Origin: a bacterium
GTDB taxonomy: Bacteria > JAAXHH01
Assembly: GCA_965262815.1 (NCBI GenBank)
Contig: OZ253560.1
Coordinates: 2,547,287 to 2,611,286, forward strand
Reading direction: 5' to 3'
DNA length: 64,000 nucleotides
Positions within the stretch are counted from its first letter, which is position 1; each line of letters begins with the position of its first letter. Below are positions 1 through 64,000 of this stretch, one piece after another. The notes beneath the pieces were generated by a model. It did no database searches, was not told the origin of the DNA, and saw nothing but the letters and a program-made list of their open reading frames with translations. The position numbers and the translations under genes are program-made.

Positions 1-106
1 CTATACCCATGAGCACGATAATCGCGTTCCGCCGGACCAGCACGCCGGTCGTACCCACGAGAAAGAGGACCGCGCTGAGAATCAGGTAATAGGAGACGGG
101 TATCAT
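1..106 (-). CDS. nuoK: NADH-quinone oxidoreductase subunit K, N-terminal part (runs off window start)
   Basis: Reverse complement of 1-106 translates from ATG at 106..104 as MIPVSYYLILSAVLFLVGTTGVLVRRNAIIVLMGI, a typical NuoK N-terminus. It lies directly downstream of nuoJ on the minus strand. Confidence 0.75.
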   Translation of the reverse strand, partial: MIPVSYYLILSAVLFLVGTTGVLVRRNAIIVLMGI

Positions 107-136
107 GGGTTAATCGATTCCATAACAGCCAAAGAT

Positions 137-652
137 TCACTCGCCTGTGGAAACGGTGCCCTTGCGGGTCAGCACCACGGCACCGACGATGGCGATCAAC
201 AGGAGCACGGCCGCGATCTCAACAGGCAGCAGGTACTTCGTGAAAAGCAGTGTTCCAATCTGTTCCACTTCTCCAAATCCGGCCAGGTCCCCATCCACCG
301 GCGGCGGCGTTCCACCGCCCGCGTACGACATCACCATGGCCGCCACGGGCAGGAAAAGGAGACCAGCCAGAATGACCGCCAGCGGTTTCTGAATCCGCAA
401 CGCTCCACCGTCTTCACGACTCAGGTTCAGGAGCATGATGACGAAGAGAAACAGCACCATGATGGCGCCGGCGTACACCACGATCTGAATGATCGCGACG
501 AACTGGGCATCCAGCATCAGGTACAGGCCGGCGATGGAGATCATGACCATGATCAGCAGCAGCACGCAGTAAATCGGATTGCGCTGCAGGATCATCGCCA
601 CGCTGCTCACGACGGCTACAACAGCGAAAAACAGGAAGAAGTAGAGTTCCAT
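137..652 (-). CDS. nuoJ: NADH-quinone oxidoreductase subunit J
   Basis: 171-aa hydrophobic multi-helix protein at the position expected for nuoJ in the operon. Confidence 0.75.
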   Translation of the reverse strand: MELYFFLFFAVVAVVSSVAMILQRNPIYCVLLLIMVMISIAGLYLMLDAQFVAIIQIVVYAGAIMVLFLFVIMLLNLSREDGGALRIQKPLAVILAGLLFLPVAAMVMSYAGGGTPPPVDGDLAGFGEVEQIGTLLFTKYLLPVEIAAVLLLIAIVGAVVLTRKGTVSTGE

Positions 653-682
653 AGATATCGTGGTGGAGTTAACCGTTGCCCT

Positions 683-1270
683 TCAATGACCGCCCGGTCC
701 GCCCGGTCCACCCGTTCCGCTTGGCCGGGGAAGCTGATCTCCCCGGGGACGGGTGTACGGCTTTTGATTGTTTCGCAGAACCTGGCCCAGTGTGCCTTTC
801 TGGTCCCTGGTTTCATCGTAGTTTTTCAGCAGGCGCTCCCGGTCCCAGATCATCTCTTCCCGTGTCGTGGCCACGAGTTCGATATTATCCGTCATATCGA
901 TGGCGTCTTCGGGGCATGCCTCGACGCACATGCCGCAGAATATGCATCGGAGCATGTCGATCTGGAAGGTGCGGGGGATCTTCTCCCGGTCGTTCCATTC
1001 GGTTTCCTCGCCTTCAATGGTGATGCATTCGGCGGGACAGGCCACGGCACACATTTCACAGGCCACGCACTTGATCCGGTCCTGCTCGTCCTTATTGAGC
1101 CGGTGGGCGCCGCGGTATCCGGGAGGCAGGGTCTTCTGCACCTCCGGGTATTGCATCGTGACCTTCTTCTTGAACAGGTGCGACAGGGTAAGGAGCATGC
1201 CCTTGATCACCGACGGAAGGTACATCCGTTCCGCCAGGGTCATCTTGCGCGCTTCAACGACGATTGCCAT
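683..1270 (-). CDS. nuoI: NADH-quinone oxidoreductase subunit I (2x[4Fe-4S] ferredoxin-type)
   Basis: Two CxxCxxCxxxCP motifs (CVACEMCAVACP, CIFCGMCVEACP) and a Pro/Gly-rich C-terminal tail. Confidence 0.85.
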   Translation of the reverse strand: MAIVVEARKMTLAERMYLPSVIKGMLLTLSHLFKKKVTMQYPEVQKTLPPGYRGAHRLNKDEQDRIKCVACEMCAVACPAECITIEGEETEWNDREKIPRTFQIDMLRCIFCGMCVEACPEDAIDMTDNIELVATTREEMIWDRERLLKNYDETRDQKGTLGQVLRNNQKPYTRPRGDQLPRPSGTGGPGGPGGH

Positions 1271-1288
1271 GGGTTACACTCTCCCGTG

Positions 1289-2347
1289 TCAGACCAGCAT
1301 CCAGATACCGGTAAAAACGACGTTCAAAAGGGCCAGCGGCAGCAGCACCTTCCATCCGATCGCCATCAACTGATCGTATCGGAATCGCGGCAGGGACCAC
1401 CTCACCCAGATATAAACGAAGAGGAAGAATCCCGTCTTGATCAGAAATCCCGCGACTTGGTAAACGGTCACCAGCCCCGGGCCGACCAGGTCTTCGAAGG
1501 GCATGTGCCATCCCCCGAAGAACAGGGTCGCCATCAGGGCCGAAGCCGCGATCATACTGGCATATTCCGATATCATGAACATGGAAAAACGCATACTGCT
1601 GTATTCCGTGTGATAGCCGCCGACGAGCTCCTGCTCGCACTCGACCATGTCGAAGGGCAGGCGGTTGTTTTCGGCGAAAGCCGCAATGACGAAGATCAGG
1701 AAGGCCAGTGGCTGGCGAAATATGAACCAGCCGAAGAAGGTACCCTGCGCATCGACGATACTGCTCATCTGGAGCGATCCCGTGAGCATGAGAATGCCGA
1801 CGATCGACAGCCCCAGCGACAGTTCATAACTGATCATCTGCGCCGAGGCTCTTATACCGCCCAGCAGGGCGAACTTGTTATTGGCGCTCCATCCGCCCAG
1901 GGCGATCCCGTACACGGCGATGGAGGTCATGCCCAGGACATACAGAATACCGACGTTCAGATCGATGATCTGAAGCGTGGTCGTGGTTTCCTGGATCTGC
2001 AGGCCAAAAAAGGTAAAAGCGGGAATGGTCACCTCGCCGCCCACGGGAATCACGGCGAAGATCAAAAGGGCCGGAATCAGGATCAGGGCCGGCGCGATGG
2101 CGAAGAGGGTTCTGTCGGCGCTGGCCGGAATGAACTCTTCCTTCCACATGAACTTGATTCCGTCGGCCAGGGGTTGCAGCAGCCCCATGGGACCGACACG
2201 ATTGGGACCGAGCCGGTCCTGTATCAGGGCGCTTATCCGGCGTTCCATGAAGGTGAGGTAGGCGACGGTTGTGAACACCACGCCTAGCAGGATGCCGATT
2301 TTAAACAGGGCGATGGCGCCTTCAAAGAGCATGGGATCCACGACCAA
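1289..2347 (-). CDS. nuoH: NADH-quinone oxidoreductase subunit H
   Basis: 352-aa polytopic membrane protein with the NuoH/ND1-like motif RISALIQDRLGPNRVGP. Confidence 0.85.
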   Translation of the reverse strand: MVVDPMLFEGAIALFKIGILLGVVFTTVAYLTFMERRISALIQDRLGPNRVGPMGLLQPLADGIKFMWKEEFIPASADRTLFAIAPALILIPALLIFAVIPVGGEVTIPAFTFFGLQIQETTTTLQIIDLNVGILYVLGMTSIAVYGIALGGWSANNKFALLGGIRASAQMISYELSLGLSIVGILMLTGSLQMSSIVDAQGTFFGWFIFRQPLAFLIFVIAAFAENNRLPFDMVECEQELVGGYHTEYSSMRFSMFMISEYASMIAASALMATLFFGGWHMPFEDLVGPGLVTVYQVAGFLIKTGFFLFVYIWVRWSLPRFRYDQLMAIGWKVLLPLALLNVVFTGIWMLV

Positions 2348-2351
2348 TCCA

Positions 2352-3962
2352 CTAACCTCCCGCGGCCTCGGACGGCTCCTCGCCGCCCGTATTGGCGCCC
2401 TGATCGCCGATCAGGTCATAGGTGAGTCCGGCATATCCTTCGACTGATCCCGCGATTTCCTCCAGGACTTCAGCGGGTTCCGTTCCGCCCATGTCGACGC
2501 CCATGCACTGTCCGAAGTACCTGATAATAGCGCCATCATCCCGCGCGCCGCCGGGCAGTGGGTACGCGGGGTTCATCCATTGTACGCGGCCCTGCGCATT
2601 GGTCATGGTACCGCTTTTTTCAAAGGGTATCGCGGTGGGAAAAACGACGTCGGCCAGCTCGGAAAGGTCGGAGCGGCGCACGTCGTGCACCACCAGGAAT
2701 TCGAGCTTGCGGAAGGCCTCCGCCACCTCCGGCGAAAGAGTCTGGCCGATATCCCCGCCAAGCACGTAGAGTCCCCGTATCGATCCATCAGCTATGCCTT
2801 GCAGGATGCCGTCCAGCGAGTCCGCGCCCAGCATGTCGCCGGCGCCCCTGCTGTTGGGCGACTTGTCGGATTCGATGCGAAAACCGCTCTTGGCCGTCCA
2901 CGCTTCCCCGTCGGGTTTGCGGTTGAGGCCGGTCCTCGACGATCCGAAGGCGCCCGCGGCCAGTTTGCGCAGCAGGAAATTCTCCTCGTTGGTCGCCATG
3001 GATGAACCGACCACGCCCATGGCGGAATCCTCTTCAGTGTCCAGGATGGACTGAATGCCGCTGACGGCGGTTTCCAGGGCATCCGGCCAGGGGACCTGGC
3101 GCAGTTCGCCGTCCACCCGCTTCAGGGGAGATTTCAACCGGTCCACGCCCTGCCAGTCATGGAAGCAGAACCGCCCCTCGTCGCACATCCAGTAACCGTT
3201 GACCTCTTCGTTATGCCGGGGACGGGTGCGGTAGATTTGCTGATGCATGACTTCCAGTGTCGTGTTGCACCCCGTGGCGCAGCCGGGGCAGAAGGTGTCC
3301 ACCTTCTCGTAATGCCAGATGCGGGGCTTGTAGAGAAAATCCTTGGTTACCAGGGCGCCCACGGGACAGATGTCCGCCACGTTCGCCGACATCTTGTTGT
3401 CCAGGGGTACGCCCTCGAAGGTCGCTATCTCGGATTTGCTTCCCATCTGGACTACGCCGAGTTCGGACGTTCCCGTAATCTCGTCACAGAAACGGGTGCA
3501 GCGCTGGCATAGAATACAACGCGTCGTGTACAGCATGATGTGCGGCCCGAGGTCTTTCTTCGGAGGGACGCGCTTGGTCTCGACGAACCTGCTGTGGCCG
3601 CGGCCATGGTCGAAGGAATGATCCTGCAGCTTGCATTCCCCGGCCTGGTCGCACCAGGGGCAATCCAGGGGGTGGTTGATCAGCAGGAATTCCATGATCC
3701 CCTTGCGGTTGTCCAGCACCGCGGGGGAATTGAACCGGAAATTCATCCCGTCCTTGATCCGTATGGTACACGACGTGACAATGCCGAACTGGCCGGGCCG
3801 TATCTCCATCTCGGTAAGGCACATCCTGCAGTTTCCGTCCGGCGCCAGACCCGGATGGTAGCAGAAATGGGGGATGTCGATGCCGAGGTCCGCCGCGGCG
3901 TCAATCAGGTTGCGGCCTTCTTCAACGGTGTACTGCTGGTCGTCTATGGTAATAGTTGCCAT
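2352..3962 (-). CDS. nuoG: NADH-quinone oxidoreductase subunit G (short form)
   Basis: N-terminal 2Fe-2S region (CYHPGLAPDGNCRMC) and Fe-S motifs CPWCDQAGEC and CILCQRCTRFC, followed by a molybdopterin-oxidoreductase-like domain. 536 aa. Confidence 0.85.
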   Translation of the reverse strand: MATITIDDQQYTVEEGRNLIDAAADLGIDIPHFCYHPGLAPDGNCRMCLTEMEIRPGQFGIVTSCTIRIKDGMNFRFNSPAVLDNRKGIMEFLLINHPLDCPWCDQAGECKLQDHSFDHGRGHSRFVETKRVPPKKDLGPHIMLYTTRCILCQRCTRFCDEITGTSELGVVQMGSKSEIATFEGVPLDNKMSANVADICPVGALVTKDFLYKPRIWHYEKVDTFCPGCATGCNTTLEVMHQQIYRTRPRHNEEVNGYWMCDEGRFCFHDWQGVDRLKSPLKRVDGELRQVPWPDALETAVSGIQSILDTEEDSAMGVVGSSMATNEENFLLRKLAAGAFGSSRTGLNRKPDGEAWTAKSGFRIESDKSPNSRGAGDMLGADSLDGILQGIADGSIRGLYVLGGDIGQTLSPEVAEAFRKLEFLVVHDVRRSDLSELADVVFPTAIPFEKSGTMTNAQGRVQWMNPAYPLPGGARDDGAIIRYFGQCMGVDMGGTEPAEVLEEIAGSVEGYAGLTYDLIGDQGANTGGEEPSEAAGG

Positions 3963-3969
3963 GCGTGTC

Positions 3970-5346
3970 TCATCCAGCGGCGGCGGCTTCTTCGGTCTTC
4001 AGCCGGAAATTGCCGGGTACGGGAGGTGTATGTTCATACTGGCCGGGCCTCAGGTAAGACTCTTCGACGGGGAGGACGACCAGTTCTTTCCGTTCGATGC
4101 AGGCCCTGAATTCGGGCCAGTACTTGACGAGTATGGTGCGCACGGGCCAGACACCCGGCGCCTGGCCGAAAACGCACACGGTATGGCCGTGGATCTGCTT
4201 GCAGATATCCAGCAGCAGGTCGAGGTCTTCCTCGCGGCCCTCACCGTTGCGTATCCGACGCAGGATGTCGTTCATCCAGGGCACCCCTTCACGGCAGGGC
4301 GTACATTGTCCGCAGGTCTCGTGGGCGGCGAAGGTAGAGGCGTTCAGCAGGGCGTCCACCATGCTGGTGGTCTCGTCCATCACGATAATCCCGCCGGTAC
4401 CGCCCATCGATCCCAGTTTACCCAGGGCGCCGAAACCCATGGGCGTGTCGATCTCTTCGGGTGTCAGGATGGGCGCCGAGATGCCACCTGGAATGACCCC
4501 TTTGAGCCGGTTGTCGTTTCTTATGCCGCCGGCCGCGTCGTAGATCAGTTCCCGCAGCGTGATATCGGAATCGTACTCGTAGATACCGGGCTTCTTAACG
4601 TGGCCGCACAGACCGAACAGTCGTGGCCCTGTCGTATCCTCTTCCGAGCCGATTCCCTTGTAGGACTCCGCCCCCATGTCGATAATAGTGGTAACCTGTG
4701 CCATGGTTTCCACGTTGTTCACGATCGTGGGCTGGCCCCACAGACCGATGGCGGCGGGGAAAAACGGCGGTTTCAGCCGGGGATAGGGCCGGTTGCCTTC
4801 GAGGGATTCGATCAGACCGGTTTCTTCTCCACAGATATAGGCCCCGGCGCCGGGATGTACGTATAACTCCAGATCGAAGCCCGTATCCAGGATATCGGTG
4901 CCGAGAAACCCGTGTTTCCGGGCGTCCCTGAGCGCGGCTTCAAACTGATCGATGATCTGGAAGAACTCCCCCCTGATATAGATGTACCCCAGGTTGATCC
5001 CCATGGCATAGCTGGTGATGATCATGCCTTCGATGATCTGGTGGGGCATCGATTCCAGCAGGTACCGGTCCTTGAAACTACCGGGTTCGCTTTCGTCCGC
5101 GTTGGCGCACAGATAGCGCGGAAACCGGTCGGCGCACAGGTTCCACTTCATCCCCGTAGAGAACCCGGCCCCGCCCCGGCCCTTGATTCCCGAAGCCTTT
5201 ATTTCCTCGATCAAATCGGCCTGGGTCATGGATTTCAGGGCCTTGCGTACCGCGCTGTAACCGCCGTTGGCCATGTAGGCGTCGATATCGCCCGGCCCGG
5301 CTTCACCTGCGGGTTCCGCCGTCAGGATTTCAAGCGGTACGGCCAT
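3970..5346 (-). CDS. nuoF: NADH-quinone oxidoreductase subunit F
   Basis: NuoF motifs GRGGAGFSTG, the FMN site and the C-terminal CGQCTPCREG cluster. The ORF-track start at 5517 overlaps nuoE, so I chose internal Met58 (MAVPLEIL), 4 nt after the nuoE stop. Confidence 0.8.
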   Translation of the reverse strand: MAVPLEILTAEPAGEAGPGDIDAYMANGGYSAVRKALKSMTQADLIEEIKASGIKGRGGAGFSTGMKWNLCADRFPRYLCANADESEPGSFKDRYLLESMPHQIIEGMIITSYAMGINLGYIYIRGEFFQIIDQFEAALRDARKHGFLGTDILDTGFDLELYVHPGAGAYICGEETGLIESLEGNRPYPRLKPPFFPAAIGLWGQPTIVNNVETMAQVTTIIDMGAESYKGIGSEEDTTGPRLFGLCGHVKKPGIYEYDSDITLRELIYDAAGGIRNDNRLKGVIPGGISAPILTPEEIDTPMGFGALGKLGSMGGTGGIIVMDETTSMVDALLNASTFAAHETCGQCTPCREGVPWMNDILRRIRNGEGREEDLDLLLDICKQIHGHTVCVFGQAPGVWPVRTILVKYWPEFRACIERKELVVLPVEESYLRPGQYEHTPPVPGNFRLKTEEAAAAG

Positions 5347-5350
5347 TTCA

Positions 5351-5842
5351 CTATCCTTCTTCGAGACAATCGAGAATATCGTCGACCTTTTCCGGGGTAA
5401 GGTGGGTGTGCAGCCGGCTGTTAACCAGGAGCACGGGGCCCTTGTCGCAGGCAGCCAGACATTCGGACTTCCGAAGGGTGAACCGTCCGTCCTCCGTGGT
5501 CTCGCCGAGTCCGACACCGAGTCTTTCCGTCAGGTGATCGAAAATGCCGGCGCAGCCAGTCAGCGCGCAGGGCAGTGTATGGCAGACCGCCAGCACGTTT
5601 TCGCCCACGGGCTCCTTGTTGAACATGGGATAGAAAGTCGCGATCTCCGCGACCTTGACGGGCGAACAGCCGATCAGCCTGGCGACGCACGCCATGGCCT
5701 CGGGAGAGATGTATCCCCACTCTTCCTGCGCGAGATGCAGGAGCGGGACGACGGCCGATTTCCGGTATTTTTCCGGGTAGCGGCTGAGTATCTCGGCCGC
5801 GCGCTCCAGGGCCGCGTCTGTGAATTCCAGCGATGTCGCCAA
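5351..5842 (-). CDS. nuoE: NADH-quinone oxidoreductase subunit E
   Basis: 163 aa, thioredoxin-like 2Fe-2S subunit. Cysteines at CHTLPCALTGC...CLAAC, upstream of nuoF. Confidence 0.8.
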   Translation of the reverse strand: MATSLEFTDAALERAAEILSRYPEKYRKSAVVPLLHLAQEEWGYISPEAMACVARLIGCSPVKVAEIATFYPMFNKEPVGENVLAVCHTLPCALTGCAGIFDHLTERLGVGLGETTEDGRFTLRKSECLAACDKGPVLLVNSRLHTHLTPEKVDDILDCLEEG

Positions 5843-5843
5843 T

Positions 5844-7106
5844 CTAACGATCCAGTTCTCCGGCGATGACGTTCAGACTGCCCAGAACCGCCACCACGTC
5901 CGATAGCATATGCCCCCTGATCAACATGGGGAACAGGGAAAAGTTTATGAAAGACGGCGGACGCACGCGGATCCGGTAGGGTTCCCTGCTGCCGTCGCTG
6001 ACGATGTAAAACCCGAGTTCTCCATTCGGCGCCTCTGTCGCGGCGTACACCTCGCCCACCGGCGGCGTCGGCCCGTGTCCTTCCATGGTCATCTTGAAAT
6101 GGTAGATCAGCGATTCCATGGATTCGTACACTTCCGATTTCTCGGGAAGCACCGCGTGTTCTTCTTCGGCGTTCACGGGACCCGATGGCAGGTCCTCCAC
6201 GGCCTGGCGAACGATCTTCGCGCTCTGCCTGACCTCCTCCATCCGAACGAGATAACGATCATACGCGTCCCCGTTGCGGCCGATGGGTATGTCGAAATCG
6301 TAGGCTTCGTACCCGAGGTAGGGCTCGTTCTTACGCAGGTCCATATCGACGCCGGAAGCCCTCAGTACCGGTCCCGTGACGCCCCAGGCCACGGCGTTTT
6401 CCGGAGAAAGAACGCCCACACCCTCCGTGCGGTCGCGCCAGATGCGGTTGTGGGTCAGCAGCTGGTCTATTTCCGAGGTGGCGCGGAGGGTCTCTTCCAC
6501 GGCATTCCGGGCCATCTCCGCGAAGTTATCCGGAACATCACGTAACAGTCCACCCACACGGGTGTAACTGGTGGTCAGCCGCGTGCCGCATACCGCTTCG
6601 AACAGATCGTACAGCACTTCCCGGGCCCTGAACCCGTAGAGGAAGGCGGTGAACGCCCCGACGTCGAGCGCGGCCGTACCGATGCTCAACAGGTGGTCGG
6701 CAAGGCGCGAGAGTTCCGCCAGGGCGACCCGGATATTCCGGCAACGCGGCGTGATTTCAATATCCATCAACCTTTCGACCGCGTGGGTATAACCGATATT
6801 GTTGCTCAGGGGGGAGAGGTAATTCATCCGGTCGGTAAGCGTAACGAACTGGTTGTAGCTCCGGTACTCGCCCAGTTTTTCGAAACCGGTGTGCAGGTAG
6901 CCGAGATGCGGCGTGGCACCGACGACCCGCTCGCCGTCCAGTTCCAGCACCATGTGCAACGTCCCGTGCGTCGCCGGATGCTGGGGACCGAAATTGAGCA
7001 TCATGTGCTCGGTGGGCATATCGGGCGTTCGCTCGAAGGTCACCCGTTCGCTACGGATTTCCTCGAGGTCCGCCCCGGTGAGCTTATCGATCGGAGTAGT
7101 ATTCAT
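5844..7106 (-). CDS. nuoD: NADH-quinone oxidoreductase subunit D
   Basis: 420 aa with the 49-kDa subunit signature LNFGPQHPATHGTLHMVLELDGE. Separate from nuoC (not fused). Confidence 0.9.
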   Translation of the reverse strand: MNTTPIDKLTGADLEEIRSERVTFERTPDMPTEHMMLNFGPQHPATHGTLHMVLELDGERVVGATPHLGYLHTGFEKLGEYRSYNQFVTLTDRMNYLSPLSNNIGYTHAVERLMDIEITPRCRNIRVALAELSRLADHLLSIGTAALDVGAFTAFLYGFRAREVLYDLFEAVCGTRLTTSYTRVGGLLRDVPDNFAEMARNAVEETLRATSEIDQLLTHNRIWRDRTEGVGVLSPENAVAWGVTGPVLRASGVDMDLRKNEPYLGYEAYDFDIPIGRNGDAYDRYLVRMEEVRQSAKIVRQAVEDLPSGPVNAEEEHAVLPEKSEVYESMESLIYHFKMTMEGHGPTPPVGEVYAATEAPNGELGFYIVSDGSREPYRIRVRPPSFINFSLFPMLIRGHMLSDVVAVLGSLNVIAGELDR

Positions 7107-7154
7107 GATACGCGCTTTCTACTGGCTGGACCGGGTCCGGCGAACCGGACGCGG

Positions 7155-7706
7155 TTAAAACACGAAGTTGTCGCGCTCCCCCTTGCCGTGGAGGGGATAA
7201 TCCTTCCGCAGGGGATAGGATCCGAAGTCATCGGGCATCAGTATACGGCGCAGGTCGGGATGTCCTTCGAAGACGATCCCGTACATGTCGTATACCTCCC
7301 GCTCCAGCCAGTTTGCTCCCGGCCAGACAGACACCACCGACTGGATTCGGGGGTCGGCTTCCGGAACGGAAACACTGACGCTGAAACGGCGATTGTGTTT
7401 ATAAGAATAAAACTGGTAGACTACGGCAAACCGGATTGACTCGTCGAGCCGAAGCCGGTCCACCGCGGTTACGTCAACGAGAAAATCGAAGGATAATTCC
7501 GGATCGTCTCTCAGGAAGGTCATGAAAGGAAGAAGAGAATCCGCCTCCGCGATGACGCTTTCGCAACCCACCGCGTTGCCAGTCCGCACGGACCCGTCAC
7601 CAAACTTCTCCCGGATGCGCGCTGCGGCCACGCCTGCGTTCGCTCCGGACCGGTCGGGCTGGCCACCGTCTTCGGCCTGACGATCCTCCTGGTTCCCCAC
7701 GCTCAT
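7155..7706 (-). CDS. nuoC: NADH-quinone oxidoreductase subunit C
   Basis: 183 aa, 30-kDa subunit-like (…[15 protein letters not shown]…), immediately upstream of nuoD. Confidence 0.8.
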
Positions 7707-7711
7707 CCCCT

Positions 7712-8353
7712 TTATTCAAACCCCATCTTGCTGCCCCAGCCCCTTGGATCCGCCTGCCAGTCCAGGGCGATATTGCGGTTGTCATCCGAAAGTTCGCCCC
7801 GTTCGCTCATCACGTCCAGTATGGTCACGAAATCCGCCATGCTCCATTTAGGCAGTCCGGCGTTTTTAAATCCCTCGGTGGCGGCGGGCAGACCATACTC
7901 GAATATGGTGGCCACGCCGATCACTTCCACGTTGAACTTGGCCACGTCTTCGGCGGACTTCAGGACGCCCCCGCCCGTCGTGACCAGGTCTTCGGTGAAC
8001 AACACCTTCTGACCTGGAGCGAGAGTGCCTTCGATCCGGTGTTCCTTTCCGTAACCCTTCTGGCCCGACCGCGCGTAGATCATCGGCAGGTCCAGCCGAT
8101 TGGAAACCCAGGCCGCGAAAGGAATGGCGGCGGTCGCCGTTCCCGCGATGACATCCGGTGGCGTATCGAGCCCGTCGATGATCTCGAGAAAAGTGTCGAT
8201 AATCACCTTGCGCTCTTCCAGGCAGGATATGATCAGCCGATTATCGCAATATACCGGCGAGATAATACCGGAGCTATAATGGTAGGGGGCTTCGACGTTG
8301 ATGGTGACGGCTTTGATGTCGAGCAAGAGCTCTGCGATGGTTTTTCTGTTCAT
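7712..8353 (-). CDS. pyrE: orotate phosphoribosyltransferase
   Basis: Type I PRTase PRPP-binding motif [15 protein letters not shown] and an OPRT-like N-terminus ([13 protein letters not shown]). Likely start is Met63 of the listed ORF ([10 protein letters not shown]), whose ATG overlaps the nuoB stop. The stop lies 5 nt before the nuoC start. Confidence 0.75.
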
Positions 8354-8844
8354 TAGTTCGCTTTTGCCTGGGCGACTTTCTCCTGGATCTTCATCAACGC
8401 CTGAATAACGTTTTCGGGCCTGGGCGGACAGCCGGGGATATACACGTCCACCGGGATATACTGGTCCACACCCTGTACCATCGTGTAGGTATTGAACACC
8501 CCGCCGGACGAGGCGCAGGCACCCATGGAAATGACCCACTTGGGTTCCGGCATCTGGTCATAGATCTTCTTCAGTACGGGCATCATCTTAATGGATACCC
8601 GTCCGGAAACGATCAGCAGATCGGACTGCCGGGGGGAAAACCGAATGGCTTCGGCGCCGAAACGGGCCAGGTCGAACCGGGAAGCGAGCGTCGCCATGAG
8701 TTCGATGGCGCAGCACGCGGTACCGAAGGGCATCGGCCAGAGCGAGTTCTTCCGGGCCCAGCCGACCACCGCGTCCACCTTGGTGGTCATGACGTTTTCC
8801 TGAAGCTGATCTTCTAATCCCATTCCAGGGCTCCCCTTTTCCAC
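8353..8844 (-). CDS. nuoB: NADH-quinone oxidoreductase subunit B
   Basis: Conserved CC...C...CP cluster-N2 ligands (GTACCAIE…GACASSGG…PGCPP). The true start may be Met8 (8823), just after the nuoA stop. Confidence 0.85.
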
Positions 8845-9164
8845 TCGTAAAAGAAACCTATGACGAGCAGGAGGATGAACACCCCCATGGCCACGGCGCC
8901 GAATACCTGGAGATCACCGTAAACAACGGCCCATGGATAGAGGTATATGATCTCTACGTCGAAAAGGATGAAGAGGATGGCGATCAGGTAAAACTTTACC
9001 GAGAAATTCTTCCTCGCGGAGTCCATCAACGGTACACCGCATTCATAGGTTGAAAGCTTGGATGCGTTGGTTTTTTTTCGACCGATAAAAGAGGAAAGAG
9101 TAACGATTACGGCCGCTACGATCAGGACTAGGGCAACGAGCAGGATAAGGGGAAGGTATGACAT
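8814..9164 (-). CDS. nuoA: NADH-quinone oxidoreductase subunit A
   Basis: 116-aa three-helix membrane protein (…[21 protein letters not shown]…), first gene of the operon. Confidence 0.8.
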
Positions 9165-9391
9165 TTAGTCGAATCAGGATATACAGATAGATCGGTCGGC
9201 GGACGCTGCTTCCAGGGAACATCTATCCTTGAACTCGTCGATCAAGATAAACCGGCGGGGGGCAAAGTCAAGCACTAAACGTTTTTATTTGTTGATATAA
9301 AAACAGGCGCTTGTTATATGTCTAATCCAGCACGGTTTCACCCGGTTTCAGAGGCTTAAACCGGTCGGTTTCACCCAGTCAGGGGAGTAGC

Positions 9392-10258
9392 ATGATGCCG
9401 AACGCACAGATCGCGGTCATCGGCGGTACGGGGTTCTACGGGATGGAGGGCCTGACGGATATCGAGGAAGTCCGTCCCGCCACCCCCTTCGGGGATCCGA
9501 GCGACGCCATCGTGGTCGGCACCCTCGAGGGCCGCCGCGTGGCGTTCCTCGCCCGCCACGGCCGGGGTCATCGCGTCGGACCATCTGAAATCAACGTACG
9601 GGCGAACATCTTCGCGCTGAAGACCCTGGGCGTCCGGTGGATCCTGTCGGTCAGCGCCGTGGGCAGTCTCCAGGATTGCATTCGACCGCGGGATTTCGTC
9701 ATACCGGATCAACTGTACGACCATACCCGCCACCGCACGACCAGCTTTTTCGGCGACGGCCTCGTGGCGCACGTGGGACTCGCCGAACCCTTCTGCGGAC
9801 CGTTGCGCCAACTACTCGTCGACGGCGCCGAATCGACGGGATTGACCGTACATCGCGGCGGTACCTATCTCTGCATGGAAGGACCTCAGTTCTCGACGAA
9901 GGCGGAATCGAATGTCTACCGGTCCTGGGGTTTTTCGGTCATCGGGATGACCGCGGCGCCGGAAGCCAAGCTCGCCCGGGAGGCGGAAATCTGCTACGGA
10001 GCCATCGCGTGTTCGACCGACTACGACTGCTGGCACGAGGAACACGATTCAGTCACGGTTGATATGATCATCGAGAATCTGCATGCGAACGTGGACCAGG
10101 CGCGCCAGGTCGTCCGCCACGTCGTGCCGGCCATTCCCCTGGAAAGCACGTGCCGTTGTCACAACGCCCTGGCCAATGCCATCGTTTCAGATCGCGGTAC
10201 GGTGCCCGCAGAAACACTGGAGAAGCTGAATCCGATCGTGGGCCGGTATTTCAAATAG
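9392..10258 (+). CDS. mtnP: S-methyl-5'-thioadenosine phosphorylase
   Basis: PNP/MTAP family: IAVIGGTGFY, …SVSAVGSL…, …CMEGPQFSTKAESN…. Confidence 0.8.
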   Translation: MMPNAQIAVIGGTGFYGMEGLTDIEEVRPATPFGDPSDAIVVGTLEGRRVAFLARHGRGHRVGPSEINVRANIFALKTLGVRWILSVSAVGSLQDCIRPRDFVIPDQLYDHTRHRTTSFFGDGLVAHVGLAEPFCGPLRQLLVDGAESTGLTVHRGGTYLCMEGPQFSTKAESNVYRSWGFSVIGMTAAPEAKLAREAEICYGAIACSTDYDCWHEEHDSVTVDMIIENLHANVDQARQVVRHVVPAIPLESTCRCHNALANAIVSDRGTVPAETLEKLNPIVGRYFK

Positions 10259-10262
10259 AGAT

Positions 10263-11042
10263 TCAGGAAGGCCCTAGGGCACGGACACCGGGCCAGTCTA
10301 TCCACATGTCGCCGCCGGGAGTCGCGTTCTCGTCCAGGTCCGCCCGCTTGTAGTCGTAGAGTACCGCCTGGCGGATCCGGCCGGTTCTGTTGTGGCCGAC
10401 GGAATGACCCATGCGGTGGTGCCAGAACACGATATCGCCGGCCTTTCCGTGACAGTCCATGGGCGGTGTACGGTCCACCTCTTCCTTATGGGCCACGTAT
10501 GCAGGCGTTCTGTCAAAGGTATACCGATTGGTGAAATCGTGAAAGAACACCTGGTGGCTGCCCGGCCAGACGGTGAATCCGCCGCCGCCGGGACCGACGT
10601 CGTCGATATACCCCACGACGCCGAGATGGAAGGGATGGGCGTCCACGTGGCAACCCATGGGACGGGGCGGCGCTTCGCCTTCAGGCAGGACGCAGTAAAT
10701 GCCGCGAATTCGGTCCGGCCTGAACAGCGCCCCCTCCCCGAGCAACTGTTCCGCCATGCCCATGACGGAAGGATCGGTGGCGAGCAGGCGGACCATCCAG
10801 TCCTCTCCACCCGGTTCCCTGTACTTCCACATGTACTGGTGCCGGTGGGATGCGCCGTCGTCGACCGGTTCGTCAAACGGTCCGATCCAGGTTTCCGGTT
10901 TTCCGCGCTCGAGGGGAGGCGGCAGGTTCGACCACATGCGTTCCCGGCCCCGGGCCATCAGGTCGGGATCCATCACGTTTTGCTTGATCAGGTAGCCTTC
11001 GCGGACGAAAAACCGGATGTCGTCCTCGGTGAGACGGACCAT
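10263..11042 (-). CDS. phytanoyl-CoA dioxygenase (PhyH) family Fe(II)/2OG oxygenase
   Basis: PhyH-like core (…HVDAHPF…, …WHHRMGHSVGHN…). I moved the start to Met77 (MVRLTEDDI) because the upstream 76 residues are low-complexity. Confidence 0.65.
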   Translation of the reverse strand: MVRLTEDDIRFFVREGYLIKQNVMDPDLMARGRERMWSNLPPPLERGKPETWIGPFDEPVDDGASHRHQYMWKYREPGGEDWMVRLLATDPSVMGMAEQLLGEGALFRPDRIRGIYCVLPEGEAPPRPMGCHVDAHPFHLGVVGYIDDVGPGGGGFTVWPGSHQVFFHDFTNRYTFDRTPAYVAHKEEVDRTPPMDCHGKAGDIVFWHHRMGHSVGHNRTGRIRQAVLYDYKRADLDENATPGGDMWIDWPGVRALGPS

Positions 11043-11123
11043 GTCCAACAGGCCTCCCTGGGTGGTCGGTCGTGTGCGGGTGGTTGATTGTGTACTTGTA
11101 GTTGGTCGTGAACAGATGAATAT

Positions 11124-12767
11124 ATGGAATGGACTCGGGAAACTGTCAAGGAGGAATGCAACGTGAAGAAATGGATCACCGCGGCGGCGCTGCTGCTGTT
11201 GGGTCTCGCTCCCGAAACTGGCATGGCCAGCGACGGATATCTCCGTCTCGATGACGTGGATATCCTCCACTACCGGATCAGACTGGAGATCGGGGAAACC
11301 GGTTCAGGTATCCAGGGCGAAGCCACGATCCTGGCCGAGATGCTGGCCGGCGGCCGGGATGTCCTGCCCCTCGACCTCGGCTCCCTCAGTGTGGACCGGG
11401 TCACGGTCGACGGGAAAAACGCGGCTTTCGTCCATCGCGACGGCCGGTTGAGCATTACGATCGCAGACGACTACGCAAAGGGAGACCGGGTCGAGGTAGT
11501 CGTTGCCTATCAGGGCGAACCAGAGGACGGGCTGTTCATACAGGAAAACAAGTTCGGTCACAGGTCCGTGTTCGCGGACAACTGGCCGAACCGGGCGCGG
11601 CACTGGTTTCCCGGGGTGGACCACCCCTATGACAAGGCGACGGTCGAGTTCATTGTCACCGCGCCCGTGGCCTACGACGTCGTGGCCAATGGCCGATTGC
11701 TGGAGACGACGACCGTTTCGCCGGACCGCAAGCGAACGCACTGGAAAACCGAAGTGCCCATACCCACTTACTGCATGGTGGTCGGAGCCGCCCGCTTTTC
11801 CATCATCCATCCGGGATCCTGGAAGGGCATACCGGTTTCGTACTACCTGTTTCCCGGCGACCGGGACAAGGGTACCAATGATTTCTCCCGTTCCATGGAC
11901 ATGCTGGCCTTTTACGCCGACCTGATCGGACCCTATCCCTACGCAAAGCTCTCGCTGGTGCAGTCTTCCACCCGATTTGGCGGCATGGAGAACGCCAGCG
12001 CGATCTTCTTTTCGGAGAAGGGCATAACGGGCACAAGGCGGAACGAAGCCGTGGTCGCCCACGAGATCGCCCACCAGTGGTTCGGCGATTCGGTGACCGA
12101 ATCCGACTGGCACCACCTTTGGCTCAGCGAAGGGTTCGCCACCTACTTCGGCGCCTTGTTTTTTGAAGAAACCGAAGGCGACGAGCGGTTTCACGAGATG
12201 CTCGACCGAAGCAGGTCCCGGTATTTGGACGCAAACAACCGTGCCCCCGCACCCATCTTCAATCCCGGGATTACGGACCTGTTCGACCTGCTGAACGCCT
12301 ACAACTACAGCAAGGGTGGGTTGGTGCTCCACATGCTCAGGGGCCTGATGGGCGACGACCCGTTCTTCGCGGGCATACGACGCTTCTACCGAGAATACCG
12401 GGATCAGACCGTGCTGACCCGGGATTTCCAGGCCGTCATGGAATCACAGTCCGGAAAAAACCTGGAATGGTTTTTCGAACAGTGGATTTACCGATCGGGG
12501 CATCCCGTGGTGGACGTGACCTGGTCCTGGGACGACCAGTCCGGGGAGGTTTCCGTGCGTCTGGAGCAGACCCAGCGGCAGGATCCATACAGACTGCCTG
12601 TTACCCTGGCCTTCGTGATTGGAGACCAGCAGCATCGCAGGCAAATCGAACTGATTGAACGGTCCCACGAATTCCGCTTCAAAGTGGACGGAGCTCCAGA
12701 GGAGGTCCTGGTCGATCCCGATGCCTGGCTTTTGATGGAGTCACGGGTAAAACGCGGGGATGGATAA
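11124..12767 (+). CDS. M1-family zinc aminopeptidase (aminopeptidase N-like), secreted/lipoprotein
   Basis: Gluzincin motifs HEIAHQWFGD and WLSEGFATY, a GxMEN-like GGMEN motif, and an N-terminal signal peptide (KKWITAAALLLLGLA). Confidence 0.85.
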   Translation: MEWTRETVKEECNVKKWITAAALLLLGLAPETGMASDGYLRLDDVDILHYRIRLEIGETGSGIQGEATILAEMLAGGRDVLPLDLGSLSVDRVTVDGKNAAFVHRDGRLSITIADDYAKGDRVEVVVAYQGEPEDGLFIQENKFGHRSVFADNWPNRARHWFPGVDHPYDKATVEFIVTAPVAYDVVANGRLLETTTVSPDRKRTHWKTEVPIPTYCMVVGAARFSIIHPGSWKGIPVSYYLFPGDRDKGTNDFSRSMDMLAFYADLIGPYPYAKLSLVQSSTRFGGMENASAIFFSEKGITGTRRNEAVVAHEIAHQWFGDSVTESDWHHLWLSEGFATYFGALFFEETEGDERFHEMLDRSRSRYLDANNRAPAPIFNPGITDLFDLLNAYNYSKGGLVLHMLRGLMGDDPFFAGIRRFYREYRDQTVLTRDFQAVMESQSGKNLEWFFEQWIYRSGHPVVDVTWSWDDQSGEVSVRLEQTQRQDPYRLPVTLAFVIGDQQHRRQIELIERSHEFRFKVDGAPEEVLVDPDAWLLMESRVKRGDG

Positions 12768-12824
12768 ACGAATAGTTATGTTAAACTGAAGGATGACTTA
12801 TCAGTTAAAGCATTAAAAAAGTGT

Positions 12825-12860
12825 TGACTTTTCCGTGAGTTGTGATTTATTGGGTAACAG
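12825..12860 (+). promoter_or_regulatory. putative sigma70 promoter for cspA (TTGACT -35), followed by a ~160-nt AT-rich 5'UTR
   Basis: gtgTTGACTtttccgtgagttgtgatttatt lies ~190 nt upstream of the cspA ATG. cspA genes are known to carry long regulatory 5'UTRs. Confidence 0.3.
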
Positions 12861-13016
12861 GATTTTGTCTCTGTCTCCTGCATGATCGTAAAACAAACAA
12901 CGATGCGGCACGGATCAGAACCAACGATCCTGCCGTTTTTTTTATGCGGGTTTGAAGTCGAACAGAGACTTCGTTGTAGATTTATTTTATTCATGCCTGA
13001 AAGGTGGTGAGCAATT

Positions 13017-13217
13017 TTGGCAGTCGGAAAAGTAAAGTGGTTTAACGACCACAAGGGCTATGGTTTTATCGAGCACGATGGTGGCGATGACGTCTTCGTA
13101 CACTACTCGGCGATCCAGGGAGACGGTTTCAAGTCTCTGGCAGAAGGCGATGCGGTTGAATTCGATATCACTGAGGGCCCCAAGGGATTCCAAGCCGCAA
13201 ACGTCACAAAGCAGTAA
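13017..13217 (+). CDS. cspA: cold-shock protein (CspA family)
   Basis: 66 aa: [32 protein letters not shown], with RNP1/RNP2 motifs. Confidence 0.95.
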
Positions 13218-13248
13218 ACAGCGGCATTGATCCCCAATGAAACGAAAC

Positions 13249-13286
13249 GGGCGCCGGAGCAATTAGTTCCGGCGCCCGTTTTTTGT
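13249..13286. terminator. bidirectional rho-independent terminator
   Basis: Perfect GC stem gggcgccggag / ctccggcgccc around loop caattagtt, followed by TTTTTT. It sits between convergent cspA (+) and the outer-membrane protein gene (-). Confidence 0.8.
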
Positions 13287-13333
13287 ACATCGGCCGCGGG
13301 TCCTTCCCAGCCGTGTATACAGTCGGTCACCCC

Positions 13334-14323
13334 CTACCCTCCGAGATGATATCGCAGACCCAGGGATACGCCCAGGTAATGCGAACCGCTTCCCCTGATC
13401 TCGTATTGAACGGGCATATCGTAACCTGTTCCCGAATCCGGCCCCACGGTGGATTCGTGTCCCCTCAGCAACCTCCACTGGTTTTCGCCGTCCAAAAACT
13501 CACCGGATCTACCGTAACGCAGATTCAGTCCGGCCGAGAAGCGACCACTAATCGCGTAGTCCACGCCGGCAAGGAACTGGAAGCCGAATACTCTGTCTGA
13601 AAGCGTATCATCGGCGAGTGACGCCAGTCCGGCCGCGTGTGAATTACGTCCCAGTTGCCGCATTCTTTCCCGGTCGTTCGTCCTGATGGAAGCCGCAGAG
13701 TAGAACATCCGCTGTCTCGCCAGCCCGACGCCCACGCCCAGGTAAGGCGTCGCTTTCGGCGACAGCATGCCGTTGAAGTCATAGTACAGATTCGCGAATA
13801 AATGATCCGACCGGAAATCGCTTATTTTCTCGCTGCGCTCCACAAACTCTGCCTGTTTCTCGTCGCCCGGTACGACCAGGGGAAGGAGCGCTCCGTTCTG
13901 CCCCCGGCGAAAATACTCGACCTCGATGCGCAGCGCATTCAAGGCATATCCGGCCTGTACTCCCGCCAAGATGCCCCGTCCCAGATCGAAGATATTCGGA
14001 GAAGCCGGAAACACGCGGGGCGAACACTGAGAAAGCGGGAGTGGAACCATGGTTCCATCGTTCAAAGTCTCCCCGGGCAGCCACTGATCGCAGTTGGTGG
14101 GGATGCCGTTGTTCGTTCGCGTGGACTCGTACTCCCCGGGAATGGACACCCCTGCCTGCATGCCGAAATAAAATCCCTGGCGGCTTCCGTCGGGCCCCTG
14201 TGCTCTCGAACTTGGCGGAAACAACAGGATAGTCAGCGAGCAGATCAGCGTGGATAAAACCATCGCCCTCGCAGCCACTATCCATCTCCTCGTTGTATAG
14301 GTGATTTTGCCGTGTCGAAACAT
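13334..14323 (-). CDS. outer-membrane beta-barrel protein (porin/OmpA-like family)
   Basis: Signal peptide (…LSTLICSLTILLFPPSSRAQG) and alternating amphipathic beta-strand pattern with aromatic girdle residues. Likely start at Met21 (~14263). Confidence 0.5.
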   Translation of the reverse strand: MFRHGKITYTTRRWIVAARAMVLSTLICSLTILLFPPSSRAQGPDGSRQGFYFGMQAGVSIPGEYESTRTNNGIPTNCDQWLPGETLNDGTMVPLPLSQCSPRVFPASPNIFDLGRGILAGVQAGYALNALRIEVEYFRRGQNGALLPLVVPGDEKQAEFVERSEKISDFRSDHLFANLYYDFNGMLSPKATPYLGVGVGLARQRMFYSAASIRTNDRERMRQLGRNSHAAGLASLADDTLSDRVFGFQFLAGVDYAISGRFSAGLNLRYGRSGEFLDGENQWRLLRGHESTVGPDSGTGYDMPVQYEIRGSGSHYLGVSLGLRYHLGG

Positions 14324-14540
14324 ACTTGTTTACGAATTGCCGTACAAGGTAATTTAGCGGTCAAGGGTCAATCTGTCCGTGCGGTCCCTGGAAGCCTTCC
14401 TGATCACCTGATCCGTACCTTCGACGTATCGCTTGACAGCAGGTGCCACCCCGCCCAGATTGCGATACCGTACCGGAGATGGAACGGAGAAACGAAGGTC
14501 CGCGCATACCCGCAAATATGAGACGCCAGGGCGACAAAAC

Positions 14541-16913
14541 ATGATCGTTGAAATCCGATCCGATACCCATCAAGGCGCAATCAGAAACCCGGTTCGATCC
14601 AGCCGGGCGGGCGTCCTCCTGTCGATGCTCTGTGCCGTCATGATAGTCGTTGCCATGGAGACATCCGCACAGGAATCCACGAAACGGGACGACGCAGCCG
14701 CCGGTGTCCCCGACGCAGAGTCAACGGACGATTCCCAAATCCTGGACGCAGTGTCAACGGACGATGCTCCAATATTGATGGAAGAGATCGTGGTCACGGC
14801 ACGCAAGCGGGCACAGCCCGCCTTCGAAGTGCCGCTGTCCCTGTCCACGATACAGGAAGCGAAGTCCGCGGTCCTTCGCTCATCGGGCATGGACCTGCGA
14901 TTCCTTTCGAACCGGGTGCCCAGCCTGCAGATGGAGTCCTCCTACGGTCGAGTTTTTCCCCGGTTCTATATCCGGGGCCTGGGCAATACGGACTTCGACC
15001 TGAATGCCTCCCAGCCCGTTTCCGTGATCTATGACGGTGTCGTCCTCGAAAACGCCCTGCTGAAGGGTTATCCCGCCTTTGACCTGGACCGGATCGAAGT
15101 GCTTCGCGGTCCCCAGGGCTCGCTGTTCGGCCGGAATACACCGGCGGGCATCGTCAAGCTGGAATCGGCCCGGCCGACCGAAGAACCCGAGGGTTTTGGG
15201 CGGTTGGGCTACGGACGATTCAACACCGCCATTTTCGAGGGAGCGGTGTCTGGGCCGCTTGGATCTCCGGCACTTTCCGCCCGTCTCTCGGTGCTGGTCC
15301 AGCGTCGGGGCGACTGGGTGGACAACGAACACGACGGTCCAACGGAAGCGCTCGGCGGGTACAGGGAAATGGCCGGGCGGCTTCAGTTTCGCTGGCGGCC
15401 CACGTCAGATCTCGAAACGCTGATCAATATCCATGGCCGCGACCGGGATGGCTCAGCGCGGATGTTCCGCGCCAACGTCATCGAACCGGACCGGGGTGGA
15501 CTGGTGAAGGGATTCTCCCGTGACCGTATCGCGATCGATGGACGCAACAGCCAGGAACTGAATGCCCACGGAATGACGGTGGAGGTAAGATACCAGACGG
15601 GCGTCCACGAACTGGTTTCCGTGACCGGCATGGAACGACTTGAAAGCTTCTCCCGCGGCGATATCGACGGCGGCTACGGCGCGGTGTTCAGTCCACCCAG
15701 CGGTCCGGGCGTAATACCCTTTCCATCCGAAACGGCCGGGGGCATCCCCTTCCTTCGCCAGATCAGCCAGGAAATACGGCTGGTCAGCCAGGAACACCAT
15801 CGGCTCGATTACCTCTTCGGCCTGTACTACCTCCACGAATCGGTGGATATTGACGACTACAACTTTGATACCCTGTCCGGTGGAACCCGCGACGGATACA
15901 CGCGGCAGCAACAGGTCGCCAAAGCGTGGGCCGCGTTCCTGGCGAGTACCCTGCACCTGGGAGGCGCTGTGGAGATTGGTGGGGGACTTCGGTTTTCCCA
16001 CGACGCGAAAGACTACACGGCGTGGCGGGACGAGGCACCAGCGGTCACCGGCGCCGGCAAACTGGGCCCTGTACGCCGCGACCCGACAGACACCGCCTGG
16101 AGCGGAGATCTGAGCATGCGGTACACCGCGTCTTCCCGCGTGCAGACCTACGTGCGCGCCGCCAGGGGATTCCGCGCGCCGAGCATACAGGGCCGCCTGC
16201 TGTTCGGCGACATGGTCTCCGTGGCCGGGACGGAGACGATACACTCCATCGAAGGCGGGACTAAAATGCGCCTGTGGGACGGCAGTCTCCGCCTCGACCT
16301 GGCCGTTTTTCACTATCGGCTGCGTAACCAGCAGCTCACCGCCGTGGGCGGCGAAACCAATTTCAACCGGCTGGTGAACGCCGACAGAACGCTGGGGAAA
16401 GGTTTCGAAGCCGAGTTGGCCCTCGCGCCGCCGGGCGGAATGCGCATAACGGCCGGATTGAGCTACAATCACACCCGTATCGACGACGCGAACCTGGCGA
16501 TACAGGCCTGCGGCGCCCCGTGCACCGTGCTGGATCCGTCCGGGCCCGAGCCCGGAACGGTCCTGATCGACGGCAACGGACTGCCCCAGGCACCGAGGTG
16601 GATTGCGGATGCCACCTTGAACTATCCGGTGGCCTTGTCCGGCGGTTCCTACCTGGCTGCCTCGTTCGACCTCGCCTATCGCAGCGCGGTGCGTTTCTTT
16701 CTTTACGATTCCGAGGAGTTTCGGGACGATCGGCTGATGGAATGCGGAGTGCGTCTCTCCTACCTGGTGCGGGGTACCGGGATGGAGATCTCCCTGGTCG
16801 GTCGAAACATCTTCGACGATCTGTCCCTCACCGGTGGAATCGATTTCAACAATCTGACGGGTTTCGTAAACGAACCACCCTACTGGGGAGTGGTACTGGC
16901 CCGCCATTTCTGA
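14541..16913 (+). CDS. TonB-dependent receptor
   Basis: Signal peptide, TonB-box/plug region (EEIVVTARKR), a 22-strand barrel-length protein and C-terminal …VLARHF (terminal Phe). The ORF-track start at TTG 14433 adds a 36-aa non-signal extension, so I prefer ATG 14541. Confidence 0.85.
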   Translation: MIVEIRSDTHQGAIRNPVRSSRAGVLLSMLCAVMIVVAMETSAQESTKRDDAAAGVPDAESTDDSQILDAVSTDDAPILMEEIVVTARKRAQPAFEVPLSLSTIQEAKSAVLRSSGMDLRFLSNRVPSLQMESSYGRVFPRFYIRGLGNTDFDLNASQPVSVIYDGVVLENALLKGYPAFDLDRIEVLRGPQGSLFGRNTPAGIVKLESARPTEEPEGFGRLGYGRFNTAIFEGAVSGPLGSPALSARLSVLVQRRGDWVDNEHDGPTEALGGYREMAGRLQFRWRPTSDLETLINIHGRDRDGSARMFRANVIEPDRGGLVKGFSRDRIAIDGRNSQELNAHGMTVEVRYQTGVHELVSVTGMERLESFSRGDIDGGYGAVFSPPSGPGVIPFPSETAGGIPFLRQISQEIRLVSQEHHRLDYLFGLYYLHESVDIDDYNFDTLSGGTRDGYTRQQQVAKAWAAFLASTLHLGGAVEIGGGLRFSHDAKDYTAWRDEAPAVTGAGKLGPVRRDPTDTAWSGDLSMRYTASSRVQTYVRAARGFRAPSIQGRLLFGDMVSVAGTETIHSIEGGTKMRLWDGSLRLDLAVFHYRLRNQQLTAVGGETNFNRLVNADRTLGKGFEAELALAPPGGMRITAGLSYNHTRIDDANLAIQACGAPCTVLDPSGPEPGTVLIDGNGLPQAPRWIADATLNYPVALSGGSYLAASFDLAYRSAVRFFLYDSEEFRDDRLMECGVRLSYLVRGTGMEISLVGRNIFDDLSLTGGIDFNNLTGFVNEPPYWGVVLARHF

Positions 16914-17110
16914 GCGTGAAGCCGGGCGATTTCGAGTTTCTCCATCACTCGGCGCCGAAGGCATCTAAATCACTTGACTCCGAACCTGATATTGGACAGG
17001 TATGTAGTGAAGTGGACTCTCTCCACGGTGAGGATCCACGCTTGATCTTTAATGGACATCAGAATCCAGAATCAACAAGCGCGTTCACCGAACTATAGAC
17101 GGGGGAAACG

Positions 17111-17764
17111 ATGTTAAGATTCGCGGAAGAAATCATGCTGCTCATGCTCGACGACGACGGTAAATTCGTGGGCGTACCCGACCGCCTGCTAAGGTATGGT
17201 CTTGCCGGCGGCGTACTGATGGACCTGGCCCTCGAAAACCGCATCGATACCGATGTCGACAAGCTGGTATTACTGGATTCCAATCCCGTGGGCGACAATC
17301 TGATCGATCCCTTGCTCGCGGATATTGCGGCGTCACCCGAAACGCACGGAGCGCGGTACTGGATTGAACATGCCGTCGACGGTGCCGACGATATCCGGGA
17401 GACGGCCATCGACAGGCTCGTGGATCGGGGAATCCTGTCCAGGGAGGAAGGTCAGTTCCTGTGGGTATTCCGCTCGCGGCGCTATCCGACTGTCGACGGC
17501 ACGGCCGAGCGGGAAGTCAAGCTCCGTATCATGGAGGTGTTGTTCAGCGACAACATCCCCAATCCCCGCGACGTAGTGATCATCAACCTCGCCCACGCGT
17601 GCAACCTCTTCAAGGAGATCCTTTCCTCCCGTGAACTCGCACAGGCCGCCGAGCGTATCGACCAGGTACGCAAACTGGATCTCATCGGCCAGGCCATGTC
17701 GAGGGCGATTACGGATATCGAACTGTCGCTTACCCTCGCCGTAGAACGCGGCTACTACATGTAA
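17111..17764 (+). CDS. GPP34/GOLPH3-family protein
   Basis: 217-aa protein resembling the bacterial GOLPH3/Vps74 (GPP34) family (…LMLDDDGKF…GLAGGVLMDLAL…). Compositionally native. Confidence 0.45.
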   Translation: MLRFAEEIMLLMLDDDGKFVGVPDRLLRYGLAGGVLMDLALENRIDTDVDKLVLLDSNPVGDNLIDPLLADIAASPETHGARYWIEHAVDGADDIRETAIDRLVDRGILSREEGQFLWVFRSRRYPTVDGTAEREVKLRIMEVLFSDNIPNPRDVVIINLAHACNLFKEILSSRELAQAAERIDQVRKLDLIGQAMSRAITDIELSLTLAVERGYYM

Positions 17765-17782
17765 AGATGGATCGGCCCGGCG

Positions 17783-19129
17783 CTACCTGCCGTGGCACCG
17801 CTTGAATTTCAGACCGCTTCCGCACGGACACGGGTCGTTGCGACCCACCGTTCGGAAGCGTTGCTGTTTCTGGCGGTCGGCCTCGTGTTGGCGGATATGG
17901 GACATCACGTTGGCGGGAGCCCGCCGGTGATGCAATTCATTGGCCATGAACCGCATGGGACCGTCGATGTGGTGGAAGAAGGTCTTGTACCCCTCGCACA
18001 GGTAGTTCAGGCCCGGTTCTCCGTCGGGCGTCGATATAATGCGGTTCTTCGGACACCCCCCATTGCAGATGAACCGCACGTCGCATGACAGGCAGTACTC
18101 CGGCAGCGTGTCCAGCTTGGCCTGCCCGAAGGCCCTCTGCTGCTCGGACATGACCATCTCCATCATGGGTATCTCGGTGATATTGCCCAGCTTGTAGTCC
18201 GGTTCGACATAGTGATCGCAGGCGTAGAGATCCCCGTTGTGCTCCAAGGCAAGGGCGTCGCCGCAGGTCTCCATGAATATGCAGAGTCCCGCACTTTGTC
18301 CAGACCAGGCGGCGAGAGACACGTCGAAAATCTGTACGTACATGCTCCCCACGTCCCGCCGGACCCACTCGTCGAATATCCGGACCAGGAAGTTGCCGTA
18401 TTGCTTCCCCGTCACCGACCGGCGCGTCACCTCGCTGCCCTCCTGGTACCCGGTCTCGTTGTCCAGTTCCACGATGGGTATGAATTGCAGGAAACGCGTC
18501 TTCACGACATCCCGCATGAAGCGGTAGACCTCCAGGGGGCTATCCGCGTTCGCTGCGTGCACCGTCGTCAGAATATTGAATTCGACCCCGTGGATCTGCA
18601 TCATCTCCGCCGCACGCATCACCGCGTCGAAGGTCGGCTTGCCGCCCTTGTCGACCCGGTAGGCGTCGTGCAGCGCTTTTGGTCCGTCCAGGCTCAGACC
18701 GATCAGGAAATCATTGTCGTGAAAGAACCGGCACCAGTCCTCGTCCAGGAGCGTGCCGTTGGTCTGCAGCGAGTTGTAGAGACGGGTATCCGGTTTCTGG
18801 TGCTTCTTCTGGAGTTCAACGGCCTTTTCAAAAAACTCGAGCCCCATGAGGGTGGGCTCACCGCCCTGCCAGGCGAAGGTGACTTCGGGAACCTGTTGGG
18901 CTTCGATGTACTGCCGGATGTATTCTTCGAGCAGGTCGTCGGACATGTGGAACCCGCTGCCAGGGTACAGGTCTTCCTTGGCAAGGAAGTAACAGTACTT
19001 GCAGTCGAGGTTGCAAATGGCCCCCCGGGGTTTCATCATCACGTGAAACGCCGGGACCGGGACCGGGTTTCCTCCGGCGGAAGGCATGGCCGATGCCGGG
19101 ACTGCGGTGGATGCGTCTAAAAGACTCAC
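17783..19129 (-). CDS. anaerobic sulfatase-maturating enzyme (radical SAM/SPASM) with C-terminal SEC-C motif
   Basis: CxxxCxxC radical-SAM motif (CNLDCKYCYF), a SPASM-type Cys cluster (CLSCDVRFICNGGCPKNR) and C-terminal NDPCPCGSGLKFKRCHG. Last gene of the sulfatase operon. Confidence 0.8.
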   Translation of the reverse strand: MSLLDASTAVPASAMPSAGGNPVPVPAFHVMMKPRGAICNLDCKYCYFLAKEDLYPGSGFHMSDDLLEEYIRQYIEAQQVPEVTFAWQGGEPTLMGLEFFEKAVELQKKHQKPDTRLYNSLQTNGTLLDEDWCRFFHDNDFLIGLSLDGPKALHDAYRVDKGGKPTFDAVMRAAEMMQIHGVEFNILTTVHAANADSPLEVYRFMRDVVKTRFLQFIPIVELDNETGYQEGSEVTRRSVTGKQYGNFLVRIFDEWVRRDVGSMYVQIFDVSLAAWSGQSAGLCIFMETCGDALALEHNGDLYACDHYVEPDYKLGNITEIPMMEMVMSEQQRAFGQAKLDTLPEYCLSCDVRFICNGGCPKNRIISTPDGEPGLNYLCEGYKTFFHHIDGPMRFMANELHHRRAPANVMSHIRQHEADRQKQQRFRTVGRNDPCPCGSGLKFKRCHGR

Positions 19130-19146
19130 GGTTGGTCTTTGCCTTA

Positions 19147-20673
19147 TTAAGTCCGGCCGCGCCGGATCCAGGGTTCCAGTACATCGCGGGGGTGATCAGG
19201 AAACCCGTCCACGCCCCTGGACCGGGCGAACTGGTATATTCGCGAGGCCTTCCACTTCGTGTAGGGAAAGGACCGCAGGTTGTCACCTTCCAGGGCGTCC
19301 GAAGCACCCGGATGCCCGCAAGCCTCGACGGCGAGCCGGTGCAGGTCGTTCGCCACTCCCCGGTCGGCCGCGATTCGATTCACCACTTCCGCCGGGTCTT
19401 CAGCCGTGTTGAAAAGCTGCGCCCTGCCGCCGTTGGCCAGGTAAATGTACTTCCAGTCGCCGCTTCGGACCATGATTTTGAACCGGTCAGTCCCCGGCTC
19501 GCCGTAGTAACCGAACAGGTGCTCCCGGGGTGCGGCATCGCCTTCGATCGCGCCGAGCACGTCCACCCCCTCGCGCATTTGGATATGGCCGGCGGCGCGG
19601 GTGGCGATGGCGAAGAGATCGGTCAGGCAGACCAGGTCGCATCGACGGACATCCCTCGGCAGTCGGGCGGGCCAGCTTACCAGGAAGGGCACCCGAGCCG
19701 AGACGTCGAAGAAACTCTCCTTCTGCCACGCGGTATGGTCGCCGAGATGATCGCCATGGTCCGAGAAGAAGCAGATGAGCGTGTTGTCGGCGTCATCGCG
19801 GGCGTCGACGGCGTCCAGTATCCGTCCCAGACAGTCGTCTATGTAGGTGATCTCTCCGTAATAACGGGCCTTGAGCGTCCGTGTCAAGGCATCGTTTATT
19901 TCATCCGCCCAGATGATCCGGTTCATGAAGGGTATCTGCTCGTCCATGTGGTCCACCGCCAGGTCGCCCCGGACCGGGCCGGACATGCGATCGGGATCGT
20001 AGATCCGGTTGAACGGTATGGGCGGCGCGAAGGGGGGATGGGGACCGATGAAGGACACGAACCCGAAATAGGGCCGGCTGCCGGGTTGCCTCAATGCCTC
20101 GATCGAGCGGTCCGCCGCCCAGGATTCCACGGTCAGGTGCGCGGGCAGCGGACTGGCCTGGGGCATGTAGTACATTTCCGTCCGTTCCCCCATCAACGCT
20201 TCGATGTAGTCGAAGTCCGGGTGTTCACGGGCGATCCATCCCGCGTAGGCGTCCCCCTTTCGTTGCTCCGGACTGCTGTAAAGCTCTTCGCTATGTAGCT
20301 GGGACCCATAGCCGATGTCTTCGTTCCACGGAGCCGAGTGGAACTTCCCCACACCGAAGGTGCGGTAACCCTGTGCCGACAGGGTGCGGGCGAGATAGTC
20401 CCCGCAACGGCCTTCGAGCGTTTCGGCCTGTCCCGGAACGGGAATGGAACGGCTGTTGCTGAAAATGCGGGTCGTGGGTGGATCGCATCCCGTACGGATG
20501 GTCGCCCGCGCCGCTACGCAAACCGGACAGGTCGAGTAGCCCTGGGTAAAGGATACGCCCCGCCGCACCAGCCGGTCCATGTTGGGGGTGTGTATGTTGC
20601 CGTTCCCCAGCGCGGCGATGGTATCGAAACGCTGTTGATCCGTCATGATGAACAGGATGTTGGGTTGGGTCAT
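19147..20673 (-). CDS. sulfatase (arylsulfatase family), cytoplasmic; C-X-A-X-R variant
   Basis: IFIMTDQQRFD and …YSTCPVCVAARATIRTG… The N-terminus begins directly at the catalytic domain with no signal peptide. Confidence 0.8.
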   Translation of the reverse strand: MTQPNILFIMTDQQRFDTIAALGNGNIHTPNMDRLVRRGVSFTQGYSTCPVCVAARATIRTGCDPPTTRIFSNSRSIPVPGQAETLEGRCGDYLARTLSAQGYRTFGVGKFHSAPWNEDIGYGSQLHSEELYSSPEQRKGDAYAGWIAREHPDFDYIEALMGERTEMYYMPQASPLPAHLTVESWAADRSIEALRQPGSRPYFGFVSFIGPHPPFAPPIPFNRIYDPDRMSGPVRGDLAVDHMDEQIPFMNRIIWADEINDALTRTLKARYYGEITYIDDCLGRILDAVDARDDADNTLICFFSDHGDHLGDHTAWQKESFFDVSARVPFLVSWPARLPRDVRRCDLVCLTDLFAIATRAAGHIQMREGVDVLGAIEGDAAPREHLFGYYGEPGTDRFKIMVRSGDWKYIYLANGGRAQLFNTAEDPAEVVNRIAADRGVANDLHRLAVEACGHPGASDALEGDNLRSFPYTKWKASRIYQFARSRGVDGFPDHPRDVLEPWIRRGRT

Positions 20674-20683
20674 CGAGGTCCTC

Positions 20684-22084
20684 TCAACTGTGCTGCCGCC
20701 ATATGCGGCCGACCGCGTTCAGCTTGTCGTCGCCGAGATACCCGTACCGATTGATCCATACGCCGTCGGCTGGACTTTCCGCCACCACCCGGAATCGCCG
20801 AACAAAATCGTGCAGGGGGCCGTATCCGTGCATCAGCGGGGTTACAAGCGCACGCCCGTTCACTTCCGCGCAGACCTGCTCGATCCGGCGCCGCTGGGCG
20901 TCATCAGGAACCGGATGGGGTTCCTCGGGCCCGGGATACCCGTATTGATCGATCCGGGTAGCCACAATGTCGTCCCCGAGGTCGAAGAGATGGGCCAGCG
21001 ACCGCACCACGAGGCCTTCGTCCAGCCCGGGATTCCGTTCAAGCAGCGTCCGGCCCCAGAATTCCACCATGACCGACCAGTGCATGGTATACAGCTTTGG
21101 AGACACCGCGTCGCACAGGGCCGACGCCCCGCGGAAGTCGAAACCGGTCCAGAGGGTGAGCGGGGACATGAACGAGTTGGCCGAGAGTTCCATATCGGGT
21201 CCGCCATGGGCCGTGATGACGGTTCTCCAGTGACGCAGCAGGTCGTTGGACAGGGCGGTTTTCAGGCGCAGCCATTCCACGATTCCCGGAAAGGACCGGA
21301 ATAACGCGGTCAGTGTTGCCGCGCCCCGTCCGGGACCGCTGAAGTCGAGCAGGTCGCGGTTGGCGAGCCGGCCGTGCAGATAGTCGTAGCCCGCCCGGAC
21401 TTCACGCTGGATGGCCTTGAATTCAAAATGGCGTTCCTCCGCCCAGCGCTTGACCTGGGGATTGAAATCCTGGAAGGCCTCGTCCAGCTTGTAACAGGGG
21501 TATTCGGGCCAGTCCGGTCGAAACCCGGTAATCCGGGGATACTGCTCCAGCAGATCGCGAACGTAAGCGGTGATATAAGCCCGGATCGCCTCGCTGGCGA
21601 GACACCCCGTGTCGGCCATGCGGTCCGGCAACTGCCCGTCCGGTCTCCTCGGCCGGTCGTCGTCCGTCAAGCCCGGCGGCGTAGCGGCGCTCAGTTGCAG
21701 GTAGACCTTGAGTCCCCGGTCCAGCGCACCGTCGATAAAACGGTCGACCAGGTCTCCGTGCGTGGACGTCAGTTCATTGGGCTCGCGAGGTTTGTACGGT
21801 GTATCGGCATAGTAGGACGTTCGGGGGATATAACTCGGGGCGCTCCGGACCCAGAGCGAACGCCGGCCCCACAGGGGTCGATCGAAAATCCGGGGACTGC
21901 TTCCGGCGTCGCTGGGCGGTTGAAAAGAACCGACTCCTTCCTCCGACGGCGCGGTCACCGTTGGATTCAGGGCCACGGCCGTGGCGCCCGCCCGGTCGAC
22001 CAGGTTGTCCAGTACGGCGTCCACCCCTTCGTTCAGGATGAAATCGGCCAGGACTGTTATGCCCAGCAGTCGTTTCTTACTCAT
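20684..22084 (-). CDS. hypothetical protein (possibly TIM-barrel hydrolase-like)
   Basis: 466-aa ORF with native codon usage inside the operon, tightly packed between two sulfatase genes. I recognise no motif with confidence. Confidence 0.45.
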   Translation of the reverse strand: MSKKRLLGITVLADFILNEGVDAVLDNLVDRAGATAVALNPTVTAPSEEGVGSFQPPSDAGSSPRIFDRPLWGRRSLWVRSAPSYIPRTSYYADTPYKPREPNELTSTHGDLVDRFIDGALDRGLKVYLQLSAATPPGLTDDDRPRRPDGQLPDRMADTGCLASEAIRAYITAYVRDLLEQYPRITGFRPDWPEYPCYKLDEAFQDFNPQVKRWAEERHFEFKAIQREVRAGYDYLHGRLANRDLLDFSGPGRGAATLTALFRSFPGIVEWLRLKTALSNDLLRHWRTVITAHGGPDMELSANSFMSPLTLWTGFDFRGASALCDAVSPKLYTMHWSVMVEFWGRTLLERNPGLDEGLVVRSLAHLFDLGDDIVATRIDQYGYPGPEEPHPVPDDAQRRRIEQVCAEVNGRALVTPLMHGYGPLHDFVRRFRVVAESPADGVWINRYGYLGDDKLNAVGRIWRQHS

Positions 22085-23444
22085 TTTTTATCGGATGGTC
22101 GTTTGTGGCCATGGCCGCGAGTTGTGCTTCGATGAAACGGTCCGCGCGGTCGTTTTCCATTTCGGGGTCGCAAATCGAGCGGAGTTCCCCTTCCAGGTCG
22201 GAGGCTACCGCCGGGAACTCCCCGTACACGTTCTGTAACTCGTCGGGATCCCGGTCCAGATCGAACAACTGGTGAGGCGCGTCCACGTGATGCAGGTATT
22301 TCCATCCGCCCTTTCGGATCATGTAAGCGCTGTGCCTGACCCCGTGCCCGTGGTACTCCGAAAACACGACCCGCTGATCATCGCTTACCGGTATGCGCTG
22401 CAGGGGGAGTCCTGTCCAGTGCGCCGGCCGGTCGGCGCCGGTCGATTCGAACAGGCTCGCCTGCACGTCGTGAAGGTCCACCGGCGTAGACACGCGCGTT
22501 CCGGTCTGAAAGTCGGGGCCCGAAGCTATGCACGGCACCCGGCAGGCGTCTTCGTAAAGAGAGCACTTCCACCACATGCCGAACTTTCCGAGCATCTCCC
22601 CGTGGTCCGAAGTATATACGACGTTCGTATCGTCGTACAGGCCCGAGGTCTTCAGCGCTTCGATCAGACGCGCCAGCTGCCGGTCCACGAAGGTGACGCA
22701 GGCCAGGTATCCACGGCGCTGGCCCCGTACCTGCTCCTCGGTGAATTCGCCCGTCTGGAAATGTTCCCTCACTTCACGGGCGCGCGGGTGGTTCGCGGTC
22801 TCCTGCTCGACCCCGTACTCCGGCAGATCGCCGCCCTGCGGGTAGAGGTCCCACAGATCCCGGGAGGTATAGTGGGGGAAATGAGGGTGGTTGATGTTCA
22901 CAGCCAGCGTCCAGGGCTTCCCCAGCGAAGGCGCGGTATTCGACAGCCAGTCGATGGCGGCGTCGACTTTACCCAGGTCGATCTGGAGATGTGACTCCTT
23001 CACCCCAAACCGGGTTGCCCTCTCCGCGGCGGCCCGCCGGATGCGGAAAGGCCTGCGGCCGACTTCCACGTCGCCGCGCGCGGCGTCCGCTCCGGACCTG
23101 CGCACCTCGCGGAAACCCAGTTCCCCGCCAGGTGCGAAGACATGGGTTTTGCCCACGTGCACGGAGTGTACGCCCTGATCCGCCAGCACGCGCCCGTAGG
23201 TGGGAATATCCGGATCGACGCCGATTCTGCAGTTGCTGTAAGCCTGTATCTGGTGGACCCTGCGCCCCGACATGAAAGCGGACCTGCAGGGCATGCACAG
23301 GGGCGACGGGCAGTAGGCGTTCTCGTACGTGACGCCGTTCTCCGCCAGCTGGTCCATGGCCGGCGTCTGAACAAAGGGATGACCGTAGACCGAGGAGTAC
23401 AGGGGATTGTGTTCGTCGGAGATGAGCAGGAGGACATTGGCCAT
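22077..23444 (-). CDS. sulfatase (formylglycine-dependent), cytoplasmic
   Basis: LLLISDEHNP and …LCMPCRSAFMSG (C-X-P-X-R). No signal peptide. Confidence 0.8.
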   Translation of the reverse strand: MANVLLLISDEHNPLYSSVYGHPFVQTPAMDQLAENGVTYENAYCPSPLCMPCRSAFMSGRRVHQIQAYSNCRIGVDPDIPTYGRVLADQGVHSVHVGKTHVFAPGGELGFREVRRSGADAARGDVEVGRRPFRIRRAAAERATRFGVKESHLQIDLGKVDAAIDWLSNTAPSLGKPWTLAVNINHPHFPHYTSRDLWDLYPQGGDLPEYGVEQETANHPRAREVREHFQTGEFTEEQVRGQRRGYLACVTFVDRQLARLIEALKTSGLYDDTNVVYTSDHGEMLGKFGMWWKCSLYEDACRVPCIASGPDFQTGTRVSTPVDLHDVQASLFESTGADRPAHWTGLPLQRIPVSDDQRVVFSEYHGHGVRHSAYMIRKGGWKYLHHVDAPHQLFDLDRDPDELQNVYGEFPAVASDLEGELRSICDPEMENDRADRFIEAQLAAMATNDHPIKNE

Positions 23445-23453
23445 GCACCTACC

Positions 23454-24278
23454 TCATTTCCCGCCGAGGAAAGCCTTCAGGGGAACGTCTTCGTCTTCGG
23501 GCAGATAGTAGCTGAGCGCATCGCCCACTTCGCCGATCAACTGTTTCTGCAAGGGCGTGCACCTGTCCACGAGCGACCTCGGCATCTGGATGTAGTCCAT
23601 GGGCTTGACCCACCGGTATGCGTAGCCCATGAAAATGGTCCGGCGATCGTGACCGCACCAGTTGTGCCCGATGCTGTGGAAGGTCCGCTGTTCGAACAGG
23701 AAGGCGCTGCCGGCCGGCAGGTTCATCTGGATGGCGCCATAGGGCCAGCCTGTGGCCGGGTCCGTGGGCGGCTCGCCGGTAATCCGATTGCTTCCGGGTA
23801 CCAGGGCGGTGGCTCCCGATGCCGGATCCGTCTGGTCGCTGAGCACGTAGGCGATCTTCAACAGGATCCGGGGGTGGGGTTCCTGCATTTCGACGAAGGA
23901 CCGGCCGCCGTCCCGGTGCATTCCGTGCTTCTGCTTCACCTCCACTGAGGGCTCCGGCCCCGAAGGTAGGACGATGAGTTGGGAGGTGATCATCTGGATA
24001 TTCCAGCTGAGCGCACCCCATGCCAGGGGGACGGTCGACGGCCAGTCGAGCAGTTTAAGGAACGCGTCGTGGGCCACGATACAGTTGCGGATATTCAGAT
24101 CGCGGTTTTTTCCGAGCGTTCCTTCCGTCTGGGCCCTGTCGTACACAACGTCGATCGCTTCGTTCAATTCCCCGACGACGGAAGGTGGCAGCGCGTCTTC
24201 GATGACCAGGTAGCCGTACTGGTCCAGGTGTTCCCGCTGTGCGTCGGTCATGACGGTATAGTCTTGAGTGAGTTCCAT
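23454..24278 (-). CDS. phytanoyl-CoA dioxygenase (PhyH) family protein
   Basis: 274 aa with a PhyH-like fold (…HRDGGRSF… / …HSIGHNW…). Confidence 0.6.
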   Translation of the reverse strand: MELTQDYTVMTDAQREHLDQYGYLVIEDALPPSVVGELNEAIDVVYDRAQTEGTLGKNRDLNIRNCIVAHDAFLKLLDWPSTVPLAWGALSWNIQMITSQLIVLPSGPEPSVEVKQKHGMHRDGGRSFVEMQEPHPRILLKIAYVLSDQTDPASGATALVPGSNRITGEPPTDPATGWPYGAIQMNLPAGSAFLFEQRTFHSIGHNWCGHDRRTIFMGYAYRWVKPMDYIQMPRSLVDRCTPLQKQLIGEVGDALSYYLPEDEDVPLKAFLGGK

Positions 24279-24314
24279 TCGGTGTCCTGTCCTTCCGGCA
24301 GCCGTTTCGTTGGT

Positions 24315-26102
24315 TCAGTAGTCGATACGCCGGCCGCTATTCACGGCCTCCCGGCCGATGTAGATATCATAGTAGGCATTTCCGTTACGGTAATTCGGAA
24401 AGGTACCCCACCTGTCCTGCTTGAATCCCTTCAGCCAGGGCTTGCGCAACTGGTGCGCCTTGACATGCCAGAGGAATACGGCGGCGGCCTCGGAAGAGAG
24501 TATGCGTTCGGCCTCGTCGTACATCGCCATGCGTGCCTGGGGATTCATTTCTCCCGCGGCCCGGTCTATCAGCCGATCGAAGTCCGGGTTCAGCCAGTCG
24601 TGGCGGGTATAGCCCTTGGGCTGGGAACGCCAAATGATGCCCAGCATGCTGTGCGGATCGGGAAAATCGTAATTGAATCCGATGAGGCTCATGGGCATTT
24701 CCCAGTTGTACATGGCCGACCGGTAGGCGGTGCCTTCCGTATTCCGAAGGCCGATCTGGATATTGAGGTTTTCCTTCAGCATCTCCTGGACCGCCTGGGC
24801 CGCCTGGCTGATGGACGAAGCCGGCGAAGCGTCTGCCAGCCAGATGTCCATCCGGGGAAAACCCCGGCCCTCCGGGTAGCCCGCTTCGGCGAGCAACTGC
24901 CTGGCCAGGTCGACGTCGTACCGCTGGTACGCGCGGTGCTTGTCGCCCACGTAGCCGGGAAAATGAAGAGGCAGCATGGTGTAGGCCGGGATCATCATGC
25001 CCTGGAGGATCGTCTCGTTCAGCGCCTCCTGGTCGATCGCGTGGGCGAAGGCCTGTCGGACCTTCAGGTTGTCGAAGGGCGGCTGACGGGTGCGGAAGTA
25101 GAGATAGATGGTCGAGAACTGGTCGTAGGTCCACGTCCGCTCGTTCGATTCCGGGTCGCCGCGCAGGCCGCCGTAGATCATGGGACTGATGTCGATCACG
25201 TCGATTTCGTCGTTCTCGTACGGCAGCAGTCCCATATCGTTCGCCGCGCTGGCCGATCCGATCATGGCGTTGAACACCCGGACGATCTGGCGGAGATGGC
25301 CGGGATTGGGACCCGCGTAGTGAGGATTCAGGCCGAAAGTCATGTACTGGCCCGTTTTCCAGGTTTCCAACTGGAAGGGTCCATTGCTCAGGCAGGTGCC
25401 CTCCATGCTCCACTGGTCGCCGTACTTCTCCACCTGCCAGGGTGGGACGGGCGAGGAGGAGTGGTAGGCGGTGATATGGGGAAGAAAGGCGCAGGACTGC
25501 TCGGTTTCGATAACCAGGGTGTAGTCGTCCACGGCCCGGACGCCCACGGCGTCGACGTCCTCGGTTTCCCGCTGGTTATAGGCCCGGGCGCCCTTGATGT
25601 CGTAGTAGAGGAATGCATACACGTTGCCCGCGTCGGGATGGAGGAAGCGTTTGAAGGTGAATTCGAAGTCGTGGGCCGTTACCGGGCGCCCGTCACTCCA
25701 GTACGCGTTGCGGCGAAGGTAAAAAGTCCACGTCTTTCCATCTTCAGAAGGCTCCCACGATTCCGCCGCCCCGGGCGTGAGTTCGCCGTTCATGCCAAAC
25801 ATGGCCAGTCGTTCGAAGAGGAACTCACTGCCGCCGGCCACGTAGAGCGACACCCCCTGGTCCATGCTCTTGGGTTCCGCAGCCATGTACCTGAACACCT
25901 GGTATTCAAGCGGCGCGGCGTCTTCGGGCAGTCGTTCCAACAGGGCGGCTTGGGATGCCTGAATCATCTCCCCGGTTTGTCCGTACAGCAAGGGCGGCGA
26001 GGTCTCATCGCCTTCGGGAGGCCGGTCGTCGCTGCATTGTATCAGTAGCAGCGTGCCGGCGGTCACAAAGAGCGCGGCGACGCGTTGTAATGGTTGGCTC
26101 AT
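24315..26102 (-). CDS. ABC transporter substrate-binding protein, family 5 (peptide/opine/nickel type), lipoprotein
   Basis: 595 aa with a signal peptide + Cys (…LLLIQCSDD). SBP_bac_5-like length and motifs. No adjacent permease or ATPase genes. Confidence 0.7.
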   Translation of the reverse strand: MSQPLQRVAALFVTAGTLLLIQCSDDRPPEGDETSPPLLYGQTGEMIQASQAALLERLPEDAAPLEYQVFRYMAAEPKSMDQGVSLYVAGGSEFLFERLAMFGMNGELTPGAAESWEPSEDGKTWTFYLRRNAYWSDGRPVTAHDFEFTFKRFLHPDAGNVYAFLYYDIKGARAYNQRETEDVDAVGVRAVDDYTLVIETEQSCAFLPHITAYHSSSPVPPWQVEKYGDQWSMEGTCLSNGPFQLETWKTGQYMTFGLNPHYAGPNPGHLRQIVRVFNAMIGSASAANDMGLLPYENDEIDVIDISPMIYGGLRGDPESNERTWTYDQFSTIYLYFRTRQPPFDNLKVRQAFAHAIDQEALNETILQGMMIPAYTMLPLHFPGYVGDKHRAYQRYDVDLARQLLAEAGYPEGRGFPRMDIWLADASPASSISQAAQAVQEMLKENLNIQIGLRNTEGTAYRSAMYNWEMPMSLIGFNYDFPDPHSMLGIIWRSQPKGYTRHDWLNPDFDRLIDRAAGEMNPQARMAMYDEAERILSSEAAAVFLWHVKAHQLRKPWLKGFKQDRWGTFPNYRNGNAYYDIYIGREAVNSGRRIDY

Positions 26103-26122
26103 GCGTTCTCCCTGCTGTTCTC

Positions 26123-27604
26123 CTACACCCCTGGCGGTTCGATGCCCAGGCGAGTGAATTGTTCCGGCATGGCCTCGCAGGCATTCAGGTGGTGCGCGAT
26201 CCGGGCGGCGAAGCGGGCCTCAAGGACAGGATCGCTTAACGGGCGCTGCTGCCGCGGGTCTTCCACGATATCGAAAAGCTGGTTCCGGCCCGCGTAGGAC
26301 GCTTCATCGGGGTGATGCCGCGGGACTTTGCCCACCGTGGGTATCTTGTACAGGGGCAGGTTATAGGTATGGCCGAAGTACCGGCCGGTTTCCACCCGGT
26401 CGTAAACCTCTCTCGGATACCACCGGTTCAGCCCGCCCGTGGGCATGGCCGTGTACGCGTACAGGGGTCCGGCGTCTTCATTCACCGGGTTGCGCATGTA
26501 CACGTAGCGCCCATCTGTGACGTTCATCGCCATGCCGAAGTATCCGAATATCCCGTCTCCGCGGATCGTTTCGCCGTCCGGCACCCCTCTCAACGAACAT
26601 CCCTGCACGTGGGGCGGCGGCGGCACGTCGAAGTAATCGAGAAAGGTCGGCATCAGGTCGATGGTCTGCGTGAGCGCGGCGGTCCGCGTGCCGGCCCCAG
26701 TGTTGCCGGGAAAGCTGGCGATCAGGGGAATGCGGACGATCTCGTTGTACAGCGGCATGATGTTCTTCATCCAGAAATCATGCTCGGCCAGCATGGTCCC
26801 GTGATCCGTGGTAAACACGACGAGGGTGTCATCCCAGATGCCCAGGTCGTCGAGCGTATCGAAAATCCTTCCGACCCAGTGGTCCGTCATCGTCAGCAGA
26901 CCGGCGTAACACTTCCGGATGTGGGCGATGGCTTCGGGAGACTCGTGCACTTCATCGTAACTGGGCCAATCGTAGAACGGACCGTCGTAGTCGTCCTGGT
27001 ACATCGCGCGGTATTCTTCGGTGCAGTAAAAAGGCTCGTGGGGATCGAAGATCTCGACCTGCAGGAACCAGTCGTCGGTCGCCTGGTTAGTCTTCAGCCA
27101 CTCGATGGCCGACTGCGCGGTTTTGGGACCGGAGAAATCCTCTTCGCGTTGCTGCAGTTTACGGTTGCCGAAGCTTTGCTGGGTCAATTTCCCCAGGTGG
27201 TCGGGCAGGGCCATCCGGTCCACGTGGGAAGCCCACCAGTCGTTTTCCTGGCCGCGGAAGAAATCCCACGTATTGAAGGCCGTGTGGTAGTTCTCGCCCC
27301 CCAGTTCGAAGTAGTGGTAATGGTCGGTCAGCAGATGGGTGAATACGTCGTGCTTCCTCAACTCTCCAGGCAGGGTATCGTCGTAGGGCTCGATGGGGCC
27401 CCAGCCCCGGTAGATGAAATTGTACCGGCCCGTCATGAACTCCCGGCGCGCCGGCATGCAGGGCAGCGAACCCACCCAGTGGTTATCGAAAACGACGCCC
27501 CGCTCGGCCAGGCGGTCCAGGCTGGGGGTATGTACCCAGTCGTTTCCATAGGTGGACAGGAAGTCCCGCCGGACAGTATCCAATACGATGAATACGCATT
27601 TCAT
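26123..27604 (-). CDS. sulfatase (formylglycine-dependent), cytoplasmic
   Basis: VFIVLDTVRRD and …SLPCMPARREFMTG (C-X-P-X-R). No signal peptide. Confidence 0.8.
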   Translation of the reverse strand: MKCVFIVLDTVRRDFLSTYGNDWVHTPSLDRLAERGVVFDNHWVGSLPCMPARREFMTGRYNFIYRGWGPIEPYDDTLPGELRKHDVFTHLLTDHYHYFELGGENYHTAFNTWDFFRGQENDWWASHVDRMALPDHLGKLTQQSFGNRKLQQREEDFSGPKTAQSAIEWLKTNQATDDWFLQVEIFDPHEPFYCTEEYRAMYQDDYDGPFYDWPSYDEVHESPEAIAHIRKCYAGLLTMTDHWVGRIFDTLDDLGIWDDTLVVFTTDHGTMLAEHDFWMKNIMPLYNEIVRIPLIASFPGNTGAGTRTAALTQTIDLMPTFLDYFDVPPPPHVQGCSLRGVPDGETIRGDGIFGYFGMAMNVTDGRYVYMRNPVNEDAGPLYAYTAMPTGGLNRWYPREVYDRVETGRYFGHTYNLPLYKIPTVGKVPRHHPDEASYAGRNQLFDIVEDPRQQRPLSDPVLEARFAARIAHHLNACEAMPEQFTRLGIEPPGV

Positions 27605-28329
27605 TATGCTTTGTCTTTCTTGCCGTAGCTGTGGCCGCCGAGTATGGCCCGCACGTCGTCGGCAGAACGGGCATTCTGGAAGGCGGCGATTCGTACTTCC
27701 TCCTCGGCCGCCAGGGCCGTGGCGTTTTTGAGTACCGCATCTACCTTACCAGCCGGAAACTTGCAGGCGCCGTTCTCGTCCATGTGGATGATCTCGCCCG
27801 GGGCCACGTCCATCCCGCCCACGGAAACCGGCACGTTCACCGCGTGCACGGACATGTCGCCGTGCCCGGGTGTCACGCCGCTCAAAAGGTACTGGAACTT
27901 CATGGGCCGAATCTCGTCGATGTCCCGGGAGGGCCCGTTGGAGACGACACCGACGCAACCGGCCGCCTTGGCGGAGGCTGTCATGTTCCCGCCGGCCAGA
28001 CCCACCTTGCCGGCGATTTCCGGAGGGAACTTCTGCTGAATCACGAGAATGGTCGGCCTCGGGGATTCGTCCAGGGCGTCGATCACATCGAGGAAGGACA
28101 GATTCTTGAAACCCGGTTCGGGCAGGCCGAAGACGCAGGTTACGGCATAGCCCACGGTACGCCCCAGATCGGGATAAATACATTTTATGGTCTGGTCCGT
28201 GTACCAGTTCTCCGTCCAGGGATTGTACAAACCCAGGCAAAGGGGATGGGTGGGATAGGTCGCCACCACGTTCGTGATCGTGGGCGTATCGAATTGCTTC
28301 AACGCTTCCAGCGCCTCCTGCGTGGCCAT
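27604..28329 (-). CDS. RraA-like/demethylmenaquinone-methyltransferase-fold family protein
   Basis: 241 aa (…GCVGVVSNGPSRDIDEI…), first gene of the minus-strand operon. Confidence 0.5.
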   Translation of the reverse strand: MATQEALEALKQFDTPTITNVVATYPTHPLCLGLYNPWTENWYTDQTIKCIYPDLGRTVGYAVTCVFGLPEPGFKNLSFLDVIDALDESPRPTILVIQQKFPPEIAGKVGLAGGNMTASAKAAGCVGVVSNGPSRDIDEIRPMKFQYLLSGVTPGHGDMSVHAVNVPVSVGGMDVAPGEIIHMDENGACKFPAGKVDAVLKNATALAAEEEVRIAAFQNARSADDVRAILGGHSYGKKDKA

Positions 28330-28564
28330 GCCATGCTCCTTCCGGAGTCAGTGCGGTAAGGGTGTCGTGATTCGAACGGTCTGATCGGTGGAATGAACCT
28401 GCAAAATATGGTTTCAATCCGGCCGGGTGTCAAGCCAGTATTCGGTTCAGGTTGTCTGTGTGCGTTCGAGGTGCCAGCGAGTGATTCAGCTTCTCGATAT
28501 GCCCGTCTCGCGGTACTTCCCCCATTCTGGCAAACAACCGATCTAAGAACCTGACTTCCAATCA

Positions 28565-29098
28565 TCAACCGGACGTTCCAGGCTGTAGTGACCGCTGCCA
28601 GAGGGCCATTGAGTAGAACTCGTACGAAGCGGCCTTGTCGGGCACGTCGACCAAATGGACGGTGAATCGGCACGGCACGCCGTTGTCCGGGAGGTAATCC
28701 CTGAAGAAACCGCTGTAGGCCCTTGCATAGGCTTCCTTCAGTCGATCCTGTTCGGCCGCGTATCCAACCGGGTCCACGAGGGGGTTGGGTGATTTGGGCT
28801 GACATCCGAAGGCGTGCACCTCGATGAAATCGACTTCCCGAAGTGATTTGCACAGCCCGGCGTCCACCAGCCATTTTTCCCAGCTTTTGAAGACCAGGGG
28901 GATCTCCTGGTCTGGATCCATCGTCACCAGTTCATCCCGTTCCATAACGCCCTGGGCCGAATAGCCGCCCGTAAGACCGGCAAAATAGATCTTGAGATCG
29001 CCGTCCGGCTGCTCTTCCGTCACCAGGGCCGACAATACCGGATGGTCGCCGTGGTAGTAATAGGTCAACTTCCCGCGTTTCCTGATGTTGAAAGCCAT
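28565..29098 (-). CDS. hypothetical protein
   Basis: 177-aa ORF with balanced, non-shadow composition. No recognised motif. Confidence 0.4.
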   Translation of the reverse strand: MAFNIRKRGKLTYYYHGDHPVLSALVTEEQPDGDLKIYFAGLTGGYSAQGVMERDELVTMDPDQEIPLVFKSWEKWLVDAGLCKSLREVDFIEVHAFGCQPKSPNPLVDPVGYAAEQDRLKEAYARAYSGFFRDYLPDNGVPCRFTVHLVDVPDKAASYEFYSMALWQRSLQPGTSG

Positions 29099-29427
29099 TG
29101 AATCTCCTCAGATAGTGGTGTCGTACCGACTTCGATTGGTGTGAAACAGCACAATTTCGGTAGATATTCCGAATGGTTAATCTACAGGGTGTGTCAAGGC
29201 CGGGCCACGGGAGGAATCGATCTCGCGCAGTCCATATCATAGGGTTCATAATGGCCTTTTGACTACCCGGTATCACTATGTATATTCTGTTGCCTCGCGG
29301 TCGCCGGATCCTACAATAGAAAGCCGGATCATACAAAAGAGAGAGTAGTCCGTCTAAAGATGATCGATATTTCGGAATCCTCCAGTCGCATACAAAAACG
29401 TGGTATCGCCGGAAGATCGAGACCATC

Positions 29428-31644
29428 ATGAACCAGGCAACACCCTTCAGGAAAGACCTCGTACTGGTTGGCGGGGGCCACTCGCACGTGCAGGTGGTCA
29501 GGATGCTGACCATGAAGAAAGCCCTGCGGGGCATTCGCGTTACGCTCATTTCGGACGAATCCAGCGTCTGCTATTCCGGCATGCTCCCCGGTTGCCTGGC
29601 CGGCCTGTACCGTCCCGATGAAATGGAAATGGAGTTGAGACCGCTGTGCGCATGGGCGGGAATCCGGTTCATCCGTGCAAGGGTGGCTGGCCTGGATCCG
29701 GCGATCCAGCAGGTTCTCTTCGACGATGGCCGCCCACCCCTCGCCTACGACGCGCTTTCGATCAACATCGGTTCGACTCCCAGGGGAATGGATACTCCCG
29801 GCGTGCGCGGACACGCCGTACCCACGAGGCCCCTTGGCCTGCTCCTGAAACGGGTTCACCAGTTCGAGAAAAACCATCGCGCCGATGGCCAACCGCTTCG
29901 GATCGTCATCGCGGGCGGAGGAGCAGCAGGGGTGGAACTGGCGTTCGCCATGCACTCCAGGTGGGGAGACCGTTTCGCTCCCGTCCGTATCACGCTCGTG
30001 GAATCGAATGCCATTCTGCTTAACGGACATCAGCCCCGGGTCGCCAGGATAACAGGGCGGTACCTGGAAGCGAAGGGGATCACCTGCCTGACCGGCCTCC
30101 GGGTTTCCCGCGTGGATGAAACCGGTGTCCATTTCGAGGAACATCCTTCGATACCTTGCGATTTCCTGCTTTGGGCGACGGGCGGCGCGCCGCCCGATCT
30201 CTTAAGGCAGACGAACCTGGAAACCAGCGAGACCGGCTTCATCCGGGTTCGACCCACACTACAGGTCATGGACTACGAAAATGTATTCGCAGCCGGCGAC
30301 TGCATCGAATTCGAATCCCGGCCCTTGCCAAAATCGGGCGTGTACGCGGTGCGGGAAGGTCCGGTTCTCGCCCGGAATATCCATGCCTTCCTGGAAAACA
30401 GGCCACTGGTCGCCTACAAACCCCAGGCATCGGCGCTCGCATTGCTGATGACCGGCACGCGGAACGCCGTCGCAAGCCGGCGACACACCGCCTTCCACGG
30501 ACCCTGGGTCTGGCGCTTGAAGGATTGGATAGACCGCCGGTGGATGAGGAAGTTCGACCCTTCCCTGCTCCCGCCCATGTCCCCGGCCGGCGATCCCGAT
30601 CCCGCCAAGGAAGATGCGGAAGAAGCAGCCATGCGTTGCGCCGGGTGCGGCGCCAAGGTCGGATCGACCGTGTTGACCGGCGTGCTCGATGAACTGGAGG
30701 TGTACTCCCGCGAAGATGTCCGGATCAGCCTGCATGACGCCGACGACGCGGCGCTCCTGGAGCTACCCCCGGGACGGCGGCTGGTTCAGACCGTGGACGG
30801 ATTCCGCGCTTTCACCGGCGACCTTCACCTGTTCGGTCGCATCGCGCTGGTCCACGCCGCTTCGGACCTGTATGCCATGGGCGCCGAACCCCATTCCGCC
30901 CTGGTCACCGTCACCCTCCCCTACGCGGAAAAAAACCTCGTGGCGAACGATCTGAGGCAGCTCATGGGCGGCATAGCGGAAGAAGCGCGGAGACTGCGGA
31001 TCACCCTCCTCGGCGGGCATACAAGCGAAGGATCGGAGTCTGCCGTCAGCGTGACTATGAACGGGCTGACCGATAGCGACTCCGTTTTCAGGAAGGGAGG
31101 ATTGATGCCTCGCGACGGACTCATCCTTACCAAGCCTCTCGGTACGGGGGCCATCCTCGCGGCCGATATGCACCTGAAGGCGAAGGGCACCTGGGTCGAC
31201 GAGGTCTTTGAAGGCATGCTGCAGTCCAACGCCGAAGCGGCGCAGATTCTCGCACAGGCCGGGATACCATCCGTCACCGACGTGACCGGCTTCGGACTGG
31301 CCGGCCACCTGGCTGAAATGCTCGAAGCCAGCGGCACCGGCGCGGAGATCGAAATCGACCGGATACCATGCTACAGCGGCACCGAGCGGTGTATTGCCGC
31401 AGGCGTGGAAAGCACCCTGGCGCCGTCCAACCGGGAACATCTGCAGAAGAGGTGGAAAGTGGAGGTGGACCCCGGCGCGGCGGACGCCATCCTCTACGAC
31501 CCCCAGACGTCGGGCGGTCTCCTGGCGGGCATACCCCCTTCCGGCATCGAAGAAGTAACCCGGAAACTCCAGGATGCCGGGTACGAAAAGGCGTCCCTGA
31601 TCGGCCGGGTGACCGATCATAAAAGAAGCCTTAAAATAAGTTAA
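29428..31644 (+). CDS. selD: bifunctional FAD-dependent pyridine-nucleotide-disulfide oxidoreductase (NDH-II-like) / selenide, water dikinase
   Basis: N-terminus LVLVGGGHSHVQVV (FAD Rossmann) plus a second GGGAAGVE dinucleotide fold. C-terminal half is AIR-synthase-related SelD with the active-site region MRCAGCGAKVGS (Cys, not Sec). Confidence 0.8.
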   Translation: MNQATPFRKDLVLVGGGHSHVQVVRMLTMKKALRGIRVTLISDESSVCYSGMLPGCLAGLYRPDEMEMELRPLCAWAGIRFIRARVAGLDPAIQQVLFDDGRPPLAYDALSINIGSTPRGMDTPGVRGHAVPTRPLGLLLKRVHQFEKNHRADGQPLRIVIAGGGAAGVELAFAMHSRWGDRFAPVRITLVESNAILLNGHQPRVARITGRYLEAKGITCLTGLRVSRVDETGVHFEEHPSIPCDFLLWATGGAPPDLLRQTNLETSETGFIRVRPTLQVMDYENVFAAGDCIEFESRPLPKSGVYAVREGPVLARNIHAFLENRPLVAYKPQASALALLMTGTRNAVASRRHTAFHGPWVWRLKDWIDRRWMRKFDPSLLPPMSPAGDPDPAKEDAEEAAMRCAGCGAKVGSTVLTGVLDELEVYSREDVRISLHDADDAALLELPPGRRLVQTVDGFRAFTGDLHLFGRIALVHAASDLYAMGAEPHSALVTVTLPYAEKNLVANDLRQLMGGIAEEARRLRITLLGGHTSEGSESAVSVTMNGLTDSDSVFRKGGLMPRDGLILTKPLGTGAILAADMHLKAKGTWVDEVFEGMLQSNAEAAQILAQAGIPSVTDVTGFGLAGHLAEMLEASGTGAEIEIDRIPCYSGTERCIAAGVESTLAPSNREHLQKRWKVEVDPGAADAILYDPQTSGGLLAGIPPSGIEEVTRKLQDAGYEKASLIGRVTDHKRSLKIS

Positions 31645-31680
31645 GCGGGTATGTGGACAGCGATATGGGTGTCCGGACAG

Positions 31681-31720
31681 GGCTGGACCGCGCTGGACCG
31701 GGCTGGACCGCGCTGGACCG
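31681..31720. repeat. 4x tandem 10-bp period repeat (GCTGGACCG core)
   Basis: ggctggaccg cgctggaccg ggctggaccg cgctggaccg, located between the convergent selD fusion and the quinone oxidoreductase. Confidence 0.9.
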
Positions 31721-31728
31721 GCAGAACC

Positions 31729-32736
31729 TCAGGGCAATGAACAGACGATTTTGCCGAAGTGGCGCTGGGATTCGAGATAGTCGTACGCGGCCGGTATTTC
31801 CCCAAAGGGAAAGACGCGATCGATACAGGGCCTGAGCGCCGACGCTTCGCAGGCCCGGACCAGGTCGCGCAGATCCTCAGTGGAGGACGTGTATATCCCG
31901 CGGACCTGGATCTGCCTGCCGATGATATCGAAGGGATTGAGGCGCGTTTCGAAACCGTCCAGGATGCCCACGAGGGATACACGGGCGTGAAGCGCGCAGG
32001 CTTTCAGGGAATCCGCGAAGGTCTGGCCGCCCGCCACATCCACGACCAGGTCGACACCGGAACCATCCGTGTAAGACCGGACCTGATCGGGCCAGTCCTT
32101 GTCCCGGTAGTCGAAAGTTTCCAGCACACCGTACGCTTCCTTCATTCGAATGCCCTTTTCCTTGGACGACGTGGTCAACAGCGTACGCGCCCCCACGATC
32201 TTTGCGATCTGGGCGGCGAACACGGATACCCCGCCCGTGCCGTGGAGCAGGACCCACTCGCCGGCGCACACATCTCCTCTAGAAATGACGGAAGCCCAGG
32301 CGGTCAGGCCGGCGATGGGCAGCGTGGCGCCTTCGTCGTAGGAGAAGTGAGTGGGCATTCGAACGAGTGCGTCCGCGGGATACAGCACCTTTTCACACAG
32401 GACGCCGTCCACGCCCCCCGCTCCGACCAGGGTTTTCATCTGGTCCGGCGAGAGTCTTCCTGCCGGCCAGTGGAGGAACGGCGCGTTTATGACCCGGTCG
32501 CCCGGCTGGATATCCACGACGCCCGGTCCCGTTTTCAGAACGTCGCCCGCCATATCGGAGCCAGCGACGAAAGTGCCTTCGAAGGACCGGCCGTAACGAC
32601 CTCTCGCAACCATCAGGTCCCGGTAATTGAGCGACACGGAACGTACCTTCACGAGCGCTTCGCCGGGTCCGGGTTCTCCCGGGCCTGGTATATTCGCCTG
32701 GCGAAGTCGGTTGTTATCGATAACGTATGCCTGCAT
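31729..32736 (-). CDS. NADPH:quinone oxidoreductase / zinc-type alcohol dehydrogenase-like (MDR family)
   Basis: 335 aa with an MDR fold (…LVKVRSVSLNYRDLM… / …GTGGVSVFAAQIAK…). Confidence 0.7.
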   Translation of the reverse strand: MQAYVIDNNRLRQANIPGPGEPGPGEALVKVRSVSLNYRDLMVARGRYGRSFEGTFVAGSDMAGDVLKTGPGVVDIQPGDRVINAPFLHWPAGRLSPDQMKTLVGAGGVDGVLCEKVLYPADALVRMPTHFSYDEGATLPIAGLTAWASVISRGDVCAGEWVLLHGTGGVSVFAAQIAKIVGARTLLTTSSKEKGIRMKEAYGVLETFDYRDKDWPDQVRSYTDGSGVDLVVDVAGGQTFADSLKACALHARVSLVGILDGFETRLNPFDIIGRQIQVRGIYTSSTEDLRDLVRACEASALRPCIDRVFPFGEIPAAYDYLESQRHFGKIVCSLP

Positions 32737-32982
32737 GGTTTCATTCCTTCCGTACTGTTTTAAACCTATATCAGATTACAAGTACAATGCCCGATACCAA
32801 TTTTCCATACGGCAACTAAAATGGCAATTGATAATTACGGTGGATATTCGTATGCTAAATAGGTCTTTTGCCTGCACGAACAGGTAATGAGGATCAGGTA
32901 GTGGATTACTGGCGGAGACCTATTGAGGAGACCGCATACAGACGGGGTAGATAGGCGCGGCAGCAGAGAGGATCGACAGGAA

Positions 32983-33588
32983 ATGGAAGACATCCGAATT
33001 TACTTTATCGGCGATTCCTACGTGAACGGTACGGGCGACCCCGAGTATCTTGGATGGCCGGGACGAGTTTGTGCCGCATCGAAGTCCGATGATGCCTCAA
33101 TCACCTCCTACAACCTGGGCATTCGCGCCGATACGAGCGAGGACGTGCTCCGTCGCTGGGAGCGTGAGGTAGAGGCCAGGCGGCTGAAGCCCCACGACGG
33201 CCGGATCGTGTTCGGCTTCGGTGCGAATGACTGCTGGATAGAGGACGGGAAGACTCGCGTGGCCCGGGCGGATACGGTGCGCAATACCGAAGAGATTCTT
33301 ACGAGCGCACAGTCGCTTTTTCCGACGTTGATGATCGGTCCGCCACCCGGTATCGACGAAAGCGAGGACGCCCGGCGGGCGGACATGTCGGCGCTGCTTG
33401 GCACGATTGCCGGAAGGGCCGGTGTGCCCTATCTCGAGGTGATCCATGCGCTGCGCGTCGGCGGGGTCTGGCAAAGTGAGGCGGCCCTCGGCGACCGCAT
33501 TCATCCGGCTGACGGTGGATATTCCGCGATGGCAGATCTGGTGCTCGATTGGCCCCAGTGGTGGTTTCACGAGACGCAGAGGAGGTAA
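32983..33588 (+). CDS. SGNH/GDSL hydrolase family protein
   Basis: Block I FIGDSYVNG (GDS motif) and block V DRIHPADGG (DxxH). Start chosen at Met21 of the listed ORF. Confidence 0.65.
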   Translation: MEDIRIYFIGDSYVNGTGDPEYLGWPGRVCAASKSDDASITSYNLGIRADTSEDVLRRWEREVEARRLKPHDGRIVFGFGANDCWIEDGKTRVARADTVRNTEEILTSAQSLFPTLMIGPPPGIDESEDARRADMSALLGTIAGRAGVPYLEVIHALRVGGVWQSEAALGDRIHPADGGYSAMADLVLDWPQWWFHETQRR

Positions 33589-33590
33589 CC

Positions 33591-34355
33591 GTGTCGTTGA
33601 CGCAGGCACAGGTAGATCAATTCACCGAACAGGGATTTCTACCCTATGAGGACATGCTGACCCCCCTTGAAGTAAAGGCGCTTCACCAGCGACTGGAAGA
33701 CATTGGAAACGAGGTGGTCGATTTCCCTTCGGAATACGTTCAGATTGAACCGCGGGTGGAGAACGGTGAAGTGCAGGCCGACCCCGTTCGCTTCAATAAC
33801 GTGCGCAAGATTTGGAACCTGACGAAATACGACCCGGTATTCATATCGTTGGCCAGGCATCCCAGCATACTTGGCGTAGTTCGAAGCCTGATCGGACCGG
33901 ATCTTAAAATCTACGTGGACCAGACGCTGTGCAAGCCGCCGAAGGTCGGTTCGGCAAAACCGCCGCACCAGGACTCTGCATACTGGACAACCATCGATCC
34001 ACCCAACCTCGTCATCTGCTGGATCGCCCTGGACGAGGCCACCAAGGATAACGGCTGCATGCGTTTCATTGCCGGATCCCACAAAGCGGGCGTCATCGAG
34101 CACAAACACCTCGAAGACTTTCGTGTGGAGGACGAACGGGTCGTTTATGAAAGAGAGGTGGCCGTCCCGCTCAGAGCGGGAAGCTGTTCGTTCCATCACA
34201 GCCTCGCCCTACATCGGACCGACGCCAATACCAGCAATGAACGGCGCATCGGTTTGACCGTAGCATACATGGACGCACGATCAAAGTTCATAGGAAGTGG
34301 CACTATGCCGGAGTACGACCTGGTATCAGGAAGGGCTTACGAGGGATGTGTGTAA
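33591..34355 (+). CDS. phytanoyl-CoA dioxygenase (PhyH) family protein
   Basis: PhyH-like fold (…PPHQDSAYW… / …FHHSLALHRT…). GTG start preceded by GAGGAGG 6 nt upstream. Abuts the stop of the SGNH hydrolase gene. Confidence 0.6.
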   Translation: MSLTQAQVDQFTEQGFLPYEDMLTPLEVKALHQRLEDIGNEVVDFPSEYVQIEPRVENGEVQADPVRFNNVRKIWNLTKYDPVFISLARHPSILGVVRSLIGPDLKIYVDQTLCKPPKVGSAKPPHQDSAYWTTIDPPNLVICWIALDEATKDNGCMRFIAGSHKAGVIEHKHLEDFRVEDERVVYEREVAVPLRAGSCSFHHSLALHRTDANTSNERRIGLTVAYMDARSKFIGSGTMPEYDLVSGRAYEGCV

Positions 34356-34455
34356 ACGAAGAACACGATCCAGTTGAAATGACGACATATAGTCTTTTCG
34401 AACTACTAAAATTATAAATAATACATCTCGTAATGAAATATAAATTATTAATACT

Positions 34456-35754
34456 ATGATACCTAGTACGATTCGTAATAAGTTAAACCTGAGTATCGCT
34501 CTGCCAGGGAGCAAATCCGTTACGCTCAGAAACCTGGTACTCGCCGCGCTGGCCGAGGGAACCACCGAGATTGTGGATCCGTGCGACTGCAATGACACCC
34601 GGGAGATGGTGGAATGCCTGGGAAACCTTGGTATATCCATCAAGGCTGGTGATGACTATCGCAAGGTAACCGTGGATGGGAGGGGCGGCCGTTTCGCGAA
34701 GGGTCCCGTTACCCTCGGCCTTGGACTCAGCGGCACATCCGCACGTTTCCTTATTGCCTTATCTGCCCTGAGAAATGACGTAACCCAGCTGGATGGACGC
34801 GGCAGCCTGAACGAAAGGCCAAACCTACCCTTGCTGGATGCCATCGAACAACTGGGAGGGGAAACGGTATCTTCCGACGGTGGATGTCTGCCAGTATCTG
34901 TCAGGGGACCCGAAAAGTTCGAACGGGCGGTCACGATGAAAGGCGATGTATCGAGCCAGTTCTTCTCTGCCCTGTTGCAGATCGCGCCGATGCTGCCCGA
35001 CGGTCTTGAAATATCCGTGGACGGTGAACTCGTCAGCCGGCCGTACATCGACATTACGCTCAACGAAATGCGCAAGTTTGGCGTCCGCGTAGTGAACGAC
35101 GCGTACGGTAAATTCACTGTGGCCAGGCAGAATTACCGCCCTGGTCTCCTGACGGTGGAAGGGGATGCATCAGCTGGTTCCTACTTCGCTGCCCTGGCCC
35201 TGATTCACGGCGGGAAGGTGATCTTCGAGAACCTTGGAGCGGATACCCGGCAGGGAGATATACGGTTCCTTTCGATATGTGAAAGGCTGGGAGCCCGCAT
35301 CCAGGTGGACGAAGATAGGACCGTTATCGAAGGACCGAATGATGGCTGTGTTTTACCGCCAGGTGGTGAAATAGACTGCGGAGACATTCCAGACGCGGCG
35401 TTGACCCTTATCGCGATCGCACCGCTGATACCCGGCACTACACGGATTACGGGCATCGGCACGCTCAAGAACAAGGAATGCGACCGGATCGAATCGCCAG
35501 CCGCGGAACTGCGGAAAATCGGAGTGGACGTGACGACCGGCGGCAACTACATCGAAGTATCGGAATTACCGGCAAGTGCGCTTAACGCTTCTGATATCAT
35601 CGACATCGAAACCTATCACGACCACCGCATGGCCATGAGCTTCGCCGTGCTGGGCACCTGCCTGGGGAACCTGAACATCCTCGACCCGGACGTTGTCGGG
35701 AAAACCTATCCGCAGTTTTGGGAGGATCTGGCTAGAATCAGAATATCGAAGTAA
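34456..35754 (+). CDS. aroA: 3-phosphoshikimate 1-carboxyvinyltransferase (EPSP synthase)
   Basis: 432 aa with the LPGSKS motif and two-domain EPSPS architecture. Preceded by a ~100-bp very AT-rich stretch and visibly lower GC than the upstream genes. Confidence 0.85.
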   Translation: MIPSTIRNKLNLSIALPGSKSVTLRNLVLAALAEGTTEIVDPCDCNDTREMVECLGNLGISIKAGDDYRKVTVDGRGGRFAKGPVTLGLGLSGTSARFLIALSALRNDVTQLDGRGSLNERPNLPLLDAIEQLGGETVSSDGGCLPVSVRGPEKFERAVTMKGDVSSQFFSALLQIAPMLPDGLEISVDGELVSRPYIDITLNEMRKFGVRVVNDAYGKFTVARQNYRPGLLTVEGDASAGSYFAALALIHGGKVIFENLGADTRQGDIRFLSICERLGARIQVDEDRTVIEGPNDGCVLPPGGEIDCGDIPDAALTLIAIAPLIPGTTRITGIGTLKNKECDRIESPAAELRKIGVDVTTGGNYIEVSELPASALNASDIIDIETYHDHRMAMSFAVLGTCLGNLNILDPDVVGKTYPQFWEDLARIRISK

Positions 35755-36101
35755 GTGTGTTCTCGATCATAAACAACCAAGTTTGTTACTGCAATCACCA
35801 GTAAATTAGCGGTATTGACGATACCAAACCTAAATCCTACTGACTTGCTAGAAAGTTAAGGCATACTGTGAGTCCCACGATAAATCCAAATGACTTGGTG
35901 CAATGCACATTGCACGATGGTACCGTCAGAGAGGCATTTCAGTGACTAAACAGATCGTTAGAAAAGCAACTAAAAGTGGATTCTTACCCCTCAACACTTG
36001 ATCTCACTTGATAGTAACAAGTGGATCGTCGTTGAAGGTGCATTGATTGACGAATTCCTAACTCAAGGAATCAGGGAAGCATTTATAGAATGTATTCCTT
36101 A

Positions 36102-39100
36102 TTATGATCCTCCTAGCGACTGATATACCCATCCGGGACGTCTTAGCAAGTTGAAAGTATCCAATGTTGTCGGGTTAAAGTCACGACAACTTGCTATCAC
36201 TTCCTCTAGCAATTCTACGGGATGTCTTAAATTCCATAGGGGATGGACCACTAAGACCAGCTTGTTGCCTACTTCCAAACCCGGAAGTAATCCGAAGTCA
36301 CGTGGCCTCGCGGAGAAAGACGTACAAAATGTATCCCGGAGCCTAGCAGCGTGTTCGCACCATCCTTCCAAATCAGGAACGGCGAATACCCCGTTTACAC
36401 CACAGTCAAAGCTGTCAGAATGTAGGCAACGCAACAATGAAACTCCGAGTCTCCAATCCAGCAATCCGTGATACCCCATGTTCCGGTAGTTCCTAAGGCA
36501 ATTGTAGCAAGATGAATCGCAGACCGACCTGTGATCACGGTGTAAGACTGAACCAGCAAAGCTGTCGGACTCGGCATCGGAATTCGTTACCAATGCCAGC
36601 AAGTCTTCCCAATTATCGTAAATGTAATTCGTGAATCCAGCGCCGTTGGCCAAGTGATCGCTAATTACAATTTCGCCTACTTTTGTCCCGTCTCCTAACT
36701 CGACCTGCCTCACGTTACTAATGTCAAACTCGTCGGGATCAATGTCGAGTTCTTCGGCGGCAATAGCTTTGAGAATGAAAGCTGCGGAATAGTAAGCGGC
36801 TTTTATTCCGACTGCTCCTACCGGATCCATCCAAAGACCCGGACGGACTGACTCAGGCCTGATGCGCAACACATCTGTGGATTTAGGCGAAACAATAGCA
36901 ATGGATTCAGTCTCGGTGGTCGTTGTGAAGTTTAGTTGGTCGGCCTCTTGGAACCGATTATCTATCCATTGATTCTCCAACCTTCGCCCGGTACTCCCGC
37001 GTTGTGCTGTACCAACCGCGCCTTTAAACAGGCGTCCTAGCCTATCGTTTACCCGGTACACTCGTCCCGATTTGGAAAAAGAGATCGCGCTATTGGTTCC
37101 AACCGATGCCATACAAGGAACCCCGTCCGATTCAGCGACCGTAGAGGCCCCGGTAGGTAGAAACTCGTCGTCCTCAACAGCATCACTCCCCGGACCAAGG
37201 CTTGCACGGAAAGCCAACGGTACCGCGAATTGGAATGTTCGAAAAGCTGGGTCATTCTCGTTTCCACATCCGCACTTGGGACAGGACTCATCTTGCGGGT
37301 TGTCGTCATACGTAGCAGTATAATGGCACTGTCCGCAACTTGACATCCATCTCCGTGGGGACAATGGATCGTTTGTACTTGTGCACCATCGGTTCTCCCT
37401 TCTTAACAGAGGAGCGGTGAAACCAATTGCCTGGTATACACGCTTATCTTTAGTTCTCTGGGAGCCGGGCGCGAACTCTGTAATGGCTAGGTCAAGGTCC
37501 CTGTGGGTTGTAAGGGCGTCTGTGCTACGCAACCCATGGTAAAATAGCCTGACACGAGAAGGCATACCGTACATGGGTAGAACTGCGTATTCAGCTAACC
37601 TTTCTGCCAAGCCGTCGCCTGTGATTTCAGGATTGGCACACGCTTCCCCAATTTTGATGCAAAGTTCATTCCTCGCATAATTTACAATGTCGCTTTTTCG
37701 AATAGTGCCCGCCACACCTGTACACAAGGCATCTGCGATTGACGTGACATCCGTCGCAGAAGAAAGCCAATTTTTGACTGATTCTCTCCTGTATTGGTCA
37801 TCAATCCAACCGGCTGTCATCCCGAACTCGCCATGACTATCAGGTGGACGCGGGCTTTCCCACCAGGGAACTCCGGCGGCATGGAATGCTCGTCGTAAGC
37901 ATTCCTTTGCCATAAGCCTCTGTGCAATGTCTAGACGCCCCATCGATAGGAAAGGTACTGGCGGAGGATCGCCCGTAATTCGCTCGGGATGGTGATAGTA
38001 GAATTCGTCATGGCTTCGGCCCCGACAGATGGTGAGCACAGTCGCGAAGGGTTGTCCCCGCCGACCAGCGCGTCCTGATCGTTGCTGATAGTTAAAGCGC
38101 ATTGGTGGCATATTCCCTTGTACGACAGCTTGGAGACTGCCAATGTCAACGCCAACCTCCATAGTCGTGGTCACACTGAGCATATCGATTGCATCTACTT
38201 CTCGCACAAGCGGGTGGTACGGATCGTTATTAAGATCTACAGTAATGTCGCGGAACAGACGTTGTCGCTCTGGCTGATTATCCGTTTGGGCAGTAAGTTC
38301 CTCGGCATGCAGGCGTATCGGTTGCCGTAACTGCACCGCTTCCTTCGCGTAGTAGTTCTGCAAGTGCAGGTCACAACAAGTAGTGTTCGGATCACCCGGC
38401 AGTATATCCTGGCAGAATTGGCTAGTACAGATTCCTGGATTATATAAATGGGGGCGTCGGCATCTCGTGCAACGCCATACTGGATCCGTAGGGAGCGCGA
38501 CACGGACCAGCAGTCGGCGCGGATTGATTTTGAAATGCGTATGGCCACCGATAAAGCAAATTGCATCCCGTACTGTTTCCAATAAAGCGTCTTCACCAAC
38601 ACCGTGTACGTTCGCGCACTTTCTGACATAATTACGAATACCAGCCCGAGCGGTTGTCCAGTTCGGCCAGTCATCAATGGGGTAGGCGCCTGGATCTACT
38701 TGTGGGTAGCGATACAAATCCCCTAGCATTCTAATCGTGCCGTTGAGAATGTCCACAAGTTGGCCTTTAGCCAAGTCACATTCACCAGCTTTTTGCTCCA
38801 TTACCGAGTCCGGTAGGTCCGACTTGGCATAACCGAGGCCTGCCGACTCGAACCCGAAATACAGTCTAGAAAACAACACAGAGCAGATTTCACTGGTTAC
38901 TTTAGCACGCAGTTTCTCGCGTCCCCTTGTACTTCCAGATGGTGACAGATCAGGTTTCCAGCCACCGCCAGGACGAGAGAAATCGAACAGGGTCGTCCAT
39001 TTTTGCCAAGCATCATCATATTTAAACTCTTGAAACAGTACGTTTTGACCAGCTGGATTAACGCCGAGAGTCTTCAAACGTTGGATTAATGCCCCAGTTC

Positions 39101-41846
39101 CTCGTTCGGTGTTTTCGTCCTCAAAAAGTAAGCGCAGATGGACAGTGCGGCTCGCACCACGATCAGCTACTAGGGCTAGTTTCGCACGGGCATCTGCAAT
39201 GGTTTGTTCTGCCACCTCGCGCAATGCTTCAGGAAGGCTCGCCAGTGCGTTGCTATCGACAGTTTCTTGTTGTAAAAGTTCGCGAAAGTCGGATAGCAGA
39301 ACCTGTTGTATATTGGTGAGTTCCAAAGCTTCGCGGGAGGTAGGAGACCCAGTAGCTCGAAGTTTGGCTAACAAGGCTGGCTCCTCTATCGTAAATCTTC
39401 GCAATTCATCGTACATGGCCTCCCGCACTAAGTCCGAATAGTGCGACCTTTCTATCCCATTGGCGAGTTCTGCCGCATCCTGTCGACTGTCGGAGAAGAC
39501 GACTAGTTTCTTAGCATCTTCTGGCAGGAAATAGAACATTTCCTTGGAAAGAATCTGAGTGATACGACCAAAACCAGTGCGAAATCCCCGGATTGGAGAC
39601 TTTCGATACTGGCGGAATCTGTAATTCGCCGCGCACAACGGGCAAGTTGCGGGTAGGGCTCCTATTTCGCTCTCAGGCAAATTCGGAACTACATATGCGT
39701 AACCACGCACAGTACCCGTGGTGCCTAGCTTGACTTGCCCTGTAGCTGGGTCAAGGCTAGCAGCCATCCACCGAGCTTGGACTGTACTGCTACTGTTAAT
39801 GGGCTGTGGCCACTGACGTGAATCTGGGTCTAATTGCTGTCCACCGGATGGCCAGAAAACCCCGAAATCCCGGTAGGTTCGTCTGTCGACAAAGCGGGCT
39901 GATTGCCGATCTGGCAAACCCTCTATATCAGCATCAGTGATTAGAAGCTCCCAGCCACGATTTGCATCCAGTTCGTTCCTGCTACCTCCGAACATCGTCG
40001 TACCGCAAACTTCGCAGTAGAGTAGTTCCAATACCCGGTGGGATTCATCCAGATTATCGCACAGGATACGCGAGTTTTGAAAAAGTTTTCCGGAGGTACG
40101 ACCACCTCCCATTTCGGCAGAACTACAACCACATCCAGGTTGAGTGCAAGCCCAGAGGCCTTCGATATTTTTGAAGAACCAGTGTAGTCTGAATCTGGGC
40201 ATTCGTTCGCTGGCCCCACACAGCTGACGGGCGATTAGAAGGCCGCGGGTAGCCGACCGCACAACATCGTCTTCACAGTCGGTGCCGAACAAACGTTGTC
40301 CGAATTCACTCAAGCGAGTTGCTCTGGTTACGCCGTCTCTGGAACAAGCCGCCAGCATACGCGCACTCATCTGCAAATTTTCCACCTCCAGGCAATCTTC
40401 CAGTTTCCAGTCGCCTCCTTCCTGCACTTCGCCTGTTGAACTTAGAAATGCTGTCGCTACAGCTTTTGCATCTGGCTCCTTGTCCGCTGCGGTTTCTAGT
40501 TCTGCAATAGCAACAAAAGGCTCTACCTGAAGCTTACTCGACGTATCCCCGCCTGAAGTGTCCTCTGGATTGCCTGGAATTACCTGTAAACTAGTCCATT
40601 GGGAGCCAAAGAACTCGGATAGGTATCGTAGGCTATCGTCATCGTTTGGCTCCAACGACGCACTGGAACCAATAATGCGAAGTTTTGGGCTGTCTGGGTA
40701 GAGACCTAAGCGGAGCAGGAGTAACTTTAAGAGGTACGCGACTTCGGTTCCTGCTGTGCCGCGATGGAGATGTAGTTCGTCAATGATGAGATGGAAAACG
40801 CTGCCGTCTTTTTCCAGCCATTGCTTCGTTTTTTCGAAAATGCCGCTGTCTGCGTCTCGCATTAGCATCATACTGAGCATGCTAAAGTTCGTGACCAAGA
40901 TATCTGGTGGGTGGTCTTGCATATCCCATCGGCAGCGCATTTCTGCACCGTCCAGTCGTGGGAAGAAGTAACGGGCTTCCGTTTTCCCTGTATCGAAAAC
41001 GTGTTTTTCTGCCGCTATTGCGGCACCTTCGGCTTCCTTCAAGAGTGTTTTCAATCGCTCAATTCTCTGGCGGTCTGGTCTCTGTACGCCATTGGCGTTT
41101 GGTTGTAATAGCTCATGACCAGCTACTGGTGCATCTGAGTTATATCGTCCGAAGTAGAATCGATTTCCGTCGCGATTTCGGTCGAACCACTCCCGGACTC
41201 CAGGCGAGTCTAAGGCGGAGCGCAAACGGCTTAGCTGGTCTTCTACCAAAGCATTCATAGGATATACAATCAAACCGCGAATCGCGGCATCCCGGTTCTC
41301 ATTGCCACGCTGAGGGATTCTCAGACTTCTTTGAGCTATGTTTCCTGCAGGCCAACATTTATTGCGCCAGGCCTCATTACGCCACCAATCGTCTTGATGC
41401 GCCAGCCTTGGTTGCGGCTTGTCCCAGCCAGAGGATTCTTGGCACAGGTAGGCGAATAGCGGCAATAAGAATGCCTCGGTTTTTCCTGAGCCGGTTCCGG
41501 CTGTAACGACAGCGTTTGTCCCAGAAAGCACTTTGCTTAACATTTCGGCTTGATGACTATAAAGCTCGAAGTCGCCGATCAGCCCAAGAGACGTAAGCTC
41601 TTGGAAAGCAGTAATTCCCTCCGACCCCATACTAGGCAAATCCACCGCAGATAAATCCCTGATTTTCTTTCCTGAAGTCCGATACCTTGGAATGGGTTCT
41701 ATCCACGGTTCTTGAGAAATAGTACCGGGCTCCCTTAGTAATTTCTCGCGTTCCACCTCAAGACCCGGGTACTGGGTTCCAAATGCAGTTTTCACGTAAT
41801 CGATGTAGCTGTCGCGGACCTTATCAAAAGCATTTATGAAATCCAT
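36102..41846 (-). CDS. giant split DExH helicase with C-terminal DUF1998-type zinc-finger domain (DruE-like Druantia signature protein)
   Basis: 1914 aa. Helicase motif I TAGTGSGKT (~aa 117), II IIDELH (~aa 355), III GSSAS. After a ~750-aa insertion, motif V TTTMEVGVDIG and motif VI QRSGRAGRRG (~aa 1200-1230). Cys pairs CGQCHY…CPKCGC and the C-terminal CDSSCYNCLRNY…LLDWRLG resemble the DUF1998/MrfA zinc-finger domain. The start overlaps the upstream gene by 13 nt. Confidence 0.7.
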   Translation of the reverse strand: MDFINAFDKVRDSYIDYVKTAFGTQYPGLEVEREKLLREPGTISQEPWIEPIPRYRTSGKKIRDLSAVDLPSMGSEGITAFQELTSLGLIGDFELYSHQAEMLSKVLSGTNAVVTAGTGSGKTEAFLLPLFAYLCQESSGWDKPQPRLAHQDDWWRNEAWRNKCWPAGNIAQRSLRIPQRGNENRDAAIRGLIVYPMNALVEDQLSRLRSALDSPGVREWFDRNRDGNRFYFGRYNSDAPVAGHELLQPNANGVQRPDRQRIERLKTLLKEAEGAAIAAEKHVFDTGKTEARYFFPRLDGAEMRCRWDMQDHPPDILVTNFSMLSMMLMRDADSGIFEKTKQWLEKDGSVFHLIIDELHLHRGTAGTEVAYLLKLLLLRLGLYPDSPKLRIIGSSASLEPNDDDSLRYLSEFFGSQWTSLQVIPGNPEDTSGGDTSSKLQVEPFVAIAELETAADKEPDAKAVATAFLSSTGEVQEGGDWKLEDCLEVENLQMSARMLAACSRDGVTRATRLSEFGQRLFGTDCEDDVVRSATRGLLIARQLCGASERMPRFRLHWFFKNIEGLWACTQPGCGCSSAEMGGGRTSGKLFQNSRILCDNLDESHRVLELLYCEVCGTTMFGGSRNELDANRGWELLITDADIEGLPDRQSARFVDRRTYRDFGVFWPSGGQQLDPDSRQWPQPINSSSTVQARWMAASLDPATGQVKLGTTGTVRGYAYVVPNLPESEIGALPATCPLCAANYRFRQYRKSPIRGFRTGFGRITQILSKEMFYFLPEDAKKLVVFSDSRQDAAELANGIERSHYSDLVREAMYDELRRFTIEEPALLAKLRATGSPTSREALELTNIQQVLLSDFRELLQQETVDSNALASLPEALREVAEQTIADARAKLALVADRGASRTVHLRLLFEDENTERGTGALIQRLKTLGVNPAGQNVLFQEFKYDDAWQKWTTLFDFSRPGGGWKPDLSPSGSTRGREKLRAKVTSEICSVLFSRLYFGFESAGLGYAKSDLPDSVMEQKAGECDLAKGQLVDILNGTIRMLGDLYRYPQVDPGAYPIDDWPNWTTARAGIRNYVRKCANVHGVGEDALLETVRDAICFIGGHTHFKINPRRLLVRVALPTDPVWRCTRCRRPHLYNPGICTSQFCQDILPGDPNTTCCDLHLQNYYAKEAVQLRQPIRLHAEELTAQTDNQPERQRLFRDITVDLNNDPYHPLVREVDAIDMLSVTTTMEVGVDIGSLQAVVQGNMPPMRFNYQQRSGRAGRRGQPFATVLTICRGRSHDEFYYHHPERITGDPPPVPFLSMGRLDIAQRLMAKECLRRAFHAAGVPWWESPRPPDSHGEFGMTAGWIDDQYRRESVKNWLSSATDVTSIADALCTGVAGTIRKSDIVNYARNELCIKIGEACANPEITGDGLAERLAEYAVLPMYGMPSRVRLFYHGLRSTDALTTHRDLDLAITEFAPGSQRTKDKRVYQAIGFTAPLLRRENRWCTSTNDPLSPRRWMSSCGQCHYTATYDDNPQDESCPKCGCGNENDPAFRTFQFAVPLAFRASLGPGSDAVEDDEFLPTGASTVAESDGVPCMASVGTNSAISFSKSGRVYRVNDRLGRLFKGAVGTAQRGSTGRRLENQWIDNRFQEADQLNFTTTTETESIAIVSPKSTDVLRIRPESVRPGLWMDPVGAVGIKAAYYSAAFILKAIAAEELDIDPDEFDISNVRQVELGDGTKVGEIVISDHLANGAGFTNYIYDNWEDLLALVTNSDAESDSFAGSVLHRDHRSVCDSSCYNCLRNYRNMGYHGLLDWRLGVSLLRCLHSDSFDCGVNGVFAVPDLEGWCEHAARLRDTFCTSFSARPRDFGLLPGLEVGNKLVLVVHPLWNLRHPVELLEEVIASCRDFNPTTLDTFNLLRRPGWVYQSLGGS

Positions 41847-42832
41847 CGCTTTCCTTTCGCTTCGATGGGTTGTTGATTAAGTTTACTCGCTACCTCATTA
41901 AAGACACTAGGTGGTACGTCGTTATACACATAGGAACGTTGTGCTTCATTAGATGGCACTAGCCCTAGCACAGTTGAGCAATGTCCTCTGCACAGTCCAA
42001 AGGCTCTTGAGAATAAAGTAGGCAGAGGAGCACCGTATGGAACGCTAGCTCTCTTGATAGCCATATCGTATTGCAATACCCGGTGCGATGATAGGGCGAG
42101 GACAGCGTAACGTCCCCAGTCCAGTTCAACTTCTGCGGACTCACGATTCCGCCATAGGCGATAGTACCAGATGGATGTTACTGGGTTTTGGTACCTGCTT
42201 AACCGTAATTTTGAATCTATCCTGCTATTAGGTAGAAACTGCAATCTTTCCGTATCAAAATCCTGGCGACGCCAGTTCATCTCTGCTTCGTTTGACCACA
42301 CCAGACCTCGGCAATACTCTTGGAGTGAAGCAGACACTCGCGCCAATGAACGGGCAGGTGGGAAGTCGATAAAGCGGAGGTTAACACTGGCGGCAACATT
42401 ATGGATTTGAATGGAACTATCGGCACATAGTTCTATGCGTGTTGGCACGTATGGACACGATGCTAAATGTGGCCCCACGATGGTCTCAAAGCCACCTATA
42501 GTTGCTGCCTGTTGCAGGTTCTCAACACTCGCTGGAGACCTGGCTCCGCACAAAACTGCTCTGGCTACACCGCGACCTGGAAGTGCGGCTAGCACCGGGG
42601 GAGCGACGACGACCTTGATTTCATCCGAATCAAATTTCATGTCGATGTGACCGAGACAACTCAATGTGCGGAGAGCTTGCCACCGTGCGCTAGCGACAGG
42701 TTCATCAAATTTGGACTGCCCGTCTAATACCCCTCTCCTATGTACCTCCTCAAACCATCGCTTGACAATGGACCAAGGAACTTTACGCTTAGCAGAGAGT
42801 GCGAATAAGAAGATGTCACCACTGTTATACAC
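41834..42832 (-). CDS. hypothetical protein, DruG-like position in Druantia-type operon
   Basis: 332 aa with no recognisable motif. GTG start (verified: gtg tat aac agt ggt gac = MYNSGD) overlaps the upstream stop by 8 nt, and the stop overlaps the druE-like start, indicating translational coupling. Confidence 0.55.
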   Translation of the reverse strand: MYNSGDIFLFALSAKRKVPWSIVKRWFEEVHRRGVLDGQSKFDEPVASARWQALRTLSCLGHIDMKFDSDEIKVVVAPPVLAALPGRGVARAVLCGARSPASVENLQQAATIGGFETIVGPHLASCPYVPTRIELCADSSIQIHNVAASVNLRFIDFPPARSLARVSASLQEYCRGLVWSNEAEMNWRRQDFDTERLQFLPNSRIDSKLRLSRYQNPVTSIWYYRLWRNRESAEVELDWGRYAVLALSSHRVLQYDMAIKRASVPYGAPLPTLFSRAFGLCRGHCSTVLGLVPSNEAQRSYVYNDVPPSVFNEVASKLNQQPIEAKGKRWIS

Positions 42833-44873
42833 GTCTGGACAACTCTTGTATCTGATTCCACAACGAGCGTTCGTCCGGTTGTTCTGGCTGTAAGATGCGC
42901 TTGCGCCAGTGCCAAGTAACTTTCTTCCAGTCTTTCAATTTCCGACGTGTTGGGGTATCCAACGATCCAAGCGATATTGCCCCCAGCATTTCGCTAACAA
43001 AAACTGCTTTCCATTTCTTAGGTCGGATTTTTGTAATCACCCATGTTGGAATCCAATCGTTGGGGAAAGGCTCAGATGGCCAAGCAATGATTTGTCCGGG
43101 GTGCTGCCCGACCAGAAAACAACGCATCCTACACAGTTCGTATTCTAAATCCTCGAATACCTCCGCGGCTGAAGTTGTCGTTTCGACGATCTGGCCCTTG
43201 ATATATGCACCAGAGACAGATGTTTTATCACTATCAAATTGTGAGCTGATGGCGGAGGAATCTACGAAAATTTCGGGTTCTCCCGTAGGCAGGCTGTAGT
43301 CGCTTGTTAAAAATAGTGACTGCCGACACAGAACTAATTGGTCGGACCGCGCCTCTATGGTGATCCGGGACCCATTTGGAAGGTCACTTGGTAGAGTAAA
43401 AATACCGGCGGTAGCAGGGGATGATAGTAATACTTGATTGCAATAAACTTCAGTAGTCGGTGCCCCTCCGATTAACCGTACTGATGGAGGTGCGAAGAAA
43501 AAAAAGTTATTCCCATTGCCGCTACGGATTCCGCCTACCAACAGGAGTCGCAACCCCGATTGAAATGTCAGAATCGGAAACTCGTTTTTAACTGCCTCAT
43601 CGTCTATAGCGGTCTCGACGCTAGCAAATCGCCATGAATTCGGTAAACCCTGCACTATATCGAGACCATGAAACTCCCTGCATTGCGTAGTTGCCCATCG
43701 TTGCAAACGTGGCCAAGCATCCTCGGGGTAACTCAGGTAAAAAGGTTGTCCCAAGGGTAGAGTGGGTGTGTCAACAAGATCACTAATCCCTTCTGCCATA
43801 CCGCTGATGAATATCCTGACCGGATAGCCCTTAAGCCTCAACAGGTAATTGGGAGATTTCGACCGCATCGTTTTGCTGATACGCCAATCAAGCATGGATG
43901 CGTCAAAATGCTCTCCTGTGTTGTTGTTTTTTATTGGCAACGACCACCCATTCACGTCCTCATCGGCATGGAGTACATGATCTAGAGTAAGACCTGCTTC
44001 AGGAAACTCGTGATTTAACCTGCACCTGATAGATGATTTGGCAATTCCTGTAACCTGATCCAGCTCGATGCAAATCCGCAGTCCGCCGAGAGTTTGAGCC
44101 GATTGACCAAGGTTTATTTCTGACCCTGGCATCGTCCCATCCCAAGCCTCCAGTTCGTCATTGACAGCGTCAATTAACGCCCTGTGAAGTTCATCTTGAG
44201 GATTCTCCGCCATTAGGATAGTTCTGGTCCTCATAAGTCGTCTTGCGATATTACTACGCAACGCCATAGCGATTTCATCATCCGGGTGACTTGATGCCGG
44301 GTCTAAACCTGCTTTAAAGAAGACCCGTGGCAACACCTGTCTGTCTTGCTCTACTAGTATCGCTTGTGAAAGTGGATAACCTATGTGGACATGTCCGCCT
44401 ATTGAACGGGATTGGAAAATGCCTAGTTTACCTTGTCGGTCGAATACTGACCAGTTCTCCAGGTCATCCCAGAGTTCCCGCATTCGGTCGAACCAGCGCG
44501 GTGGACCACTTCTACCTTCATACATTAGTTGCGTCCATAGCCTGGGATAATAGGCGTGAGGTGCGAAATCTCCTTCAGCGCCGCTAGCGAGCACGAAAAA
44601 ACACAGATAGCCAACGTAGGGCGGGATATCTTGATTCCGGATCCTCCACCCAAGGAATTCATGGTAAGCTCGTTTACATATATGTTTTCCGTTCAGGTAT
44701 GGCGCCGATGGTTGCCCAGCGACTGCAGTACGGAAAGAACCAGCTTCCGGGATATCCCGACTTATCTCGTCGATAAGATCCTGGTTGACGTAAAGGTGTA
44801 CGTTATATCCCTCCATGTCGGGATTAAAGAACCAGGTAGCTAACTTATTGTTCCATTGACTATAGGCGTTCAT
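42825..44873 (-). CDS. hypothetical protein, DruF-like position in Druantia-type operon
   Basis: 682 aa with no recognisable motif. ATG at 44873..44871 verified. 27 nt downstream of the relic end of the glycosylase gene. Confidence 0.55.
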   Translation of the reverse strand: MNAYSQWNNKLATWFFNPDMEGYNVHLYVNQDLIDEISRDIPEAGSFRTAVAGQPSAPYLNGKHICKRAYHEFLGWRIRNQDIPPYVGYLCFFVLASGAEGDFAPHAYYPRLWTQLMYEGRSGPPRWFDRMRELWDDLENWSVFDRQGKLGIFQSRSIGGHVHIGYPLSQAILVEQDRQVLPRVFFKAGLDPASSHPDDEIAMALRSNIARRLMRTRTILMAENPQDELHRALIDAVNDELEAWDGTMPGSEINLGQSAQTLGGLRICIELDQVTGIAKSSIRCRLNHEFPEAGLTLDHVLHADEDVNGWSLPIKNNNTGEHFDASMLDWRISKTMRSKSPNYLLRLKGYPVRIFISGMAEGISDLVDTPTLPLGQPFYLSYPEDAWPRLQRWATTQCREFHGLDIVQGLPNSWRFASVETAIDDEAVKNEFPILTFQSGLRLLLVGGIRSGNGNNFFFFAPPSVRLIGGAPTTEVYCNQVLLSSPATAGIFTLPSDLPNGSRITIEARSDQLVLCRQSLFLTSDYSLPTGEPEIFVDSSAISSQFDSDKTSVSGAYIKGQIVETTTSAAEVFEDLEYELCRMRCFLVGQHPGQIIAWPSEPFPNDWIPTWVITKIRPKKWKAVFVSEMLGAISLGSLDTPTRRKLKDWKKVTWHWRKRILQPEQPDERSLWNQIQELSRRV

Positions 44874-44899
44874 GGTCGGTCATCCCGAATGTGTTGTAT

Positions 44900-45019
44900 T
44901 CATACAATCGGCCCTTGTTTGGCATACACACACTTTGCTGCAATGGGGCAATCGATACATAGAGGTGTCCGTGATTTGCAGATAAGGGCTACAAAGTCAA
45001 GCAATCCGTAATTATGCTC
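44900..45019 (-). pseudogene. 3' fragment of the IS-split HhH-GPD glycosylase gene ([4Fe-4S] loop)
   Basis: Reading the minus strand from the TSD copy at 45021 gives EHNYGLLDFVALICKSRTPLCIDCPIAAKCVYAKQGPIV*. C-X6-C-X2-C-X5-C is the EndoIII/MutY/Mig Fe-S cluster loop, in frame with the upstream part once the IS and one TSD copy are removed. Confidence 0.8.
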
Positions 45020-45062
45020 CTTGATGTTACCCCGTTTTCGTGGACGGTTTACGGTTTGGGAT

Positions 45063-45875
45063 TCAGGCAGTTTTCTTGAACCTCCTTTCGAAGTTCATGG
45101 GTGAGAGGTATCCAAGGGAAGAGTGTCTTCTCCGGGTGTTGTAGAAGCCCTCGATGTATTGGAACAGGGCGAGTCTGGCGTCGGCCCTGGTGGTAAAGCG
45201 CCTGCGATCGAGCAGTTCGCATTCCAGGCTGGCGAAGAAGCTCTCGCACAGCGCGTTGTCGTAGCAGTCGCCGACCGAACCCATTGAGGGTCTGACCCCG
45301 GCCTGTCTGCATCTTTTGCCGAAGGCCACCGAGGTGTACTGCGATCCCTGGTCGCTGTGGTGGATCACCGCGTGGGGTCTGCGCATTCCAAGGGCCATGT
45401 CGAGGGCGTCTGTGACCAGTTCGCTTCGCAGGTGGTTGGCCATGGACCAGCCGACGACGCGACGGCTGAAGGCGTCTATGACCACCGAGAGATAGAGGAA
45501 GCCCGCATGGGTAGGCACGTAAGTGATGTCGGCGACCCACAGCCGATCCCTGACAGGAGCGCTGAAGTCCCGGTTGACCAGGTCCGGCGCCTTCTTGCTT
45601 TCTTCGGATCGCCAGGTGGTGCGCACGGCTCTGCGGCGTGATACTCCACTGATAGCGGCCATGCGCATCAGGCGGGCAACGCGTTTTCGTCCTGCGCGTA
45701 TGCCCGACGCGCGCAGTTCGGCATGGATGCGCGGCGCGCCGTAGGTACCGTAGGAGCGTTGATGGATCGAGCGGATCCTGCTAAGAAGCATAGCATCCTC
45801 TCTGGTCCTCTTGGAGACCACCCGCCTGAGCCAGACGTAGTAGCCGCTGGGGGAGACATCCAGCAGACCGCACAT
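45063..45875 (-). CDS. IS3-family transposase OrfB (DDE integrase core)
   Basis: …YPIRRMCGLLDVSPSGYYVW…, DDE catalytic region (…HHSDQGSQYTS…) and C-terminal YNTRRRHSSLGYLSP. The frame stays open upstream in the -1 frame relative to orfA. Confidence 0.9.
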   Translation of the reverse strand: MCGLLDVSPSGYYVWLRRVVSKRTREDAMLLSRIRSIHQRSYGTYGAPRIHAELRASGIRAGRKRVARLMRMAAISGVSRRRAVRTTWRSEESKKAPDLVNRDFSAPVRDRLWVADITYVPTHAGFLYLSVVIDAFSRRVVGWSMANHLRSELVTDALDMALGMRRPHAVIHHSDQGSQYTSVAFGKRCRQAGVRPSMGSVGDCYDNALCESFFASLECELLDRRRFTTRADARLALFQYIEGFYNTRRRHSSLGYLSPMNFERRFKKTA

Positions 45876-45907
45876 CCGGCGAATAGGATAGGAGGCCTGG
45901 CTTGCCT

Positions 45908-46219
45908 TTATGAACGAGAAGACTCGGGTGGGGTCTCGGTCTCCCGGGCGAACCAGGCCGCGGCTTTTGCCAGGATCTCTCGATCCATCCTGAGCTGTCT
46001 GTTCTCACGGCGCAGACGACGCAGTTCGGCCCGTTCTTCGGTTCTCAGGCCGTCTTCACGCCTGCCTTGGTCCAGGTCGTCCTGTTTGACCCAGTTGCGG
46101 ATGGCTTGGGCGGTGGGCTCGAACTCTTTGGCCAGCGCTTCGGGACTACGGCCGGCGCGAACGAGATCGACCATCTGCTGGCGAAAGGCCGACGGATAGG
46201 GGGCACGGGATCTGGGCAT
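45908..46219 (-). CDS. IS3-family transposase OrfA (HTH)
   Basis: 103 aa with a helix-turn-helix and leucine-zipper-like RRLRRENRQLRMDREILAKAAAWFA. orfB is in the -1 frame. A-rich slippery stretch CAAAAG around 45964-45970. Confidence 0.85.
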   Translation of the reverse strand: MPRSRAPYPSAFRQQMVDLVRAGRSPEALAKEFEPTAQAIRNWVKQDDLDQGRREDGLRTEERAELRRLRRENRQLRMDREILAKAAAWFARETETPPESSRS

Positions 46220-46231
46220 GTCACGCTCCTT

Positions 46232-46849
46232 TCAAACACAAGAAGTTACATGTCCACTAAACCGGGTCAACTCCACCTTATAGTACTTTTTTGGTAGTAG
46301 TGCCCTTGCGAAGTCCCAGATGATCTCAGCTCGCCTTATATCCGTTGGTGGTTTTAATCCTGTAAGCCGAGAGATTGTACGCACTATACTAAGGTCCACC
46401 ACTGGTACACGCTGTCCAAAGGCAAAGCTAGCGACAGCATGCGCAGTATAGATACCTACGTACGGTAATTTGACTAAATCATCGAGTTGAGTTGGCAGCT
46501 CTCTGGTTTGGGTTAATGACGAAGCGACGTCGAGAAGAGCTCTGACTCTTTGTTTTCCAAACCCTAATACCGCAATCATTTCGAACAGTTCGTCCGGATC
46601 AGCGTTAGACAACTTGCCAGCATCACTGTACTGGCCTATCAGCATCGGCCACACCATGGCAACTTTGTCAGCATGGGTCTGCTTAAGCAAGATTTCCGCT
46701 ATTAGGATTCCGAAAGGGCTGTTTTTTTCAGCTCTCCAAGGGAATGGCCTACCTAAAGTGGAGTACATTTGGACAAAGAAATCTTCTGCTATACCCAGCC
46801 TTGATGGATCGTAAACTGCCGCTTCATTCTGATTGGTCATGTGGATCAT
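46232..46849 (-). pseudogene. HhH-GPD superfamily DNA glycosylase (Mig/EndoIII-like), 3' end truncated by the IS3 insertion
   Basis: HhH-GPD motif LPYVGIYTAHAVASFAFGQRVPVVDLSIVRTISRLTG, with Tyr at the EndoIII Lys120 position and the catalytic Asp retained. The last 13 codons plus the stop (46275..46232) are IS-derived. The native Fe-S loop is displaced to 44900-45019. Confidence 0.75.
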
Positions 46850-46876
46850 CTAGAAAATGCCCCGTTTATCCGTATG

Positions 46877-47962
46877 CTATGCGCGCACAGAAACAAACCC
46901 AAAAGCTTCTACTATGGTGTTTGCGATCCCCTCAGCAAGTGGTGGTGGCACAGCGTCAGAAACCAAACGGACTTGTTCTGTAAATGTTCCCTCTAGCTGG
47001 TACGAATGTGTGAAGCCTTGAAGCAACATGGCTTCATAGACTGACAGACGCCTATGACAGTTAGGATGGACATGAACTTCGTTATGCCCGTATGCAACGG
47101 TGTAGCTGGGAGCATCCCATGACAGGACCTTGAAACTCAGACCATTGCTGCTACCTGCCAACAGACTACCGTTTGTAAATCTCGGGGACCGTGGAACCAT
47201 CGCGACATGGTTAGGATGATGCGGAATGTTTTTTGGCTCGAGCTTCTTTGCACAAAACGTAGGTTCAGGAAGGTTCTTAATAGCATTCTCAATCGCAGGG
47301 GGCGGATGACAATTCCCATCTAGTAGTCGAAGTTCAGTTTCCGGATGACGATTTCTATTTACCCCAACAGCGATCAGCCTCTTGCGATGCTGCGGCACAC
47401 CAAATGTCCCAGCATCCAGAATATTACTCATAACTTCGAACCCGGCTTGCCTAACTTCTTCCTTGAATTCACAAAAAGCTGTCTTGTGCTTAACGTGAAT
47501 GAGGCCAGGTACGTTTTCGAATACGAAGAAACCGATATCATAACGCTTTGCAAACGCGTTAATGATGCTGGCGTAACTGTCCAGCAATTTGCGTCTAGGA
47601 TCGTTTTCAGCTTGGTGGACATTAGATGAAGAAAAGGCTTGGCACGGTGGTCCTCCGATTATCCCTATAGGTTCCAGACCTTCAGCACAGTCTTCCCACA
47701 AATCTAGGATGGTCGTTGGCTCTACCGCAGCCAGATCAATAGAGCTGACCATGGTATTGGGGTGGTTACGCTTATAGGTTGCGATGGCAGCACGGTCAAT
47801 ATCGATTGCTAGAACTGGATGGAAACCTACCTTTTCAAAACCATGATCTAGCCCTCCTGCGCCACAGAACAGACTCATTACGGGCCAGCGGCCAACGGAT
47901 TTGGGAGAATTAGCGGGTTTTATCGAGCTCTCGGCGTAGTCCAAGAGATTCTCCTTCGTCAT
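46877..47962 (-). CDS. DNA (cytosine-5)-methyltransferase (druM-like)
   Basis: Motif I FCGAGG, motif IV GGPPCQAFS, motif VI ENVPGL and motif VIII QHRKRLIAVG. Confidence 0.9.
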   Translation of the reverse strand: MTKENLLDYAESSIKPANSPKSVGRWPVMSLFCGAGGLDHGFEKVGFHPVLAIDIDRAAIATYKRNHPNTMVSSIDLAAVEPTTILDLWEDCAEGLEPIGIIGGPPCQAFSSSNVHQAENDPRRKLLDSYASIINAFAKRYDIGFFVFENVPGLIHVKHKTAFCEFKEEVRQAGFEVMSNILDAGTFGVPQHRKRLIAVGVNRNRHPETELRLLDGNCHPPPAIENAIKNLPEPTFCAKKLEPKNIPHHPNHVAMVPRSPRFTNGSLLAGSSNGLSFKVLSWDAPSYTVAYGHNEVHVHPNCHRRLSVYEAMLLQGFTHSYQLEGTFTEQVRLVSDAVPPPLAEGIANTIVEAFGFVSVRA

Positions 47963-48974
47963 TTTAAGGCGTTAATCTGATCTTGGCAATATGTCTACAA
48001 GTCCGAATTAGACGATCATTTCCAATCACTGTTTTTCTTAAAGCTCATCTAACGGCTGGGACAAGAGCTTCTACTTGTCGATATAGTGTATGCATTACAG
48101 CCTCGAAGAGAGAAGTATCATATACCATACGTCTGAGGTACTGTTCCCAAGTAACTCACACATCGCTAAAACTTGGATATGGCAGAACTGCCCGGTTCAG
48201 TGAATTGGACCCCACACTGTACACTTCTCATGCAACAACGAGTTGACCCCAGTTAAGTCCATATGGTCCCTGCACGTACCAACATCTTACCACAAGTCTT
48301 AGTAGTCGCACACACTTGCATAGATTCCATGGTGTATTTCGAGGACATCGTGCAGATAAACTATAGGCTGCCTCTTGAAGCAGTGAAGCCCACTCGACCA
48401 GAATACCCTGAGCAAGCGGGGAAGACGGCCGTGCATGACAGGTAAGCTCTCGACTACCACCAATCATTTGTCTCCGCCGTAGTATTCATGTAAGTGCGGT
48501 AGTCCATGGTCATCAAAATACTAACGTATGACAATTCTATAGAAACAATAGAGTTCAGGGATTCTCATCATGAGGTCGCGCACCCAGCACTACTTGCGAT
48601 ATTGACTTGCCAGAAAGTTGTTTGTAAAAAGCATTCGGGTAGGATTCAATATCTTCTCCCCAAGCCCCAGACGGGGTTATACGTGGTGTTACAAAGCAAC
48701 CGCAGTCGTTCCACGCTATGGACACACCACATCTTGGTAGATATAACAGATCATCGTATCCCGCAGTACTGTCCGAGTACCTGAGCCATTTACGATATCC
48801 TTCTCGCGTTTACGCCTCGGTTGCCCGGATCATTTTTTACCACCTGGTTCGTTCATTTACAGGCTTTTCGAATCTGCCGTCGTCGCAGTGTTCCTATTTC
48901 AGACGAGAGTATTACTGCCCGATGCCGACGGCACAACAAATAGGCTGAAAGGGAAGCTCTGGCGAGAAGGACAC

Positions 48975-50675
48975 CTACCGCCGTATATACAGATCCGTAA
49001 TCGTAGAGTTGTCGATGAAGAAGGGTTCCTGACCCATGGAGTCCTTTTGCCAGCCCGCCAGCCAGGGTTTGCGGAGCTGCAGGAAGTAGTCGTGGTACAG
49101 GAACACGCCGCCCACGTCTTCGACCAGGATCCGTTCCGCCTCGTTGTACATCTCGAATCGGCGTTCCTCGTCGGTTTCCCTCGCCGCCTCATCAATGAGC
49201 CGGTCGAACTCTGCGTTCATCCAGTCGTGACGCCCCGCTCCCACGGGCTGAGAGTGCCAGACCATGCCAAGGAGGTTGTGCGGATCGGGGAAATCGAACA
49301 TGAAGGGGATCATGCTGAAGTCGATCCGGTACTGGGCCATGGCTTCGCTGTAGACCCGGTTCTCCATGTTCCGTACGCCCACTTTAAGGCCCAGGTTGTT
49401 GGAAAGCATGCCCGATATGGCCTCGGCGGCCATGATCCGGTATGGATCGTTCCGCAGCCAGATATCCACGGACGGGAACCTCCTTCCGTTAGGGTATCCT
49501 GCCTCCGCCAACAGGCGCCTGGCCAGTTCTGGATCGAATCGCTGCACATCTTTCAACTTATCACCTGAATAACCTGGAAAACCCGGCGGAAGCATGGTGT
49601 ACGCGGGCAGGGCCGTACCCCGGAGCACGATATTGCAGAGTGCGTCCCGGTCGATAGCGTGGCTGATGGCCTGTCGCACCCTGTGGTCACTGAAAACGCC
49701 TTCGCGCGTCCGGAAGAAAAGGTAGATGGCATTGAAATCCATGTACTTGTGCAGTTCGGAACTCAGCTCAGGATCTCCCTCGACGCGGTTGAGATCCCGC
49801 ACGTCGATCTGCACCAGGTCCAGTTCGTCGTTCTCGTAGGATAGGAGCCCGGTGTTGCCCTGGTTCTTGAAGATGGAGTGGATCTCCGATAAATAACCCT
49901 TCACCGGCCCGTTGTAAAATGTGTCAAGGGATAGCGTGAGGCGCTCGCCGATACGCCAGCCTTCGACCTTGTAGGAGGAGTTACTGACGACGTTTTCGTC
50001 GCTCGCCCAGCGAGGACCGAATCTCTCCACCTGCCAGCGCGGTACGGGAATCGACGTGAAAAACGCCGCTATCATCGGCAGGTAGGGGCAGGGGCCCTCG
50101 GTCTCGATCACGAGGGTCATGTCATCCTCCGCGTACACGCCCACCGAGCTAGGATCGGTGTTCTGCCCCGTGTTGAACGCCCGGGCGCCCTTGATATTGT
50201 AGTAGAAAAAGGCGTACCCGCTGCCCGATGCGGGGTCCAGCATGCGCTTGTAGCTGTATTCGAAATCGTGGGCCGTCACCGGCCGGCCGTCGCTCCACCG
50301 GGCGCCGGACCGCATCTGAAAAGTCCAGCGGGTCTGGTCCTCCGACGAAGTCCATTCGGAAGCGGCGCCGGGGATCACGCGGTTGTTGTGGTCCAGCATG
50401 GTCAGACGTTCGAAGAGGAAGACGATGCCGCCCACCTCGTAGATGGCCATGCCGATGTCCAGATTGGTCGGTTCGTCGTTCAGAAAACGGAAAACCTGGC
50501 GGTCCGGGGGCGCCGCATCCGCGGGCATCGCCTTGCCGACTGCGTTGCGCACCTGCGCTTCCGGGTGACTTGTAAACACGGAGAGGCCGCAGATCGTCAG
50601 AAGCAGCGCAGTTACAAGTATGGCAGCATATTTCATGTGTGTTACCACCGCGTTATGAGTATTCAGCCTCATCAT
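48975..50675 (-). CDS. ABC transporter substrate-binding protein, family 5 (paralogue of 24315-26102)
   Basis: 566 aa with a signal peptide (likely start at Met14, MKYAAILVTALLL). Shares blocks with the other SBP (…WSDGRPVTAHDFE… / …NYDFPDPH…). No transporter partners. Confidence 0.7.
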   Translation of the reverse strand: MMRLNTHNAVVTHMKYAAILVTALLLTICGLSVFTSHPEAQVRNAVGKAMPADAAPPDRQVFRFLNDEPTNLDIGMAIYEVGGIVFLFERLTMLDHNNRVIPGAASEWTSSEDQTRWTFQMRSGARWSDGRPVTAHDFEYSYKRMLDPASGSGYAFFYYNIKGARAFNTGQNTDPSSVGVYAEDDMTLVIETEGPCPYLPMIAAFFTSIPVPRWQVERFGPRWASDENVVSNSSYKVEGWRIGERLTLSLDTFYNGPVKGYLSEIHSIFKNQGNTGLLSYENDELDLVQIDVRDLNRVEGDPELSSELHKYMDFNAIYLFFRTREGVFSDHRVRQAISHAIDRDALCNIVLRGTALPAYTMLPPGFPGYSGDKLKDVQRFDPELARRLLAEAGYPNGRRFPSVDIWLRNDPYRIMAAEAISGMLSNNLGLKVGVRNMENRVYSEAMAQYRIDFSMIPFMFDFPDPHNLLGMVWHSQPVGAGRHDWMNAEFDRLIDEAARETDEERRFEMYNEAERILVEDVGGVFLYHDYFLQLRKPWLAGWQKDSMGQEPFFIDNSTITDLYIRR

Positions 50676-50691
50676 GGGGTATTCAGCCGCG

Positions 50692-51690
50692 TCACGGGCG
50701 TTCCGACCGCTCCAGGTTCAGCCTGGCCATCTCTTGGTCCGACAGTTTCGTCTGCAGCGATTGCATATTCGCAGAGATCTCATCGCCGCTTCGGCCACCG
50801 ACGAGAGCGAAGATATTGAGCGGCTGGCTGAGCACATAGGCCAGGGCGACCTGCGGTATGGACAGTCCCTTTTCGCCTGCCATCTGGCCGACGCGGTCCA
50901 GCCGTTCGAAGTTGTCTTCCGTACAATACGCCCTGACGGCGCTCTCGTCAAATACACCTTCCTCGACCAGGGAATCATAGTTCTCCCGATTCACCCGGCC
51001 GGAGAAGAACCCGTTGGCGATACTGGACCAAGTAAACAGCGGCATCTGGTTCTCGAGGTACCAGGTCCGTGCAGCATCCCCCTCGGCCCCGCTGATGCTG
51101 ATACATCCCGTCCACGGCGGTTCGGCCTGTTCGGCCAGGCTGAAATTAGGACTGCTCACCGTGAAGGGCTGCTGCCCACTGGTAGCGGCGTAGAGATTGG
51201 CCCTTTCGATCCGCTCATGGGTCCAGTTGGAACCCCCGATCACACCCAGGTTTCCGGCGCCTATATAGTGATTCAGGGTATCTACGATCGGCCCTACAGG
51301 TACCCGCAGGTCATCCCGGTGCAACAGGTAAAGATCGATGTAGTCCGTGTACAGCCGGGCCAGAGAATCGTGCAGGTCCGACGAAATATCGAAGGGCGTC
51401 ACACGATCGCGGTCCGTGTTCATATGGCAACACTTGGTCAGGATGACCACTTCCTTGCGAACACCACGGTCTTTGATCCATCTTCCCAGAACCCGCTCGC
51501 AATCACCGCCGCCGTAAAGATGGGCGCTGTCGAACGTGTTGATACCGGCCTCGAACACCTGGTCCAACAGGTCAAAGCTGTATTCTTCTTCGGCGGAACT
51601 CAACATGATCGTGCCCTGTACCAGGCGCGACACGGGCTTGTCTACATTGGGAATGTTGCCGTACTCCATATTTGCTCCTTCAGGATTCAC
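50692..51690 (-). CDS. aldo/keto reductase
   Basis: 332 aa with AKR motifs (…INTFDSAHLYGGG… / …ILTKC…). Confidence 0.7.
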   Translation of the reverse strand: MNPEGANMEYGNIPNVDKPVSRLVQGTIMLSSAEEEYSFDLLDQVFEAGINTFDSAHLYGGGDCERVLGRWIKDRGVRKEVVILTKCCHMNTDRDRVTPFDISSDLHDSLARLYTDYIDLYLLHRDDLRVPVGPIVDTLNHYIGAGNLGVIGGSNWTHERIERANLYAATSGQQPFTVSSPNFSLAEQAEPPWTGCISISGAEGDAARTWYLENQMPLFTWSSIANGFFSGRVNRENYDSLVEEGVFDESAVRAYCTEDNFERLDRVGQMAGEKGLSIPQVALAYVLSQPLNIFALVGGRSGDEISANMQSLQTKLSDQEMARLNLERSERP

Positions 51691-52669
51691 CGGGATACTT
51701 CAAACCGATTTCCGATCGGACGTCATCCAGCGTCCTCAGTATGGCCAGCGTCTCGTCCAGGGGAAGTGTCTTGCTTTCCAGTCTACCTTCCCGCAGGCAT
51801 CGGCCCACTTCCTCGATTTCGTATTTAAAACCGTTTTCCGCCCGCGTTGGTTCGGCTGTGACGGGCTCCTCACCGTCCATGTTCAGCGTCGCGACATACG
51901 CGTCATAGAACGGCGTTGGAATACGGATGCTACCCCTTGTCCCCAGAATCGAAACTGCCCGGGGCGTATCGATCCGCACGGTGCAGATCAGGGAGGCCAT
52001 GGCGCCTGAATCATAGCGAAAGGCCATGGTGGTTTGCTCATCGACACCGGTCTCACCTATATCCGCCAGTGCCGTGACACGGGACGGTTGTTTACCGAAA
52101 ACCATCGAAGCCAGCGAGGTGACGTAAACGCCGATGTCCAGGAGGGCTCCCCCGCCCAGTTTCCGATTCAGCAGGCGGCCTTCGGGATTGTATTGCGCGC
52201 GGAATCCGAAATCGGCCATCATCATGCGCACCTCGCCGATCGCATCTTCGGCGAGCCACTGACGGACCTGCGCGATAGCGGGTATAAACCGTGTCCACAT
52301 GGCCTCCATGAGAAACAGGCCTCTGTCCCGTGCACAGCGGACCATGTTCTCCGCTTCCCGTGCGTTAAGCGCGAAGGGTTTTTCGCAGAGGACGGCCTTG
52401 TCCGCGTTCAGGCAGAGCAATGTATTCTCGCAGTGCATGGGGTGGGGGGTGGACACGTAGATCGCGTCGACCTCGGGGTCTTCTGCCAGGGACTGGTAGG
52501 ATGCGTGTCTTCGGGGCACTTCGAATTCGTCTCCGAAGACGTCCGCCGTGGCTTGAGCCCGCGATCCCACTGCTGCCAGTTCGGCGTCGGGTACGGCCCT
52601 TAGCCCATCGGCGAACTTATGGGCGATGCTTCCCGTTCCTAGTATGCCCCATCGTATTGTTCCAGACAT
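51680..52669 (-). CDS. Gfo/Idh/MocA family NAD(P)-dependent oxidoreductase
   Basis: N-terminal Rossmann fold IRWGILGTGSIAHKF and …EKPFALN…. Confidence 0.75.
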   Translation of the reverse strand: MSGTIRWGILGTGSIAHKFADGLRAVPDAELAAVGSRAQATADVFGDEFEVPRRHASYQSLAEDPEVDAIYVSTPHPMHCENTLLCLNADKAVLCEKPFALNAREAENMVRCARDRGLFLMEAMWTRFIPAIAQVRQWLAEDAIGEVRMMMADFGFRAQYNPEGRLLNRKLGGGALLDIGVYVTSLASMVFGKQPSRVTALADIGETGVDEQTTMAFRYDSGAMASLICTVRIDTPRAVSILGTRGSIRIPTPFYDAYVATLNMDGEEPVTAEPTRAENGFKYEIEEVGRCLREGRLESKTLPLDETLAILRTLDDVRSEIGLKYPGES

Positions 52670-52696
52670 GTTCGCTCCATGTGTTGGATGCCCGCT

Positions 52697-53887
52697 TCAG
52701 ATGACTGTAATCGCGCTCCGGGCCAGCTCGTCCCAGTCCGGTTCGAGCGCTGGACGGTCGCTCCAGGCGATCGACATGGCGCCGTTTTCCACGACGAGCG
52801 TGCCCCGGCAGTCGAGTTCCCCGTCGGGCGGACGCGGCCGCAGTCCCATGTAGGCCTCGAATACGGGGTCGTTGCCGATGGCCAGGATGACGTGGGGATC
52901 CCCGCCGTGGACCTCCACGCCGAAGCTTTCGGCCAACTGGGCTTGTTTGACCTGACCCGTGATGCCGATTCCGCGCTGCCGTACGATATCGGCGGCCTGC
53001 ATGGCCAGGTACGGCGCCGTATTGTACGGCTGCCCGCCGATGGCCCCGATCCACTCCAGGGTCAGGACCGGGAGGTCCAGGGTGGCGCACAGTTTCTTCA
53101 ACCCCATGATGTCGTAGTCCTGCAGCGGCTCTTCGATCCACCGGTAACGACACTTCTCCATGATGCGTCCGATTTTCACGGCTTCTTCGTACGTGTAGGA
53201 CTCGACGGGGTCGTGAAAGAGCATGATTTCGTCACCAAGCGCCTCCCGAAGCTTGACGGCCATCTCCCCGTTGGTCTTCACCCCCCGGTAGGAATGGTCC
53301 TTGCAGCCGATGAAGTCCTCTTCTTCGACCCGCTTCACCGCGTTGGCCACCAAGTCGTCGATGGTCCGGCCGCCGACGTTACAGTAGGCGGGAACGCTCT
53401 CCCTGCATGCGCCCAGCAGTTTGTAGATGGGAAAGCAGGCGCTTCGGCTTGCCAGGTCCCACAACATCCGGTCGACGGTTTCCAGTAACCCTCTTCCCGT
53501 GTACATGAAGCGCTGGGCCATCCAGAACCGCTGCCAGACGTATTCCCGGTCGAAGGCATCCACGCCGATGAGCATGTGGGCGTACCGGGCCAGGAACGCT
53601 TTGCCCTGCCATTCCAGTTCCCGGGGATCGAATCCGGTGGCATAGTCGGCATAGGCATCCAGGTCGCCATCGGTTACGAGCCGGATCAACAGGCGGTAGG
53701 TCGGCTCGGGTCCATCCCCCTCGAAAGAAAATCCATCCGGCGCGTCGGCGCCGAATCCCTGGTCGTGGGTGAACAGTCCCGAGATGCCTGGCGGCACGGG
53801 AGCCATGTTGCCCCGGTCCCCGCAACGCTCCCGCCGCGTCTCGGGTTCACCCTTCAACACATAGCATTTAACGTCGCGGATCTCCAT
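52697..53887 (-). CDS. enolase-superfamily (mandelate racemase/muconate lactonizing enzyme-like) protein
   Basis: 396 aa with …DRMLWDLASRS… capping-domain and barrel motifs. Confidence 0.6.
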   Translation of the reverse strand: MEIRDVKCYVLKGEPETRRERCGDRGNMAPVPPGISGLFTHDQGFGADAPDGFSFEGDGPEPTYRLLIRLVTDGDLDAYADYATGFDPRELEWQGKAFLARYAHMLIGVDAFDREYVWQRFWMAQRFMYTGRGLLETVDRMLWDLASRSACFPIYKLLGACRESVPAYCNVGGRTIDDLVANAVKRVEEEDFIGCKDHSYRGVKTNGEMAVKLREALGDEIMLFHDPVESYTYEEAVKIGRIMEKCRYRWIEEPLQDYDIMGLKKLCATLDLPVLTLEWIGAIGGQPYNTAPYLAMQAADIVRQRGIGITGQVKQAQLAESFGVEVHGGDPHVILAIGNDPVFEAYMGLRPRPPDGELDCRGTLVVENGAMSIAWSDRPALEPDWDELARSAITVI

Positions 53888-53917
53888 GGGATTTCCTTGT
53901 CCGCATTGCGGCCCGAC

Positions 53918-54925
53918 TCAGGTTTCGATCCGTTCCAGGGTGCTTTCCACAACGGCGTCCAGGTCGAGATCCATGCCGAGGCCCGGCGCATCGGGAAGCT
54001 CGACGAAACCGTCGTGTGACCGCAACGTATTTCGGACGAATGGCGAAGCGTTCTCGCGGCCCGTCATCTCCAGAAAAGGAGTATTCCTGAGTGCGCCCGC
54101 GAGATGGAGATGGGCATATCCGTCACAGATCCCGAAACCGTCCAGGTGGCTGAAGGCTCCGAAGGCCTCGGCGCAGCGGGTGGACTTCAGCGCATCCGTA
54201 AAACCACCCGCACGGTGCACGCTGGTTCGAATGTGATCGGCGGACTGGCTCGCCATGACCTGTGCCGCTTCCATGGGGCTGGATACTCCCGAGTTGGTCG
54301 GTGTATCTATTTCACTGGCCACCTGTCTTCCACCGGCGTGATCGTTGTCGGGGCGCGGCCGGTCGAAACAGAAATAGTCCGCGTCGTCGAGCGCCCTGCC
54401 GATGCGTATCGCCTCGTCGATCATGCAGCGGGTTCTGCCGTCGAGCATCAGGGGGAATTCCGGCCCCACGGCCGCGCGAACCTCGCTAACCAGTTGGATG
54501 AGCGACGCTTCGTCGGAAAAGGCACCAAACCGATAGGCCTTGAATCCGGCGCACCGGGCCTCTTTCGCTTCCCGTACGATATCCTGCGCGGTGGCCCCCT
54601 CCGTAGCAACCTGGCAGACCGGAACGCGGTCTCGAAACCCGTTGATGTGCCTGAACAGCGACCGGCCCGACATCTTCGCGCAAAGGTCCCACAGGGCGAC
54701 GTCGATCCCGGCGCGAAGACCCGGAGAAAGTCCACCGTCCAGTTCCTTCAATGCCCACCAGGTACGTTCACGGTCCAGGGGATTGGCATTGAGCAGAATG
54801 GGAGACACGCCGTCCAGGTCGGATTCCGTGGAAGTGATCCCCGTACAGTGCCCCTCCGGACCCGCGTCGGTCAGGATACGCAGGAGACCCGCGGGCTGGT
54901 GCAGGACGATTCGGGAAATGATCAT
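53918..54925 (-). CDS. enolase-superfamily (MR/MLE-like) protein
   Basis: 335 aa with …GIDVALWDLCAKMSG…. Confidence 0.6.
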   Translation of the reverse strand: MIISRIVLHQPAGLLRILTDAGPEGHCTGITSTESDLDGVSPILLNANPLDRERTWWALKELDGGLSPGLRAGIDVALWDLCAKMSGRSLFRHINGFRDRVPVCQVATEGATAQDIVREAKEARCAGFKAYRFGAFSDEASLIQLVSEVRAAVGPEFPLMLDGRTRCMIDEAIRIGRALDDADYFCFDRPRPDNDHAGGRQVASEIDTPTNSGVSSPMEAAQVMASQSADHIRTSVHRAGGFTDALKSTRCAEAFGAFSHLDGFGICDGYAHLHLAGALRNTPFLEMTGRENASPFVRNTLRSHDGFVELPDAPGLGMDLDLDAVVESTLERIET

Positions 54926-56187
54926 GGGAGTTTAGGGCGGTTTCTGAGCGGAAATACCGGCCTCTCGCGCTGTTGTTCCGTAAGGGGTCGGCAGCCGCCT
55001 TCTGTAACGACCACGGACTGTTCCAGGTGCAGTGACCCTACCCCCGCCAGGCTCAGCGGCGCTTCTATATTGAGCACCATGTCTTTTTCAATCGCTAAAT
55101 CGGAAGGGATGTCCACGCAGTCATCCGTGATCCGAAGACCGCTGTCCGGCGCGAGGACGGGGTAGTCCCTCACTTCCATGCCGACCCCATGCCCGTGGGG
55201 GTACATGTCCAGGCCTGCTTCGTCCACGACTCCCTGCATCGCCGCCTGCACCAACGAGGCATTTACGCCGGGTCGTATCATGGCCAGGCCGGCGTCCATG
55301 GATGCGCGAAGCACGTCGAAACGGCTCTGCATGTCGTTGGAGAGCGGACCCATGGCGAAAGTGGTCCCGGTGTCCGAATAGCAGGAGCGATAACGGCACC
55401 CCCAGTCCACGTATTCCACCTCGGAGTCGCCGAGCGTGAAGTCCGTTTCCGTCGCGATACCGAGTCCGTGGCACCCGAAGGCGAAATGATCCAGGTCCGC
55501 CCCCCGGTTTCCAAGCTCCGCCCTGAACCGGTGGATGACCTCCTGTACGTTCTCCCCCGGACTCGCCTGTTCCATGGCCGTCATGGCCGCCACTTCGCTG
55601 ATTTCGGCTGCCTGTGTAAGCCGGTCGATTTCGTCCCGGGTCTTGACCATGCGAAGCAGCCGGATGAGGTTGGAACAGTCCAGCAGGCGCGCGTCGGGCA
55701 GAGCCTGTCGGAGTTGGTCGTAGCGGGCTGCTGTCATGCCGTCCGCTTCCACGCCCAGTGTTCCCCCGGAAAGGCCGCGGTCGATTAAGGCGCCCACAAG
55801 CGCATCGGTGGTCGTGCCGCAATCCGGCGCGTTCTTCAAGAGGGTGTACATCCGGTGCATCCGGTCGGACAACTGCTTCGGCGCCAAGGACCAGTCCAGC
55901 CCGGCCGCGCCGCTGATCCTCAGGTCACGCACCCACAGGTCTACGCCGTTGACAGCCAGCATTGAACTGGTCACCATCAAGGCAGGCTCCCCATCGAAGG
56001 GAAACAGCGCGTATCCCTGCGCAATATCCGGCGAACCGCCGGGCTTGACCATGTACTCCTTCATGAGCGCGTCGATCCAGATGAAATAGTCCGTGAAATA
56101 AGTGATATTCACGGGCGAAGTCGCGATCAGTGCGTCGAGACCGCAATCCCGCATATACTCCCTGGCCCGTTCGACGTTGAAGAGCAT
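54922..56187 (-). CDS. M24-family metallopeptidase (Xaa-Pro dipeptidase/creatinase-like)
   Basis: 421 aa: creatinase-N-like domain plus pita-bread fold (…HGHGVGMEVRD…). Confidence 0.65.
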   Translation of the reverse strand: MLFNVERAREYMRDCGLDALIATSPVNITYFTDYFIWIDALMKEYMVKPGGSPDIAQGYALFPFDGEPALMVTSSMLAVNGVDLWVRDLRISGAAGLDWSLAPKQLSDRMHRMYTLLKNAPDCGTTTDALVGALIDRGLSGGTLGVEADGMTAARYDQLRQALPDARLLDCSNLIRLLRMVKTRDEIDRLTQAAEISEVAAMTAMEQASPGENVQEVIHRFRAELGNRGADLDHFAFGCHGLGIATETDFTLGDSEVEYVDWGCRYRSCYSDTGTTFAMGPLSNDMQSRFDVLRASMDAGLAMIRPGVNASLVQAAMQGVVDEAGLDMYPHGHGVGMEVRDYPVLAPDSGLRITDDCVDIPSDLAIEKDMVLNIEAPLSLAGVGSLHLEQSVVVTEGGCRPLTEQQRERPVFPLRNRPKLP

Positions 56188-56455
56188 CTGGTATCGTTTC
56201 GGAGGGTGGGGAATTCAGTGCTTCGGAACCGCTGTCCGCGGTACATCCTGGCGCGTCAGAGGCAATAAGATAATGAACCCATCCAGTATAGAAATGCCCC
56301 CAGGTAATGTCAACGTCCTATTCAGAATTCGAGCGCACCATATCGGCCTCGCAATGCCATCTTTCTCTTGACAAAAGGGCCGCGATAGGATTACTAGGAC
56401 TTGCGACCGGAATCGTAATCGTACCCCTCCAAAACCCCGACAAACGTACGCCTCA

Positions 56456-57076
56456 ATGATTCACATCGTAGATTATGACGCCGGGAACCAGACCTCGGTG
56501 AAAAGAGCGCTGGATCACCTGGGCGTTCCGTCGGAAATCACGTCGGATTCGGAGGACCTGGTCCGTGCGGACCGCATTATATTCCCCGGTGTAGGCCATG
56601 CCCATTCGGCCCTTGAGACGCTGCAGGAAAGGGGGTTGGACGAGGCGCTGAAAACGGCCTGTTCCCTGGGAACGCCGATTCTCGGGATTTGCGTAGGATG
56701 CCAGGTCCTGCTGTCCCGCTCCGAAGAGACCGATCTGCCGTGCCTGGACCTGATCGGTGGTACCTGCCTTCGGTTTCAGCCCGAAGACGCCGCCTTGAAG
56801 GTGCCTCACATGGGCTGGAATGAACTGCATGTGAACCGCGCGCACCCAGTGCTCCGCCATGTGCGTTCCGGCGAAGAGGTCTACTTCGTTCATTCATACT
56901 ATCCGGACCCCGGCAATGAGCGGGATGTCCTGGCAACGAGCCGGTACGGCGTGGAATTCGCGGCCGTCATCGGTACGCGGAACATCATCGCGACCCAGTT
57001 TCACGTGGAGAAAAGCGGTCCCGTAGGGTTGAAAATCCTGAGCGATTTCGTGGAATGGGACGGGAACGCATGCTGA
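56456..57076 (+). CDS. hisH: imidazole glycerol phosphate synthase, glutamine amidotransferase subunit
   Basis: Class I GATase: …[11 protein letters not shown]… catalytic Cys, …HMGWN…, C-terminal His. Confidence 0.85.
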
Positions 57077-57870
57077 GCAAGAGGCTCATTTCCTGCCTGG
57101 ACGTCCGGGACGGCAGGCTGGTCAAGAGTGTCCGGTTCGTCAACACGAAAGACATAGGCGACCCGGTTTCCGCGGCTCGGCGGTATTACGAAGCCGGCCT
57201 GGACGAACTCGTTTTCTACGACATCACGGCGTCGAGCGACCAGCGCGGCATCATGCTCGACGTGGTGGAAGAAGTCGCCCGACAGGTATTCATCCCTTTT
57301 TCGGTGGGCGGGGGACTCCGGTCGGTGGAGGACTGCCGCAGGGTGCTCGAGGCCGGCGCGGAGAAAGTCAACCTGAACACGGCGGCCGTTTCTAATCCCG
57401 GGGTCGTTTCCGAAGCAGCCGACGCCTTCGGTGTCCAGGCCGTCGTGCTGTCCATGGACGTGAAGGCATCTCGTTCAGGGGCTATGCCATCGGGTTACGA
57501 AATCGTGACCCACGGCGGACGGCGCGCCACCGGCATGGACGCCCTCGAATGGGCTCGACGCGGAGAGGCCCTCGGAGCAGGCGAGATCGTCGTAAATTCC
57601 ATCGACGCGGACGGTACGCAAGAAGGATACGAATTGACCCTCACGCGGATGATCGCCGATTCCGTGGGTATACCGGTCATCGCGTCGGGCGGAGCCGGCC
57701 GGCCGGAACATCTGTACGACGCCCTCACGGCAGGTGGCGCCGACGCGGCCCTGGTGGCCTCCATGCTCCACTACGGTCACTACTCGGTGGGATCCATCAA
57801 GCGGTATCTCCACGACCAGGGTTTGAAAATTCGATTGACCGGGGCACCCACGACCGTATCGGATGAATAG
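57070..57870 (+). CDS. hisF: imidazole glycerol phosphate synthase, cyclase subunit
   Basis: (beta/alpha)8 HisF motifs (…[15 protein letters not shown]… / …SVGGGLRS… / …SGGAG…). ATG overlaps the hisH stop (ATGCTGA). Confidence 0.85.
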
Positions 57871-57968
57871 CGGATGAGCAGCGACTGAACAGCGAACGAT
57901 CGCTGCGTTCACAAAACATTTCCTATATTCGTTAATTCGTTTATTCGTTCGCGGAAAGAGCATAGCAT

Positions 57969-59666
57969 ATGGATTGGTCGAGACGGAGTTTTCTTAGGAG
58001 AACCGGACTGGCGGGCGCGGGCGCAGCCGTCGGTGGTCTATCCACGTTGATGGACGGATGCGCAGTCGCTCAGCATCACGACGTGGTTATTTCCGGGGGC
58101 CGCGTGATAGACGGTACCGGGGCTCCGCCGGTGGAGGCGGACATTGGTATCGTTGGGGACCGGATCGTCACTATAGGCCCTGTGAGGGGCAGCGGCACCA
58201 CCATGATCGATGCCCGTGGCAAGGTCGTCTGTCCGGGATTCATAGATATACATTCCCACACCGATCTTTCGCTGCTGGTCAACCCGAGGGCCGAAAGCAA
58301 GATCCGCCAGGGCGTCACCACGGAGGTAGCGGGGCAGGACGGATCATCCCTGGCGCCCTTGACCGACGCACGGCTCAAGTCACTTCAGAATGGGTATGGC
58401 CGGCGATACGGCGTGGACATCGAGTGGACGGATTTCACCGGTCTGTTCGACACCCTGGAGCAACAGGATATAGGGGTCAATTTCATATCCCTGGCGGGCC
58501 AGGGCACCATTCGCGGATCGGTCGTGGGCAACGAAAACGTACTGGCCAGCGCGCGCCAGATCGACGCGATGACGGCGCTGGTGGAACAGGCCATGTCGGA
58601 AGGCGCGTGGGGTCTTTCATCCGGGCTCGAATATACACCGGGAAGTTTCGCAGACGAGGACGAAATCGCCGAACTATGCAAGGTTGCCGGGGGGTACAAC
58701 GGATTTTACTCCACCCACATGCGCAACGAGGACGACTACCTCATCGAAGCCGTTACCGAGGCGATCAGTACCGCAAGAAAAGCCGAGATCCCGTTGCAGA
58801 TCGCCCATTTCAAAGCATCCGGCAGGCGAAACCTCGAAAAGGTCGCCGTAGCCTTCGAGATGATTGAGAAGGCGGTAGAGGAAGGGATGGACATTACCCT
58901 GGACAGGTATCCTTACATCGCCTACGCGACGACGTTGCAGAACCTGTTCCCGACCCGTTTTCGTGCCGGTGGAGCGGAGGCTTTCGTCAACCGCCTGCAA
59001 ACTCCGGGCGTGCTGCCCCGCATGAAACAGGCGGCCATTGAGAAAGTCAGCATGCTGGGGGACTGGAGCGCCGTCATGATTACCTCGGTCAACAGGGCGG
59101 AGCACCAGGATCACGTGGGCCGGCGGGTATCGGAAATCGTCGCCCGGAGCGGACAGGATCCCTTCGAGTTCGTCCGGGAGCTTCTCATCGCCGAGAACGG
59201 CAGCGTGGGCATGGTGGGATTCGGTATGAGCGAGGAGGAGATCCATTCCGTGCTGACGCATCCGCTCGTCATGGTTGCCTCGGACGGCGGTGCCGCGGCC
59301 GATTATGGTCCGTTGAGCGAAACCACGCCGCATCCGCGGTACTACGGAACCTTCCCCCGGGTGCTGGGTAAGTACAGCCGTGAGGACGGTTTATTCGACC
59401 TGCCGACGGCCGTTCACAAGATGACCGGCATGCCGGCCCGGAGGCTGGGGCTTGCCGACCGGGGAACGATTGATGTGGGCCTGGTCGCCGATCTCGTGGT
59501 TTTCGATCCTGAAACGGTCATGGACCAGGCGGATTTTATCAATCCACACCAGTACGCGAGGGGTATCGAAGACGTTCTGCTAAACGGTTCGGTCGTCATT
59601 CAAAACGGAGAACATACCGGTTCGCTTCCGGGCAGGGTGTTGCGGAAGCAGGTGGGGGATGTCTGA
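57969..59666 (+). CDS. N-acyl-D-amino-acid deacylase (D-aminoacylase) family amidohydrolase, Tat-exported
   Basis: Twin-arginine signal (SRRSFLRRTGLAGAGAA), metal-binding motif FIDIHSH, 565 aa. Confidence 0.8.
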   Translation: MDWSRRSFLRRTGLAGAGAAVGGLSTLMDGCAVAQHHDVVISGGRVIDGTGAPPVEADIGIVGDRIVTIGPVRGSGTTMIDARGKVVCPGFIDIHSHTDLSLLVNPRAESKIRQGVTTEVAGQDGSSLAPLTDARLKSLQNGYGRRYGVDIEWTDFTGLFDTLEQQDIGVNFISLAGQGTIRGSVVGNENVLASARQIDAMTALVEQAMSEGAWGLSSGLEYTPGSFADEDEIAELCKVAGGYNGFYSTHMRNEDDYLIEAVTEAISTARKAEIPLQIAHFKASGRRNLEKVAVAFEMIEKAVEEGMDITLDRYPYIAYATTLQNLFPTRFRAGGAEAFVNRLQTPGVLPRMKQAAIEKVSMLGDWSAVMITSVNRAEHQDHVGRRVSEIVARSGQDPFEFVRELLIAENGSVGMVGFGMSEEEIHSVLTHPLVMVASDGGAAADYGPLSETTPHPRYYGTFPRVLGKYSREDGLFDLPTAVHKMTGMPARRLGLADRGTIDVGLVADLVVFDPETVMDQADFINPHQYARGIEDVLLNGSVVIQNGEHTGSLPGRVLRKQVGDV

Positions 59667-59771
59667 TTCCTCAAGACGGTTGTTTGCCCGGAGTTACCTG
59701 GGCAGCTGGAATGCTCAGAGGGATGCATCGCAGCATGGTCGGACAAAAAACAACTGCCCGATAATCCGGTA

Positions 59772-60359
59772 TCAACCACGACCGACTTCAAGGTCCAGGA
59801 TCCTTCCGCTGCGCAGGTCAAAGACCCAGCCATGGACCCGTAAACCATTTTCCCTGGCCGCCTGATGTACTTCCGGCAGCAGAAAAACATGCTCGCATTG
59901 TGCGCGGACATTGAGTTCGACCAGTCGGTCGCACCGGTCCACTTCATCCGGGATGGCATTCAGTTGCAGTTCGTGTTGTCGATAAACCTTCCTCAAAGTC
60001 TCAAGCCATGGTTCGAGTGTACCGAGGCTTCGGGACTGCAACACGGCCATCGCCGCACCACAGTCGTAGTGACCGCACACGACGATGTGCTTGATATTCA
60101 AATGCTCGACACCGTAGATGACGGCGGACCTCGCGTTCGCGTCGAGCGGGGACACCAGGTTGCCGACGTTGCGGTGGACGAACACTTCCCCCGGTCCGAC
60201 GCCCATGAAGGCTTCCGGCATAACCCTGCTGTCCGAACATCCGATGTAGAGTATCCCGGGTTGCGGTCGCCGGGACAGCCGCTCGAGATAGCCGGGATCC
60301 GCGCTCAGTCTACGCTGGATCCACTGTTCGTTTTTTTCGAAAATGCGGTCTGGATTCAT
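59772..60359 (-). CDS. beta-class carbonic anhydrase
   Basis: …YIGCSDSRV… and …VVCGHYDCGA… zinc ligands. Confidence 0.85.
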   Translation of the reverse strand: MNPDRIFEKNEQWIQRRLSADPGYLERLSRRPQPGILYIGCSDSRVMPEAFMGVGPGEVFVHRNVGNLVSPLDANARSAVIYGVEHLNIKHIVVCGHYDCGAAMAVLQSRSLGTLEPWLETLRKVYRQHELQLNAIPDEVDRCDRLVELNVRAQCEHVFLLPEVHQAARENGLRVHGWVFDLRSGRILDLEVGRG

Positions 60360-60506
60360 ACGTGTATCAAAGCGGTATCTTCGATTCGGCTTGTGAAAAC
60401 ATGCCGATCATAGGCGTATATACAACTCTACCCGGCCCTGAATGACAGTACGTAGTATAGACTGCCGGTTGTATTCAGTCAATATGGACCGGTCCGGAGA
60501 ACCACA

Positions 60507-63500
60507 TTGAGCAACTCCAGGGACGCATCTCCGCCGCCCTTCTCCATCGGCATCGACGTCGGCGGCACGTTTACAGATTTCGTCGTGGTGGAAGGCACCT
60601 CCGCGCCTCGTTACTTCAAGACGGCGTCTATCCCCCACGCGCCGTCCGACGCGGTGATGATCGGACTCCGCGACATCGGAGCGTCCTACGGCCTGTCCAC
60701 TGCCGAGTTGATGGCTCGAACCCGCCTGTTTATTCACGGCACCACGGTCGCGACCAACACGCTGCTGGAACGCAAAGGGGCCCGCGTCGGCTTGATCACC
60801 ACTGAGGGTTTCCGGGACCTGCTGGCGCTGCGGGAAGGATTGAAAGAAGACAGGTACAATCTCCGGATGACGCCCGTCGAACCGCTGGTTCCCCGTAGTC
60901 AGCGGCAGACGTTGGATGAACGCATCCGCGCCGACGGCGCCGTGGAGTCGCCCGTAGATATCGAGGCCCTCGACGGGATACTGGACGAACTCGTCCGGTC
61001 GGGCGTGGAATCCGTGGCCGTCTGTCTCATTTTCTCCTACCTGAATCCGGCTCACGAGCGGCTGGTGGGCGAGCGCATACAGCAGCGGTACCCGGACCTA
61101 TACCTTTCCCTTTCCTCCGAAATCCTGCCCCAGATCAAGGAATACGACCGATTGAGCACGACGGCCGTCAACGCCTACGTGGGTCCTGTCTACGCCCAAT
61201 ACCTTCGGAAGATGCAGGAGGAATCCTCGGCGCGGGGTCTCGAGAGTGATATACTCACCATGACGTCCAACGGAGGTGTTACGCCGCTGAACGTCGCGGC
61301 TCGGCAGGCCGTGCAGGCCATCCTTTCGGGACCGGCCGGAGGAGTCAGCGGAGCCGTGGCTTACGGTCGCCTGATCGGCGAATCCGATCTGATCGGGTTC
61401 GACATGGGCGGAACGAGCACGGACATCTCGGTGATCGAATCCGGCGATCCCCAGGTCTCCGGCGAACACTACGAAGGGGGATGGAAGATCGCCGTCCCGA
61501 TGATCGATCTCCATACGTTGGGGGCGGGCGGCGGCAGCATCGCGCGGGTGGACGACGGGGGAACCCTGCACGTCGGCCCCCTGAGCGCGGGCGCCGATCC
61601 GGGACCGGCCTGTTACGGCAGAGGCGGCGATCAGCCCACGGTTACCGATGCGAACATGGTCCTGGGATATCTCGATCCCGGGAATTTCCTCGGCGGCAGG
61701 ACCCCTCTGTATTCCGACCTGTCCGAACGCGCCGTTCAATCGCACGTTGCCGAACCTCTCGGTCTTTCCGTGGTGGACGCGGCCTGTGGCATCCTCGACG
61801 TCGTAACCACGGCCATGGCGGAAGGCATCCGGTTGCTGACCGTGCGCCGCGGAGGAGACCCCAGGCATTTTTCCCTGATGGCCTTCGGCGGCGCGGCTGG
61901 GCTACACGTAGGCAAGGTCGCCCGCAAGACGGGTATCGGCAGGGTCTACCTCCCTTCGGCGGCGCCCGTGCTTTCGGCCTACGGCATGCTAGCGTCCGAC
62001 CTCAGGTACGACTATGCCCAGTCCTTCACGGCCAGTCTGGACGTCGTCGACCTGAACGAGGTGAGGCGGCTGACGGACCGTATGTCGGCCCAGGGCACCG
62101 CGCAACTCGGGAAACAGGGACTGGGGGAGGTAGACATCAGCACACGGTTCACGGCCGACATGCGGTACCTGGACCAGATCTACGAGGTCAACGTAACCAT
62201 ACCGGATCTTTCCCGTGACGACGACGCCATCAGGCGGTCGTGGGCATCGCTGTTTCACGAACGGTACCAGACCCTCTATTCGTATCATCAACTCGACCAG
62301 GAGATCCGGCTGGTCACGCTCCGGGCCACGGTAACGGGGAAGTTGCCGTCTATCACCCTGCCCACGAAAACGGGGGTTGTTACGACCTCGGAAGCCCACA
62401 AGGGCAAACGGCGCGTTTTCACGGGTACCTGGACAGAAGCCGATGTGTTCGCGGCCGATGATCTCGGACCCGGCGCCCTGATAGACGGGCCGGCCATCGT
62501 GGAATCCGACTTCACCACCGTGCTCGTGGAAGAAGGCGACCGCCTTGAAGTCGATCCCTACGGGGGCATGGTCCTGGTCGTGTCGTCCGCCGCACCCGAC
62601 CCGGGATCGATAAAGTCGGACCCGATAACCCACTCGGTCGTCGCGCACCGGCTGGAATCGATTGCCCGGGAGATGGCGGACGTCATGATCCGCACCTCCA
62701 TGTCCCAGATCCTGAACTCCAGCCGGGATTTTTCCACCGCGATCCTCGACGCCGAAGCCCAGCTCGTCGCGCAGGGTGAAGGCATTCCCGTACATATCAG
62801 CGCCCTTCCACCGGCGGTGGAAGCGGTATGCGCGTACTTCGGAGACGACATCAACGAGGGCGATCTTTTCATCCTGAACGACCCCTATTTCGGCGGCAGC
62901 CACCTGCCCGACATCACGGCGATATATCCCGTATTCCGCGACGGGGCCCTGCTGTTTTTCGCGGTCAACCGGGCTCATCACAGCGACGTGGGCGGGGGAA
63001 CCCACGGCGGTTACAATCCCTCGGCCAGCGAACTCTACCACGAAGGCATACGCATTCCTCCCGTCCGACTCCATGAATCGGGGAAACCGCGGGAAGACCT
63101 GCTCCACATGCTGGCGGTAAACGTGCGCCACTCAGAAAACTTCACGGGCGACCTGCACGCCCAGATCGGATCGGTACAGATCGCCGCGCGGCGTCTCCAG
63201 GTACTCCTGGACGATTATGGATCCGACGGCCTGACGGCCTCGGTCGACGCCATCCTGAAAGGCTCGGAAAGGCGCATCCGGCAGCTCATCGGTGGCTGGG
63301 AAGACGGCGTGTATTTTGGTGAGACCCTCATCGACGACGACGGCTTCGACGCCGAATCCATCCCCATACGGGCCCGGGTCACGGTCAAGGACGACACCAT
63401 GACCATAGACCTGAGCGAATCGAGTCCCCAGGTCACCGGTTTCATCAACAGCGCCTATGCCAATACGCGATCGCTTGCCCACGTCGCCATCATGTACATG

Positions 63501-64000
63501 GCGCCATCCGACGTGCCCAAGAACGAGGGATCCATGCGGCCTGTGCAGGTAATCGCCCCCCGGGGTCTGATCGTAAACCCGAATCCACCGGCGCCGGTCT
63601 GCATGAGCACCAACCACTGCGGCGAAGAGATCGTGGAAGCCGTGTTCAAGGCTTTGGCCCCCGTGGCTCCCGAAGCCGTAAACGCGGGCTTCTCCCGCCG
63701 GCTTCGATTCGCGATCACCGGGCGCAATCCACGGACGGACAACCGGTTTATCTGGCACTTTTTCTTCGGACGCGGCGGCGGAGGCGCCTCCAGGGGATTC
63801 GACGGCTGGTCCTGCGTGGGCGAGGTCAACGTGGCCGGGGCGATCCGCAGTCCCAGCGTAGAAATCACGGAAGAACGTTTCCCGTTCAAGATCGTCCGGA
63901 ACGACCTGCGAACGGGATCGGGAGGCGACGGCACCTGGCGCGGTGGATTGGGCGCGGTTTTCGAAATGGTCTACGAGGGCGACGAACCGGCGAAACTGAA
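60507..64000 (+). CDS. fused hydantoinase A / hydantoinase B (5-oxoprolinase/acetone-carboxylase superfamily), C-terminally incomplete in window
   Basis: Manual translation from TTG 60507 (in-frame stop at 60453): …FSIGIDVGGTFTDFVVVEG… (HyuA), then …ITHSVVAHRLESIAREMADVMIRTS… / …ILNDPYFGGSHLPDIT… (HyuB). The frame is open to the window end, and the gene is absent from the ORF track for that reason. Confidence 0.8.
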   Translation, partial: MSNSRDASPPPFSIGIDVGGTFTDFVVVEGTSAPRYFKTASIPHAPSDAVMIGLRDIGASYGLSTAELMARTRLFIHGTTVATNTLLERKGARVGLITTEGFRDLLALREGLKEDRYNLRMTPVEPLVPRSQRQTLDERIRADGAVESPVDIEALDGILDELVRSGVESVAVCLIFSYLNPAHERLVGERIQQRYPDLYLSLSSEILPQIKEYDRLSTTAVNAYVGPVYAQYLRKMQEESSARGLESDILTMTSNGGVTPLNVAARQAVQAILSGPAGGVSGAVAYGRLIGESDLIGFDMGGTSTDISVIESGDPQVSGEHYEGGWKIAVPMIDLHTLGAGGGSIARVDDGGTLHVGPLSAGADPGPACYGRGGDQPTVTDANMVLGYLDPGNFLGGRTPLYSDLSERAVQSHVAEPLGLSVVDAACGILDVVTTAMAEGIRLLTVRRGGDPRHFSLMAFGGAAGLHVGKVARKTGIGRVYLPSAAPVLSAYGMLASDLRYDYAQSFTASLDVVDLNEVRRLTDRMSAQGTAQLGKQGLGEVDISTRFTADMRYLDQIYEVNVTIPDLSRDDDAIRRSWASLFHERYQTLYSYHQLDQEIRLVTLRATVTGKLPSITLPTKTGVVTTSEAHKGKRRVFTGTWTEADVFAADDLGPGALIDGPAIVESDFTTVLVEEGDRLEVDPYGGMVLVVSSAAPDPGSIKSDPITHSVVAHRLESIAREMADVMIRTSMSQILNSSRDFSTAILDAEAQLVAQGEGIPVHISALPPAVEAVCAYFGDDINEGDLFILNDPYFGGSHLPDITAIYPVFRDGALLFFAVNRAHHSDVGGGTHGGYNPSASELYHEGIRIPPVRLHESGKPREDLLHMLAVNVRHSENFTGDLHAQIGSVQIAARRLQVLLDDYGSDGLTASVDAILKGSERRIRQLIGGWEDGVYFGETLIDDDGFDAESIPIRARVTVKDDTMTIDLSESSPQVTGFINSAYANTRSLAHVAIMYMAPSDVPKNEGSMRPVQVIAPRGLIVNPNPPAPVCMSTNHCGEEIVEAVFKALAPVAPEAVNAGFSRRLRFAITGRNPRTDNRFIWHFFFGRGGGGASRGFDGWSCVGEVNVAGAIRSPSVEITEERFPFKIVRNDLRTGSGGDGTWRGGLGAVFEMVYEGDEPAKL

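Follow-up and report, generated by a model that had tools for sequence, protein, structure and literature searches.

A C5-methyltransferase and a glycosylase gene head a Druantia operon

The window, a stretch of 64,000 nucleotides from bacterial contig OZ253560.1, carries a five-gene Druantia operon on its minus strand, encoding a C5-cytosine DNA methyltransferase, a glycosylase, DruF, DruL and DruE. The methyltransferase gene (47962..46877) is intact, and its DruM-like product of 361 aa matched Pfam PF00145 (2.5e-52) and the PADLOC models DruM2 (4.6e-74) and MTase_II (1e-70), scored above the cutoff of the NCBIfam dcm model TIGR00675 (152 bits, cutoff 100.65), and displayed the FCGAGG, PPCQAFS and ENV motifs. 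Its best solved relative is M.HaeIII (GGCC), aligned over the full length with an E-value of 1.3e-29; because about 30% identity is too low to transfer a motif, GGCC is not claimed and no target motif is assigned to the enzyme. The annotated glycosylase ORF (46849..46232; 205 aa; Pfam HhH-GPD PF00730, 5e-12) follows after a gap of exactly 27 nt (46850-46876), the distance given by an earlier sequence-only reading of this region.

That reading had also placed the methyltransferase in a defence operon, and this is borne out by the three genes that follow, which span positions 44873 to 36102. DruF (42825..44873; 682 aa) matched the PADLOC models DruF4 (1.4e-156) and DruF2 (1.4e-136) over the full length, and its start lies 26 nt past the stop codon of the restored glycosylase gene described below. 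DruL (41834..42832; 332 aa; DruL4, 3.9e-60) overlaps DruF by 8 nt and is itself overlapped by 13 nt by the gene of the DruE helicase (36102..41846; 1914 aa), which matched DruE2 and DruE4 over the full length with an E-value of 0, in addition to Pfam DEAD and Helicase_C. The glycosylase gene shares a low-GC island with the defence genes. A tRNA scan of the window found no tRNA that could have served as integration site for the island, and a scan of positions 44800-49000 returned promoter and terminator counts at chance level.

The full-length matches of DruF, DruL and DruE relate the locus to both type IV (DruF-DruL-DruE) and type II Druantia, and it fits neither definition exactly. Type II comprises DruM-DruF-DruG-DruE; here, the methyltransferase matches DruM, but DruG is absent. 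Type IV is defined in PADLOC as lacking DruM and DruG (PMC8565338), whereas the window carries a DruM-like methyltransferase and a glycosylase gene in addition. The literature searched, including the YprA/Druantia survey, gives a glycosylase for no Druantia type, and full-text searches on Druantia or DrmMII combined with glycosylase turned up no account of the gene. The glycosylase is an accessory gene absent from the current PADLOC Druantia definitions, which give type IV as devoid of a methyltransferase.

The glycosylase gene is split by an IS3-family element

The annotated glycosylase ORF of 205 aa is both truncated and chimeric. An insertion sequence of 1254 bp (45022..46275, minus strand) lies inside the gene and encodes a two-ORF transposase of the IS3 family, orfA (46219..45908) and orfB (45875..45063), with the Pfam domains HTH_Tnp_1, HTH_21, rve, which is the DDE domain, and rve_3. 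Its termini are TG..CA, with imperfect terminal inverted repeats, and it is flanked by a 3-bp AGG target duplication at 46278-46276 and 45021-45019. The two ORFs, the DDE domain, the TG..CA repeats and the 3-bp duplication identify it as a member of the IS3 family, and it occurs only once in the window. The sequence-only reading had taken position 46232 as the end of the glycosylase gene, which proved to be wrong: the first 44 nt of the element (46275..46232) provide the ORF with a false C-terminal tail and stop, the final 14 codons (VELTRFSGHVTSCV) being IS sequence. The genuine 5' part (46276..46849), which holds the PF00730 match, ends with codon 191 and the first base of codon 192, and the true 3' end is found on the other side of the element, at 45018..44900. 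This 3' remnant (44900..45021, including the second AGG copy) holds codons 192-230 and the stop codon (44902-44900), and carries an HNYGLLDF motif followed by a C-x6-C-x2-C-x5-C [4Fe-4S] loop with all four cluster cysteines.

Excising the element in silico joins both parts into an ORF for a 230-aa protein ending in ...KKYYKEHNYGLLDFVALICKSRTPLCIDCPIAAKCVYAKQGPIV*. Exactly this C-terminus is encoded, contiguously, by a metagenome locus (L111) that is 99.73% identical to the window over 4844 nt and lacks the insertion, thereby providing a precise empty site; in both the restored gene and L111, the cluster cysteines are C205, C212, C215 and C221. An assembly artefact is unlikely to account for the element, the identical 205-aa product being on record on two contigs. 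The insertion after codon 191 exchanges the last 39 residues for 14 IS-coded ones. As these lost residues include the HNY motif and the four cluster cysteines, the disrupted glycosylase is, judging from its predicted product, most likely inactive in this genome. The methyltransferase, DruF, DruL and DruE all remain intact despite the insertion. The IS-disrupted and IS-free alleles, 99.7% identical, constitute a natural pair for asking whether C-to-T changes at methylated sites become more frequent once the glycosylase is lost.

The restored glycosylase groups with Mig and MutY rather than with EndoIII

Sequence comparisons assign the restored 230-aa protein to the HhH-GPD [4Fe-4S] superfamily of EndoIII, MutY and Mig, and within it to the Mig/MutY branch, away from the EndoIII branch. 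Against PDB sequences, the best match was Mig.MthI (PDB 1KEA), the T/G and U/G mismatch glycosylase whose gene lies next to the MthTI restriction-modification genes on plasmid pFV1 of Methanothermobacter. The alignment with 1KEA scored 94.6 bits (6.3e-26; residues 27-225 against 18-217), compared with at most 78 bits for MutY proteins (about 1e-20) and 27 bits for E. coli Nth, EndoIII matches ranging from 1e-15 to 3e-5. With Mig.MthI, the protein shares only about 31% of its residues. The protein is also below the cutoff of the NCBIfam nth model TIGR01083 (66.9 bits, cutoff 211.7). These results agree with the earlier proposal of a Mig-like enzyme rather than an EndoIII, and in the comparison with Mig.MthI, MutY and Nth for which it called, closeness decreased from Mig.MthI to MutY to EndoIII.

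Structure prediction points in the same direction. An AF2 model was computed for an intact, 70% identical orthologue (P0004) in place of the window protein (pLDDT 86.6, pTM 0.84), and suggests a two-domain, all-helical HhH-GPD fold. The top Foldseek match of this model was 1KEA (E 7.8e-13, TM 0.82/0.87, rmsd 2.1 A), followed by MutY cores and EndoIII. In the window protein, the helix-hairpin-helix is followed by the expected Gly/Pro-rich loop, LPYVGIYTAHAV...VVD152, aligned with D138 of Nth and D144 of Mig. A neighbour-joining tree of 82 family members, based on distances, rough and lacking support values, can be read only qualitatively; it separates the family from MutY and Nth and shows subclades in approximate agreement with the type of system. 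A further match, to the PADLOC 'Type II nicking endonuclease' model PDLC03398, was discarded as independent REBASE support, the model being in effect Mig.MthI: it gives the pFV1 protein 533 bits, the window glycosylase 96.7 and E. coli Nth 73.8. Because Nth comes so near to the window protein with this model, sequence similarity alone discriminates weakly.

The best NCBIfam match was the mutY model TIGR01084 (135 bits), and several plasmid homologues are annotated by NCBI as 'A/G-specific adenine glycosylase', which raises the question of whether the gene simply encodes a housekeeping MutY-type adenine glycosylase, or an EndoIII, that lies beside the methyltransferase by chance. MutY is indeed the second-closest relative by sequence and by structure, sharing the cluster loop as well as both catalytic residues, Glu and Asp. 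However, the score is far under the mutY cutoff of 286.5, as it is for nth, and the restored protein is a single catalytic domain aligned end to end with 1KEA, without the C-terminal NUDIX-like domain by which MutY recognizes 8-oxoG. The MutY adenine-specificity positions Val45 and Gln182 are occupied by Ala and Tyr, and a Tyr replaces the EndoIII lysine. The location of the gene in a low-GC island with defence genes and its recurrent linkage to methyltransferases, documented below (within 500 nt in 33 of 38 informative loci, plus three fusions), also speak against chance. We therefore regard a housekeeping enzyme as highly improbable.

Active-site residues and part of the thymine pocket resemble those of Mig.MthI

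The sequence-only reading had pointed to a Tyr at the position of the EndoIII catalytic Lys (GIYTAHAV) and to a retained catalytic Asp (VVDLS). Both strings are present, and HMMER and MAFFT alignments place Tyr134 in the column of Nth Lys120 and Mig Tyr126, and Asp152 in that of Nth Asp138 and Mig Asp144. Glu52 is aligned with Mig Glu42. Tyr134, Asp152, Glu52 and the four cluster cysteines are invariant in 73 homologues, although two family motifs served to retrieve the metagenome loci, which makes motif conservation in that set circular and leaves methyltransferase adjacency unaffected. A lysine restored by an alignment shift had been named as evidence against a Mig-like enzyme. The only Lys nearby, K127 (LVKLP), precedes the hairpin by 7 residues and falls on a position of Nth that is not catalytic, and no shift can supply the lysine since the flanking LPxVGxYTA hairpin anchors the column. 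A Tyr at this position is not unique to Mig, as it is also found in Bacillus stearothermophilus MutY (alignment; PMC2714593).

The thymine pocket of Mig is lined by Phe27, Arg47, Ala50 and Leu187 (PMC2714593). Phe36 and Ala60 of the window protein correspond to Phe27 and Ala50, the MutY residues at these positions being Leu and Val. The position of Arg47 is occupied by Gln, as in MutY, and that of Leu187 by an invariant Tyr; in its hydrophobic or aromatic character this Tyr is akin to the Leu or Trp of other methyltransferase-linked homologues, in contrast to the Gln or Glu of MutY. On account of these two exchanges, the substrate could differ from that of Mig. Mig.MthI and the window glycosylase thus have in common the [4Fe-4S] HhH-GPD fold, a length of about 220-230 aa with no extra domain, the Tyr, the catalytic Asp and Glu, the Phe and Ala pocket residues and the linkage to a C5-methyltransferase. 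By contrast, the window protein represents a distinct bacterial subfamily with an invariant HNYGLLDF motif, whose members accompany not just restriction-modification systems but also helicase-based defence operons (Druantia, DISARM-like), in some cases as fusions with the methyltransferase.

The Tyr also bears on the idea that the enzyme erases or edits the methylation of its neighbour, as a 5-methylcytosine glycosylase of the DEMETER/ROS1 type or one acting on another modified base. DEMETER/ROS1-type enzymes are bifunctional and use a catalytic Lys. The gene does adjoin that of an enzyme that writes 5-methylcytosine, and DEMETER and ROS1 are HhH-GPD [4Fe-4S] enzymes (PMC3045615). Yet the family has its invariant Tyr where the catalytic Lys would be, its nearest relatives are Mig and MutY, and removing the base made by a methyltransferase that is expressed together with the enzyme, and at times fused to it, would set up a futile and genotoxic cycle. 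We thus find such an eraser scarcely credible.

Two further comparisons concern enzymes with a similar context. In Escherichia coli, Vsr corrects the T:G mismatches that arise where Dcm-made 5-methylcytosine deaminates, presumably the task of the window glycosylase too, and is likewise encoded by a small repair gene right after, or overlapping, the methyltransferase gene. However, Vsr is a PD-(D/E)XK-like endonuclease that nicks 5' of the T, whereas the window protein appears to be an unrelated base-excision glycosylase; a Pfam search of the latter found neither the Vsr domain PF03852 nor a nuclease domain. The relation to Vsr would thus be one of functional analogy, not of membership. END nucleases also bring an EndoIII-superfamily domain into a defence locus (PMC12191111), but their domains no longer have the catalytic residues and are joined to a nuclease, while the window glycosylase and its relatives keep the Asp, the Glu and the cluster, occur alone or as methyltransferase fusions, and track methyltransferases. 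By these sequence features, the window glycosylase falls outside the EndoIII (Nth), MutY, Vsr and END nuclease classes.

Related glycosylases track C5-methyltransferases, not Druantia

Among the 38 informative metagenome loci, defined by at least 1.1 kb on both sides of the glycosylase gene, a C5-methyltransferase lies at most 500 nt away in 33 and within 1.7 kb in 3 more. The order methyltransferase-glycosylase-DruF-DruL-DruE recurs in Chloroflexota, Terriglobia and Actinomycetota. In three loci (L027, L088 and L105), the methyltransferase and the glycosylase are fused; in that of L027, from a Thermoanaerobaculaceae member, the fusion is a single ORF of 582 aa located after DruE, on the opposite strand. 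Other neighbouring systems are DISARM-like operons (DrmA/DrmB) and ordinary type II restriction-modification, with true type II restriction enzymes beside the glycosylase in L035 (REase_II, 7e-84) and in L058 and L102 (HNH). Four annotated plasmids display the same linkage, including pFV1 (mig), with a restriction gene of the NgoPII family, and pCALKR01, with a PLD one. The sequence-only reading had cited Mig as encoded next to M.MthTI: close linkage holds, but strict adjacency does not, as mig and M.MthTI are separated in the pFV1 annotation by about 1 kb, which holds the restriction gene and a single small ORF. Viral contigs scanned with the family motifs yielded no relatives.

DruFLE loci that differ in their methyltransferase are also informative. 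In an Omnitrophica locus (L028), the C5-methyltransferase is followed by a Vsr gene (PF03852, 2.3e-28), the only instance in which Vsr was seen. Five DruFLE loci without a methyltransferase in reach lack the glycosylase too. Three cyanobacterial Druantia loci have a different C5-methyltransferase with no adjoining glycosylase or Vsr, and a dedicated repair partner is therefore not obligatory. Taken together, these neighbourhoods indicate that the related glycosylases follow C5-methyltransferases rather than Druantia. They delineate a distinct bacterial Mig-like subfamily that regularly accompanies the methyltransferases found in Druantia type IV/II-like, DISARM-like and type II restriction-modification systems, sometimes fused to them and exchangeable for Vsr. 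Such a pattern argues that these systems methylate the host to an extent that makes deamination truly costly.

Wherever the neighbourhood can be classified, that is, in loci with enough flanking sequence, where defence genes are recognisable or candidate, the family is found within or next to Druantia, DISARM or type II restriction-modification loci, and one may ask whether the glycosylase is itself part of immunity. One form of this idea is a restriction glycosylase that excises bases from unmethylated foreign sites while the methyltransferase protects self, in the manner of R.PabI-type enzymes; the other is an enzyme that senses modified or damaged phage DNA, or processes it, and thereby opens it to entry by the DruE helicase. 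Restriction by base excision is known (PMC10273834), END nucleases use EndoIII-like domains to sense modified bases (PMC12191111), a fusion to the methyltransferase would also suit a combined restriction-modification protein, and a system can tolerate losing a restriction component while keeping its methyltransferase, as in the window. Against both forms, the sole constant neighbour is the C5-methyltransferase and not an effector, and this likewise disfavours the alternative in the sequence-only reading that the glycosylase contributes to the defence effector function. The glycosylase co-occurs with bona fide restriction endonucleases (L035, L058, L102, pFV1 and pCALKR01) and with two unrelated helicase systems, and it is absent from the Druantia loci that have no methyltransferase in reach, even though their DruF, DruL and DruE are the same. 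Furthermore, Vsr, a pure repair nuclease, substitutes for it in L028, its catalytic residues are kept and it has no nuclease fusion, unlike the END sensor domains, and its closest characterised relative is a repair enzyme. We judge a role in immunity, counting both forms together, to be unlikely.

The glycosylase as a putative repair partner of the methyltransferase

Pairing a writer of 5-methylcytosine with a dedicated T:G repair enzyme is already established for Dcm/Vsr and M.MthTI/Mig.MthI. We propose, with a probability of about 70%, that the window glycosylase is a Mig.MthI-like partner that repairs the T:G mismatches arising from the 5-methylcytosine of its methyltransferase, and that this partner has been broken here by the insertion sequence. 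In the proposed scheme, the methyltransferase would convert cytosine to 5-methylcytosine wherever its target motif occurs in host DNA, the mark presumably labelling self for the DruFLE machinery. Spontaneous deamination turns 5-methylcytosine into thymine, in a T:G mismatch that uracil glycosylase does not see. The 230-aa [4Fe-4S] HhH-GPD glycosylase, a predicted monofunctional enzyme, would flip out the mismatched T, and probably U as well, Asp152 and Glu52 cutting the glycosidic bond and Tyr134 standing in for the EndoIII lyase lysine. General base-excision repair would then restore the abasic site to C. The job would be the one that Vsr does for Dcm, carried out by a different enzyme.

The genomic context supports the idea, put forward by the sequence-only reading, of an analogue of very-short-patch repair; the T/G activity itself is suggested by homology and by analogy with Mig.MthI. 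The case for a repair function gains strength from the distribution of the family, which accompanies C5-methyltransferases in defence systems that are unrelated, is fused to them three times, gives way once to Vsr and is missing from Druantia loci that have no methyltransferase in reach. As a variation, the methyltransferase-glycosylase pair may join in defence in the methylation-dependent, helicase-based immunity of Druantia and DISARM, the glycosylase converting mismatched, deaminated or uracil sites of incoming DNA into abasic sites or nicks on which DruE or DrmA could load. The data presented here disfavour such participation, which we consider very unlikely. On its side, all members of the family whose surroundings are well resolved are found within or next to defence or restriction-modification loci. 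Views on how Druantia or DISARM kill phage are left unchanged by the finding. According to one report, a Vsr-like domain that has been inactivated is present in the DruE of related Druantia types (PMC12458937).

A methyltransferase and a glycosylase gene head a Druantia operon

The operon, on the minus strand, begins with the gene for a 361-aa C5-cytosine DNA methyltransferase (47962..46877; PF00145, 2.5e-52), which scores 152 bits against the NCBIfam dcm model (cutoff 100.65 bits), has the Druantia protein DruM as its top PADLOC match (4.6e-74) and keeps the FCGAGG, PPCQAFS and ENV motifs intact. Its nearest solved relative, M.HaeIII, is too little for assigning a target motif. A 205-aa HhH-GPD ORF (46849..46232, minus strand; PF00730, 5e-12) lies directly downstream after 27 nt, as the sequence-only reading had described, and the defence operon in which that reading had placed the pair proves to be a Druantia system. 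Indeed, PADLOC identifies DruF (44873..42825, 1.4e-156), DruL (42832..41834, 3.9e-60) and DruE (41846..36102, E=0), all on the minus strand, with overlaps of 8 nt for DruF/DruL and 13 nt for DruL/DruE. PADLOC defines Druantia type IV as devoid of a methyltransferase (PMC8565338); by contrast, the window locus adds one. At 0.49-0.54, the G+C content of the block is below that of the flanks (about 0.60), where an EPSP synthase gene lies on one side and an SBP_bac_5 solute-binding gene on the other.

The ~1 kb upstream of the methyltransferase gene (47963-48974) has a lower G+C content and holds no convincing gene; its 79-aa and 92-aa ORFs gave no Pfam match. The counterpart of this region measures only ~440 nt in the syntenic relative L001, whose methyltransferase and DruE are 83% and 82% identical to those of the window. 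L001 also carries a FitA/PIN toxin-antitoxin pair among flanking metabolic genes (3917-4614) and, past DruE, a Type ISP restriction-modification gene (19646-20729), both absent from the corresponding side of the window. No extra nuclease gene follows DruE in the window, where the convergent EPSP synthase gene (34456-35754) lies only 347 nt beyond the DruE stop. Such a gene, encoding a DruK-/Cas4-like PD-(D/E)XK or an HNH nuclease, follows DruE in L005, L006, L028, L073, L010 (19583-20473) and L100 (8656-9975).

An IS3-family element interrupts the glycosylase gene

The glycosylase ORF and DruF are separated by two ORFs for transposase (Pfam HTH_Tnp_1, HTH_21, rve and rve_3 domains). They belong to a 1254-bp IS3-family element (46275..45022), inserted after codon 191 of the glycosylase gene in the orientation of the operon; its ends read TG..CA, its terminal inverted repeats are imperfect, and the 3-bp target AGG is duplicated (46278-46276 and 45021-45019). 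The HhH-GPD ORF proposed from sequence is real, but its last 14 residues and stop are IS sequence. Removal of the element with one AGG copy yields a 230-aa ORF ending in ...KKYYKEHNYGLLDFVALICKSRTPLCIDCPIAAKCVYAKQGPIV*, whose stop (44900) lies 26 nt before DruF. This restored protein carries the C-x6-C-x2-C-x5-C loop, the defining feature of the EndoIII/MutY/Mig cluster. Its C-terminus is more than a reconstruction, because metagenome contig L111 spans the junction without the IS and codes for exactly the predicted residues. L111, a 2x long-read contig with a few frameshift errors, aligns to the IS-deleted window in a single piece at 99.73% identity over 4844 nt; the insertion is thus recent.

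The element occurs once within the window, and the IS-bearing version of the glycosylase gene is recorded on two contigs. In the source genome, residues 192-230, with all four cluster cysteines, are lost, and the truncated glycosylase is very probably inactive. The methyltransferase, DruF, DruL and DruE are still full length. The element lies between druFLE and whatever promoter drives the methyltransferase gene; a promoter scan upstream of that gene and around the IS returned promoter-like sites at chance level.

The glycosylase resembles Mig.MthI in sequence and predicted fold

Among solved structures, the top sequence relative of the restored glycosylase is the thymine glycosylase Mig.MthI (1KEA; 6.3e-26, 94.6 bits, nearly end to end), followed by MutY catalytic domains (~1e-20) and EndoIII proteins (1e-15 to 3e-5; 27 bits for E. 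coli Nth). It scores below both NCBIfam cutoffs, mutY (135 vs 286.5) and nth (66.9 vs 211.7), and lacks the MutY C-terminal domain. An AlphaFold2 model of P0004, an intact orthologue (70% identical; 73-sequence alignment, pLDDT 86.6), likewise had 1KEA as its top Foldseek match (E 7.8e-13, TM 0.82/0.87, rmsd 2.1 A), with MutY cores and EndoIII next. A PADLOC match to 'Type II nicking endonuclease' lends no independent support, the model being Mig.MthI itself and E. coli Nth also scoring 73.8 bits.

Alignment with E. coli Nth (reference sequence identical to 2ABK) bears out the two catalytic assignments made earlier: the GIYTAH Tyr aligns with Lys120 and the VVDLS Asp with Asp138. In the alignment with Mig, these residues match Tyr126 and Asp144, and Glu52 matches Glu42. 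A Lys cannot enter by alignment shift because the column is fixed in place by the conserved hairpin LPxVGxYTA, and the protein falls on the Mig/MutY branch, not with bifunctional EndoIII. The residues proposed to set thymine recognition in Mig apart from adenine recognition in MutY are Phe27, Arg47, Ala50 and Leu187 in Mig, against Leu, Gln, Val45 and Gln182 in MutY (PMC2714593). The window glycosylase belongs to a bacterial subfamily with an invariant HNYGLLDF motif, whose pocket has Phe and Ala as in Mig, Gln at the Arg47 position as in MutY, and an invariant Tyr at the Leu187 position, occupied by Leu or Trp in other methyltransferase-linked homologues and by Gln or Glu in MutY. We know of no characterised member of this subfamily. 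On the sequence evidence, the restored window glycosylase is a monofunctional, cluster-bearing enzyme on the Mig/MutY branch, its pocket similar to that of Mig but not the same; as to the substrate, this evidence is no more than suggestive.

The methyltransferase is the constant partner of the glycosylase family

A protein search returned 248 relatives at E <= 1e-10, mostly of ~230-245 aa. Four of them (55-79% identical) were looked up, and all lie in the same operon of methyltransferase, glycosylase, DruF (~680 aa), DruL (~330 aa) and DruE (~1915 aa), in differing chromosomal neighbourhoods. A scan of reference genomes with a DruF alignment, one genome per species, gave 20 Druantia loci, annotated by tblastn and ORF inspection. 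Methyltransferase and glycosylase genes lie directly upstream of DruF in six Chloroflexota loci and one Terriglobia locus, and the same gene order, with glycosylase and DruF frameshifted, is found in an Actinomycetota locus. In the Thermoanaerobaculaceae locus L027 the two are fused into a 582-aa protein (18841-20589; PF00145, PF00730 and EndoIII cluster motif) encoded after DruE on the opposite strand, and therefore the pair moves as a unit. Three Microcoleus loci (L018, L020, L025) have another, 391-aa C5-methyltransferase (31% identical; ~8357-9532) upstream of DruF without a partner gene: the ~460 nt that follow contain no ORF of at least 80 aa, hence no adjacent glycosylase or Vsr. In the Omnitrophica DruFLE locus L028 (10910-12479), a PD-(D/E)XK nuclease gene comes first, then a C5-methyltransferase gene and, overlapping it, a Vsr gene (PF03852, 2.3e-28), which occupies the glycosylase slot of other loci. 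Five Druantia loci without a methyltransferase in reach also lack the glycosylase.

Scanning metagenomes with the glycosylase alignment gave 80 relatives (37-52% identity), retrieved by two family motifs, so that motif conservation within the set is circular. A C5-methyltransferase lies within 500 nt in 33 of the 38 loci that have 1.1 kb or more of sequence on each side, and at 0.7-1.7 kb in three more, with an HNH nuclease or other gene between; the remaining two, which border a DISARM-like DrmB-DrmA pair, show none in the available sequence. Across all 80 loci, 53 have a methyltransferase within 400 nt (37 upstream and 6 downstream on the same strand, 9 convergent, 1 divergent). These methyltransferases come from several lineages; the neighbour-joining tree of the glycosylase family is rough and without support values. 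Two further fusions, L088 (589-2349) and L105 (6861-8639), are suggested by the lack of stops between two tblastn matches, whereas that of L027 is Pfam-confirmed; the three measure ~582-592 aa. Viral contigs yielded no relatives of the family.

Sequence of 2.5 kb or more on one side is available for 45 loci, which divide into 13 Druantia, 11 DISARM-like and 21 other. The 21 others include L035, with methyltransferase, glycosylase and a type II restriction endonuclease (7e-84), and L058 and L102, with methyltransferase, HNH and glycosylase. In the DISARM-like loci, PADLOC reaches 4e-213 for DrmA and 1e-77 for DrmB; members of the family, usually with a C5-methyltransferase, sit at the operon ends in L046, L062, L068, L092, L098 and L109 (also L053 and L085). 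Annotated plasmids show the linkage too. The neighbours of mig on pFV1 include M.MthTI and an NgoPII-family endonuclease; on Caldicellulosiruptor pCALKR01, a PLD endonuclease gene is found together with those for a methyltransferase and a 'base excision DNA repair protein'; the methyltransferase and glycosylase genes overlap on a Thermus plasmid and lie ~500 nt apart on a Haloplanus plasmid.

A repair role is the most probable account of the pairing

Taken together, the methyltransferase is the single constant partner of the family, while the effector varies (DruFLE, DrmAB, a classical endonuclease, possibly nothing). This constancy, the three fusions and the substitution by Vsr in one Druantia locus are features that a repair partner should show, and support the earlier proposal of a VSP-repair analogue: the family would remove T from T:G mismatches after 5-methylcytosine deamination (probability about 0.7), an activity shown experimentally for Mig.MthI. 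We infer T/G as the substrate of the family and methylation as the self mark for Druantia. The alternative, also raised from sequence, that the glycosylase acts directly in defence, appears unlikely: a restriction or sensing role is hard to reconcile with the real restriction enzymes alongside, with the absence of the glycosylase from Druantia loci showing no methyltransferase in the available sequence, and with the retention of the catalytic residues, which the EndoIII-type sensor domains of END nucleases have lost. A housekeeping MutY or Nth placed there by chance and a 5mC glycosylase are each very improbable.

The principle behind the repair reading is known from Dcm/Vsr and M.MthTI/Mig.MthI; the window glycosylase is a further member, in an undescribed defence context. 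The literature searched does not mention a glycosylase as a regular part of Druantia type IV/II-like and DISARM-like operons, nor do the DISARM descriptions searched name one. The finding adds detail to the known gene content of two defence systems and overturns no expectation.

Related Druantia loci are often decayed. In L006/L011, on a Dehalococcoidia chromosome, a 241-aa ORF inserted on the opposite strand breaks DruE in two; the frameshifted glycosylase and DruF lie at 8148-12737 of L030, from an Actinomycetota genome; and L007, a low-coverage contig, is fragmented. The IS-bearing and IS-free versions of the window locus form a natural pair of broken and intact alleles.
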